From positions 43,462,001 to 43,526,000 of the forward strand of contig OZ260661.1 in NCBI GenBank assembly GCA_965285935.1: a stretch of 64,000 bases of DNA. Direction: 5' to 3'. The stretch is from Ophelia neglecta. Its lineage: Eukaryota. The notes under the pieces were generated by a model. It was not told where the DNA came from, ran no database searches, and worked only from the letters and a program-made list of their open reading frames with translations. The position numbers were made by a program, and so were the translations under genes. Positions 1-64,000 of this stretch are shown piece after piece (position 1 is the first letter of the stretch; each line of letters opens with the position of its first letter).

Positions 1-113
1 TTTTGGTTTATTTTCCACTTTAGATCATAAAATATTCTAACAATGTATGGATTTAACAATACTCAAGTCACGGTACCTTTTTGTATTGTACATTTTAGTT
101 TTGTCTGTTGAAG

Positions 114-3100
114 GTGAGTGTTATAATCAAGGGACAGAGAGGTATCATGCAAAAGAGAGAACTCACCAAGAAGAGGGCCAACTTTACATTTGGTGTGGGG
201 ACATCGGAAGTGTTCTACATCAAGGGACCTAATCTCGGTGACCTTAGGTCCCTAGTAGTTGAGGTACTAAATCAAATTGTATCGATGCATTGGATTTTGA
301 TATTCAGTGCCCAATACATATTACACTGCAGCCACTGGCTCAGATATTGATAAACTGTCAACCTATTTTCCTTGTAACTGGCACTCTAATAATAATGTTT
401 ATGAGGGGCTCAAATATATCTTTATATTGGAATACATGTACCATATTTCCACGTGCATTATCCAAATTTACGTACAATATGCACCTAAACAATAACCCAC
501 ATGAGGCAAGATCTTGTTCCTCTGCGTACACCCGGCCCCTGAAAAATTAGGTCTAAGGCAGGAAATTTTGGTGGGAATATATTCATCCATTCTTCGGGAT
601 TTCCCAGCTTAAACCAATATGGTGTGTCAGATGATGCTGCAGTGGGAAATTAGTTCAGCTAAATTTTCCATCCTAGTTTCCTTGTGTGGTGTCACCACTG
701 ACTCCCTCAAATAATATCAGGAAGTGTTTTGAAATTTACAACATTAAGTGATAAATCTCTATCGACATGTTTTGATCTTGTTGTTGATGGACAAGTCACT
801 GTATTATCGCCAATTGGCACGATTTTGGCTGATCTGACCGCTAGAAAACTTTGCTTAAAACTTTAGCTTAAAAACTGCGGATTATACATGTGGGAATATG
901 GTGCATGTTTTTTAAGTTCAATGTGTATTTTTTGCTGGTTTTTTTCTTTTGTGTTTTCTTTTGATTCCCCAAGAAATATGGAATAGCACTTAGTTATTAA
1001 TTAATTTTTGGGGACAAAAAATGCTTCAATTGTATTTTCAATTTATTCTATTTCTAGCATGATGGCTTGGAGCAAAAGCATGGCTGGTTCCTGGAATACA
1101 TGGAAGTCCACAATATGACCATCAACAAGTGCTGGGTGTTCATGTGCAAGAATTGGCTTTCACTCTATGATGGAGATGGCAAACTGAAGAGGGTGCTCAG
1201 AGCACAACGGAAAGAGATGTACGAAACAGGTAGGATATTGTGTGGCACCTGGCTGAACAGTACCTACTCCGCAAAACTTAATATTAGTGTGTGCTATTTG
1301 TTCAATATGATAATAGATAAGATAATATGGCTACCTTCTTTTTTATTATGATAATACTTGTACAAACTACACACATTCATTGTGTACACTTTATATTCAA
1401 ATATAGGCATATATATGCCAGAAAATGTAATATCTACTAACTGCAGATATTATATATAAATATATATAGCTCAGAGCTATTTTGCCTACTTTTTGACATA
1501 CTTAAATTTTCTTCTCTGTATTCTATTGTTTCTCTTGAAGAGTCAGGTACATACAATCTTACTTTAACACTTACACCTGTTTGTGCAAAACTCTTACTGT
1601 TAGATGTCTCCATGTATTCACTGTTTTAATTTCCAGCATTGGTCTGCCTTTCACTTTATTTTTCTCATTACTCTGATTTGATTGCATGTAGAATACAACA
1701 GACGACGTGCAGGTACACATTTTTATCTATTTCATTATTTCTATATTGTCTGAAGTATTAAATCTTTTGCTGTACAAAAAGCTTCTGTACATTTTAAAGC
1801 ACAATTAGATATTCAGGACACAAATAAAAGCACTGGTGGTTTTTAGTTATGAAAATAATTATATTATTGAATTTACAAAGTGGCCATCATATTAGATTTC
1901 TAGTGAAAACTTTCCCATAGTTGATAGTAAAAACAATTATACATGTATGAATGAATTTTTTCTTTCAGTTTTACTGAAAAATTTCCAGTTACTTTTTATT
2001 ACCAAATACAGTACTAACAATAATGACATGGCAAGCACTGACCAGTAATTCATGTGATATTGTAAAACATGAACAAGCAAGACACATTTCATTCTCTGTT
2101 GTTTTATTTACTCATGTAACTTCATTAGTGTAATCATACACTAATAGAATCAAAATTGTGTCTTTAATGTTACTTATTATTGCTAATCTACTCATTTAAG
2201 AAACATAAGTTGTAAAAACCATTTATATATGCTTATATAATGTCAAAGCATATTTGCATGTCCTGGTATATTGTATTTTACCTGTTGATTGAAATCCTCC
2301 ATAGGAAAAGATACAGTGTGTTTTATGGATCAATGTTTGTGCTTTCTCTGTAGAGTACGAGATCACAGTGATCACGGCTGACAGGAAGTTTGCTGGTACT
2401 GATGCAAATGTTTACATAACTCTGTATGGCAAGAAGGCATTCACACCAAAAGAAAAACTAGAAAGTAAGGGGAAAAATCTCTTTGAACGAGGGAACAAAG
2501 ACAGGTTTACGCTGATCACAAAAGAACTTGGTCCAATCTCATCTATAAAGTGAGTTCCAGCTAATATAACTATAAAATATTGTCATGTATATACATAGTA
2601 AGAAAAAAAAACATAAAGGAAGCAATTATTTGTACTGATCTATAATTTGCCTTCATTCCTTGTTATTTGCTAACATGTTTTCAGATTGGAACATGATAAC
2701 AGTGGCTTGGCAGCTGGCTGGCTAGTGGAGCAGGTCATAGTTCATGATGTCAGTCTGGACCACAAGTATGTGTTTCCTATTGGACAGTGGTTAGCCACAG
2801 ATGAGGGAGATGGAACAATAGCTAAAGTGTTCTACCCGATTACCAAGAAGATGAAGGAGAACATGTCGGGCACAAATGTGATGGCAAACAGTAGAAAAAC
2901 CAAACAAAGGCATGGTAAGTGCAGATGAATGTGGCAGGGATTTCCTGGAAAAACATCCTTGAATTGAATGAATTAGTCAAATAGGATTAAATAATGAATT
3001 AATTAATACTTTTATATTAAAATCCGTCTAGAACTATGCAGGTTTTTTAATTTCCATTAAAATTAAAGGAGAAATGGACAGCGAAGTTCAGGGTGAGATG

Positions 3101-4608
3101 ATATATTATCAAGTCTCCTTGGTTACTGGTAATAAGAGCTATGCCGGCACTGACGCAAAGGTCTACATCCAATTAATTGGTAAACGTGGAAAAACCCATG
3201 AAGAATATCTTCCAGATGACAACTCAGAAAAATTTGAGAAGGGCAAAACAGACATTTTCAAGGTATTTCAGACAAATGTGTCTTATTTTAGAGAAAGACA
3301 TGAAAGATATTGCAAGTATTTATTCTAGTCAAATCCAATAATTGAAGTTGGTATCCTCTCTATTGATATTTGCAGTTTAGGGCTACTGATGTTGGAGATT
3401 TGAAGAAGCTGCATATCAGACATGATAACAGTGGGCTGGGAGCTGGCTGGTTCCTAGAAAAGGTAAATATATGCTAGGGTATGAGAAACCACATTGGAAT
3501 CTTATGATTTGATAATATTAGGAAATCTAATTAGAACATCAGTTTGTCACATTCCCCCTCATTCCTTTATTCACAGGTATCTGTGAGACGGTTTTTTTCT
3601 CAACATGAGATAGACTCCAAATTTTCTAAGATGCAAGAGGAAATCGATGAACATGTAAATAGGAGAGTGTCTGAAATAAGTGGTAAAGATATCGAAGAAG
3701 TGAAGAATGAATCAGGCCCAAGGAGGTCTTTAAAATACTCAGGGAAATTTAGAAGAATGGCGACACTGGATGAGGATGAAGAAGAGGATGAAAGGGAAAG
3801 TAACCGTAGTGGAAGGTTTGGTGATGATCTGCCAAAAGAAAAGAGAACCGGTCGAAGAAAAAACACACAAAATCACTCTGATGAGAGTGATGATGATTCT
3901 GATATAGTTGTAATCAACCCCCGAAGGAAGGGGAGAAGAGTACATAAACGATATGTTATTGGAGTCAAAGAGTTTATACTAACTGAAACAGAGTCGGATG
4001 ATGACAGTGATGACACATTATACAGAGACAAACGTAAGAAGCATAGAAGAGGAAAATATGATTCTGATGAAGACAGCGGGGATGACAATCGAAAAAAGAG
4101 AGGAAAGAAAGGTAGAAATGGAAAATATGATTCAGATGATGAAAGTGATGATGGCTACAGGAAGAAGGAATGGAAAAAACAGCAAAGGAGAAAATCTGAT
4201 TCGGAATCAGATGATTCAGATGACCAAATAAGTAGGAAACTGAGCAAGAACAGAAGAAGAAAGACACACAGTGATGATTCTGAATCTGAGGATGACTATG
4301 ACAGAAAGGATAGAAGGAAAGCAAAGTCCAAAAGGGATAGAAAGACAAGTGATTCTGAATCAGATTCTGATAATTATAAGAGAAAAAAGAAAGGAAGGCA
4401 TGGTAACAGACGATATGCCTCACATGACAGTGATGAGGAAGAAAGTTTTGCTGTGACAAAAATTTGGAAAAAGGACCGAATTCCATACTGTGATGAGTAT
4501 GTATTTCCTTGCCATCATTGGCTTGCTGAGGATGAAGAAGATGGGGCAATTGCCAGAACCCTCAAACCAGAATCCTGTACAAGCTTCTATAGAATGGCTA
4601 GAAAGTGA
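114..4608 (+). CDS. LOXHD1-like: Multi-PLAT (LH2) domain protein, LOXHD1-like; 3' exons only, gene begins left of the window
   Basis: Phase-compatible GT-AG exons: ~114-263, 1058-1229, 2354-2549, 2685-2914, 3069-3262, 3376-3462, 3577-4608 (TGA). They encode three tandem PLAT repeats with hallmark motifs YEITVITADRKFAGTDANVYITLYG, FERGNKDRF, HDNSGLAAGWLVEQV, FPIGQWLATDEGDG, YQVSLVTGNKSYAGTDAKVYIQLIG, HDNSGLGAGWFLEKV and FPCHHWLAEDEEDG. Orthology to LOXHD1 itself is not proven. Confidence 0.88.
1692..1712 (+). other. Candidate 21-nt symmetric microexon (EYNRRRA) in the LOXHD1-like gene
   Basis: tgcatgtag|AATACAACAGACGACGTGCAG|gtacac; long pyrimidine tract upstream; phase 1-1 matches the host intron; no stop codon. 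Confidence 0.4.
3577..4608 (+). CDS. Terminal coding exon of the LOXHD1-like gene: PLAT strand, ~300-aa K/R/D/S-rich insert, then the end of the PLAT domain
   Basis: Acceptor ctttattcacag|GTA at 3576/3577, in frame after WFLEK. Open to TGA at 4606-4608; ends with DEYVFPCHHWLAEDEEDGAIARTL. Confidence 0.85.
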   Translation, partial: VSVRRFFSQHEIDSKFSKMQEEIDEHVNRRVSEISGKDIEEVKNESGPRRSLKYSGKFRRMATLDEDEEEDERESNRSGRFGDDLPKEKRTGRRKNTQNHSDESDDDSDIVVINPRRKGRRVHKRYVIGVKEFILTETESDDDSDDTLYRDKRKKHRRGKYDSDEDSGDDNRKKRGKKGRNGKYDSDDESDDGYRKKEWKKQQRRKSDSESDDSDDQISRKLSKNRRRKTHSDDSESEDDYDRKDRRKAKSKRDRKTSDSESDSDNYKRKKKGRHGNRRYASHDSDEEESFAVTKIWKKDRIPYCDEYVFPCHHWLAEDEEDGAIARTLKPESCTSFYRMARK

Positions 4609-5148
4609 TATCCAAGCAAAATTTCATTTCTCACAAACCGAGCAATTGTTACACGACCAGTTGCCGGTTAGAGGTGGTCAAAGCTACGTCAGGTCTTTGG
4701 GTATTATCAATTTCATGCTCAGCACTCTCTTTGATATAATTATCATACTATGGATACATTATATTTGCCTACATGAGGCAACAACTATAAAATGCTGGGT
4801 TTTTTTTTATGTACATATAGGTATATTTACAAAGCTGAAATGAATGCCATCAAGTTGTGAACATTCATATATATTGTCCAGTGAAAGCTGGTAGTGAGGA
4901 ATTGTAATTTCCTTGTTGTTTTGTGCAATTTTTTTTCTAAAACCATTATTTAATACATTTATAAGAAATTTTCTCATGAATTCTGCAAGTGGTGAATTGT
5001 CATATCCTTGCTTTTTTGTGAACTTTTTTCTTAACCATTTTTTTAAACATTTTTGTAAGAGATTTTCTCATGACAATTAAATGCTCATACTTTGTACATA
5101 TTCATATCCTTGCATATTCAAATATTTTAATATGCAGTAGGTACAGAC

Positions 5149-5337
5149 AATAAAATGAGATTATAAGCTCGGAACAATGTAGGTACATGTGTACATGTTT
5201 AAGAATGACATTAAATGGCTGGCTTTTTAAATTTTGAAAGTACTTTACTCAGCTGTCTCATTCCACATTAATTTCATTATTATGTACACTTAAATGACTA
5301 CACATACCTCTGAGGAAGTGCATGTTGACACAATAAA
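5149..5337 (+). terminator. Candidate polyadenylation signals of the LOXHD1-like gene
   Basis: AATAAA at 5149-5154 and 5332-5337, downstream of the stop codon in AT-rich UTR-like sequence. Confidence 0.35.
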
Positions 5338-7421
5338 AGATATTTTTGTCAATCTAGACTTTATTTGGAGTCATCAGACTACTCAGTTTTAGCATGTACA
5401 ATGTGCAAAAGGATGCTGTTTATTGGCAGAGTTTCATACATCTACATTTGATCACTGAGGATTTGTTTTCCTTTCCCCTTGTTGTAAAAGTTGTTTTGTT
5501 ATTTCTTTCTTAGTACATCCTGTACAATTATTGACTTTTAAGTCATTCCTACTCATTTTATGTACTGTATGACTTGTATAAGTCTACTATTCATATATAA
5601 ATAACCATTACAGGACACAATTCTTGAATTTCCTTCATTAATTAGTAATTTGGAGCTTCACATGTGTGATTATAATTTGTCAGGTTAAAATTTCTTGTGA
5701 GCAAGGTATAAACGTTGGAATATTCATGTACATTATACACTTTTAAACATGGTGTCTTCATTTGAAGATTTTGTTAGTACTTGTGTAATATATAGTTGCT
5801 ATGTAAAAGGATGCATGCTTTAAATCCCACTGAAATTTGAAGATCATGCAGTTTTCAAAATCATTTCTTTTAACAATAGACATACTTCCATTCTGACTAG
5901 TCACAGATAACATGGTCCTTCAGTGTCTTACATGCAGAGGATTGGGTGGAAGACCTGAATCACTGGAAAAAAAAACATCAAAAGGCATTTTACTATGCAG
6001 TGTCTATTGAACACTGACATATCAAGATGACCTCCTTGTTTCCTAAGGATTAACTTCTTTTTGGTAATTTGCAAGTAGTGTAATGGATAGTAGTGTAGGA
6101 CAGGATATTCATATGGAACCTACATGACAAAGGAGGCACTATATTGTAACCATTCATTTTTAGCACATATTTTCGACAGGAATGAGTGGGTTAATCAGGA
6201 ATGGAAATCAAGTGCTAGTAGTACTGCATTGGCTAAAAGGAATTATTATAGTTAAGTAGTCTATATTCATAATACTGGTTGAGTCTTCCAAATTTAATAA
6301 ATCACTTTGAATGCTGGTTTACACCTGAGTGGCTAAAAATTAGAATAAGTATGTATTGCCTGCCCAGGTGTTTTGAAGAAATGCGTTAAATACCAGCTCA
6401 AAATAGTGTTGACACTAGGCATGCACAGTGGAATGGTTACAAAAACTTGTTGGTCCGATGCTGTTTGAAGTATAGACTTGCACAATCAACCCAAAGCATC
6501 CCATGTTCTGTGTTTAAAAAAATTGGGCTGTATGACCCTTTTATCTTATATTAATGCAAGGAATCTTTCCTCATCTATTTTATAAATGTCATTTCTGTTG
6601 TGTTTTCCAACCAGTCCTATTCAATTAATAATGATTACAATTCTTTGAGTAAGACAAGAGGAGATAATAATGTTGACTTGAGCTGCTGAACCCTCCTAGG
6701 AAGCCCTGCATTAAGGTTATTGTCTTCATATGTTTATAGGAGGTGATTACACATCCCGCATCAATTTCAAGGCTGTACCTCATTAATATTAAAGATCCAG
6801 TTCCTGTAGACTATACGATGTTTGTGGAGAAATGGTCTATAATTAAACTGATTAAACCTTTGAAAGCTGGATAGTGTTAAGCATGATGATTTCTTGTTTC
6901 AGGTTAATGTACCAATATCATGGAGAATCAAGTCATGGTTAACAGAAAAGCAGCAGCTGCCCATGTCAGAAGAAATACATGTACTTGGAAAAAAAAAGGA
7001 AGAAAAGTGCTGGAGTTATACAGCTTTGCTTGAAAATGTAAACAGCCTATTTGTATGTTAATGATCATCGTAGGTTTAGTATTTCGTTTTATGCTAGAAA
7101 TGTAAATGTTCCAAATAATGTTTATTTTGGGTTACATTTCTCTTGCTATCAAACCTTCTGGGAGTAAGAGAAAATGTCCAAGGTGTGATGTTAACCAGTG
7201 TGGCCCCCCCCCCCCCCCCCTCAATTGTTGTACATGTATTTTAGGATTATTATTATTATAAAAAGTTTTTTTTGAATAGTTTCCAATAACTGAACATACT
7301 TTTCTATGCAAGCTCAGTGATTTATACATGTTATACTATTACAATATTTATTTCTCATTTGAGGTGATTCAAGCGATTAGCAGAGTCAACAGGAGGCCAT
7401 AGTCATTACCAAGTACACAGT

Positions 7422-7457
7422 ACATGTACACTGTGTACATGTACACAGTGTACATGT
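7422..7457. repeat. Perfect 36-bp palindrome built from TACATGTA/GTACAC motifs
   Basis: ACATGTACACTGTGTACATGTACACAGTGTACATGT equals its own reverse complement. Confidence 0.9.
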
Positions 7458-8004
7458 GACATTGTTCATCTTTGTGATAGGTTAAGACATACAGACACAT
7501 TTAATATGACATTTGTACATGTAGTGAAGAACTATTGACTTACATCAAGTTTTTTAACAGGAAAATGTTTGGGGTAATGTTATTATCTGATTATATGCAC
7601 TGCATTAAGGTGCTCAAATTGAGAAGTCTTGTCCCCCAAAAATGTGTTTCTTCTAGTCTCTTTAAAGAGCATGGTTGATTCCTCTTGTTTCATTGAGCCA
7701 TACTTTGTTTCAACCAACTCTTATTGAAATATTTGGCAGTGAAAAAACTCATTAGGGTGTTTTTACAGTGAAAAGGCTAGTATGTAATTAAATGAAACAA
7801 TCTTTACCTACCAAGATAGCCCAGGTTGTATTAATTAAACATATTTTATGATATAGGTTTATCTCTTTTGGCACACTAGACAGCAAACCACAATATAAGG
7901 TAGTTTTTTGATCAGTTGTATATTGTACTGCTGCCTAAATATTAAATTGAGGTACATCTTCTGGTATGACTTCTGTACCTGACCACTTTGTTTCAACTCG
8001 AAAA

Positions 8005-8495
8005 CCGCCTTAAGTAAAGTCATCCACTGAGAGTAAATATCTCATCATTGCATCAGACAGTCTAAGTGAAGTTCTCCTCTGAGAGCATGTCTCACATTGT
8101 GATATAAAACCTTAGTAGTCCTCCTCTGAGTGCATGTCTCACATTGTGATATAAAACCTTAGTAGTCCTCCTCTGAGAGCATGTCTCACATTGTGATATA
8201 CAACCTTAGTAGTCCTCCTCTGAGAGCATGTCTCACATTGTGATATAAAACCTTAGTAGTCATCCTCTGAGAGCATGTCTCACATTGTGATATAAAACCT
8301 AAGTAGTCATCCTCTGAGAGCATGTCTCTCATTGTGACATCGAACATTTCAAGTGGAGTTCTACTCTGAGAGCATGTCTCACATTGTGACATCAAACCTT
8401 CTAAGTGAGGTCATTCTCTGAGAGCATGTCTCATGTTTCTTACAACTTCAGACCTTCCAAGTAAAGTTATCCACTGAGAGCATGTCTCACTGTAA
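8005..8495. repeat. Minisatellite, ~10 units; 47-bp core period with 52-56-bp diverged outer units
   Basis: Unit CTCTGAGAGCATGTCTCACATTGTGATATAAAACCTTAGTAGTCCTC. GAG anchor at 8029, 8081, 8128, 8175, 8222, 8269, 8316, 8368, 8420, 8476. Confidence 0.95.
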
Positions 8496-11400
8496 CATAC
8501 AGTCGGGAGCAGTGATGGAAAAATAACCATGAAACATATCAAACTATTTCCCCCAATTTATTACTGAACAATACTGTAATCTTTCTGGCTCAACAACATT
8601 CATGAAAGTGAGAATACATACATTATTGAGCCAACTTTTGGATACACATGTCCATGTAAAAGAACATAGGATTTTCCCCCCTGATCTAACAGTGCCCCAG
8701 ATTATTTCCAAAATGAATAAGCCAACCGGTCGCATATCATAACTTAAGTTTTCACTGACAGTGTTGACTGTCAGATGTTTACTTGTCCTGGTTTGGTAGA
8801 TTCAAGGACCAAAGTTCTTACTTTGAAAAAGAACAAAGCCCCAAAACTCTTTAATATTTGAAGATTGATATGCTCATGCGAAAGGGCAATTCATTGATCA
8901 TTCTGGAATTGTCTCATTCATCAACCAATGGATGGAGTTTTTATCTTGACGTGTCCTACTAGCGAAGTCTTTCAGATTATCCCACACAAAAAGCCAATAT
9001 CCACAAACTGCTGTATATACCTTCAGTGATCACAATTTATGTTAGTCTCTCTCACAGATACAACAGCAGCCCTTACAATGATGGATATTGATGAGAAAGT
9101 ATATTGAATCTTCTGTTTTGTCCATAATAACATGCAGGATTACTGTGCCCGATTCCTGTCTTCCTGTCCTTCCTGCTTGCACTAGTCTTTTCAGAGTATC
9201 AAATGAAAAGCAATCTTCCTAAGCTGGTTAGCTGGATTCTCTCATAATACCAGCAAATCAATTGATTTTTTATCTAATCACTTTTCTTGTTAATTTTTCA
9301 TCTGTCACTGCATTTTATTGAATCTTTCATCAGGCGTAATCATTTCTGGCTGGAGATTGCTTGCCTTCTTTGGAGAGGGATGTTTTTGTTTGACTATTCA
9401 GTGGACAAAAGGTCAGATTGTATCATATTCAGTTACACAACTTCTTCAGTGGGTTATAACTCAATGAAGATTGGCATTTTTTGTGCTTTTTCCTTGGCAT
9501 GTGTTATTGTGCATTGTTAAAAAAAGTGAATCTGCTCGGCAACAAGATGCCTGCTTCACTTAACTTGGATATTCCTTTTCTCTGGAGAGTGGAATATAAG
9601 AGTAATATAATGGCAGTCAAAATCATATGGATCACTCACGGATCAGACATAGTACATGTTCTTTGAATGTACTTATTTACGCCATGATTTTCAATTGATA
9701 AATAAATAAAAAACAGCCCTATTTATTAGTAACTTTTTTTACTTGTATATTAATATGTAGTCCAAGTTAAGGATTTTATTTAATTTTCACCACTGATATT
9801 TGTTCACAAGTTAAACTTTTGTTGTGGTCATTAAATTTGTGTTTGTCCCTCTTCACTGGGTGGATGTCCCCCACTTTGCTTGCATGTCATTTTGGCGAGG
9901 TGTGGGTTAAGAGGCCCCTTGTCAGGAGGACTGCTGAAAGAAGATTACAAGTTGGCTCCTATTACCTCCCACTGCCAAAACATTGACAGCCTTCATTAAT
10001 TCTAAGATCCCCTGGGATTGCCACATATTGTCTATTCCCAATACCAAACTGCATAAATCTCAGACAGTTCTACTGCTGTCCTATTAATTGCTTATTGAAT
10101 TGACAGCTGGGTGCATGGGCCATGCAATATCCATGGAAGCCGACTAATATCACGCTGAGAGTCTGTGATTGATACGCTGGGTTGTGGAATTGTATTGATA
10201 TGTGCTCACCATATCATCTCAGACCACATAACAGCCCTGTTCTGTGATTATTAATCTGTGTCTGGCCTCAATGCTAATTTGTCTCCTCTCTAATGAGCAT
10301 CCAGGCAATTTTTGGACAGTTCAGGTAGGTTTTGACAGGTCAGCCAAATTCAAGATGCATAACCAGCCATCAGAAATAAGTAGATAAACTCTAATTCGAT
10401 GGGATTCTTTGGGCCCTCTTCCAATGTTGTTTCTAAGGAGAGAAAGTAATTAAGTTCTGTAGTGATATCAGCTTGCTGATGCCTAATATGTCCTAAGAGC
10501 AGACTACCAACTCGCTATAGGAATGTTTGATGTGTTTGACAATTTTGACATTATAAGGGCACATTAGTTCTGCAAAAAATGGTATTGGAAACCATGTTGG
10601 CAAGTTGTAGAAGTGACATTGCTTTAAATTCCATGATTTTTTGCAATATTGATGGTCGAAATACAACAGGCAGTTTAGAGAAGGTTTGTATGTTTTTATG
10701 TGTTTGGTGGAATACAAGATTGAATTTTTAAAAAAACATCAACTCATCTGACCCTTTAGTCTCCGGCCACTTCACTACCCTGTAAATCAACATACAGTTG
10801 TTTATCCATTACCAATGGTATTTGTGTCGCTATATGTTTAAGCAAGTGCATCATTATTATAATATTGTTATAATGTGTTGCGTGCCAGGACTTAGTTTAG
10901 CTGAGATTCTGGACAATTGCCTAGCATCATAGTTTTTGTCATGACACAATGTAGGAATATGTCATCCTCTCATGAAGAGCAGTTCCCTTGCCACTGAGTG
11001 TTTCACTAGTTTCATTTCTTTCCAGTTATTAAAGCTCATACTCTGAAATAAGTTTGTGAACTGTCAGTCTACCAAAGCTTTCTGCTAGCAAACACCTGAA
11101 GAGTCGACCAATTCAAGTTCTCCACTATGACCAGGTAATTATTGGTTATATTCACATCCGAACCATAGGCCTAGGCATGAACCCCTATGGAGTAGATTTG
11201 GGGAGATTATTTTGATTTCATGGGCATGTGGTAGGTACATGTACATATATATTTTGAGTAATGATCATATCTCAAGTGAATCTCTTTATTTGGCACCTTA
11301 TTCGGAAAACTAGCCATCATGCATTGTGTCTAGACTGGTCTGAACAACCCTTAGCTCATATTGCCTTCGTTAGTGTTCTTATTTTCCGACAGAAGAGGAA

Positions 11401-14400
11401 ATATAATGACACAGTGGTCATTCTACGCGAGTTGTGGGTTACAAGTTCAAGGGTTTGCCTGTTGTAAGCATTTTCCTTTATCTTGAAACCAATTCGTCAT
11501 AATTAGTTTTCTTCTACCGCAGTTGAAATTCTTTTGCCTCATGAATCTCAAAAGATATATGTACATGTAAATTGCGTCTATCTGGTCAAGATTGGAGTTA
11601 ATAACATTTCAAATGAATCATATCTTCAAAACATGTCTTTGAGGTGAATTTTTACCTTACCTATTTTGGGTTGGAACTGATCATGAATGTATAAAACTAT
11701 TGGTGAACATAATCATATACTGTGCGCTATGCTCTTCTCCAACATCAGTATGTGGATACTGTATTTTTCGCTGTTCTACATATATTTCCCCAATTCTGAC
11801 ATTTTGCCCATCTCAATTGTTAAGAATCATGGCTTGTTTGGAAATAATAACTTGAAATTTTGCAGAGTCTGTTAAAAGAATGTGATTTGATATTATGATT
11901 GATTTGCTTTGTGCACTTCAGAAGGTTTTTGCAGTGCAGTTCACAACATAAAAGAATGTTAATGAATAGCTTGAAATGAAAGGTAACCATATTTGTTTCA
12001 CCGTGTGGGAAGGCCAAACAAAGTCCATACTTTATTAACAAAGGTGTGAAAGGATATTGCCAGGAGACATGCTAAAATTAGGGGGTAATTGGTGGAAATT
12101 TCACATGCTTTGGCTGTTTTTTCTATGTCTACTGTGTCATTGTCGGCCTTGAATGATCATAATCATGATTTATAATTCTATGTTCCCCCAACAGTTAGGA
12201 AGAAAACTGGTGAGGCAGGTCAATCCATGGTGGTTTTCACGTAGAAATCATATTATATATGTTTAACTTAAGAATAGTACTGCTAATGTTATTGTGCCTC
12301 TGAGCTGTTAAGAGAGGTAGAGATATTTGGAAATGGTTTCACTGGGGACATGTTGTGGGATCAATATACATATAAGACCAGCATCAGCAAGAAGGTGTGT
12401 TGCTGAAATGTGGACAACTGTTGCCCTTTGAGAGGAAAAGTAAGACTTATTGAGTACAGTAATGTATTGGTGACCTCTTGATGATGTACTGGCTATCTTA
12501 CTGTCAGGTGTAAGGTACTGGCCAGTACACTGGGTGTGACTACAATACAACTTGTGTTTTTATAGCCCTCAAGGTAAAACCATACCACCGTCAATCAGAG
12601 CTCCTCCCTTCCTCATCCCATGACTGGTACACAGTGACTGGTGTGCTGCCACTGACTGTAACTGTAGCCCGGTCACTGACTCCCCAGGGCCCTGACCACC
12701 ATCAACATTACCTGGCCATTATCACCTATACAACACAGATAATTATCACCCAATATTTCAGTCACCTGTATTTAGTGGACATCATCAATCTTTCCTGTAA
12801 GCCACTTCTCCTGCCCCTCAAGCTCTCTGTGAAACAACTACTGGCATTGTGTCATCAACTGGACCATACCAGCAAACACATTATCTATTGTGCTTTTCCC
12901 AGCATGTTTTTATTTGTTATTAAAGAGACAAATATTCTTCCCTGTTCTCGATCTTGCCTCATCAATCATGTTGATGTTTTACTCATTAAAGCAGGCAACT
13001 TAAAAAATGTATTTAGTATACATGAGAGCAATATCATCAATCATGTATGTACACCTACTTAACTTTCTCTACTGAACACAATGGAGGTTAATTGATTGGG
13101 CCTGATTTTTTTGCAAATAAGGCAGGTGATTATAAAACTTCACAATTGACTGTGAAGTGGAAGAATGTAGATTCACACAAATAGTCTCCAAACACTGACA
13201 ACATTGTGTTTACCTGAACAATATTTGTGGTTTGCTACCCCACAATCTAACCACAAACATCCATAGTTTTATTAACCCTTATTGAGGTTCATTTCTATTG
13301 GTATTGTACAACTAATCTGAAATGCTAAATCCCTTGCTCCTCCGGGACCATGTCCTGATTGTTCCAATTGGTTTCGTGGGCGCAAGTGCTTAAAAATATC
13401 AAAGAGTAAAGTGGCATAATCACAAACTTGTAAGAGGTTCAATAGTGAAGTTTTTCTTGAGGTTTACCTGTTTACTTGTATTGTTACTTTGAGAACTGTT
13501 GTCAGTATTGCCTGTACTTCAAATGGCTGCTATGCCAGGCAGTTTGATTCAATGTCTTTTAAGGATTGGCTTAATCACTTTTGAATCCCAATCCACCTTA
13601 GCTATTAAACATACTATGTTATCCAATCCCTTTCAGTTCAAGCAATTTCAATTGAAAGGTGTTTTTTATATATTTAAAATCAGATGATAGCTTTGATCTT
13701 GATCGCTGAAATTGTCATTGGCTTATCGAACTTAGGTACCAAATCTGTCTTGTGCCAACGCAATGTGTTTTAGGTGTGGGTTGATCGGTGTAAATTGTGG
13801 GCACGTGGCCATACTTGGACACTCATGTGGGCCATGTTCAGAATTGTAATAGGCTATAAACAAGATACAGATTGGCAACATGTGTGATTTACACCTCTAA
13901 CAGCTTTGTCTTCTATGGTGATAATAGCTGTAACACGGTACAATGGTCCAAGGTGACTATATGGCCAACATTATATCAGAGGGCAAGCCAGTCATGATCA
14001 GGTCAGCTCTCACTTGTCCATCTCACTCATCTAGTCCACCTACACAAAGCTGCCTCAACATTTGGCATCATCAGAGTATTGCCAAAATGATGAATTGAAC
14101 AGTTCTGGCCTCAGCAATGCGACAGGTGCATAATGATGTTTGCTGTGGGTTTTTTTTGTGCTCCTTTATTGCATTTTGTATAATAGATAACTCAGGGATG
14201 TGTGGTTTGGGACCATTCCTTTCAGCTGTGAATGATTAAGAGAGGCAGTGCTAAGACCTTGGGTAAAAGAGAGTTTAGTAATTTAAATGATTTTTGCCTG
14301 CCTGGAATTAGCAATTTTCTCTTCTGTTGTTTGCAATAGAGCCTTTAGCTAATGTTTAAATGGGACTGGCCTGTGGGCATAACAAATATACTGCTGATTG

Positions 14401-15911
14401 AACACACTGTACATCTCATGAATAGAGATCTCGCAGCTTTTCTCTGGAAAAATAATTGGGATACAGTGCTTGCAGAAAAATGGAAATCACTGAGTCAAGA
14501 GGAATTGACAGAACCATTAGCATGGTATGTTGCATGGAATTACTGGGGGTATGGCGGAGAAACTGCATAAGGTGACATATTTTTTTCTCTTCCTAAAAAC
14601 TAAGCATCATATAAACATGTAAGTAATCTTGGTGTGCAGATGCTTATTGACATTAGGGAAAAAAAAAATTTACTTTTCATCAGAGAAAGTGGGTACAAAT
14701 GTTGCAAATAGACTATCAACATCAGGATCAGAAGTTGTGTCATGCACAGTGATGGAATTGCCTTGTATATTACCCTGCGATTGTCCTGAGAGTTGTTGCC
14801 GGCATGCTCATGCCTCTCAAGGGAACTGTTGGCTGCATCTTGGGGCACAAGTTTAATGTAATCAGTTGGTGGGGATGAAGGGATGTGGCTCCAAAGATTG
14901 ACTTCTATTCATTTCAAATTAGAAAAATGAGACAAAACACTGCATCTTTCTCATTTGTCTGTAGGAAATTTGATTTTCAGTCGACTGCTATTGATCCAAA
15001 CTTATTTTTGTCAGTGACTAGTATCTGATACTCTTAATAGGCAGTTAATTACCTATTGTCATAGAGCTCATTAAGTCTCATTAAATCTGGTCAGCTTTCA
15101 ATAATTGGCATATCCTCAAAGCATACATTGTAGGACTACTTTCAGCCCAGTAAAAATTGTTTCCAAATGTGTATACAAGAGTTTATACCGAAGGCATGTG
15201 CCAAGAAAAGGAACGGACAAATACAGCACTGCAAAAGGTTCAATGTTTCATGAAGGCATGACACAACAAAAAGTAAGCTGGAGGCCTGATGTTGTGGACA
15301 ATGAGACAGCAGGAAGCCAAATGTTGTGAAAAATAATATAGCAGGAGGCCTAAATGTTGTACTAAATATTTGGACTTGCGTGTATCTCTTGTTTTTGAGT
15401 ACTTGTGACATCATCATTAGAGGCTTTGAACTCCATGAATTGGAAGTCCCTCAATTGGGTCTGGACATGCATTCATCACAGTATGCATGCTCATCCCTCT
15501 TCTGGGACCAAGTCATCACCAGTGGGTCAGGTGATGGGGCCTATAAGTACTAATTCCCACTCTCAGGAGTGTGCATAGTGCAGCCTAATCTGCATAGTAA
15601 ACATTGGTACATAGATAAAATAATGAATGAAATATAAGTGATGAGGACTTTATGGCTTATGATAACCTCTCCAGCAAGCTCAAAGATAGCAACATAATTA
15701 AAAGTCTGTATTATGTCAATCTAAATTTGTCAAGGAAGTATTGCCACAATAAAGTACAGATAGTGTGAATAATATTTGCCCCTTGGGAGGGGTTATCTAT
15801 TGGAGTTAACTCCTCTATTACTCGTTTTTGTCACCTTCTAGTCCTGTACTGACCCCTGGGACAGCCACTTTGTCCCCTCAATCCCAAACTAATTAACTCC
15901 CTCCATTCCAA

Positions 15912-15967
15912 GGGATTTGCCAGCTAGCCGTGTGCAATCGGGATTTGCCAGCTAGCCATGTGCATTG
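15912..15967. repeat. 28-bp tandem duplication
   Basis: GGGATTTGCCAGCTAGCC(G/A)TGTGCA starts at 15912 and 15940. Confidence 0.85.
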
Positions 15968-16076
15968 CTGATGTGCCTCAACTGGCCATGCATAAAATGC
16001 TGTAGATTATTTGGATGATTTCTGTGAAAATGTCAGTGAGTTCAATGTATTATAGATCATGAAGTTAACAGTGTTT

Positions 16077-17615
16077 AGGGACCAGTCAGACATTATGACA
16101 AGAGGGGTGGGGGGGGTGGCTGATGATATTGGGAGGGGGAGGGGGTGCAAAATAAAGCCACCCACGGGGGGGGGGGGTTCTTCATAGTGGGCACCTGTAA
16201 GCTTTTATCCATTTTCCTTGAAGGTGGGGGGGGGGGGGGGCAAAAAAATTTATTCCGTAAAATGAAAAAATACCATTTTTCTACCCCTTGTTATGATATC
16301 TTGGTTACCTATTACCAGGCCTGGATGTGTTAATATTTGCTTCATGATTTAAGGGCTTAACCTATTCCTTCCACCATATCATTAGTTACCTGTAGAGACT
16401 TGTATTGTACAAACAATACTGTTGTTATCAAAACAGAGTCCACAATAGGAATGCAGACATATCTTCAGTCATATCTGTAACCTTGTGTCCCTGGTATAAC
16501 AAGTCCTATACAGCTGAGTGTTACAGCAAGAAGACATGTTGTCCATTTATGGATATTTCTTTGAAGTTTAACATTTCCTAATAGGTACATGTTTAATGCA
16601 TATGCTATATAATATCACAATCTAACCTATGAGGGAGTTTGAAAATGTTTGAACATGGCCACCCCAAGTAAAAGACCCTCCATCAAATAGATCAAAGGGT
16701 TTAGTTTAGAGGTATTGTGATGTTTAAGTGTATGTGGCATACCCCTTTTGCCAAGGTGGACATTTAAAGTGAAGCAAGTGTGTGCCATGTGGAGTGCTGC
16801 ATCACCCCATTGACATTGTAGGAAAGTATCTTTATGATACATTTTAATGCAATACATATACATGGAAATATATGGAAAGATTATGATATGATATATGGGT
16901 GTTCTATGTATATAAGCCACAATTGATAAACATTGGAAAATCTAGAAATTTCCACAACTGGACAATGTTTCTTCATGCTGTGTAATACTCTGCATATTAT
17001 ATTATAACACGTTTTTCTCAAGGATTATTAACCACATCAATGGAATACAATGTCCCATATAGTTTTCACATTTTAAACAAATTTTGTGATTTTGAATGGA
17101 ACTTATGTAGCTCTCCTGAAGGGGGGTTGGGGAGGGCAGTGAAGGGGGTATGAAATTTTTTAAGTTAAAGCCATGGTGGGGCCATTTTAGTCTTCCATTA
17201 ATATATACATTGATAATTATGCAAAACACCACCTTGCTGAATTTTCCCCTTAGGCTAATATTTCTTATGCACTAGACCCATAGCCCTACTATTTCTGAAG
17301 TGTAACATCGAAGGTCAAGGGAATGGTCAAGTTTTATTATACTTGAGTATGTTGTTTTGTAAGTTTATTTTGATGTAGGTTTTTCATATTCTCCAATCAG
17401 CATAAAATAAAATTGACAAAGTAATGAAGTTACCTTTCAGTATAGATAAATTGTGTTTAAATTTATGTGAGGGTCTAAAAAGTTTCGTGTTCAGGAGGTG
17501 GGGCTTAAAAAAGATTGTCACCCAGGAGATTTCAGAAAATTATTCTGAAAATAATGAACATGCATTCCCTCCCCTATCCCCCCCCCCCCCCCAGTAATAA
17601 TTTCTGACCAGTCCT
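16077..17615. mobile_element. Degenerate non-autonomous DNA transposon (MITE-like) remnant(s) with poly-G/poly-C subterminal tracts
   Basis: Left end AGGGACCAGTCAGACATTATGAC-G-run resembles the reverse complement of the right end (AGGACTGGTCAGAAATTATTACT-G-run). No coding capacity; the ends may belong to two separate copies. Confidence 0.4.
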
Positions 17616-20600
17616 GTAGATGGTTGTCACATGTTACTTCATGTAATAACTTAGAGACAGGGCTTAGACCATTTAAGGATATGGTATTGATGGTGTAGTA
17701 TCTTTAGCACTATCATATAAATGTACATTTACATGTACATAAATATAGCCAGGATAGATCAGTATCAAGAACTGGGCAATAACTAGCAATAGGGCCTCAT
17801 TATGATACATTTAATAGGCTCTAACATGGTCAGTCCAAAAGTCTGAACAAAATATACTGACAGAACATATATGGTTATTCTACATGTATACATCTACCAG
17901 TATGGGTATATGTTAGCCATGTGCTAAATGAGCCGAGGCCATTGTAACTGGGAAGTCTATTTACCATTCAAATGATTCTTTCAGTATGTTTTATACACTG
18001 AGGTGACTGTTTGATTGATTCATGTACTGTTTAGTAGGACCACCGTCTTGGAGCTCTTTATTCTGTAAGCTGTAAATCTACTGTTAATACTACAGGACAA
18101 AACCCAGCTATGTTAGGACAAGACATAAATAAGGGGTGGTTATTTCCCCAAACCTTTTTATGCTACTGAAATTATTTCCTTACTGCTTCCTGGAATGCAT
18201 TCCGGAATATTTATGTTTCCATGTGGAGGAAATTTAGCCATTGTACTTGTGGAAGACTGGAGAAATTGTTGTTTTGGCCCCTTCTAAATTATTTAGCTGC
18301 AGTCTTTGGATTGTAAGGAGTTTCACTATAGATTAAGGGTTTTTGAAAGGCAGACAAACTTTTTCTGAGGTAAATCTAAGGTAACATAGGAGACTGGCTT
18401 ATTTAGGGTTTTTGTCTGAATGTCTTCTTTACCAAAAGCTGGAAAAATTTGTGTTTTCCATTTAGCCTGGTATATTTCTTATTGGTTTTCTGTCACATCA
18501 ACCATCTTTCTCTTTCTCTTGGTCTTTTGTCTGTGAAGCCCCCTGCTAAAACCAGTGACACAATCTGTCAGTCTCCTTCACCATAGAGTCTTCTGGGGCT
18601 TTCCTCAAGAAAGAAGGTTCTTTGCCAAGGCTACAGACAATTGTAATAAACAAAAATGGTTGTCCTAACTGGCTAGAGCCATGGTTTTTGGGGGTATGAC
18701 GAGGTTCCTTCAGACGGATCTTAATTTTGCCATCCTACTGTGTGAGAGCTTGGTCACTTTAACTCTTTCACTGACTATATTTACTTTTGTCCACATTACC
18801 CTTTCACTGCCAATTTGGTTTTTTTTTTTTTTGATAATGTGTTTCTTTGCCATTTATGACTGCATACTAAGAAGCATAACGATAACAGTTACTATGGCAA
18901 CTGCCAAAATATATAGGTAGCTAAATACATTACTTATTGAATTTTAAAAGTTAGATACCTATACTCCTAACTAAACTAATAATATGTTTACAAAACCTAC
19001 AGTTTTACACATCTGAATAGAAATAAATTTGCATGCATAGCTATGTAGCTTGGCAAACATTTGATGGTGAAAGAGTTAAAGTTCTCAAGAGTTTTTTTCT
19101 TCCTAATTGCTTATCTCTTGTTGTTTTCAGGGTATTTTCCATTTTCATGTGGAATTACATTTTACAAGATAATTAGTGTGAAGGCCAACCACATTTCAGT
19201 AAAATACAAATGCTTCCCCATGGACAGCTACTGCACTTGTAGAGGCTTATAGGCAATGAATGACCCTTGGTTTTCAGCAGGTTGCACCACCCTCATTCAA
19301 GATTTGATTGTTCATAAAATCCATTTGTGTGAAGTACTCTGACAAGCTTTGGATAGGAAATCTAGGAAAAAGTCCCAGGAGGTTTCTTAGCCATCCATGT
19401 AGCAGGTGAATTTATCATTTTGATGATCACTATGGGCGTAGTGAAATTTTGGTTCCATCAAATATCAATCCTTGAGAACTTATAGAAGAATCAACCCCTG
19501 ACATAAATTTACTTCATCTGAAGTATTATCAATCCATATTCCTTGTGTCTATTGAGAAAAATACATGCCCAAATTCAGTCATGATTACACATTGGAGCAT
19601 ACCATATTCCTGCCATGCATGTCAACATCAGAAGCTTTTTGACTCAGTCTCTCTTACGCCGGCAATCAGGCAATGACGATTGCCAATGACGATGCAGCAA
19701 TGTTGCAGTCCCAGTGCAGAGTGCGCTACGGTAGAAAACAATATAAGGTGGCTGGTGGTTGTTGGTTTGCCGCCAAATTGTCCAGCTCACAACCAGTGGT
19801 GCCAGTAGCAAATGAGTTGTTTCAAAGCTGAACATTGTATCACTAGGGAGCACTGACAAGAGGAAGCCAGTACTCCAGGGACGGACAGACCCGGCTCAGG
19901 CAATGCCCTGTTAGTACTATCTTATAAATTCTGGATGAATAAGATTGGAATTTTGTTATCAGGTTTCCCATTTGTACTATTGTTTAGAGCAAGAGGGTGA
20001 CTGATAAATACAGCTGAGGCTTTCTCTGCACTCCTGACTATCGGCTAGCTAGTCGGCTGGCTAGTCGACTACACTACATATATGCAGTTAGGACATTGAA
20101 AAGGGCTGCAATGGGCTCTACTTAGTTGACTTACTCAGAGTGAGATGAAAAAACTGTTGAGTATGATAGATGCAGTTAAGCCAATTTGAGTGGACAGGGA
20201 AAAGCTGGTTACTGTAAGCAGGGACTACTCTGTCTCCGAGGCAGCAAGAAGCTGTTTTTTATTTTAAAAGTGGAGTAGCAGACAGAGGTAGGTCAGTATT
20301 CATTTGTCTGTAGTTTGTCAGACATTCAGACTGAGAAGTTTAGATGGCAAATAAACTTAAAAACTATGTGTTGTCAATATAGATTAATTCGGTTAAGTGT
20401 CAAGCTTCTCTTATGGGTAATGGATTGAAATAATGTTATTTTTTCCACTAACATTTTACAACCATGTAGCAGCTTTGTGTGCATTTCAATGGGATTTGAT
20501 ACTTAGTCCAATGTAGTAAATTGCAAATGTATGTATACAGGCCCATACGAACCAAAAGAACTTTACATGAGACACATGTTAAACTTTATACAATTTTTGG

Positions 20601-23600
20601 GCTGTCTGGTGTAGCACATGGGAGCTTATTGAAGTAGAAGTGCTATGTAGCCGCTGGGTGATGCCAAGAGTTGTCAGTATTTTGAAAATCTGATTCTGCT
20701 TATTTCTTGATGCCTGAAGTATCATAATTCACCCGAGGAGGCTGACAATCATGAACAATTTTCAAATGAGTTGGCATTGACTAGAGCTTGCCCAGGAGAC
20801 TCCAAATCATGCCCTAGGATAAAGAGTCCTGTCTGATAGAGCCGATTTCCCTAGGCTGGGGTGAAATAACCTGAAATATCTTAATCATTCCATAGAGTTC
20901 AATTGACAGGGACCTATCAACTACCATTCAGCTTCAATCTGACCCTTCAAGAGCTCTTGACACTTTTGGATCACCCACCCATGAACTATTTATCAAAGGT
21001 TTATCATGTAGAGATAGAAATGAGATCCTCAACAAACTCTTAGATTTCTTTATTGACCAGGATCTGTGAATACTCAATGAATATAATATACCATGTGCTG
21101 GCAAACCTAATGGAATTTGATATTCTATTAGTTCAAGGACTTGCTGTTTATTTCAAAAATATATTTTCTTGTATTCTCTTCAATGGCAATTGGAACATGC
21201 AATCATGTGATAAGTATGTATTAATTCATATGAGATGTAGACAGTTACACCTGCAAATAGATGCACACAATACTGTATATCATTGGCTGTATGGCATAAA
21301 TCTTGTAATAATTCCTCCCATAGGCCTGTGTGATTATATCCTAGTAAAAGGTCAAACTAGAGTCATTAGGGACATTCTATGTATATATATTTCAGCTGAG
21401 TTTGTTCATCTTAGATTTCATTTTTTCACAGCAGTTCTACAATTATTTTGGATTTTATTACAATATGGTCTGGCTAGAGTTGTGAATGACCACTAGTCTC
21501 CAGCTGGGTTTGTACCTATAAAGATGATATCCTACCTGGGGCTGTCATGTTAAAGGTTGATAAATGACCTCAGTTTGATCAAATTACAGATCTGATGTAT
21601 GTTTTGTAACAGTATGGACCAAATGGTAGTATATGAGAAATATGGCACCAATTAGGTTCACAGCATGATGCAGCCTCAAGGCTGATTAGCCATCTTAATT
21701 ACAGGACTAGGGAGTTTATCTTATCAATTGCTATTATAAGATGCTGCTATCACAAACCACAGTAATCCTAGCTCCTATTTGTTCTTTTAAGCTAGTCACA
21801 AACATGACCTTTTGGTCATGCCTCCTCAAACAACTTCACAGGCCCTGTGTTAGTTCATATGATACACCTATTTAGAGATGGCCACTAGCAGAACAAGAGC
21901 ATGGCTATAAGCTCAGCCTTACCCTCAGGTTTTCTTTGCTTTGCAACTTGAATTACTCCTGGCCGGATAAATAACCAGTGCACTGAAAAGGCAGTTATCT
22001 ACTGAAAAGAAACACACCAGACATCAAAGTCAGAAATGATGTACTGTCAGGATATATTTTCAGACCAGGTATTTTGAACCATGCGTAGGCCTTGCCTGGG
22101 TACATTAGATATGTATTTAACTGTCTATGAGCCTCTGATCTTTTTCCATTTTGTAAAATGGTAGTACTATTTGTCCAAACAATCATGTAAAACATTCTAT
22201 TTCAAACCTCTTTTATGGCCTTGGAGCATGTTTTCAGGAGGGTGAGAAAGTAACTTGAAATTTGAAATAGTCGAATAAATCATCTGTTTGGCCCGGAAAG
22301 ACAGTTTTTCTTGCCAGGAGCCCACCAATTCTTCTGTCAGAGATACCAATATCTCCCCATGTTTTTAGAATTTCATTCCCCCCAGCTTTTGTGTGACAGA
22401 AATCCCGCCAAAACTTCAATCAGCCATCCTCATCTAACAGGTTTCAGTGGCGCTTGTAGCATGAACTGTGTGAGTGACAAGGTCAACTAGAGGCTGGGAT
22501 TAGCTCATCTTTGGTTGCAGGCGGCCGGGGTGGATTATCTCCTGTGAGAAACCATATCTCACTGCCAGTGGGTCCATGAGGGCGATATGCCCATTTGATG
22601 CCAAAAACCTGTTGTCTGTACATATCCCCAGCCCAAGGGTAACTCTACACATGGAATTCATAAATATGTATACAGCTTCCTGGCCATGTCCTACCAACTA
22701 CTCCAGACCAACTAGCTGTACAAAAACATTGATTGTTGTGATACTTGGATAAATGCTTTCATGGAAAATATACCATGATTCAAGTATTGGTTTATTTTTA
22801 CAGTGCTCTTCCATGTTCCCCTGGTTTAATTTATGTGATGTATAGTGATTACAGCATAACCTCAAATTAATCAATTCATCCATAAACATACTTTGCTATG
22901 ATACCCCTATTTTTTGCTTGAAATTGAGTAGCTTTTTTTACAAGTGGAATTGTTGCATGGTCTATGTTATTTTTTTGTTTTAAGAATTCACTGCAACTTA
23001 CCAGCATTCTTCTTGTAAAAAACATCACTGAAAATGTTTCCAAATAAAGTGTTTATTCTATTAATCTATTGAATCCATTTTTGTATTTGCACAGGAAATG
23101 TTTAGGGAACCGATGAAAGACCTGTTTAATTTTGGTGTGTAATCTTCCATACCAATGTGTTCCTGTAATCTATTTGTTTAAAGTATATTGCATGCCAGTC
23201 TCAAGGTATTTGAAGGTGGAATTATCAAAACAAATATTTTGTATTAGGGATGCTAGCCAATTGTTTAACATTTGATTTTCATGTCAGTCAGCCTCAGACC
23301 TGTAGTTTGTCAGCATGTTTTTGCCACAGAAAGATGTTGGCTAAATTTCCGTAGGGCATTTATTCCGCTTTGCAATCTGGGCTCTTGTCTGGAGACCAGC
23401 ACCCCTGGGCATGGGCAGCAAACGTCAGCAACCTGCATCCTTAATCTCATCAACTGCTGCTTAAATTGAATAATGGAAAAATGTTATGGAGTATGACAGT
23501 ACATTTCCGATGCTTATTGCTTGTCCTGGGTCATTTGACGTCTGCCTGATGGAGCAGTCTGGGCTGGTCAGTGTCCGGTGCAAGTTTAAGTGACTTTCTC

Positions 23601-25084
23601 TTTACACTTCCAGTGCCTTTGAGTTCTCTTAATGAGAGTTTGACAAAAGGTTACAAGGATAATTAATGTACCAAGTCTACAAAGTATACTAAGTTTAACT
23701 AACCACTTATCTTTCCTTTTCAAGTTTTCCTGTTTGATGCATGTTTCAATGGAAATATTGAGAAGTATCTTTTGTATGCTTAACCAGTGTTTTTATCAAA
23801 TGAATATATATGTTGTTTGGTCACCACCAAGTTGGTCTTCGGCTAGACCCGGCTGTGCCCCTCTGTCCTAAGTATGAAGGGTATGTCCAGAGGTGTGGGC
23901 AACATAGTAAACTCAGTTTGACAGACTATTGCCCATTAACCGGACAGGTTGCTGGTCTAGTCTTCGGCCAGCTGAAGGACTGACCTTGTGATATCTAGAA
24001 GTTTTTCTGTAGGTACTGTGAAGGGTATAGCCTGCAGGTAATCATGTTATAATGTGTGTATGTATTGGTTGGGTGCATGCCACCAGCCATAGTTGGTGGT
24101 TGTAAAAATATGAAAAGAGCTATCTGCCAGCAATAAATGTTGTCATAGGCACTTCACCACTATTGCTTTTGTACTGGTTTAGCCTTCAGACTTTCCACAC
24201 ATCACCTATCAGTGTGGGGATTACCTTGAGCATATGAGTTATAGCAATGCTCACCACTAATCTGTAGAATTGTTTCCAAGCATAACTTGTTTTATAAGTG
24301 ATAAAACTGTAAGAGTATCAGGTAACAATGGAGTTGGCCTCCTAGAACCAGAATGTCTGGCCCAGATTTTGTAGATCTGCCAGATAAACATGTACATAAA
24401 CATGTACGTGCATAATGTGAATGAAACAGAAAAATGTCCTTGGGATCTATTGCTCACATTAAAGTAGAGGCTATTCAGTATGAAAGTTAATGGCAAAGAA
24501 ATGGCTTGCTTCATGCCAAAGTAGGCAAAGCATATATTTTCAGTTGAGTATGTGCCAGCATTAACATTTGGAAACCTCACTTCATAGTAATATAATAGTC
24601 CTGGGCAAACAAATTGGTAAGTAATTTTGAGAATAGGGAAACAACTTTTAGTGATGAATTGAAATATGAAGCTGGTACTATTTGTAATTGATGACGGATA
24701 AGACACATGCTATGTTTCTGATCAAGGGTGTCACTGGCCTCGTCCATACAGTTTATTTACAGTTTATTTACCGAGATTTGTTTTGCATCCGGCACTTTCA
24801 AACCACTGATTTCTTGCATGTCAAAGTAACACAAATCTCCATATGGCTGACTCCCAGCACACACAGTGTCAGGTGGGTTATTGATGGGGTTAATTACCAA
24901 CTCGGGGACAACCAGCTCAACCATATACTGTAATGTACACCTACAATGTACACATTGTTTTAGACCTAACTCTGAGAGGTTTATTGATCTGGGCAGGGTT
25001 CATTATTACTTTTTTTTTATAATTGAAGCCAATTTATGATATATATTTACTTTGATTTAATTAATTGTGAGGTGTAACTTTCAG

Positions 25085-25166
25085 TAAGTTGTACCTTAAA
25101 TATCTCATAGAGTGTCACATTTACTTAAGTTGTACCTTACATATCTCATAGAGTGTTACATTTACT
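25085..25166. repeat. 41-bp tandem duplication
   Basis: TAAGTTGTACCTTA(A/C)ATATCTCATAGAGTGT(C/T)ACATTTACT twice. Confidence 0.9.
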
Positions 25167-27487
25167 TACTTATCGTGTATGTCCTTCATGGACTTCTTTA
25201 ATATGAAATGATAAGGACATTTGTTTGTGCAGTAATGAAGCTTTTACATGCTTGCTTGACATTACTTTTTATATAGATTTTTTTTGCCAGCAGTTGGCCG
25301 TACTGCTTTTCATTTGGTCACTATTGTATTCCCAGTCATTTTCATGTCTACGTTACATGTATTTTAGCCGCACTATTTGTTCATTGTGTAATTGGTATCA
25401 TGTGGACTTTATTTGTATTGTGCATGCACTAGACAGCATACAATAAATTTAGTTAATCAAATAACTGTATTCCCGGAGTCTGTGAGAAGTCAATAGAACA
25501 TTGATGGTACCATATGGGGGCCCTCCCATTCATAGTGACTTGACTGATTCCAGTGATAGAGCATGGTGCTGGTACAGATCTAGTATGTTCCATATACCCT
25601 GATACCTATACCGATACCCCATCTGACCCTCCAGCTGACATTAACATGTCAATCCCTCCCCTTCCTATTGATCTGGAGGTATCTATTGGTACAAGTATAC
25701 CTCCTCTCATGGGGTATCATATCAAAAGGTCTCGACCCCATCAGCCTCATTATTAGTAAAGGTGGTGAAAAATGATCACACCTTCCCAGTATCGGGCTCT
25801 TCTCCCTGAGATGCTTATAAAGGGTGACAAGTTAGTCAAGTAGGAAATTGAGTTGCAGCCTCCAGGCAGCTTGGTAAAGTAGCTCCTTTTCACCTTTAGT
25901 ATTTGAAAATCTTGCTTCAGTGTGGAAGATGATGGGCTATGATAATACCTTTATATAGGCAGATATGGGATGAAGGACTAGTTTTCATTGTGAGTGTTCT
26001 TTCTAAATTTTAAATGCTATGTACTGCACTTTGATTCAATATGGCATGGTTTGTTTTGATGTCATACACCTCTTAATTTTTCCCATTCAAATCTAAAATG
26101 AATATCAGAAATTAATCCGTTTGTAGTTTACAAGTTAAGATAGCAATAAAAGACTTGATACTGGCTAATGATGTGAATGTGGCAAGTTTGATTAAGTTGC
26201 TCTGTTGGATATTTGGCTAGCCATTAATTTCATTGAAATTTGCTGAATCTTATCCAGCTAGTATCAAATTCAAACAGTCAATTTAAGATAAGAATGGCAA
26301 TAACATGTGAAAGTTTGCTGCTATCTCCCTGAAACTTTTCCCTCCAAATAGGCTGATGGTATTAAATGACGGTGGCTTTCACTGGCAGTCACCTATTCCC
26401 ATTGCCTTTACCAATTACCTACTGTCCTAAGGGCATGAGCTCTGCCCCTATGAAAAGAATATTTCTCAAAAATAAAGGAGTGGGCTATTCAGGAATGGCC
26501 TGAGGCTATCACTGCTGGGCAATACCATAGATCTCAAGTGTGGCCATACAGTCAGGGCTATCATCTTTATACCATCAATTGATAGCAACATGTGTTGTTT
26601 CCAAATTAAAAATTTGCATGCCAAGCTAGGAGATATTGTATGGGACAATGAACCCTTTAAAACGAAGAGCAAATTACTGGTGTACACCTATTGTGTGTCT
26701 GCTGTTTTATTACAGATTTCAGGCGCCACTGTGGTGATTGACCAAAGCTTGCTTTATAAAGTGCTAATAGCTTTATAGAGAAATTCAAGGTGATGAATGA
26801 GTGTCTGCAGTAACTGTGATGTACTTTAAATTGTACTAACAATAATGATTGTCACTTGTCAAAGACAATAATGACAATGTGAATGTTAAATTTCAAAGCT
26901 TAAAGTACATGTAGATGTTCCAAGTTAGTAGTCACTTTATTTTGGGATATTTTGTTTTGATCAGGCCTTATTTTGGGACATCCAAGATTTTGAAATATTT
27001 AAACTCCTAGACTTTACACATTGGCATATGTGAATGTTACAGCCAGAAAATTATACACAAGAAATATATCAGTTACTTAAATTAAAGCTGACATTTCTTT
27101 ATTGCTGTATAATAAGTTCAGCTTTCACAATGAGTCCATGTTTAATTTGAAGTCTGAAGGCTTCAAGCTTTGACAGCTTACTGGGTGAAATAACCACAAC
27201 ATTGTCTTTAACCTGGACATTGTCTTGTCCATCCATGCACTCTATCTAGCTATCTGAAGGTAAACTGTGATCTCCAAAAACACTTGACACACTACTGTGA
27301 AGGGCAGGCTGGCTGGATCCTCAGGGCTGATCCAGAATGGGAGTCTACCTCATTCTGACTCGGACTGAGAGAGCCATGTACTAGTAGTCAGGTTCAGAAT
27401 GAGAGAGCCACATATGTACCTTATTCTGGTACAGAATGAAAAAGTCATGGCTACCTCCCTTTTATCCAGAATGAAAAAGGTTTGGTT

Positions 27488-28210
27488 CCTCACTCTGATC
27501 CACAAGGACAGATTTAGGATTTCTTCACTCTGATCTACAATGTAGGAAGTTCTTACTCTGGTCCATAAGGACAGATTTTGGAAGTCCTCACTCTGATCCA
27601 CAAGGACAGATTTTGGAAGTCCTCACTCTGATCCACAAGGACAGATGGAGTTCCTCACTCTCATCCACAAGGACAGATGAAGGAAGTCCTCACTCTGGTC
27701 CACAAGGATATATGGGGGAGTTCCTAACTTTGATCAACAAAGACAAATGAAGGAAGTCCTCACTCTGATCCACAAGGACAGATGGAGGAAGTCCTCACTC
27801 TGATCCACAAGGACAGATGAAGGAAGTCCTCACTCTGATCCACAAGGACAGATGAAGGAAGTCCTCACTCTGATCCACAAGGACAGATGTATGAAGTCCT
27901 CACTCTGATCCACAAGGACAGATTAAGGAAGTCCTCACTCTGATCCACAAGGACAGATGGAGGAAGTCCTCACTCTGGTCCACAAGGACAGATGGAGGAA
28001 GTCCTCACTCTGGTCCACAAGGACAGATGGAGGAGTTCCTCACTCTGGTCCACAATGACAGATGGATGAGTTCCTTATTCTGATCCACAAGGACAGATTA
28101 AGGAAGTCCTCACTCTGATCCACAAGGATAGATGGAGGAAGTCCTCACTCTGGTCCACAAGGACAGATGAAGGGAGTTCCTCAGTCCAATCCACAAGGAA
28201 AGATGGATGG
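27488..28210. repeat. Minisatellite, ~20 copies of a 35-bp unit with decayed flanks
   Basis: Unit CCTCACTCTGATCCACAAGGACAGATGAAGGAAGT (e.g. 27828 and 27863). Degenerate copies extend to ~27320 and ~28430. Confidence 0.95.
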
Positions 28211-31200
28211 ACAGACGAGAATGAGAGATTGGTGGACAAGTATGAGAGACTGGTGCCATGGGTAACTCTGATGATGACAGAATATTGTGTTCTAGAATGA
28301 GATCAGAATGAAAGAGGACATGATTCCTCACTCTGATGAACTGCTGTTTCCTCACTCTTTTCCAACATTGGAGGAAGTGGTGCCCTGATGCAAAGTGAGA
28401 GAAGGTGGGTACCTCATTCTTGCAAAGAATTGGATATATTGGACTTATTATTACGTATACATTTACTATAGAAGGTTGTACTCCCTGGGTGTTTGATTGA
28501 TTTCCCTACTGTACATGGTGTGAACTTGTTATTACTTGACCTAGGGGACTAGTACAGGAACAGGCCAGTCGTTAGGTGTTCACCTCAGTAGCACCCTGCT
28601 ATCCACTGTGTGTATTTAAGGTGGACACTGCATGCCGCCAAACTGGTCAAATTCTATGACTTGATTGCTTAGGCTAACAAAAATTAGTTTGTTTTGAATA
28701 GATGTGGTTTCTGCATTCATCAACTTGTGGTTGGCTATTTCTGAGGCCAGTTGTGAGTTGCCACTCAAGTTACCTAGATGTTTGTTGAGTTTATACACCA
28801 GTGGAGGAGTTTCAATCATTTACGCATTATAGCTGGCAGAATATACTGCATGGAACAGGTGTAGGTATGTTCCATCTTTGTACTATTTTTTCAAAGTTAT
28901 TTCCTCACCTTTCCTGGTGGTTTACTAACAATGCATTACTGGCTGATAACTTACAGCCGCTATTCTATTGAATCATCAAAAGCTCCAGAAGAAGGTTACG
29001 TTATTTTCTTAGCTGTTTTATCAGGATGGTTAAAAGATGTATTTTGGTTTGAATGCCCATTGGCATGAATTTCTACTTCACCTGCCTTTTGTATCATGAT
29101 TTGAAATCTGTAAAGACTGGTACAGTCAGAATCCAAGGATTTGATCAATCATTAGGCCTGATAGCCTTCCTTTTAGAATGATTTAGATGACAGTTACGGG
29201 ATGATGATTGGTTGTAAGCAGATTTGATTGACCAGCCTAATACTTTCAAGTCCTTTTAAAGTCACAGTACCCATTTTCTCCATCACATGAAAGACTATAA
29301 CTCTTATTATGTGGTTATGCATTGATAAAAGTGTTGATTTTTTCAAAAGAAAGTACGGAGTAAGATTTACAAGTCACATTAAATACCAGGCACCCACAAA
29401 TGCATTGCTGAGTACATCAGATATGAAATAAGAATACTAATTTCCTCCTTGATCTGGAAATAAAACTTTGGTGCGCAGTTTGGTATCCTACTTCTTTTGT
29501 ATTTGACATTTGAGCATGTCCTTAATGTTTTATTGTGATTTGAAATGGATTCCCTTGGTTAATATTTTCAAAACATGTTTAATCCAATTCTTCACCAGTC
29601 ATTTGTCACGATTGTGTCAGTTCAGCCAGATAAGATTGGTCTTTTTTGCACTGTAAATGAAAAACTTAATCCCCAAAGTGATTTATTATGAATCTGTTCA
29701 TTAAGTAAATAGAATGTGCGTGTGTTCTTTCATCACTTGTCAAGTAATCTTCCTGTTTTGTTTTATGGCAATCTCATTACACTGAGATTATAGCCACCAT
29801 TTTTGTCTCAACAATGCTTGCGATTCTCCAGTTGGTGTGAGCAGGCACCTCATTTATTTATTTTTCGAAATAAAACATATTGGAATTCAGGGCTATAAAG
29901 TGTAAATAGCAATATCTTCTTTCATGGATTTTCTTCTTCAAATTTCCTGGTTAAAAATACATACAAATAGAAGTGCTCATGAAAAAATTACTACAGCTAA
30001 TAGGAGATTAGAGCGACCTTTTATGTCAAGCTAGATTAATATACAATAAAAATGATAAATTTTCATGAAATGTTTATGCTGTGCATTTATCTTCTCATGC
30101 ACTACATGATATTTTTGTACATCTCCATTTCATATCATATTCATTGTTTATGTTCTAGAAAACAAATTAAGCATGTTCCCTAATTTTGCTGCTAAATTTT
30201 CTAATACACGTTTATCACAGCTGGCATGAAATACGCTCATTTCCTCCATCACAGGCATGGCTAGGATAATTAAAAATAAAATCTGCCATGCAAATGATTG
30301 TAGGGGTTAGACTCTATTACGAGGCACCATGATCTCCATAACAATCCAGCTATGACTCAGAGTGTGAGTGAGAGAGGGGGGGGGGGGGGTTGAATAACTG
30401 GCAATGACTGACAAATTTGCTGTCCACAATAATGTCTTCCTCACAATCCTGGGTCATAATTTGAGCAACAAAAATCAATATGAATTATCTATAGAGCAAT
30501 GTGAGAATGATAATCTAACAGAGCTGTCAATAGTACTGATAATTTGGGCACTTCATAATTTATTTTATTACCAAATGCAAAAAGACATTTTCTCCACAAA
30601 GATTGGCACACTAACATGATCATTGTCTCTGGTCCCAGTTTGTCTCTCGGTACTGGGACCATTCATGTTATCCGATTCAGCACATTTATCACAATGGAGC
30701 TGGATGACTCTTATTCTTACTTGCCTGCATGAGGAAATATAAAGTGGTGTTGTAGGCTTTAAGGATTGTTAATAGTGAACTTAGGAGAGATAGTTGGGAA
30801 GACTGCTTTTGTCAAATATAAACTGCAAACATCCTTCTTAGTGTTGGAGGGATGATAGGGACAGATAAAATATGAAAAAACAGACTAGATATCTGCACAT
30901 AATCTTCGATGCCTGGCTCATTAATTGCAAATTTTGTTGTTATTGAGCTGACAAGAGTGATAAAAACGCTCTCAGATCCATGTGATAGACAGATAATGAT
31001 GGAAATTAGGACTTATGTCTGGCCGTAAAGAGAGTGACACCTTTACATTCTTATTGATTTGTTCAAGTGTTTCTTAATAGGCCAATTTATGACTTGCCAT
31101 TGCTCAGAATTGGTTCTCAAAATGGCTGCAAATTATCAATGTCATATATTTTATCAAGGAGCATTTTTGTTGATGTATAAAATTTTAATGTGTAACATTA

Positions 31201-32868
31201 TAATTGTAATAAAAGTATATTTTTGTCATGTTCACACGAAAGAGGGGTGGCCAAGAGTCAATTACAGTACAATTGGCTCATGACTCCATTTGATATATTT
31301 TCTTTATCCCCTGCCTTACTGTATGACATTGTATATGTTGCAATCATTAATAATTTACTCTATGACATTACAATAATTAATGATATGGATTTATTAATAG
31401 TGTCCATTAAAACAGTTTGCTATTTTGTTGCCTATTCCCTCAGTACCTGCATACTCCAGATAAAATATTATCATTACATGATTAATATACCATGTCTGTG
31501 CTGTGTTATTCAGCAAAGGGACTTATAATCCTGTCACCATGGTGTGGGGCTGAACTACCGGCACTTCACAGTGTCATTCTACAAGCTGCATACCTTTATT
31601 AACATGAATTGGCAATATGGATCAGACTTTTATTTACAGACTATTTCAATGGTAAACACAATTACATGTCAATAAGTAAAAGGTACATGCTTAAATAGTA
31701 ATCTATGAAAGTAAAATTGGAATTCTATCACGACAAATATGATTTTAATATTTTCTATTGGTCATATGCATTATATTTTGTATTTTATATTTTAAAATAA
31801 GGATTCAGATTTCATTGACCACTACATTTTCATCACCTTGTAGATATAGCCCCACTTTAATTTGCTTTCATTGTGGCATCGGAACATTTGGTGCATTTCT
31901 TACTGGAGGAGAGTTATGTTGATAGCATGTTTGTGGCTATTTTAGCATGGATATATCATGTAATTGCTGTTCAGGTGTCTGTTGCCCAATGGTACTTTAC
32001 CCTATTTAACATAAGATTTCACCATTTCCTGTCAGTAAGTTGTAGTTCCTGTGTAGCTTTATAAGTAGTTGCCAGGCGAGTGGGTGTGGTTAGACGATAT
32101 ATATTTTAAATTGCTACCTGTTAGATGTATACTGTCTACAAGCCCAAGCTATCAAGTGTCTTTGGGACTGTTTGCCCACGACATACCTCTGGGCTTTGAG
32201 CCTCAGGTATAATGAAGCCCAGTGGCCAGGTTTGACACTGTGTGGACATAGCCTGACCTCCTGGTAAGGGACCAACCCTTAAGAAGGATGTTCTAAGTCC
32301 TTAAGGGTTTCAAGTAGGATTGATAAAGCTTGGCCATTGAATGTTGCTGCTTTTTATCAAATAGTATGATCCCTTGACACCAGGCCACTTAAAAACTTGT
32401 TTTATTCCACATTCTATTTCAGCTATAAACTGGGTGCCATAATAACAGCTACAAATAGTTTTAAAATGTCTGAACCTTCACTTAGGACTTGTGTTTATCC
32501 CTAAATACATGAAATGTTAAGTGAAAGGTGTAGTTTTATTAAGCATGGCTAGTTGATACAGGTGGAATATCAGAAATTTCCAATTTACGCTAAGTCTTGA
32601 ACTCACAATGATAATGGTGTATGGTACTTGAGTTGCCCAGGAGAGTGTCATAAACTGCATACCAGGCAACTAGGTTATCAATTATGTATGGTTGCCATAT
32701 TCCAAGACCAGTAGATGTATGAATTCTTGTTTGTCAAAGGGTTATTATGATTATATAGGTTCAGTCTACAGCTGTGTTGATCGTGGTAATTTAATTTTAT
32801 TATGGTTTTATTTGAGAGCTTGTTAGTTCATATAAAGGATCATGGTTCAAGCTGTACATGTATTCCAA

Positions 32869-33013
32869 TTAAATCTCCCAAACCAAGTAACAAAGGCAAA
32901 GCAAGTATAGAATTGCAGAAAAACTACTGCTACATTTTATTTTACCAAACAATAATATGACTGTCAAAGACATGTCCCATGTGAGTGTGACACTACAGTG
33001 TTTAATTTATCCC
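32869..33013 (-). repeat. Split direct repeat B2 (3' end of the element)
   Basis: 145-bp copy of B1; contains AATAAA on the element strand (TTTATT at 32936-32941). Confidence 0.95.
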
Positions 33014-33249
33014 TGCCAATAACAGCAGAATATAGTGAGACTCAAAATATATTATGTCCCTAATTAAGTCTCATAAAGTTACAGTGACTTGTGAAATCAC
33101 TTAAATGTTTATCACTTTACAAAGCACTAGTCCATCTCTTGAATGCTGTAAGGAGCACTAGTCTGTCAGCTGAAAGATAAGCAGGTCAAAGACAACTTAC
33201 ATAATTGAAAGTAAACCTGGCCTGGTGGTTGAGAGGGGTTGGAGGTGGG

Positions 33250-33585
33250 GCAAAAAAAACAGGAGCTGCCTTGCCGCCTGCCCAAGAGAGACTGAAGGAA
33301 AAGGGTAGGGGATTCACCAAGAGAACCCTAATGCACTAATGAGGAGAGGAGTTAATAAAACCAGTGTGGGTTTTATTGCCTAGCTAGGAGAAGTGCCTAG
33401 AACACAAGAGGCCGTTCACTTTGAACTCAATTCTCCTCTCCTCTGGAAAATAAGTCTGGACAAAGCGCCATTGATACAGAAATATAAGTTAGAAAGTTTA
33501 TGGCCTTGATCAGGGGAGGCCAGGCTGATTAGCTGGTCACTTGTTACCCAGTGAAATTTAACCCCACTTTTATTAAAGTGTTATT
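33250..33585 (-). repeat. Split direct repeat A2
   Basis: 336 bp, matches 37694-38029. Confidence 0.95.
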
Positions 33586-33729
33586 TAAATCTCCCAAACC
33601 AAGTAACAAAGGCAAAGCAAGTATAGAATTGCAGAAAAACTACTGCTACATTTTATTTTACCAAACAATAATATGACTGTCAAAGACATGTCCCATGTGA
33701 GTGTGACACTACAGTGTTTAATTTATCCC
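33585..33729 (-). repeat. Split direct repeat B1
   Basis: 145 bp, matches 32869-33013; directly abuts A2. Confidence 0.95.
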
Positions 33730-33737
33730 AAATCCAA

Positions 33738-34744
33738 TCAGAGAGAGACAGGTAGTTTGTAGTTAAACAAGTTCATGGCCCTCCAGCGAACCTCCATTGG
33801 GATGGCTACATAACTGAGGTAAGCAGAGCTCCGCCAGTCCCCCAGGAGCCTGATCACCTCCCCCGGGACCCCCTGGGCAAAAGCCCAAGTGGCGCCACCT
33901 CGCCGAAAAGAGTGAGTGGCATAATCTGAAGGTGAAAGCCCAATGGAAGACAGTTTCCCTCGCAGGATGGACAAGAACTTATCATACAGAAGGGGGGTAA
34001 TGCCCTTCGGACCCAGGATCAAGAAAGCAGGGCCAGCCTCGTCTGGGGAAGGGACAGCCGAAAAGGCATTGGCAATAGCAGTCACAGGGCACAGAGGGTG
34101 ATTGGGCATGCAAGCTAGTGGGGTACGCAACTTCCTTTCCTGAAATTGGTTATTCTTTGCCCATCTACTAATAACAACAAGCGTCCACTGGTCCGAAGAA
34201 CGGCCAAAGGAGAAATCAGTCCGAGACAGGTGTTTCAGTGGTTGGAAGCCATTAATGGAGGGGGGGAAAACATTGCTCTTTCTCAAAAGTCCAAAGAACA
34301 TAAGAAGTGTTGCTCCCCAGAAAACTAGATCAGTTGGGTCTGACAAGTTTAATGTGTAGCGTAGCCGTAACAGTATCTCAGGTGTCATAGGTAGCTTGGC
34401 CTTAATGCTGGCTCCTTTAACTCGTTTCATTCCCCTTAGGACAGAGGTAAGCAGCCAGTTATCAAGGAGTGGGTTAGGTGCACCCCATTCAATGTGAAGC
34501 ATTCTAATGCCATATAAGTACTGGCGTACGGTTTGGTACTTTCTAGTTTTCCCAAGGAGCGCCACATACCGGCAAAGGGTGGCTGGGGAGCCCGGGACAG
34601 GCGTATATCCCAAATGATGACAAAAACGCAGGTAGAAATTAATGTGTGTTTTATAAGCCATCTTCGTGCTTGTTGATAGAGTATTGGTCCTATACCACGC
34701 TACATCTCGATCGATCTCCTCCTCACACAACCGAGGTTGGCCAC
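33738..34744 (-). CDS. Tyrosine recombinase ORF3 of the YR retrotransposon
   Basis: Catalytic residues intact: GLLRKSN (R), WAKNNQ (K), HSFRRGGAT (H-x-x-R), GDWRS (W), AYLSY (Y). Overlaps the end of ORF2. Confidence 0.94.
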
Positions 34745-36412
34745 CTGTGGAAGTAAAGTAAGTAGGGCTGTAGGGGCCATATGCTTGATGAGTGAAAGCA
34801 CAAATGAGTCAAGATCATCAGGTGTTAGATAAACCTGGTTTAAAAGGGCCCATTGCAATAACGTGTTGTTGTGGGCCAACCTTGATACTGTGTCCGCAAA
34901 AAGATTGTGTTTGCCTGGCAAATAAGTAGCTACCACATCAAAATCATAATTAGCTGATAGCCAAAATAGCTCACGAATGCAGTCCATCATACTTGGGTCT
35001 CTAGTAGTGCCCTTGTTTATCATTTGCATTGCGGCTTGATTGTCCGTAAAGATTAGAATCCTGCACCCGGCCCAGGCAGCCGCCCAGCGTTGTGCAGCCA
35101 GTAGCACTGATATAGCCTCTTTATGGTTAATATGTAACTTGCTGAGATGTGGTAGGTCTGAACACCAGTTAGTGTACAGCCAGTCATTTTCAAAAACAAC
35201 ACCAGAACCTGTGATGCAACTATCGACTTCTATAGCCTTAGTCTGCCTGTGAAAAGTAGATCTGATGAGTCTGCCATGAAACTGGTCAAAGAATTTTAGC
35301 CACCAGTTTATGTCCATGTGGAAGTCTAGGTCAAGCTTTAACTTGTGTTTAGGTTGTGCCAAGCAATCTATTGAGTTGATTATACGCCGGAGGAAAGTCC
35401 TACCTCCCCGTACAACCTGTGAAGCCCAGTTAAGTTTACCAGCCAAACTTTGCAACTGTGTGCGGGTAGCATGACGCCTGTCAGAAAAAGTAATTAGCAA
35501 ACATTTTAATTCTCCCACTTTAGCCAGTGGCAGGGAAATTGCCATATCCCTGGAATCAATGAGGATGCCTAGAAATATCAAGGAAGTGGTTGGGGGTTCT
35601 ACTTTATTGTAAGAAATGCTAAAGCCTAGTGACCGCAGCAAACGGAGAAGTTCCATCAAACCCTCCTGGCATTCCTGCTTTGTCCTGCCAATGATAATCC
35701 AGTCATCAAGGTACACAACTGTCATATCATACCCCCTGCGAACCATCATTCTCCGAACACTTTGAGTAAGCCGATTGAAAATACCGGGGGATCTACGAGC
35801 CCCAAAGGGTAGCCTTGAATCAATCATGAAAGTTTGTTTTCTATTTCCGGGAAACTTAAATTTTAGGCCGGTGATCTTGTAATCATCCGGATGAACCCTA
35901 ACTGACCGATATGCACTTTCTAGATCTACCTTTGCCATATAGTAATTCTGTTCTATAAAGTCTAGAGCATTTTGTAGAGACTGGTACTTTACAGGCTCAA
36001 GTGAGGCATAATCGTTAACTGCCTTCTTCTCTGGTCGACTGCAATCATGAATCAGTCGAACCTTACCATTGGGTTTTGGTATAGCTCCCAGAGCACTTAT
36101 AATTGTAGGCTTTTCTTGAACAATTTGATAGTGGTTATTGTCAAGTTCAACCTGTACCTGATCTATCACCTTTTTGTAATTATCTCCCTCCCAAAGAGAT
36201 TTGTAATTATCTGTCTCAGCAGGGGAGGGATCAGAACCTATGTCCGTCAGACGGAAACCATTTTCAATTCCCTCAAGTAAGAAGTCAATATCAGGGTCAT
36301 TATTTTCTAAAAGTTCATTACGCCAATTTTCAATGTGATCAGACAGTGAGTGAGAATGATGGTTGATGGGTGGGGCCGAGCTGGCTAGTGCTGAGTGGCG
36401 TTTTTTGATGCT
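34700..36412 (-). CDS. Reverse transcriptase / RNase H ORF2 of the YR retrotransposon
   Basis: Motifs PKPNGKVRLIHDCS, KVDLESAYR, LPFGARRSP, YLDD; RNase H VDSC, HINHKE, FTDN, NLFADTVSR. The frame stays open upstream of the ORF-track start (36169) to 36412 without an ATG (DFLLEGIENGFRL, DNYKS). Confidence 0.93.
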   Translation of the reverse strand, partial: SIKKRHSALASSAPPINHHSHSLSDHIENWRNELLENNDPDIDFLLEGIENGFRLTDIGSDPSPAETDNYKSLWEGDNYKKVIDQVQVELDNNHYQIVQEKPTIISALGAIPKPNGKVRLIHDCSRPEKKAVNDYASLEPVKYQSLQNALDFIEQNYYMAKVDLESAYRSVRVHPDDYKITGLKFKFPGNRKQTFMIDSRLPFGARRSPGIFNRLTQSVRRMMVRRGYDMTVVYLDDWIIIGRTKQECQEGLMELLRLLRSLGFSISYNKVEPPTTSLIFLGILIDSRDMAISLPLAKVGELKCLLITFSDRRHATRTQLQSLAGKLNWASQVVRGGRTFLRRIINSIDCLAQPKHKLKLDLDFHMDINWWLKFFDQFHGRLIRSTFHRQTKAIEVDSCITGSGVVFENDWLYTNWCSDLPHLSKLHINHKEAISVLLAAQRWAAAWAGCRILIFTDNQAAMQMINKGTTRDPSMMDCIRELFWLSANYDFDVVATYLPGKHNLFADTVSRLAHNNTLLQWALLNQVYLTPDDLDSFVLSLIKHMAPTALLTLLPQVANLGCVRRRSIEM

Positions 36413-37692
36413 TCATGGTGAACAGCAGCATGCTTACCAAAACAAATCGAACATATGTGTATAAATTTGCAATCTGGGAAAGTGCACTGGCCATGATTAA
36501 ATTTTAGACATAGCTGAATGCCTGTTTTTGGGTCAACTGGTTTTTGGAAAGCAGACTGCTGTCTTTTACGATCTTTCTGCTGGGGAGTAGGGTGAAACTT
36601 CATCTCTCTCAGATGGACATCGGACAAATGTTTTATGTCAACACCCCAAGGGAAACCACGCGAGGCTTGGAGTTGCCTGTACTCCCGATCATAGAGCAAA
36701 ACGGATTCGAATTCATACCGAGTGGCTAGCTGGTGAATTTTAACTGTATATGCCAGATAGTTGGATATCCCTCTCCCGTGTATAACCCCTGTTTCTGTCA
36801 GTTTATTAAGTATGCGTGCATTCGCCATACCCCATTGATTTATGGAAATTTTGTGGAGGGCTGGGCGGCGGGGGCCTGCTTCATATATTAATTTCCCACC
36901 TGACCCTGGGACTTCAATCCTCTCTTTCTCAACCAAATAGCCAGGAATAAAGTCAATAATGTCAAGGTATTGAACCTGCCTACCTGAGGAGCCAAGAAGC
37001 ACATCTGCATCATGATATTCCATGCTGGAAGCCATCAGAACATCACGTTGTTGATTATGAATGTTTTGTCCTGTCAGGGCCGTGTACTGTCCAAATTGTC
37101 CAAGTTGTCCAAAATCTGGTTGAGCTTTTGGCAGATTTCCACTCATGCCTGGGGCCAGCACTGCGGTTGGGGCCAGGGAAGAACATTTGTTTAGTCTTTT
37201 TAGTGCCAAAACTTGACTGAAGGGGAGGGGTTCCAAGCCTCCCCCATCCCTTCGGTCGATTAGCTCTCCAACTGCTTCCTTATCCAGCATAAGCACTCTT
37301 TCCATAGTGTCAAAACCTTCGTCCTCCAGCCATGATATGGTATTGGGGCCCAAATTAGCTTTTGTTAAAAAGAGTTTCAGTTGCTCCTTAGATGATGGTG
37401 CCAGGGTTTCCTCAGCCGAGATGACTGTTGACCGATCAGGTATCACTTGGTTGGGTTGTGTAGGGCGCCGACCCCCAACCATGGCTGAAGAGCGTTGAGC
37501 TTGTGGTGTGCTGTTAAACATTGGCCCTGCTTGGCCCACCATGTTTCCAGCCGACACCATGTTCTCTGTTGCTGTGCTACCTACAGGAAGGTGTCCAGGG
37601 GGAAATCCCTGGAAGGCTGTGTCCATTGAGCCATACGCCATAGCTCCGAGCTGACCATAGTTGGACATAGAATTTTCCCACACAGAATTCAT
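36385..37692 (-). CDS. Gag-like ORF1 of the YR retrotransposon (~435 aa) with C-terminal Cys/His zinc fingers
   Basis: First ATG (MNSVWE) sits immediately after A1. Contains VLLYDREYRQLQA..W and terminal CLKFNHGQCTFPDCKFIHICSICFGKH, typical of DIRS-order ORF1. Confidence 0.85.
   Translation of the reverse strand: MNSVWENSMSNYGQLGAMAYGSMDTAFQGFPPGHLPVGSTATENMVSAGNMVGQAGPMFNSTPQAQRSSAMVGGRRPTQPNQVIPDRSTVISAEETLAPSSKEQLKLFLTKANLGPNTISWLEDEGFDTMERVLMLDKEAVGELIDRRDGGGLEPLPFSQVLALKRLNKCSSLAPTAVLAPGMSGNLPKAQPDFGQLGQFGQYTALTGQNIHNQQRDVLMASSMEYHDADVLLGSSGRQVQYLDIIDFIPGYLVEKERIEVPGSGGKLIYEAGPRRPALHKISINQWGMANARILNKLTETGVIHGRGISNYLAYTVKIHQLATRYEFESVLLYDREYRQLQASRGFPWGVDIKHLSDVHLREMKFHPTPQQKDRKRQQSAFQKPVDPKTGIQLCLKFNHGQCTFPDCKFIHICSICFGKHAAVHHEASKNATQH
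36400..36406 (-). promoter_or_regulatory. Predicted -1 ribosomal frameshift slippery heptamer A_AAA_AAC (gag to pol)
   Basis: In the gag frame TCA AAA AAC lies inside the 28-nt gag/pol overlap; pol is in the -1 frame and has no ATG of its own in this region. Confidence 0.7.
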
Positions 37693-37693
37693 A

Positions 37694-38029
37694 GCAAAAA
37701 AAACAGGAGCTGCCTTGCCGCCTGCCCAAGAGAGACTGAAGGAAAAGGGTAGGGGATTCACCAAGAGAACCCTAATGCACTAATGAGGAGAGGAGTTAAT
37801 AAAACCAGTGTGGGTTTTATTGCCTAGCTAGGAGAAGTGCCTAGAACACAAGAGGCCGTTCACTTTGAACTCAATTCTCCTCTCCTCTGGAAAATAAGTC
37901 TGGACAAAGCGCCATTGATACATAAATATAAGTTAGAAAGTTTATGGCCTTGATCAGGGGAGGCCAGGCTGATTAGCTGGTCACTTGTTACCCAGTGAAA
38001 TTTAACCCCACTTTTATTAAAGTGTTATT
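37694..38029 (-). repeat. Split direct repeat A1 (5' end of the element)
   Basis: Matches 33250-33585 at offset 4444, except T37923 vs G33479. Confidence 0.95.
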
Positions 38030-41000
38030 ACATCCTTTTACCATAATATGTTTAATGAAATTTGCTTGGAAAGTCTTCCGATGCTGAATCTTTTGAAAGA
38101 GACAGATGGTTAGAATTGTTATATGTAACCTCTAACTCACAATCATATGTTATGTGAAATTCTGATAACATCCTAGATTGTAGGATAATTTACTTATCTG
38201 TCACAACTGACCATTAAGGATGTATATTTGGAGACAGAAATGTCTACACTGGGTGCATGTATAGTGTATTTACTTTAACTTTGAACAAAGTATCCCATGC
38301 CAGGCCCTTTCAAAATAAAATGTGCATGAAAAAAATAGTGGGCCAATAAAGTGGGGAATCAGACCAGAGATAATTACACAGTGTTCTGGGTGATGTCCAA
38401 ACACTATACATACTCCACGTCTGCTGGCATCTACACAAGGGCTTGTTATTTCATGAACAATTTATAATTTACCTATCATACAGTCATGTGCATGTAAAGC
38501 TTGTGGCCATGCATGGCATCTGGTAAGTAGCTGTTAAAAGGTGCTTTAATCTAAAACTTAAAAGAGCTTTGTGTGGACATTTCATTGTCAAGATTTTATT
38601 TTTTTAACTGACACTGGAACAAATTTGAAAATGGTAGTCCATCAAAGATCAAATGATAGTGGTGAAGTTTAAAGTATTTTTATGTGATTGCCTCTCCAAA
38701 GACTGGTAGGTTATCTGATCAAGTGCATACAAAGAAATGTCAGGACAGGCTACTACATTGTGATGTTTTCAGCAACTAATAGCAGTCTATCAGATAAAAA
38801 ACTGAAGTGGTTCTGTAGTATATTGGTATATGGAAAGTCGAGAGTGGTCTTGATCCTAGCCAGTAATTACATTTCTTCTGTATGTGGTACTTGGACCCTC
38901 TCTTCACCTCACCAGCCAAATGCCTACGGGGCCATCGCATTTTGATGGTAGAAAATGAGAAATGTTTTTCCGATACAAACGCTAAAACTGTGTTTACTCC
39001 AGACTGCCAATGTAGTTTTAGCTGAGGGCACTGTCAACAACCATGAATGGTGAAATGTTCAATATGGAATTTGCTAGATATGGCTATCAAAGTAGGGAGA
39101 CAACACAAGGCTCTCTGGGCAGGGGGGGGGGGGGACCATTATCGCTTCTATTCAGTTTGTTGCTATTTATTCCAAAGTAAGGCGAAAGGGAGCTATATAT
39201 ACAGCAGTAAGCCTCAACAATCTGAACAAATATTTCTTTTGAAATGCCAGCTTATTAGACTTCTTGATACATATATGCCTTCCATGCAGGTTGCCTCTGT
39301 CAATCTATAGGGGTATGTGTGTGCTTTCTCATGCATAATACCTGCAGTTCAGTTGTTGGAGCATTCCCATCAAACCTCTGTGTAGTCTTTCCCACATTCA
39401 TGGCTGAGCGAGCTCGGTAAACGTCCCCATTTGGTGCACTGTGGGATACTTGTAAGGTATGCGCAGGGAAACTTACTTTTAAAGCGGCCTAAGAAGGGTG
39501 ATTTCAATCCTCGGTGCTAATGTGCAAGAATTTCGTCAATGATGTTGCGTAGCTGTACTTTAGAACCATTTTGTGGGAATAGTTCTCTAAAAGTTGCAAG
39601 GTGGTGAGAAATATGAGGTGAGTCTGCAATTACTTTTTGCTTGTCATTCTGCAAAGTGTGCACAAGACGAAAGATTATTGTTATAAGTCTGGTTGCGTAC
39701 CATGAGCTGTGACACATTCAGGGACTTACCTTGTTTCCTTGTGTTTATATGATTCTGATTGCCTGAACATGAGTACCTAGATTCTTAGACTATTTGTCCA
39801 TTTTTTTTGGTTAAAATGGGTCCAGTATACAGTCTTACGATTGTTTATTAAATATGATCAGACAGTATATCAATGGAATATTAAAAAACAAAATGACTGT
39901 TCACTACTGTTCCTTTATTTGTGTTAGACAACACAAAATGCATCTCTTAATGCTTTTTTGTACATACTTCATACTCAACACATCTGCTTTTCTAATTGTG
40001 TTGTCAAGGAATCATCAATACTTTTTAATGTCATATCCATATAATTATGTGTGTGTAACACTTTTCAGTTACAGTTCTTTTTATACCATAATTTATAGAG
40101 AATACAAGCTTTGGTGATCTGATCCACACAAGAACATGGACATACATGTATGTATGTGCTTTCTCTGCTCTGGCCATTTGTGATTTGTTTAGGTTGTGAG
40201 AAAACACTAGTTAGCAAGTCATGCATACGCGAAGGCCATAAAAATGTGAAAGGCATTGCTTTATTTCGGTTTCCTGTGTATTTTATGTGGGAACCTTGCA
40301 TCTCCTTTCATGATTAATGTGGTTATGAATATAGGCGTTTTTCTGTGTCAGTATTTGAATAATGAGTTCCAAGTGTACATGTATACCTACAATTTCCTGC
40401 ATTTTGTTAATGTTTATGAAAGGCAATGCCAATTTTTATTCTCAATGTAATATGATATCATGTATGATATTGAATAGTACATGTATCATGCTTTTCTTTT
40501 GATATTACAAGATTGGAGTAAACTCTTTTAACATTGGACACAAGTTTTGCTCGGAGACACTGTACCATGCTGTGCTATCATCTCTGTACAGTACTTTGAA
40601 GGAAGCGCTCTCTAATGGAATTGCCCTGAAAAAGCAGGCATAGAAAAAGTGCACAATTTAGGAAGAGTTTGTTGAATTTGTGGACTGTCAACTAAAGACT
40701 AAATCATGGTGGATTTCTTTTCAAAATGTATATTTGTTTGGGGCAGTGCAGTGCAAGTACAGGGTTTATTAAAAAGGTATGCCTTCTCCCTGGATTTGAA
40801 ATAAAAGGTACCCCTGTCCCTATTGCCTATACCCTTTAAATAGTACCCCCCCTCCCCAACATAGGCCCCCCTCTCTCCCAAATAAATTCCTACATGTCCT
40901 CAGGGCACTGGATCTTTTCACTTGCTGTTAATGTTCAAGCTTTAAATTGTTGATTCATTTATTAATGTGCTCTGGATAATCATGGTGACTTCCCATTAAC

Positions 41001-42327
41001 AATTAAGGCCTTCCACTTCATTGGCCTGTTGAGGGTTGGTTACATCATTTGATATATCCCCTGGTGGGGGAGGGGAAGGAGGGTTCAGGTAGATCATGTA
41101 CAACAGTTACTGATTTGTCATTCATGCTGATCTTGTTAGACCATTAAATAAACTTTAAAGCTTATTATTCAAGCGTAAAAAATATCTTATAACTGGCTGA
41201 GGGATTATTTCTTAAATATGCCAGGTGGATAAAGCACGATTAGTTTTGAGCAGAATCATCTTCATGGATCACCGGGGAGAAAACTGCTTGGAATTGTCTG
41301 ACAATTAGATATTTGCTTCGTTTGAAGGAGTGTGTCAGTGCAAAGAAGCTTTGACTTTGGGTAGTTGGTATAAGCTAATGGTTCTGTAACAATATTAGTT
41401 AATTATGCACTAGTTCAATAGTAATACCATTGCAAACAGTCTTTAAGTTGTTTGTTTATCCCCTTTTTCATCCTATGTGGCCTAGCTGTTGATGAAAAGC
41501 TTGATATTGTTAGGATTAAAACTTGTTAATACCAGCCTATGGAGATAATTAACTGCACATTCCAGTGGTGTAAAATGAGGGTCCATAGAAACCCAGTGTT
41601 GTAGTATTGTCCACCAGATATGGAAAGTTTTCTATAAGAACAGTTAATATTGGTTTAAACCTTTCTTATTAAGACTTGATCAGTCACATTACATTAAAAA
41701 ATCAAGGCCAAAACACATTTCACCACTATTTTTTATTGTTAAACCTGAATCTGAGCTGAAAAGGGACAGGCGTACGTAGACCAGTACATCTGTTGGAAGT
41801 AATTGCTTAGATACATGAAATAATATTTCATATTTCATATCTATTTCATTGAGGCTACCATAAAATAAGCCTGCACCAATCAGTTTTTTCTTATTTGAAA
41901 TAATGAATAATTTTACCCTCTTCTCTGGTCCCAACTACTGGAATTTATTTTCAAAAAAAAAGGTTTGCAAATAAATTGCATGTTAAAATAAACAGCTTTT
42001 AAGAAATTAATAAATGTATCCGAGTGGGACGTACTTTTTAAATTTGTTCCTGTTTTTATCTATGAAAAAAGTTAAACCCTACATAAATGTGGATTTTGAA
42101 ATGTGACAGTTTGGTGTGCTTATCAACTAGTTGATACCTTAACAAATCGCTTGTCACTGACTGGTACACTGGGTAAAAAAGTGGTGATTACCCACAACAA
42201 ACAATAAGGCTACAAACTAACATGACTGGTAATAGGCAGGTGGGCTTCTCAGACAAATTAAGTTTGTATTAAGTTCACTACAGCCTTGAATGTTCAGCTA
42301 AGCATTCATTACCACTTGTGTGCACAG

Positions 42328-42389
42328 TGTATTTGGTGAATAGTTTCAAGATGGGTCATGTATTTGGTGAATAGTTTCAAGATGGGTCA
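42328..42389. repeat. Perfect 31-bp tandem duplication
   Basis: TGTATTTGGTGAATAGTTTCAAGATGGGTCA twice. Confidence 0.9.
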
Positions 42390-45300
42390 AGATGGCACTA
42401 AAATAGGAACTGTCTGCAGTGATCAATGGTCAATATCGTCCAAATTGGTGGTCTGTCCAGCTTTATTGGCTGTTAATGTGACAGAGAGGGCAAACTGGCT
42501 CCAAGGTGGGGAGTCTATGTGTACTTCTGATTAATTCCTAAGTACTTCATTTGTTCACCAAGCATTCTTCTCTGATATTCCCCAACATGGACAGGTGCAT
42601 ATATAGCCTGGTGTGCTCATCCTATTACCATTTGAAAGCATTATGGCATGATTACTTCAAAGGTGGCGTCTTCTAAGATTTTCCATTCAACTAGTCTTCA
42701 TATAAGTCAATATTTTAACCACAGAATATAAACAAAAGGCACACCATTTTGTCCTTAACCACTTGTTACATTGAAGATAAGATTGAGGTGTAATGCAAAA
42801 ACAAAGTTTCAGATTGTCATTTTTCCCAGAGGAAAAATAATGTGCTATTGAAAATATCTGGTTTATTTAGCCCATGATACCTTTAATTATATATATCAGA
42901 ATCAGTATTTTTTTATGTTAAACTAAAAAATGAATGACAGATAATTAGCTCCAATGATCAGTACTACTCTAACAAGGAACCATCATTTGAATGTGAAGAA
43001 TACTGCCATATTCCCTGAAATTGTTATTAAAAACTGTGTTGTGTGTGATGTTTATGTGGCTTTGTCCCCGTGGGAGGCCCTTCTCTCCCATGCTCTCTTG
43101 AACCTTGGGTGTTTTTTTTAGGAAGATGAGTTGTAATCACAAGTCTCAAGTTTTATGACTTAAAATTGCCACATAAAAGGTCTTGGGCACAACAGGGGAC
43201 ATAGAGTAAGTAATAATTATAGTCATTTCATTTTTTATTCAAGCACATAAGCTGTGAAGCAGAAAATTGGAATTACATATAAATATACATGACACATGTA
43301 TATGATGAATTCACATCATTGTCAATTTTGATTAAATATGTTCTAGGCTAGTTGTTTATTAGATAGGATTACAGTTACAATGGTAAGTGGTTTCTTGTCC
43401 TGTTCATTGAAAGACCATGCATATTCGACCCATTTGTGAAGGACAGAATCCCAGAACAGTTTTGAGGAATGTTCATAAGTATATGTACATGTACATGTAT
43501 GTACATGTATTGTAGTTACAGTGTTACAGTAATTAATGGTTTTCTATTCCCTCTATTTCTGCTATAGCATTAGTCCAGTGTCTACCAAATTTACATATAT
43601 CATATATCAAATGTATTGTAAATAGTTACTGGTATATGCTGTGACATTATCTGCCATATTAAATGAATACAGAATCCTCAATGTACCCATATCCCTGACC
43701 GTGCTGCAAATGTCTGCTGAAATGTCCGGATTCTGGATATACTCTATAGATCATAAACCATTTCATGGACAAGGGACATGGGCCTTTAGATATAGATGGC
43801 TGTGACATTTCTGGTAAGAGGAAATTACACTGTACATATGAAACTTACCCATAAAAATTGAATTCAATCCATCCAGTAAATTAAATGTAAATTGTGAACA
43901 ATTTATGTGTAAAACCTGATGGAACATACAACTAGCATTTCCAGCCAGAGGTGATTCAGTGTTGTAGGATCTGCTGTCACAATTTGTCAGACACAGGGCT
44001 ATGCAGACACATAACAAATCCAACCACTTGTTAATTAGTGTTCTCGTTTGATCTGGATGTGATGTTGAATGTTAAGCACTGGGCAAAAATGCAACACACG
44101 GTTTGGAATGGTTTCATGGACATTTGACCTAGGAGAAATAGGTTAAGCAATCTTCAGGGGCAATACTGTGATTACAGAATCATGTCAGGGAATTAACATG
44201 CTGTATTATAATTGTGAAAGTTCAGAGAGTCACCATCCCTGCGAGACACGTGCACAATGAGTGCAGCTTGATTTACACTGCCGGAACATGTGATACTGCA
44301 TGAAAGGCTGACAGGACAATAAATCTTGTAAATTTACCTGCATTCTTTTGTCTTGGGACATTTTGCACACATGTTCTTGTGATATCTTTGGGTTGTTCTT
44401 GGGTGGTAATCAGGGTTTTAGTGCTCTGTCTTTCCCTACTGTTTCTCTCTGCAAATTGGTTGCAAAATGGTCGGCGGACAACTGCTAAGGTGAGATTATA
44501 AACTTTTCTGGTAGGTTTGTCATTAATCAGGGACTTGAGCTCATATTTTTCATGTGGTTCATGTGAACCAAGAACATGCTTTTTACAAATACCTGAGCAT
44601 AGCTTCAATGTAATGCTTTTAGAATCTGGGCAAAAATGAGATTGTGACAAATTAGAGGAGGAGTTTTAAAATGGAGATGGTTCACCTGAGGTGGCATATA
44701 GGTAATTCTTCATTTGTGCTTTACAAACAAACTTAACCATTCTCTAAATTTGCATATGCCAGCCAACTATTTAGCTTTGGGATTTAGTTTTAATAGTTGT
44801 TAATAAAATGATGGTATTTGCATGTCCTAGCATGTTTAGCTCCTATACAATAACATTGTAATACAATTAATTTTCTCCTGTTCAGTTACCTGTGGCTATG
44901 ATTGCTGCTTTGATAAGGCCTGTAAAGCAATATTGTGCTGGTCATTCAAAGCACAGTCGGACATCAAAATAAACATGCAAATTACAAACAATATTCGGTT
45001 GTGACCCATGTAAATGTAGAAGATTGGTGGACAGTTTACAAAGAAAAATGCAATTAAATGTTTATGGCCTATGTCTTGGTAGACAGCCAATTTTAATCCA
45101 GGCTCACAATGTGATGCGATATTTGGTTTTTGTATCACATGACATAGTTCCTCCACATTTCAGTTAAACTCATGCTGGGCTATGGCACATGAGTTTATTT
45201 GGCAATGTCATTGGATGTTGCCAATGTTCTCCAGAAAGCACTTTTTATTGTGTTAGTCCTAACCCCATCCCATATTAAATGAACCAAAAAAACTTCTTAC

Positions 45301-47859
45301 AATATATCTTGTTTACAGGGTTTTTCCTATTGTCTGCACCGTGTTAAGACCTTCAGACCTATTGAAGTTTTTTTCAATAGAGCTTTTGTAATATAGTTCA
45401 TACTTTAGACCATTCTGAGGATGAATGTAGAGTTCATCCCATTGAGCATTTCTTTGAGTTGTATGGTATGGCTAATTTCCTCTGCTGTCAACAGGCAATA
45501 TGAACTAAATTATGCCCTATTTATCTTAAAAGAAAGCTTATTAAAAGTTGGGGAAATACACAAAAACTGAGTTGACAAACATTCATTGCTTCCATTTTGT
45601 TCTTCTCCCACAGAGAGCCGGCAAACTACACTTATTTATTAATGGCTTGTTGTGTAACGAGACCAAATTAAGCGAGGTAATGTGATAGTAATGAGAGGCT
45701 GGTACACAACTAACAAATAAAATCACACCTTATGTGGTGTGATGATATTTAGTTCTGCTCTAAACCACTTTAATTTGAATTATGATACAATTATATCATG
45801 CCATGCCTGCTGGATACTTAGGATATTTTGAAGACTGTGTTTGTGCCCTTTTCTTTGATTGTTCCCATATATACTGCAAAAGTTTTGGACAGGTGAGAAT
45901 AATACATAGGTGTTGCCGATGATAAAGAAGGCCCAGTATGGTGTGTTAATGGTCTCCAGGAGAGGGGGAGCCCTCGTGACTTACCATTGTCTACAGTGTA
46001 TCCCCTACTGATCACCAGCTTAAAGACTCTTTTTACATGTAGTTCAAATCTCACACAAAAGCCCCTACTTCTATGGTCATCAGCCATGTACCTTCAATTC
46101 TCATGCAAAGAATACATGACTTAGGACTGTGAAATATCTGATAGAATTAGTAAGCAGAGCACTGTGCCATAGACCTCATAATTACAGAACATCAATATAC
46201 CTCCGGCTTTTGGAGTGATGGAACATGGAGTGGGCAGCTCTTTGTTTAGAAAACTGTCTACATGCATCTTAAATGATGCAAGACTTGTGGACCTGACTGC
46301 AATGGTGGGAGTGTCTGCAGTCATTATACCGCTCCCAGATCTGAAGATCTTTATAAATATTGTCAGAGCAGCCAAGAGGTCTTTGCTTTATGACTTGGCA
46401 GTAATCAGAAGTCAATGAAAATATGATGGTAGCGGTCAACTCTGTAAGGAGGAACACTTTGTCTTAAATACAATTGCATGAGGTAGACCTGTTTTATGAC
46501 AAGTGGTGCCATCCCCATTGAGAAACATATTATTTGCAGCTATGCATGTTGATTGAAGTTAAACACATTCTAATGGCCTGGGGTAGATAAAGTATCTTTA
46601 ATGTTCCTTTTATGGTTCTGCAGGCCAACTCACTGCCTCTTATCAGAGGAAGTAGAATGGCTAAGTGGCATACCAGTAGAGATAATCTTGCTAAAGGAAG
46701 GCAATCAGGCAGCAGACATGATTGCCTTTGTCACTAGTTCAAGAAATGAAGCAGAAGCATGGAAGAGCCTTATGTTTAGCCATGTTAGGATCAACCAGTA
46801 AGGATCAACAGCAAACATACTGCCATTTAACCACTCCTCCCTTAATGTGATCATGTTTCAGTATTCCAAACATGCTTCTTCAAAACCATTTTTGTTCAGA
46901 TTTCATTCAGTTGACTCTGTATTCACCCAAACTTTATTATACCAATTGTAATGATGTTTTATTTTTCTCATTGCAGAAGTTGAAGAGCAGTTGGTGACAT
47001 GGAAAATATTTTCCTGAATGGAGGTGATAGTTGATCTGAGGGATTATAGTCACACTTGGACACTTTTAACAAGTTTACAATCAGAAGGAGGCTGGATTAA
47101 ATTTTGCATTCAGTATCCCTGTCATGTCTAAAACTTACACAGGACATTGAGGATTGAAGTTCATTTAGGCAACAGGCAGTTTGGAGAATCAGCCTTGACA
47201 AATTCTGCCCTGACATTGCACATTTCCATATGCATGCCTAGCAGCTCAAAACCTGTGCATGATGGACCCGGAAAGAAGTGCCCATTATGGCATTTGGAGG
47301 GCAGGCGCTTTGTGAAATGACTTGACGTGGTCAGACAAGTGGAAGATCGCCCTGCGTCTATCGCACCCTCGGTGCATACCAAAAGACCCACGCCTGTGAA
47401 CATTCCAATGCAGGCTCTGCATTTACCCAACGGGCAGTGCATGCCATGCAATCCCATTGTGCAAGCTCATGTGAATTGCATGTTTAAGCTTGGAATTTAG
47501 CTATGTCGATCATCACCAAACACTGACCACAAACTAGAAGAGTGGAGTCAATCAGATGAATGAATGTGTACAATAGAGATTGGCAATCACCTCTGAGGAG
47601 TCATTAACACAGGGACAGAGCAACTTAGGAACTCCAGCGGGACTACAGCGGTCTACAGCAAATCACAAGGTGACTGATGGATTGCAGGATTACATGCCCT
47701 CCAAGCTGCATGGCCTCAAAGAGTCACCATCGCTCTTAGATCCAAGAATAGTGCCTCTTGATGAGAAAACAAATGGTTAGGACCACTTACTGGAGTTTGT
47801 GTGTGATTTATTGTCTGCTGATTCACTGATATGGATAAATCTTTAATTTGATCTTGACC

Positions 47860-48897
47860 ATGGCGGACATTTCTACAAGGGGAGGGCAGATATTGCCCTA
47901 TACCCTGTGTGCATGTACAGGGGCTGGGATAATGTTTAACCTGATATTGTTAGTGTGGCATTGCATCAAATTCAAACCACAAAAATCAAACAAGTACATC
48001 AAGTATGGATTGGCTTTCCTCTACTTTGCCTACATTTTAGCAGGCGTGTCTGTTTCGCTTTTGATTCTCTACAAGGATTTGGAGCAGCCATGGCTGTGCA
48101 AGTTTGGCGGCTTCCTAATACTATTTGCTTCCCAGGAGTGTCTGTGGATGATTTCAGCATGCTGTGTACTAGCCCTCCTCTGGCAGAGAACTCAATTCCC
48201 TTGGAAGCCACAAGCATATGGTGTAAAGGAACACCACAAATGGGGCATCCCAATATTTGTACTGACAATGATTCTCAAACTTGTAATCCTAGCTATAGTC
48301 TCCTTCCTGCCCCTGATTAATCTGCCATTTTTTGATGCCCAGTCAGAATTTTATTTCCTTTGTACACCCATGAGGCTTCCACCGGAGCATGGCTGGCCTT
48401 ATTCCACTATGATTCTCATATTAAATTGGGTGGCAATCATTGTTGCTGTGACTACCTTGATAACCAGCATTTACCTCTCACACAAGCACTCCCGAGACCT
48501 AAAACTGGCCGATGGCGGTCGCAAGAAGCCATGGACATTGGATGCTGCCTTCTGCAGCCGAGGAGTCAAGCAGTACACGCTACGCATCCATGCCGTTTTG
48601 GCCTTCAACACGATTTGTTGGCTGATTGTTTTAATTGTTAGCAGTATTACATATTTCTCAGGAGGATCCGCTATCAGTAAGGGCTATGTGCAGTGGACAC
48701 TTGGTTTCTGCATCAGCGGAACCATAATGCTACATCCCATCATCTTCTTCATCTTTATCCTGATTAGTGAGAAGAAAGGCCTTTTCTCTCGGCCCCGCAG
48801 TATCTGTCAAAGAGACCCAACCATACCAGACAACTGGCACATTGAGTGCCCTAGAAGTCTATTGGCTCTCAGCAAACTCGATGATACAAACGGACAG
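47860..48897 (+). CDS. Exon 1: seven-transmembrane domain, divergent LGR/relaxin-receptor/GRL101-like, plus start of the kinase N-lobe
   Basis: Seven hydrophobic segments; WLCKFGGFLILFASQE (TM3), FLPLINLPFF (TM4), FYFLCTPM..GWPYST..LNW (ECL2-TM5), NTICW (TM6), LHPIIF (TM7). Strong donor CAG|GTAAGC. Confidence 0.88.
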
Positions 48898-51800
48898 GTA
48901 AGCCTTCACAGATTGTACTGTAAATATATCAAGAGAAAGTTACAACAAATACATCGTAAAATGGAACACAGAAATTGAATCTGCTTAAAATTAATGGAGT
49001 CATGTAAAATAACCATAGCACAGGCCTCTGTGCCACAGCATGCATGTTTTTCTACACATGAAAACTCTGAGGATGTGACACTATTATTGGCCAATTTTAC
49101 ACATTGTCCCTAGTGAAATTAATTTAGTCTCTATCAGCAAGTAGGATCTGCTGTGAATAAAGAAAATGTTTGTATTGCTAATCTGAACAATCGACCTTAA
49201 AGTGCAACCAACTGCACTCTTGGCAAGTTAGGCCTCCGGATTTTGTCAAATGCTTTTGTGCCTGGCAGTTTATTCAGTTATGCTGGATTAAGTACCAACA
49301 CTAATAACATTTGCTAAAAGACCTGGATTTTCTTATATTATTACAATTAATTTTAATTTACCTAATTCCAAACTTGTGGTTATGAAAACAAACAAAATAT
49401 AACATGCTATTAAGGGACTTTAATATTAATTACCAGTATTTAAGAGTTGCAACTAAATTAAAGGGCAGTTAAATAAGAAAACATCAAAATGATTTCATTA
49501 CCAGGATTCCATGTTGGTTGTGTTTTAGAAATTCACAAGTAGCTCATCCAAGGGCAGACCATTTTACTGTGCAAATGACTGATGGAAATATGAAAATAAT
49601 TGGTCTTTTCTATAAGCCTACATGTATATCACAATTTAAACATGTCACAAAGCTCTGTCATTTGGAATCATCAGACCACATCCAACTTAAGTTTACCAAA
49701 GGAAATACAGTATATATTTAAGTCTTGTGTATGTGCCTTACCTCCACAAAAGCAAGGATACAAAACAAATCAGTCAGGTGAAAAAATAGTTGAATTATAT
49801 CAATTATACAACACACAATTGCTCCTTTGAAAGCAAATCTACATTTGTACATATAGATGGCTACCATCTTAGCTGTTATTGTTCTGCCAGAAAAATATTT
49901 CAACTACTGATCATCTGAAACTGAAATTCTTTAGAGCTTTCTCCCAATTGTCAGTAACAGTTGATGTAACCTTTGAATAGACAAAGTCTGCTAAGCATGC
50001 TTCATTAAGCCAACCACAGAATGGCTATTTCCGTTTGTTAGATCTCTGAAAATGAATGCCAATCTATCCTATATTTAAGACTAAGTTGTCCTCTGTGGCA
50101 CTCAAAATGGCCAGATGTGCATCCTGAAATTGTGGGAAATAATTTTATGTAGAACTGTGTAGCCAAAGAAACCTCGAGAAAAAAAGAAATCAAGGGTATG
50201 TTGAGAGACATACTGTTAAAAGCAGCCATTATTCCCAAGAGTGAAAGACAGAAAAAAAGTTTCTGTGATGTTTGCTAAGCAAGGCTTTCATTTCCATTTA
50301 AAATGATTCAGTTGTATCCCAATGCGGAGATGAAAGTAATCCCTGTCACAGTAATGCACTGTTCCTATTTTATTTCAATTTATATTGATATAACCTCTTA
50401 CAAATGGTAAATATTAAGCGCACATAAAGGGTATATCCATTAGCTGTGCTTGACTCAGACGTGTTTATGTGTCCAAGATAAATTACACTCTGTTCTGAAG
50501 GGTTCAACATACACATACAATCTACTTGTACACAGTTTATATAGAAAAATAGCAATATACTTAAGAATTTTCACACTACATTAAGTTTCTGATACAAATT
50601 CTAATGTGCCCGCATCACTGATACACAATGCCATTGTGGGAATTGTTTGATCAGTGTATTAGACAAATTAAGCATATAAATTTTCACAAAGGGCCATTCA
50701 TATGCTTTATTTATTATATGCAAGTAAAATGATATCGTTTTAGAACAATGCGCTGTTTTTTTCACCTGTTATCATGAATAAAATGTAAATCAATAACTTT
50801 CTAGAATTAACAAGCAAAAAAAAAAAATTGAACTACAGTCAGTGTGTATAATTGAAAGCTGTTTCATTTCCAATATCTCATTTACTAATTGTAAACCTTG
50901 AAAAAAAATGGTGAAATATAGTTCTATCTACAGCCAGATTGCAATATCTGCCAAAATGAAACTAGCAGATCCACCATGTGTTTGTCAGGCTGGTCAAACA
51001 GTTGCTATTAGATGGTTTAGAATGTGAAAGGTGAATAACTCCTAGAGCCGAGATTTCATACAAATCACTTGTAGTTACTTCATTTTTGCCAAAGCCCACA
51101 TACATGTGACTAATATGGTTACAGCTTCCTCTGTGAGGGTTGAATAGCTCAGCACAATGTGTGGGATTTTGTTTCAGTTCTAGAAAGAGAACAAATTCCT
51201 GACCTAATGCTATTTGTAGTATTTGAATCTGCATGCTCCATATCCAATATGGTCCTCGGGATGTCAAATATAGACAGGAACACTTTCTGGGCAATTTGTT
51301 TGTGTACCTCTCAGACAGTGATGTTTCTATTTCAGTATTTGTGAGTTTCTAATTCTTCAGTCAATTGGCCGCAATGTTTGGCTATCACTTGTAAATGTCT
51401 AATTTCATAACCAATTACAAAAGGTGGGCCTCTTACCTGTTTGAATGAAGATGGCAAATAGAGTTATTAAACAAATGGATACATTTCAATATATTTGAGT
51501 ATAAATGGGCACAAAAGCCCTAGCAGAAATTTTTGTTGTATGGTTTTCAACCAAATCAACACACAAGTGCGTTTAATGTTGTTTATCCTGAAAAAGAAAT
51601 GCATGCTTGTGAAAAGTGATTCAAGATTTGCCCTCTCGCTCCTTTGTATTGGTTCATTCTGATTTGTCAAAGCACTCTACTTCTCGTGGTCTAAACTGCA
51701 TTCTGGTAAATATAAATAAATATACATTGGTTTAATGCTCATGATGGATTTGGTTTGCACATCAAAGGTTAATTTTTTTAAACAAAGGCCATAAAGCATA

Positions 51801-54800
51801 GTTAAACTTTGAATTTGAATAAAGTAAAACAATTATAACTTCAATCAAACTGCTATTACTACAAAGTAGAAATAGCTGAACTTTTGTAGTGGGCCGGGTC
51901 AACATCAAATCCTGTTTATAGGAGTATTTGTTACCAAATGAACTCTACTGTTAATAATGACCCCATCAGTTCTTGATCTTTGAGTGAATAACCCACTAAA
52001 TGGAAACCCATTTTGATGTATTGCTTCTTTCTCTTTCAGGAGGAGGAGATCACTCGATATCTGGTGAAGTGGCAGGACAGCGATGGATCCTTCGTTACAG
52101 GAGTGATGAAGGTGTTCCATCCAAGTTGTCAACAGAAATGGCGAAATGAAGTGAATGCTTTGTCCAAGTTGGCCCCGCTGGACCATCCTAATGTGTGTAG
52201 ATATCTGTGGGACACACCCAGAAACAGCTTCACCTCGGCTATATGTACATTTACTGGGGATGTTCTCAGTCAGGAGGGGAGGTATGTATATTCTCAGGTT
52301 AAATTCAATATATGAACAATGAACTAATAATCCGCCATGCTGTACATAATACCAGCTGCTGTGTTTAGTAAGCCCTGACCTCACTTTGTCTTTGTGTTTC
52401 AATAGTGGAAAATCAGGTACCATGATTAGGTTACTACTTAGGTAATCAGTCCCAGTCATGGCTCGATTCAACATTAAAATCACCTAGTAGTGTAGTCCAT
52501 TCTTGAATTGCTGTATTCGTTAAAAAGGGGCCTATTGAATTAAAAGTCTTCCGTCCAACCTAAGTGTTTGCAGATCAATAGTAATTGGTCAATACATCTG
52601 ACTAGTGATTCCTATACTATTTAGTGTTATGCTAGTCATTGCCTACCTATCATTTTACCTTTAGTGTCTTGTCTGCTCACTGCAGAACTGATTGACCCCT
52701 ACATATATAATATATTTTAGTTCTTGCTCATATGTCAATTGGTGGCCTGTGTTGCAGCCATTCCAGAAAAGAGCACTTTTTCACAATGGTTCTTTTGAGG
52801 AATCAAGACAACATATTTTAGAAATCATTGACACTTTTTCCATTGATGGCTTGCTAGATTCGCTCACTTTATTTTATCACCTGTTATGATAATGTGATGA
52901 GTGGATTGCATGTTTGTCTGATAGACATCAAATTGCCTGTCATTTTTATGGACAGTAATTGATTCTTTTGCTTTCCAGTATTACTTGTCGTCTGCACTAT
53001 GCCACAGGAACACTACAAGAGTTTCTTACCTCCCGTATACACCAGCTGACCGAGGTGGGCCTCCACAAGATCACACTAGATGTTGCCAATGGTCTGGAGT
53101 ACCTACACCAGCACCACCTGGTGCACAATGGACTCTCTACACAGACTGTGTACATGGCTTCTGTTTCAGAGGTGACTATAAATGAACTCACTTTTTCAAA
53201 TATATTTTGAGGCATTTTGGACTCATTAATGTACCTTCTTGTACTTCATATACTAAAAAGCCAGTTGTGCAATGTTTCGATTTAGTTCTTGGTGCAAGGT
53301 ACAGTTAATGTTTTGACTAATTTTGACCTGAAATGATTATTTTGTTAAATTGCAGAAAATTGGTATGAAAGCAGTGATCGGAGACTTTGAGAACAGCTAT
53401 GAGGTGTCTGAGAATACACTGCGTAAATCTCCACTCAGCATGATGAAACAAGATGGCAGGGATATTACCAGTGCTGGAAGTCTGTTTTCTATTTCGAACA
53501 CCCTGGACATGGATAATAACAAATTCGCCCCAGACATCAGATCATTTGGTTTGGTAGTTCTGGAAATGTTAGTGTCCATGAGCGAGTTTAATCAAAAGCG
53601 CTCTGGCTCCAAGAATCTTGTAGCTAAGACCCTAGCAGAGATTCAGGGTGACTTGAATGTGGACTTGACATCTGCCTTGACATCACATAAAGGATGTGAT
53701 GGTGGCTCTCAGTGTAACTGTTCTAGCAGAGTGACAGATATCCGAGTTTGCAAGGATAAACCTGACCAGAGGATAAACTTACACCCGGACTTCGATGCCA
53801 TTCACCAGCATGCCTTCTCCAGGCCTAACTCAGCAACAAACACACCTTGCAGTGACAGGAACTCGGCAGTCTGGCTGACCCCAGCCCAGCTCAGACAGAT
53901 AGAATTAGAGGAGGAGGCAGCCAGGGAAATTCAGGAAATACAAATAAGAGATCTGCCTCCAATACCTCGCATAGAGAAAACAAATGTGGAGGAGTCTCCA
54001 TACCCCAAATCACTGGATGAGTTTGATGGAGCAGTGAGTGAGGATAGCAGGAGGTCAGATGGTAAGAGGTCAAGAGGAAGGCCTAAGAGGCCTGTACACA
54101 GCCTGCCCTTCCAGAGAACAGATCAAGACAGCAGTGAGAGTGACACTGAACTGGTCAACTTGGAAGGGGCCTCTCCTAACAGAAAGAGTAACCGGAAAGG
54201 AAGGGAGAGGCATTCTTCTGGGAAGTCGGATATGTCTAACTCAACCACCAATACTCCTGCCACAGTGAGATCCCTCAAGATAGGGAGTAAGGATGAGCGG
54301 TATAAAGAAGAATCTGTGTGCAGTGAGCCGACAAATGTGAGCAGACCTGCTTCACTCACTACAAGGAATGTGAGGAAACTGTCTGAACAGCATGATTCTG
54401 ACCAGGTATCTCCCTCTACACCAAGTGAAGACATTTACAACACATCTATAGGTAGCCTGGGTAGCTTTGACACTATATATGAAGATGAGGAGATTCCTAA
54501 AAATTCACAGCATATGAAGGCAGAGCCAAACAAGCCCAAATCAAAGGGCAGCAAGAGAGCACAGCGGGTGCCTCATTTGGGCAAGAGGAGGTATGATGAC
54601 AATGGTCAAAAGAGAATGTCAACTGCATCCATGGATGAAAGTTTAATCAGTGCAGACAGCGGTGTTGGCTCCAGCCATTATGATATGTACTCCAATGGTC
54701 TGCACCATCCTGGCAGCCGAGACACTATCTACGCTGAGAGTTCATCCATGTCTGATGGAGACAGCTACTCCTTGTTAAAAGCCATCACCAACAAGCATGG

Positions 54801-56245
54801 GAAGAGAGGCCCAGACAGTGGTATTGAGAGCAATGTGGAAAGTTGTGATGAACTGGCCAGGAATGAGAAACCTCCAAGCCACCCTGGGAGAGGCATGAAG
54901 AAAAGTGCCAGCACTGGGGATGAGCCAGAGGTGTTCCCCGATCTGAGGGTGAGGAAGAGACCATGTACACGGGACCACATGCATCCTGTTGGAGTGTCAT
55001 GTACCTCCCAGCGTGGCCCTCCTAGGAAACAAATCAGCCAGACAGATTCTACCTCTTCCGCCTCACCCTCATCAACACCAGAAAGTGAGGAAAGTCCTGT
55101 GGACCCAGTGTATGAGAAAATCCCACCAAGGATGATTGGCCAATGTGTCAGTTCTAGTATACCTAAATCCAAGTCTAGTTGCTTCCATCACCAGCAGTCT
55201 GGTTGTCAGTTTTGCTCTGCCAGAGATGACCACGTCATGCACACCCCAGAGATAGTCCATCCGGCAATACGTAGTCAGTATCGACATGCCATGCCCAAAC
55301 TGGGTGTGTCAGCAGTGACCTCCTCCAGGAGAATGTCTGATGTCTCCTCCACCTCCAGCAGTAATGGGACTCTGAACTCGGCTGGCAGGAGCGTGGACAA
55401 GAGAGGGGGGCCAGGTTCAGCTCCCACCAGCCCTTGTAGTGAACAAAAAACTGTTGATTTCAACCCTAGTTCACAGGAGAGCTTAAGGGATGAAGATTTC
55501 CACCACATGGCTTCAAACTCCAGCCTGGCATCTTCAATTAGAACTGTTGCTAATTATGGAAACCAAAGCGGTGATAACAAAAACTCAAATAATTCTAATG
55601 ATAAAAACAGTGAGCAACAGTCTGTGAGTGATTCATTAAAGTCTCTGATAGAGGACTCTAAAGCCTTACTGGCTTCACTGGAGGAGAGTACACGGGACTT
55701 AGAGGCTGATCATTCTGGTATACAACAACAAAAATCTCACAGGAGAGCCTATCATGGCACCTCAGATTTACATAATGGGAGAGGTCTAGTGACACCTTCG
55801 TCGGACATTTCTTCCCTTAGCCCGAGCTCCCGGGCTGGTCTAGGACACAAGCAGTTGGAATATTTCCAAGAGATGACCAAAGTGCATCCCTCGCTAAACC
55901 CCGGTGTCATGATGGATTCCAACCAGGACAAGTTGCGGCAAATGCTAGAATTGGTGAAAAAGAGTGGGAAACTTGGCTTTGTTGCTCAGCAGGTGAGAAA
56001 CAGTATATATTCATATACATGTTCCCTAGTGCTTTGTAGTTGGCCTTTCTTGAATTTGATAGGATATTATACCCAATTTTATCTTTTCCATCCTTGATAT
56101 ATAGTAGAAAAGCCTTATTGACATACCATTCCATACATTGTAGTTGCTTCCCTTGTTAAGTGACTGTTGGCTGGAAGACCCTGCGCCGTCTGCTGAGGAG
56201 ATACTGAGGAGATTGGAGAATGCACTGCCCACAGCTTCTGTATAG
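47860..56245 (+). CDS. 7TM (LGR/RXFP/GRL101-like GPCR) - pseudokinase fusion protein, ~1403 aa, 5 coding exons
   Basis: Exons 47860-48897, 52040-52281, 52979-53171, 53356-55992 and 56144-56245 sum to 4212 nt; all introns GT-AG, phases 0,2,0,0. Start in ACCATGG Kozak context with an in-frame TAA upstream at 47836. Confidence 0.8.
52040..52281 (+). CDS. Exon 2: kinase subdomains I-IV
   Basis: ttctttctctttcag|GAG; GVMKVF (VAIK-like), KWRNEVNALSKL (alpha-C Glu), LDHPNV; donor AG|GTATGT. Confidence 0.85.
52979..53171 (+). CDS. Exon 3: kinase subdomains V-VIb
   Basis: ctttccag|T; HYATGTLQEFL, ITLDVANGLEYLHQHHLVHNGLSTQTV; donor GAG|GTGACT. Confidence 0.87.
53356..55992 (+). CDS. Exon 4: kinase subdomains VII-IX followed by a long Ser-rich disordered insert
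   Basis: ttgcag|AAA; KAVIGDFE and DIRSFGLVVLEML; 879 codons open; donor CAG|GTGAGA. Confidence 0.88.
56144..56245 (+). CDS. Exon 5: kinase subdomain XI and stop (missed by the ORF track)
   Basis: ttgtag|TTG encodes LLPLLSDCWLEDPAPSAEEILRRLENALPTASV*, matching the CW..DP..RP....I...L end of TK/TKL-type kinase domains. AATAAA at 56357 and 56862. Confidence 0.85.
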   Translation: MLPLLSDCWLEDPAPSAEEILRRLENALPTASV

Positions 56246-58173
56246 ATATACCATGTACATACATCACATATAATATTTTGTACTTGCATATTATTATATA
56301 AAGAACTTGATCATTTAGGACGCAGCCTGTAAACTTGACAATCTGACTTATCCTGTAATAAAGTAAATATGGGCATTTATATAAAACTGCTGGTCCAGGA
56401 TTAATATAGGACACTGCCAAACACTTGACAACTCAGTAAAACAGTAAACAATTTAGAATCTAAAATTTAGTGGGCATTTTGCTACATCGAAACGAAAAAA
56501 AATCTGTTGCAATTAATTAATTAATTTCTTGCTGCTGGTTTATGAATTGTAAGTATGTAAATATCGTTTGTTGTGGTTGTAAATTCACGATTCGGTACAA
56601 ATTGTCATCGAGATATGTTGTACTTTGATAAGAGATTGTTGCTATTTAAGTTATTATTCTCATTGCTATAAAGTTATAATTTGGGAATACTAGAAAGGTA
56701 TATTATGTAGATTGTGCTACAAGGGAATGTTTGGCCTCAGAAAGAGTAAAGCTGTTATGGTTTGCAATAATACTATTGTGAAATTAAATTAAGAGTTCAG
56801 ACCTAAGTAAGTTCACACTATGCTACCTCAAGTTGGTTTATGTATGGTAAATATTCTATGCAATAAAATGTAAAAAATGATTTCTGTTTGTGATGTAAAC
56901 ACACATGCTGTGTTTTGTTGGGTACAAAACACATTTCTAGATACTGTAACCATAAAACTTGATTGCACAGGTTTAAATTTGATTTTTGCAAAAAAAATGA
57001 GATCCTACATGTTTTTGATTTTGTGGCTAGACATATGTAAGCATGATTCATGAGTCCTAATTTCATGTCAGAGAGGGTTTTTTCTTTGCGACAGGTTTTT
57101 TTTTAAGAATTTAAAAGAGTGTCCACATTTTTACCAGTAAACCGTACCTTTTCCATACCCATCTGCTAAGACCATTTTACATCGCTTATATCCAAATGTA
57201 GACTTCTATGGCAGAGATTAATCAGTTAAAAAACCCGAAAATTGGATATTCATGTGAGCTTTGCCTCATTCTATTATAAAACAAAGGCTTTACAGCAGGA
57301 GTTTTAGCAGGTCCTCCTGTCCTGTTGCTCCTACATGTATATGGTTTATGTGTGGTCATACTACTGTACAATATACTGCTTAAGTCCTTAATGACATTCA
57401 CTACTGCCTTGTAGTAAGTATGACGTATATAATAGCCAGGTTGGCCTTACAATTCCTTTGAAATGATAAGGAAGCAAGCAAAGATTGGTTTGGATGGGAA
57501 TGCCTCCCCTTTGAACAATAGGGAGAAAAGTAGTGGTCAGTTAAATAAGACATTATTATTAATTCATAGTTAGGCCAGAAATCAAAAGGCTAGGTCAGTG
57601 CTTGACCCTCCCCCCTCCCAGCCCCAAGGCAGAGCCTATCTGGCTGTACTGGTACATTACTGATCTAGCAAAACAATCTAATATATTATATGTTGGCTTT
57701 ATTTTACTGAGCTTTAACAAATTGCATTGTCAAAGGCGCAACTCAATTTCAAAAAGGTTGTTTGCACATGCTTATTGCCATCAAAACTTAAATCTTAACA
57801 TAAATGGTTGGAAAAAATTCAGCAGCCTTTTCTCTACAAAAGAGCACCTGTGTTCATTGTATGGATGTATGGTGTCGCCACCATACATGTTCAAACACAG
57901 AGGGTTGGTTATTACAATATTAGCAGATAGGCGCTATTTTCAGTGGTCGAATTGACCTTGAAATACAAAGCCTAATTTCAAGGCCAATACTCTTTTGGAA
58001 TCAGTGTAGCCTACTTCGAAATACATGATTTTTTTGGTTAGATTCCCAAAATATATTTTGAAAAATGTGTAAAATTTTGAAAACAATCCGACTAGAATTG
58101 CGACCAGGAAAGTTCTGCACAGGATCTCTGTAGACAACTTCACATCGTCTTAAAAAGATTCACATTTCCAATC

Positions 58174-58305
58174 TTTATTGCCAAAACAAAATTGAAATGA
58201 GAAAAGGAATATCTCAGAGGATCCAAACATACACAGGTGTTTGTTCTAATAGAGTTATTAAGACAAAAATGTATTGCATACTGACCAGGAATTAGGAATT
58301 TTATT
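58174..58305 (-). terminator. Candidate polyadenylation signals of BTBD9 (~2-kb 3' UTR)
   Basis: TTTATT on + (AATAAA on -) at 58174-58179 and 58300-58305. Confidence 0.35.
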
Positions 58306-60175
58306 CACCTTGAAAATGTAAACAAATACAAATTAGTAAATAATTTACAATAGATCTATAACAAAACAGCTACATCAAGAGTACAGAATACACCTATGGT
58401 ATCCTTGTAATGACAAAACAGACAAGAGGAAGTTTACAAACTTTACTGTAAAAGTCAAGTCTAGAAAATATGGCAATGAAATAAACACTCTGCTCAGAAA
58501 CTGAACAAGAATTCCACATAAGCACCCTCTTCTTCTTAGAAATTGATTATAAACTCAAATGTCAGCATTTTAATCGACGGAGTGACTGCGTCCCACCAAT
58601 AAGGCTACAATCCATGTCTTTCACTAACTGTTACTTTCACACCTCTTTAAGTCTACAGAAAATAATGTTTTGCATTGAATCCATTGATATGTCATCTTGA
58701 CCATATCCTGCATAATGAAAAAAAATTGTGGACACAAACATGCTAAATAGGGCAATAAATTAAACTGACCCATCTTGCTACCAAATTCTGTTATTTCTGC
58801 AATACAAACTGCTCTTCAGTTTAAAACTTATTCTTTTTTCATGCCATTCCCCAAATTGTCTTGCATGTACACCATTCCATGTATATTAAATCCAAGCATT
58901 AAAAGCCTCTTTGTAGCCTTAACTATCTTACTTTCTTTAGGTGAAGAAGGTGAATTCATTGTGTGGGTCTGGTATTACAGAAATTACTGGTACACATTAT
59001 ATACCATTAGGATAAGTTGCTCACCAGCCAATATGTTCTCAGCTGTGTTGTGAAATTCAAACTTCTATCATAGACCAAATCACCTGTGAACAAACTGGTC
59101 CACTTCTAGTCAAATATAACACAGATATTTAGCTTTGCTTCCTGTGCAAGGCACTTCTATCTCTCTATGCCTTATACTCACCGGTCTCATTATTTAAATC
59201 TCTCTCATCATATCCAGAAAATATGTTAAAAACAATTAAGTCAATCAATAACTAATGCCTCAGAAGCTATACACTATACAATCTTCTTCTGTTTCTGGGG
59301 TCAGAAATTAAATGCAAATTAACAAATGGAGATCTTTATCCTTAACATGTGATCATTTGCTGTGGTGACGAGGGAGGAGATGATAGTGATAAAAAGGGAC
59401 CTCAAGGTTCTAAACGAAGCCTTATACTGAAAGCCTCTTACTTCATTGAAAAACCAAATTACAGCAATATTTCAAGTGGCAACGACTTTTAGCTATTGCA
59501 CACTAAAATGATTAATTCTCCAACATGATCAACTATATCATTGTTCAATATAGTACATATATTCAATAATACACAATTGTTAAATATAGTACTTGTATTA
59601 TATCACGGGTGCATTCTGGGTAAAACTACTTTGCCACCTCTTACAAAATACAAACCTTCATACCATTTGTGGTAAGTTACAGGTTTCAAGCTTTTGATTA
59701 TCTCTACAATTTAACAATAGTATACAACAATAAATACCTATGGCTGGGATTCACTATTTGCTGGCTAGAGTAAAGCACAGATAAATATTGCTTGGAACTA
59801 ATAAACATAGATTTAAGTATTTACAATCTCTAGACATTAACAAGGATACACTCTCAGCATGCAAGTCTTTGGCTGTTTTTTACCGGTACTTGCTATCACA
59901 ATATACTAGAATTCAAGTCTAAAGTGCACATTATAATATATTTAATACTTACTTTGCTATAAATGCATGCAATAGCCATCACCTGACACATTAATTAAAC
60001 TGTACTTTTTATGAGTACAAACAATCACAAAAGCTTTCTGATAAAGTCAGTGTAAATGTGTGTTAGAAATGTGGTTTGTTGCATGTGTTCAGGACGCTCT
60101 GCTCATGGTATTGTAAATGGAGTATTGGTTCAGATGTCTGTGGTTTGGTTTTCATCACCAGGTGGCTGAATGTGG

Positions 60176-63100
60176 TCATCTGAAGGAGGCAGGGCTGCTG
60201 TTGCTGCTGCTCCTGCTGTGTCCCTCAGCACCGCCTCCTCCTGATCTGCTGTTCCTGCCACTCTCTGATGTGCGGTCTTGTTGATGGCTGCTTCCTGCGG
60301 CTGATCTCGGCGACTGGCCTCCCCATGATGACTGAGGTGAGGGAGAGGAGGCATTGGCTCCTCCCATTCCCTGCCTAGATCCACTCACAGCTCCAGCATG
60401 ATTAGAACCTGCTCCTGAACTTCCTAGAGCACCACCGAGATTCTGAGGCATGGCCCCTTGGCCCCCCTGCATTCCCACTCCAATACCAGCTCCAGAGCCA
60501 GTGGGACGCACTATACCCACAGGAAGACTGTACGCCTCGCCCCGGTCCAGCAGGGGCATGTTCTGAGGTATACCCTGCTGAGAGCCCAGGACAGGGTTGG
60601 TGGGAGGGAGGTGAGCCATGGGGGCCAGGGCCATGGACTGAGCTCCCCCATCATGGTCCTCTTCCTCTGTGCCATCAGGGTTTTCTGGCAGGTCCATACG
60701 ACGACTAGAAAGCACCAACCCATTTGCCCCGGATGAAAAGTCTCCCTGGCTCATACAGTTACTGCTGCGGCCATTATCATAATCAGCCAGAGAAGCAAGA
60801 TCCGCGGGACACTCAAAGTGGACACAGTGGAACACCTGAAAAAAACAAAACTTGTTCATAGCTAGCAACCTAAATATAGTCCAAAACTTTTTAAAGGCCA
60901 ATTATGTGAACAATCATTTCTATATATTCTTAAAGTGAAATCTGACAGTTTTGGGCAAGACCCCTTCCATATATATTTATAAGACAGGAAACCGGTACAT
61001 GAACCTATTTTTCACAATTTTCAGCAATGCAGAGCTTGAGGAAAGTTTCATGTACCATTAAAGTCTTTTTCACTGTAGATCCTTTGGAGGTTTATGAGGT
61101 ATTAATAATGAGGTCTTTTTTTTGTCTTTATTAAATTTCTATGCTAATGATCCCCATTACAATGTCAAACTGGTTGTTATTCATTCATGTCCTTCGTGAT
61201 ATTTCACTGAATTCTGTTAACTAGTAGCAGTGCACCTACCTCATTTGCTGTGTTGTGCGTGCCCACAATTTTAATGAATATAACTGGTCGCTTTTCAAAT
61301 ACAATTGTTTGCCACGATCGACATGCCTCCTTGGTTTTGTCAGCCACTAGATGCCAGTGCTGTTCATCGGTAGAAACTTCAACGTAGTAACTATAACTTC
61401 GGCCATCACAGTCCCACAACAACAGTCTGTGTAGAAATCAATACAATAAATATCATTTCTTACAGACTATAGGGTAGACAATGATATATACTCATAAAAC
61501 ATCTATCATAATTAAACACAATCTTTACAAGTATTCAATGATAAAATTTTCATTGGATATAAAGCCTTCATGCCATGAGAACATGGAGGTGACATATTAG
61601 ATTTAAAGACTGGTTCACACCTAATAGATCCAATGAAATAGCACTGGGCGAGTTGGACTACGATGGCCCCAGAGCCCAGCTGGTGACAGGTGTACCCAGA
61701 ATCCCAGTCATAGTTCTTAGTATCACCGTTGATCAGAGCATTACGACTGCGACTTACACCTTCGATCACACAAGCGCTCATAGGTATAGTGGCTACATTC
61801 TCGCTGGGAACTGCAAAATGACATGGGGACTATTATTACAAGCACAGATTGTGAAATAGTTGCGATCAAAAAACTTTGCTGATTTCCTACACTGTACAAC
61901 AGGACAGTACAACATTGAAGGATACTTGGAGATTATATGATGATGCATGGCTGTTAAGTGCTGCTGAAAACCATGTAATTCATTTATGTATAACCCAGGT
62001 ATATTAAAGCCAATGATAAGATGACTCTTACCTATAACTCCGTTTTCCAGAGTAACAGACCGTTTTGTGTACAGAGCTTCCAGACAGACCAGATGGAACA
62101 CACGGTTGACTGTGTTGTGAGTTCCGACCACTCGTATGTATTTGACCACTCTCTCCGGGAATCTCATATACTGCCAAGAGCGACAGAGGTATCGAGTATG
62201 GTCGACAATTCTCACCCAGTCCTTGTCATCCATTGATACCTCTATGTAGTAGGAATACGACCTGTGATAATGACAAATGTTTATTATTCAACAAACTGAA
62301 TTTAATCACACTGAATTTGCAAACAAATTTATACTAACATGTACCACAGGAAAGGACACACATGAAATTTTGTTTTACATAAAATTTATTTTCAATATTC
62401 AAGCTCATTTTTGTCTGACTCTAAGATAAGCTTCTTGGTAAGATCCAAATCAATTAAGATTTAATAGTGTAAGACGCTTAACAAGTTTGGTACACCAACC
62501 TCATGTCCCTGTCCCACAGCAGCATTTTGATGGCATTGATGATAGAGGGCATCTCCAGCTTGATGACAATGCCTTGGCCCTCGTTATCATCCATGGGATG
62601 TCTTGTAAACCCACGGTCCAGGTCGTAGTTTTGGCAGTCCCCATCTAACAGGGAGGCCTTCATCTCCCCTCTAATTACCTGGGCACCATGGCGAAGAGTG
62701 GCTACATTCTCTTCTGGAGCTAAAGAGCAATTTGAATTTTTTGAAACTTAAACAGTTACCAACCAGAATGAAGAACATTGTTAACACTTGATAAATCTAG
62801 CAGTAATAAGTATATTTTTCACAGAAAAGAAATACCTGTAACTTCTGTTCAAAGCTCAACATAAGTAACATGTAATGTAAGGCTGTTGCTGGTTGCATGT
62901 ATTCACCAATAACTAAAGATATATATTTTTATCAATTTCAAAATATGAACAGTTGCTACTCACTAAGAAAGCCTCTGTACTTCAATTCCATGTCCCTACT
63001 CTCATTCTTCATTTTGATGGCATCTAGAATGGCGTCTGCTGACACCAGATTGGATGGTCTGACAACATTAAGGAGGTTATCTAGTGACATTAAAGGCAAG

Positions 63101-63695
63101 CGCACACAGCACACGATGCCCTCCAGTTTTTCCTCAGGGTTTTTCTCGGCCCATTGATAAACTGCCTTGAATATGTCAATTTCAGGAGCACAAAATGAAT
63201 TTCTGGAAATGACTTCCGAAAGAGCAGTCTGCAATTGAGATATTTATTAAGTTAATTATGGTCTGCATAATTATAACAAGAGATGAAACCTTGCTTTTAT
63301 GATAATTTAACTAACACTGAATTAAGAGCCCCCCCCCCCCTCCCCCAATGCTAACTTTTTAAATGCAAAACCATGTATTAGTGAATTTAATCATCTTTTT
63401 CTTTATTTCCTTGCATTTTCATCAATCTTTTACATAAAGTCAACAAACATGTGCAATTGCTTACCCCCGACAGGGCTAAGAGAGCCTCGTTTTGTATAAG
63501 TTCGGCAGCATTTCTGTCCATGAACTCACAGGAAGTCTCACACAGTGAAGTCAAGCTGTACATGCTGGCTATGTCGTAAATGAAACAGACATTTCGAATG
63601 TTTAATATCGCCTTCAGGTAGTCAGAAATTGACGATTCTAATTCTACAAAACCATACTGATGAGCAAGTCCTAAAACATCCAGCAGAACCTCTTC
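60176..63695 (-). CDS. BTBD9: BTB/POZ domain-containing protein 9 (end of BTB, BACK, two F5/8-type C/discoidin-like domains); 5' exons lie right of the window
   Basis: Phase-compatible exons 63695-63465, 63228-62964, 62719-62500, 62261-62032, 61810-61621, 61426-61240, 60835-60176. Diagnostic peptides VIEGVSRSRNALINGDTKNYDWDSGYTCHQLGSGAIVVQLAQ, LLWDCDGRSYSYYVEVS and IVGTHNTANEVFHCVHFECP. Confidence 0.96.
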
Positions 63696-63735
63696 CTGAA
63701 AAGAAATAATTGCCTTGCTAATTCTTGATAATAAA

Positions 63736-64000
63736 TAAGGCCAAATAAAATAGATTAGTATGTGATTCCAGTAACCTACCAGCCCTCTGAAGTGACTAAA
63801 ATAAAAATTGTATTAAATTTTTCTCATACTGAATTTTCAGAATTCACTACCAGAAAAAAAAATTGTTAATACTGTTACGTGTTGCATTAATATATATTGT
63901 TAATAGCCCAAAAAGTTATAGCCAAAAAAAAAAAGAATTCAATCATTTTCCTACCTACCTACCCTAATTTTTCTCGGCACTTTACTGGAAACATAGAATC
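63736..64000. mobile_element. MITE-like element in a BTBD9 intron, truncated by the window end
   Basis: GATTAGTATGTGATTCCAGTAA (63753-63774) is an imperfect inverted repeat of TTACTGGAAACATAGAATC (63982-64000); CCTACC motifs lie inside both ends. Confidence 0.5.

What the first reader, a model, noticed from the sequence alone, without database searches (positions are those of the whole stretch)
47860..56245. GPCR-pseudokinase chimera: a rhodopsin-class 7TM domain fused in frame to a protein-kinase fold
Seen: the 7TM ORF has a consensus donor (CAG|GTAAGC, 48897) that splices in phase to four exons encoding kinase subdomains I-XI in order, giving one ~1403-aa protein. The kinase exons have no start or first exon of their own, and the residues across the junction (SLLALSKLDDTNGQ|EEEITRYLVKW) fall where kinase strands beta1-beta2 belong. 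Known: animal class A GPCRs normally lack enzymatic tails; characterised 7TM-kinase fusions are mostly non-animal (Dictyostelium RpkA, oomycete GPCR-PIP kinases) and use other domains. Inference: a receptor carrying its own signalling module, like a GPCR/RTK hybrid. Similar architectures may already exist as uncharacterised models in other marine invertebrates; I could not check this.
Basis: partly seen in the sequence, partly recalled or inferred. Interest (0 to 1): 0.92.

Follow-up and report, generated by a model that had tools for sequence, protein, structure and literature searches.

The report
Receptor fused to a dead kinase
This invertebrate gene really does join a rhodopsin-type seven-helix membrane receptor to a catalytically disabled protein-kinase domain in one protein, an architecture conserved in brachiopods and annelids that I found described in no paper.

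Summary
Five + strand exons (47860-48897, 52040-52281, 52979-53171, 53356-55992, 56144-56245) join in phase to 1403 codons.

No RNA run exists for this organism, so the fusion rests on comparison:
- Four other genomic loci have the same exon order, with a phase-0 GT donor at the same codon.
- 25 homologous open reading frames stay conserved up to that donor, then diverge.
- The Lingula (1401 aa) and Owenia (1627 aa) gene models have the same architecture.
- One Logan contig carries the whole protein as a single 1944-aa frame.
- Nothing in intron 1 is conserved with a close relative.
- In a fold of the Lingula homologue, the first kinase strand is encoded by the receptor exon.

The seven-helix domain is a divergent class A receptor. 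A family profile hits only class A receptors, LH receptor first (1.6e-7). The fold's best match is a C. elegans leucine-rich-repeat receptor (LGR; Z 22.4). It has no ectodomain and no Pfam hit.

The kinase keeps the beta3 Lys, the alphaC Glu and the DFG Asp. It lacks the catalytic Asp in all seven homologues. A roughly 750-residue disordered insert with conserved short motifs splits it.

Function is inferred: a receptor with a built-in scaffold. The family is uncharacterised, and such fusions are unreported in bilaterians.

The parts
47106..47382 (+). Conserved non-coding block about 480-750 bases upstream of the start codon. It is a candidate promoter or 5' UTR.
   Evidence: It is 68% identical over 296 bases to L005 9187-9474. 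Its indels are not multiples of three. The role is inferred.
47860..48897 (+). Exon 1, 346 codons. It encodes a 10-residue N-terminal tail and seven transmembrane helices (residues 11-37, 42-74, 77-112, 129-152, 179-217, 224-266, 274-305). A roughly 25-residue linker follows. The last part is the tail ...PRSLLALSKL..., which forms the first kinase strand. The donor is CAG|GTAAGC in phase 0.
   Evidence: (pLDDT 84). Cys80 (48097-48099), Cys168 (48361-48363) and Trp254 (48619-48621) are invariant in 26 sequences. The donor is conserved in five loci.
48898..52039 (+). Intron 1, 3142 bases, with no conserved exon inside it.
   Evidence: blastn against the relative L005 finds nothing between 48901 and 52023. 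DNA contigs of three runs cover it without joints.
52040..52281 (+). Exon 2. It encodes kinase strands beta2 and beta3 with the conserved Lys (52109-52111), and helix alphaC with the conserved Glu (52148-52150). It ends in phase 2.
   Evidence: It is 87.5% identical to the L005 homologue.
52979..53171 (+). Exon 3. It encodes the hinge through the catalytic loop. The loop reads H-N-G (53124-53132) where active kinases have H-R-D.
   Evidence: Pfam PK_Tyr_Ser-Thr E 3.4e-9, above the gathering score. H-N-[NGQS] occurs in 7 of 7 homologues.
53356..55992 (+). Exon 4, 879 codons. It starts with a D-F-E motif in place of DFG (Asp at 53383-53385) and the ...PDIRSFG...LEML helix. A Ser-rich disordered insert follows (about 53656-55876). 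It ends with GKLGFVAQQ, the start of the last C-lobe helices.
   Evidence: Residues 228-1069 of the Lingula homologue fall below pLDDT 50.
53947..53967 (+). Short motif RDLPPIP, which resembles a class I SH3 ligand.
   Evidence: It is conserved as [RK]xLPxxP in 8 of 10 homologues. Binding is inferred only.
54478..54489 (+). Short motif ...DTIYEDEE..., a candidate tyrosine phosphorylation and SH2 docking site. A second one, YEKI, lies at 55111-55122.
   Evidence: Both are conserved and collinear in the closer homologues. Function is inferred only.
54655..54672 (+). Short motif DSGVGS, which resembles a phosphodegron. A second one, DSGIES, lies at 54814-54831.
   Evidence: DSGxxS/T occurs in 9 of 10 homologues. 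Function is inferred only.
56144..56245 (+). Exon 5, 33 codons plus TAG. It encodes the last kinase helix with the ...DCWLEDP... motif (subdomain XI).
   Evidence: (94% identical to L005). The C-terminal helices of the Lingula homologue have pLDDT 66-78.
56357..56362 (+). AATAAA, a candidate polyadenylation signal about 115 bases after the stop codon.
   Evidence: Read. The role is inferred.
60770..62717 (-). Exons of a BTBD9-like neighbour gene, tail to tail with the fusion gene.
   Evidence: They share up to 91% amino-acid identity with the BTB-BACK-F5/8C gene that lies tail to tail with the Lingula orthologue.

Best explanation
A single-copy gene encodes one 1403-residue membrane protein.

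1. The N-terminal part is a divergent class A (rhodopsin-family, LGR-like) seven-helix receptor. It has almost no extracellular tail.

2. A short linker ties its seventh helix to a protein-kinase fold. The first strand of that fold is encoded in the same exon as the receptor.

3. The kinase is a pseudokinase. It keeps the ATP-anchoring Lys, the alphaC Glu and the DFG Asp. It has lost the catalytic Asp and the glycine-rich loop.

4. A disordered, serine-rich insert of roughly 750 residues splits the kinase between its alphaF helix and its last helices. The insert carries conserved short motifs.

Likely mechanism (inferred, not shown): a small ligand, or a change in the membrane, shifts the helix bundle. 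This repositions the tethered pseudokinase. That in turn controls phosphorylation of the insert by other kinases and the docking of SH3 or SH2 partners. On this view the protein is a receptor with a built-in scaffold rather than an enzyme.
For: Fusion.
- Donors lie in phase 0 at the same codon in the window, L005, L001, L002 and Lingula L006, each with a matching acceptor.
- 25 homologous open reading frames are conserved up to that point. They then read V (a GT donor) and diverge.
- Full-length models exist in Lingula and Owenia.
- L003 carries one 1944-aa frame across all parts, with the exon 2 and exon 3 homologues abutting.
- There is no conserved block in intron 1.
- In the fold of the Lingula homologue, strand 17-26 is encoded by the exon 1 tail and strand 34-42 by exon 2. 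The N-lobe has pLDDT 84-91.
- BTBD9 synteny with Lingula is conserved.
- The gene is single copy in its own genome.
- All 9 listed exonic polymorphisms are synonymous.

Receptor class.
- The family profile hits only class A receptors in the PDB. The LH receptor scores 1.6e-7 and a C. elegans LGR 1.3e-6 over positions 17-294.
- VIA-align gives Z 22.4 to the same C. elegans LGR. The top 50 Foldseek hits are all class A.
- The two cysteines that would form the TM3-ECL2 disulfide, and the TM6 Trp, are invariant.

Pseudokinase.

Insert.
- It is disordered. Motifs are collinear across homologues.
Against: - There are no RNA reads from this organism, so the 48897/52040 junction itself is not observed here.
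- The library type of the run behind L003 is not known to me.
- Pfam 7tm_1 does not hit the window's exon 1. It hits only 2 of 26 family members, and weakly.
- Smoothened, Frizzled and LYCHOS score within about 2-3 Z units of the best class A match.
- The DRY and NPxxY motifs and Asp2.50 are missing, by my reading.
- The C-lobe of the kinase model has low confidence. Foldseek on that model gave no significant hit.
- A second Lingula model (P0044) starts after the seventh helix, so a kinase-only isoform cannot be excluded.
- The motif functions rest on resemblance only.
Confidence: 0.85

Rival explanations
1. These are two neighbouring genes in conserved synteny: a stand-alone orphan seven-helix receptor and a separate cytosolic pseudokinase. 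On this view the fused gene models are annotation read-through.
For: No RNA evidence exists in this organism. The exon 1 frame could end 27 codons past the donor. An in-frame ATG lies at 52016. The Lingula model P0044 lacks the receptor part.
Against: L003 has one uninterrupted 1944-aa frame across both parts. In 25 homologues conservation stops exactly at a GT in phase 0, and the tails beyond it vary in length and sequence. The first kinase strand is encoded by exon 1. No alternative first exon is conserved in intron 1. Stops lie directly upstream of the exon 2 acceptor in L001 and Lingula. The ATG at 52016 is not conserved.
Confidence: 0.06
2. The fusion is real, but the kinase domain is catalytically active by an atypical mechanism. 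On this view the protein is a true receptor kinase.
For: The beta3 Lys, the alphaC Glu and the DFG Asp are conserved in 7 of 7 homologues. This suggests that nucleotide binding is kept. Some kinases that lack canonical residues retain activity (general knowledge: WNK, HER3, CASK).
Against: The catalytic Asp is replaced by N, G, Q or S in every homologue. The catalytic-loop Asn and the glycine-rich loop are also missing.
Confidence: 0.12
3. The fusion is real, but the seven-helix domain is not a signalling receptor. It would be only a membrane anchor, or a transporter-like or lipid-sensing bundle, for a pseudokinase scaffold.
For: The DRY motif, the NPxxY Tyr, Asp2.50 and the TM5 and TM6 prolines are absent (my numbering). 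Non-class-A bundles such as LYCHOS/GPR155 score Z 19. LGR4-6, among the closest matches, are not known to couple to G proteins (general knowledge).
Against: The profile hits are exclusively class A receptors. The disulfide cysteines, the TM6 Trp, the TM7 Pro and the TM1 Asn are conserved. This points to a constrained receptor-like core.
Confidence: 0.3

Closest known systems
GPCR-TKL/K and GPCR-TK fusions of choanoflagellates and sponges (eLife 2025, PMC12716839)
   Same: They share the domain order: an N-terminal seven-helix receptor and a C-terminal protein-kinase domain in one polypeptide. None has been characterised functionally.
   Different: That paper found GPCR-TKs in sponges but in no other animal lineage, and it argues for repeated independent origins. 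Here the hosts are bilaterians (a brachiopod, an annelid and this organism). The receptor is LGR-like class A. The kinase is a pseudokinase split by a roughly 750-residue insert. I did not test homology to those families because I held none of their sequences.
GPCR-PIPK fusions (Dictyostelium RpkA, oomycetes; PMC5784254)
   Same: A seven-helix receptor carries a C-terminal kinase-type module.
   Different: Their module is a phosphatidylinositol phosphate kinase, not a protein-kinase fold. The hosts are not animals.
LGR-type class A receptors (LH, TSH and FSH receptors, LGR4-6, RXFP1, C. elegans LGR)
   Same: They are the best sequence-profile and fold matches to the seven-helix domain.
   Different: There is no leucine-rich-repeat ectodomain, only about 10 residues before helix 1. 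There is no DRY or NPxxY motif. The tail is a kinase fold rather than a short cytosolic tail.
Receptor pseudokinases (HER3, PTK7, RYK, ROR; kinase-homology domain of receptor guanylyl cyclases; JAK JH2)
   Same: A membrane receptor is coupled to a kinase fold that has lost catalytic residues and works by allostery or scaffolding. HER3 likewise has Asn at the catalytic Asp position (general knowledge). JAK2, TYK2 and ErbB3 are among the best sequence hits.
   Different: Those receptors are single-pass or receptor-associated. This one is seven-pass.
Split-kinase receptors (PDGFR, KIT, VEGFR) and PEAK-family pseudokinase scaffolds
   Same: A kinase fold is interrupted or flanked by a long disordered region that carries docking motifs (general knowledge).
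   Different: The insert here lies after alphaF rather than between the lobes. It is about ten times longer than the PDGFR insert. No homology is implied.

Membership tests
Protein kinase superfamily (Pfam PF07714 / PF00069) | A profile match above the curated threshold | tested here: met
   Exon 3 alone scores 36.8 bits against PF07714, whose cut-off is 23.1. Lingula P0035 scores 32 bits. PDB kinase hits reach E 5.7e-7.
Protein kinase superfamily (Pfam PF07714 / PF00069) | A complete bilobal fold, subdomains I to XI | tested here: inconclusive
   The N-lobe strands and alphaC are confident (pLDDT 84-91), and the C-terminal helices reach 66-78. The rest of the C-lobe is below 60, and Foldseek found nothing significant. 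The motif order is consistent in the alignment.
Catalytically competent protein kinase | Catalytic Asp of the HRD motif and Asn of the catalytic loop | tested here: not met
   H-N-G in the window and H-N-[NQS] in six homologues. The loop Asn is replaced by T, S or C.
Catalytically competent protein kinase | Glycine-rich loop GxGxxG | tested here: not met
   The segment between the first two strands has no such motif in any homologue.
Catalytically competent protein kinase | beta3 Lys, alphaC Glu, DFG Asp | tested here: met
   Lys and Glu occur in 7 of 7 homologues. D-F-[ED] occurs in all but one distant homologue.
Class A (rhodopsin-family) GPCR | A Pfam 7tm_1 profile match | tested here: not met
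   The window's exon 1 has no hit at E up to 1. Only 2 of 26 family members hit, best E 0.0025.
Class A (rhodopsin-family) GPCR | Remote homology by a family profile | tested here: met
   The profile of 26 sequences against PDB sequences gives significant hits to class A receptors only. The LH receptor scores 1.6e-7, a C. elegans LGR 1.3e-6, MT2 6e-5 and LGR4 1.2e-4.
Class A (rhodopsin-family) GPCR | The seven-helix GPCR fold | tested here: met
   The model has pLDDT 84. VIA-align gives Z 22.4 to a C. elegans LGR (241 residues, 2.7 A). Other GPCR classes reach Z 19-20, so the fold alone does not fix the class.
Class A (rhodopsin-family) GPCR | TM3-ECL2 disulfide cysteines and TM6 Trp | tested here: met
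   Cys80, Cys168 and Trp254 are invariant in 26 sequences. Assigning them to positions 3.25, 45.50 and 6.48 is my inference.
Class A (rhodopsin-family) GPCR | DRY, NPxxY and Asp2.50 microswitches | tested here: not met
   There is W-Q-R at the end of helix 3 (only the basic residue is kept). Helix 7 has H-P-x-x-F (only the Pro is kept). Helix 2 has no acidic residue (positions assigned by eye).
LGR subfamily | A large leucine-rich-repeat ectodomain before helix 1 | tested here: not met
   The start codon lies about 10 residues before helix 1. N-termini are equally short in Lingula, Owenia and L003.
Choanoflagellate or sponge GPCR-TKL/K and GPCR-TK | The receptor or kinase domain clusters with those families | not tested
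I relied only on the paper's statement that no other animal lineage has them.

The most novel reading that the evidence does not exclude
Lophotrochozoan animals have an independently evolved, G-protein-independent signalling receptor. In it a class A seven-helix sensor directly controls a covalently attached pseudokinase. The giant split-kinase insert of that pseudokinase recruits SH3 and SH2 proteins such as Src-family kinases. This would be a natural GPCR/receptor-tyrosine-kinase-style hybrid in bilaterians.
Probability: 0.25. Interest if true: 0.85.

Novelty: new variant of a known kind. Interest (0 to 1): 0.68.

Why it matters
Receptor-kinase fusions of this type were thought to be confined to protists and sponges (PMC12716839), and none has been studied functionally. 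A conserved, single-copy bilaterian example offers three things:
- A tractable case for asking how a seven-helix bundle can signal without, or alongside, G proteins.
- A test of how a pseudokinase reads out receptor conformation.
- A test of whether this architecture arose repeatedly.

It also warns annotators that exon 1 looks like a stand-alone orphan receptor. Nearly all database entries for this family are exon-sized fragments.

Tried and rejected
- RNA evidence. The run search returned only three DNA runs of one sample. Laid on 47700-53600, they cover the introns and show no joints. The junction is therefore untested here. This is not evidence against it.
- Pfam on exon 1 and on exon 4 gave nothing meaningful.
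- Word-indexed protein searches with alignments A2 and A1 added only one useful protein, P0047.
- Cluster look-ups of 15 homologues gave names only for Lingula and Owenia. The taxonomic range of the family, and the taxon of this window, stay open.
- Foldseek on the 1119-residue Lingula model gave no significant hit. Most of that model is disordered. The weak rows were mostly kinase N-lobes.
- Rfam found nothing in 46-57 kb.
- Six literature searches found no description of this family.
- Earlier findings of this scan held nothing on it.
- The Atlas search suggested a resemblance to TMEM116. I could not test this with an alignment.
- Each exon was used separately by reference. The structure of the kinase part was predicted on the unaltered Lingula protein P0044 instead.

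Full report
**1. The observation**

Reading the sequence gives these five + strand exons:

| Exon | Coordinates | Notes |
|---|---|---|
| 1 | 47860-48897 | ATG in a good Kozak context; donor CAG\|GTAAGC, phase 0 |
| 2 | 52040-52281 | preceded by the acceptor ctctttcag |
| 3 | 52979-53171 | |
| 4 | 53356-55992 | |
| 5 | 56144-56245 | ends in TAG; AATAAA about 115 bases later |

Exon 3 alone passes Pfam's threshold for the Tyr/Ser-Thr kinase family (E 3.4e-9). Exon 1 has no Pfam hit.

**2. Is it one gene? No transcript data here**

No RNA run is served for this organism. The three holders are DNA runs of one sample. Their contigs cover introns 1 and 2 without any joint.

They are still useful in two ways:
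- They confirm that the assembly is continuous over 47700-53600.
- All nine listed exonic differences in exons 1 and 2 are synonymous, and all listed indels lie in introns. Both reading frames are therefore under purifying selection.

**3. Is it one gene? Comparative evidence**

*Homologues of exon 1.* An exhaustive HMMER search with exon 1 found 37 homologues. Most are exon-sized open reading frames called on unannotated contigs. Two are long:
- Lingula anatina XP_013386959.1, 1401 aa.
- Owenia fusiformis CAH1791883.1, 1627 aa.

Both are named only 'uncharacterized'. Both have the same layout: seven helices, a kinase-like core, a very long low-complexity stretch, and a conserved C-terminal GxLG...CW segment.

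*A single-frame contig.* A third protein led to contig L003 (Logan, SRR6474597, 6846 bases). It has one uninterrupted frame of 1944 residues, from a start just before helix 1 to the C-terminal CW motif. The homologues of exons 2 and 3 abut in it. This is what a spliced mRNA looks like. I could not check the library type.

*Four more genomic loci.* L001, L002, L005 and Lingula L006 carry all the exon homologues in the same order and on the same strand. The receptor exon lies 2.7-6.3 kb upstream of exon 2. Each has a consensus donor in phase 0 directly after the same conserved motif (CAG|GTACGT, CAG|GTAAAA, AAG|GTAACT, AAG|GTGAGG). Each has a YAG acceptor directly before the exon 2 homologue. 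In L001 and Lingula a stop codon lies just upstream of that acceptor.

*The donor across 26 sequences.* In an alignment of 26 exon 1 homologues, conservation runs to ...P..L....KL.... It then reads V, which is the GT of the donor. After that the sequences become unalignable tails of variable length. A stand-alone receptor would not behave like this.

*No hidden first exon.* Against L005 (about 72% coding identity), the only conserved blocks between 46 and 57 kb are:
- the five exons, ending within a few bases of the predicted splice sites;
- one patchy non-coding block at 47106-47382.

Nothing in intron 1 is conserved.

*Orthology.* The gene is single copy in its 762-Mb genome. In Lingula the gene lying tail to tail downstream is a BTB-BACK-F5/8C (BTBD9-like) gene. 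Its exons match window 60770-62717 on the minus strand at up to 91% identity. Orthology is therefore secure.

**4. The junction**

I folded the unaltered Lingula protein P0044. It starts after helix 7 and contains the whole kinase part. The alignment rows included the window's exons as separate, unjoined sequences.

Most of the model is disordered (mean pLDDT 40), but the N-lobe is confident (84-91):
- Strand 17-26 is encoded by the tail of the receptor exon.
- Strand 34-42 is encoded by exon 2.
- Strand 47-56 carries the conserved Lys.
- Helix 58-72 carries the conserved Glu.

This is inferred for the window by alignment, not folded on it.

**5. The receptor domain**

AlphaFold2 on exon 1 with 25 homologues gives seven helices (pLDDT 84, pTM 0.84).
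- *Foldseek.* The top hits are all class A receptors: the FSH receptor, LGR4, the TSH receptor, CB1, S1P1 and EP4. E is about 1e-5 and TM-scores are 0.55-0.6.
- *VIA-align, independent of Foldseek.* It ranks a C. elegans LGR first (Z 22.4, 241 residues, 2.7 A). Prostanoid receptors, squid rhodopsin and RXFP1 follow at Z 20-21.6. Smoothened, Frizzled and LYCHOS reach 19-20, so the fold alone does not fix the class.
- *Sequence profile.* This settles the class better. The 26-sequence profile hits only class A receptors in the PDB: the LH receptor (1.6e-7), the C. elegans LGR (1.3e-6, over positions 17-294), MT2, LGR4, NPY1R and the TSH receptor.
- *Protein language-model features.* They also point to family 1 receptors.
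- *Conserved residues.* Two cysteines and a tryptophan are invariant. I assign them to the TM3-ECL2 disulfide and to TM6 position 6.48. The TM1 Asn, a basic residue at the DRY position and the TM7 Pro are mostly kept.
- *Missing features.* Asp2.50, the acidic and aromatic residues of DRY, the TM5 and TM6 prolines and the NPxxY Tyr are absent. There is no ectodomain.

The domain is therefore a divergent, LGR-like class A bundle. It is not a member of the LGR subfamily, and G-protein coupling is doubtful.

**6. The kinase domain**

Sequence similarity is weak and spread over JAK2/TYK2, ErbB3, MLKL, IKK, RIPK1 and BRAF. No kinase group can be assigned.

Seven homologues could be aligned across this core:

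| Element | State |
|---|---|
| beta3 Lys | kept in 7 of 7 |
| alphaC Glu | kept in 7 of 7 |
| DFG | reads D-F-E or D-F-D (Asp kept) |
| HRD | reads H-N-G or H-N-[NQS] (catalytic Asp lost) |
| catalytic-loop Asn | lost |
| glycine-rich loop | lost |

Against L005, the kinase core is the most conserved part of the protein:
- exons 2, 3 and 5: 87-94% identity;
- receptor exon: 77%;
- exon 4: 60-71%.

After the ...PDIRSFG..LEML helix comes a roughly 750-residue insert with 17% serine. It is predicted disordered in the homologue. Then come GKLGF..QQ and the exon 5 helix with ...CWLEDP....

The insert holds collinear islands of conservation: VTDIR, RxLPPIP..IYEDEE, DSGVGS, DSGIES, RKKPC and YE[KS]I. 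From general knowledge they resemble a class I SH3 ligand, Src-type SH2 sites and DSGxxS phosphodegrons. That is resemblance, not evidence of binding.

**7. Mechanism**

*Shown:* one polypeptide in relatives, a class A-like bundle, a kinase fold without a catalytic base, and a conserved disordered insert with motif islands.

*Inferred:* movement of the helix bundle is passed through the roughly 25-residue linker to the pseudokinase. The pseudokinase then acts as a conformational switch and scaffold for partners that dock on the insert.

Rivals, with my odds (they address different questions, so the odds need not sum to one):
- two separate genes: about 6%;
- an atypically active kinase: about 12%;
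- a seven-helix anchor without receptor function: about 30%.

**8. Comparison and novelty**

Fusions of a seven-helix receptor with a kinase are known in three settings:
- with lipid kinases in Dictyostelium and oomycetes (PMC5784254);
- with protein kinases in acanthoecid choanoflagellates;

That paper also notes that none has been characterised. Six literature searches found no description of the present family. The family exists in databases only as two 'uncharacterized' models and many exon fragments.

I rate it a new variant of a known kind. It is a bilaterian fusion of an LGR-like class A receptor with a pseudokinase that has a split kinase domain.

**9. Limits**

- The taxon of the window, and of most homologues, is unknown to me.
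- The family's range beyond Brachiopoda and Annelida is open.

Noticed in passing
window 33738-37764 (-): Three consecutive long open reading frames (459, 489 and 330 aa) in a GC-rich stretch. The middle one is a reverse transcriptase (Pfam RVT_1, E 2.5e-20). The last looks to me like a tyrosine recombinase, so this may be a DIRS-like retroelement, apparently intact.
   Followed up: partly
window 47106-47382 (+): A non-coding block conserved with the relative L005 (68% over 296 bases, indels not in threes). It lies 480-750 bases upstream of the start codon and is a candidate promoter or 5' UTR element.
   Followed up: partly
window 60770-62717 (-): Exons of a BTBD9-like gene, up to 91% identical to the Lingula neighbour gene. 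Weaker second matches at 62099-62717 suggest the two discoidin-type repeats. Pfam did not hit the two long open reading frames there.
   Followed up: partly
window 3544-4608 (+): A 354-aa open reading frame that is extremely rich in Asp, Ser, Arg and Lys repeats (...DSDDES......RKKRGKK...). It has no Pfam hit and its nature is unknown.
   Followed up: no
L006 (Lingula) and proteins P0044, P0045: Lingula has a second, 97% identical model on another scaffold (XP_013385304.2, 1119 aa) that starts after helix 7. A 164-aa model sits next to the full gene. These are probably a haplotig and fragmented annotation rather than a kinase-only paralogue.
   Followed up: no
L002 1553-2537 and L005 16569-16586: The receptor exon of L002 and exon 4 of L005 each show one frame shift. 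Both assemblies have very low coverage (4x and 5x in the contig names), so sequencing error is likelier than pseudogenisation.
   Followed up: no
window exon 5 end and homologues: The C-terminus ends in ...LP[TS]A[SA]V in the window, L005, L001 and L002, and in ...SSPV in Owenia. A conserved C-terminal Val might be a PDZ-type ligand. This was not tested.
   Followed up: no
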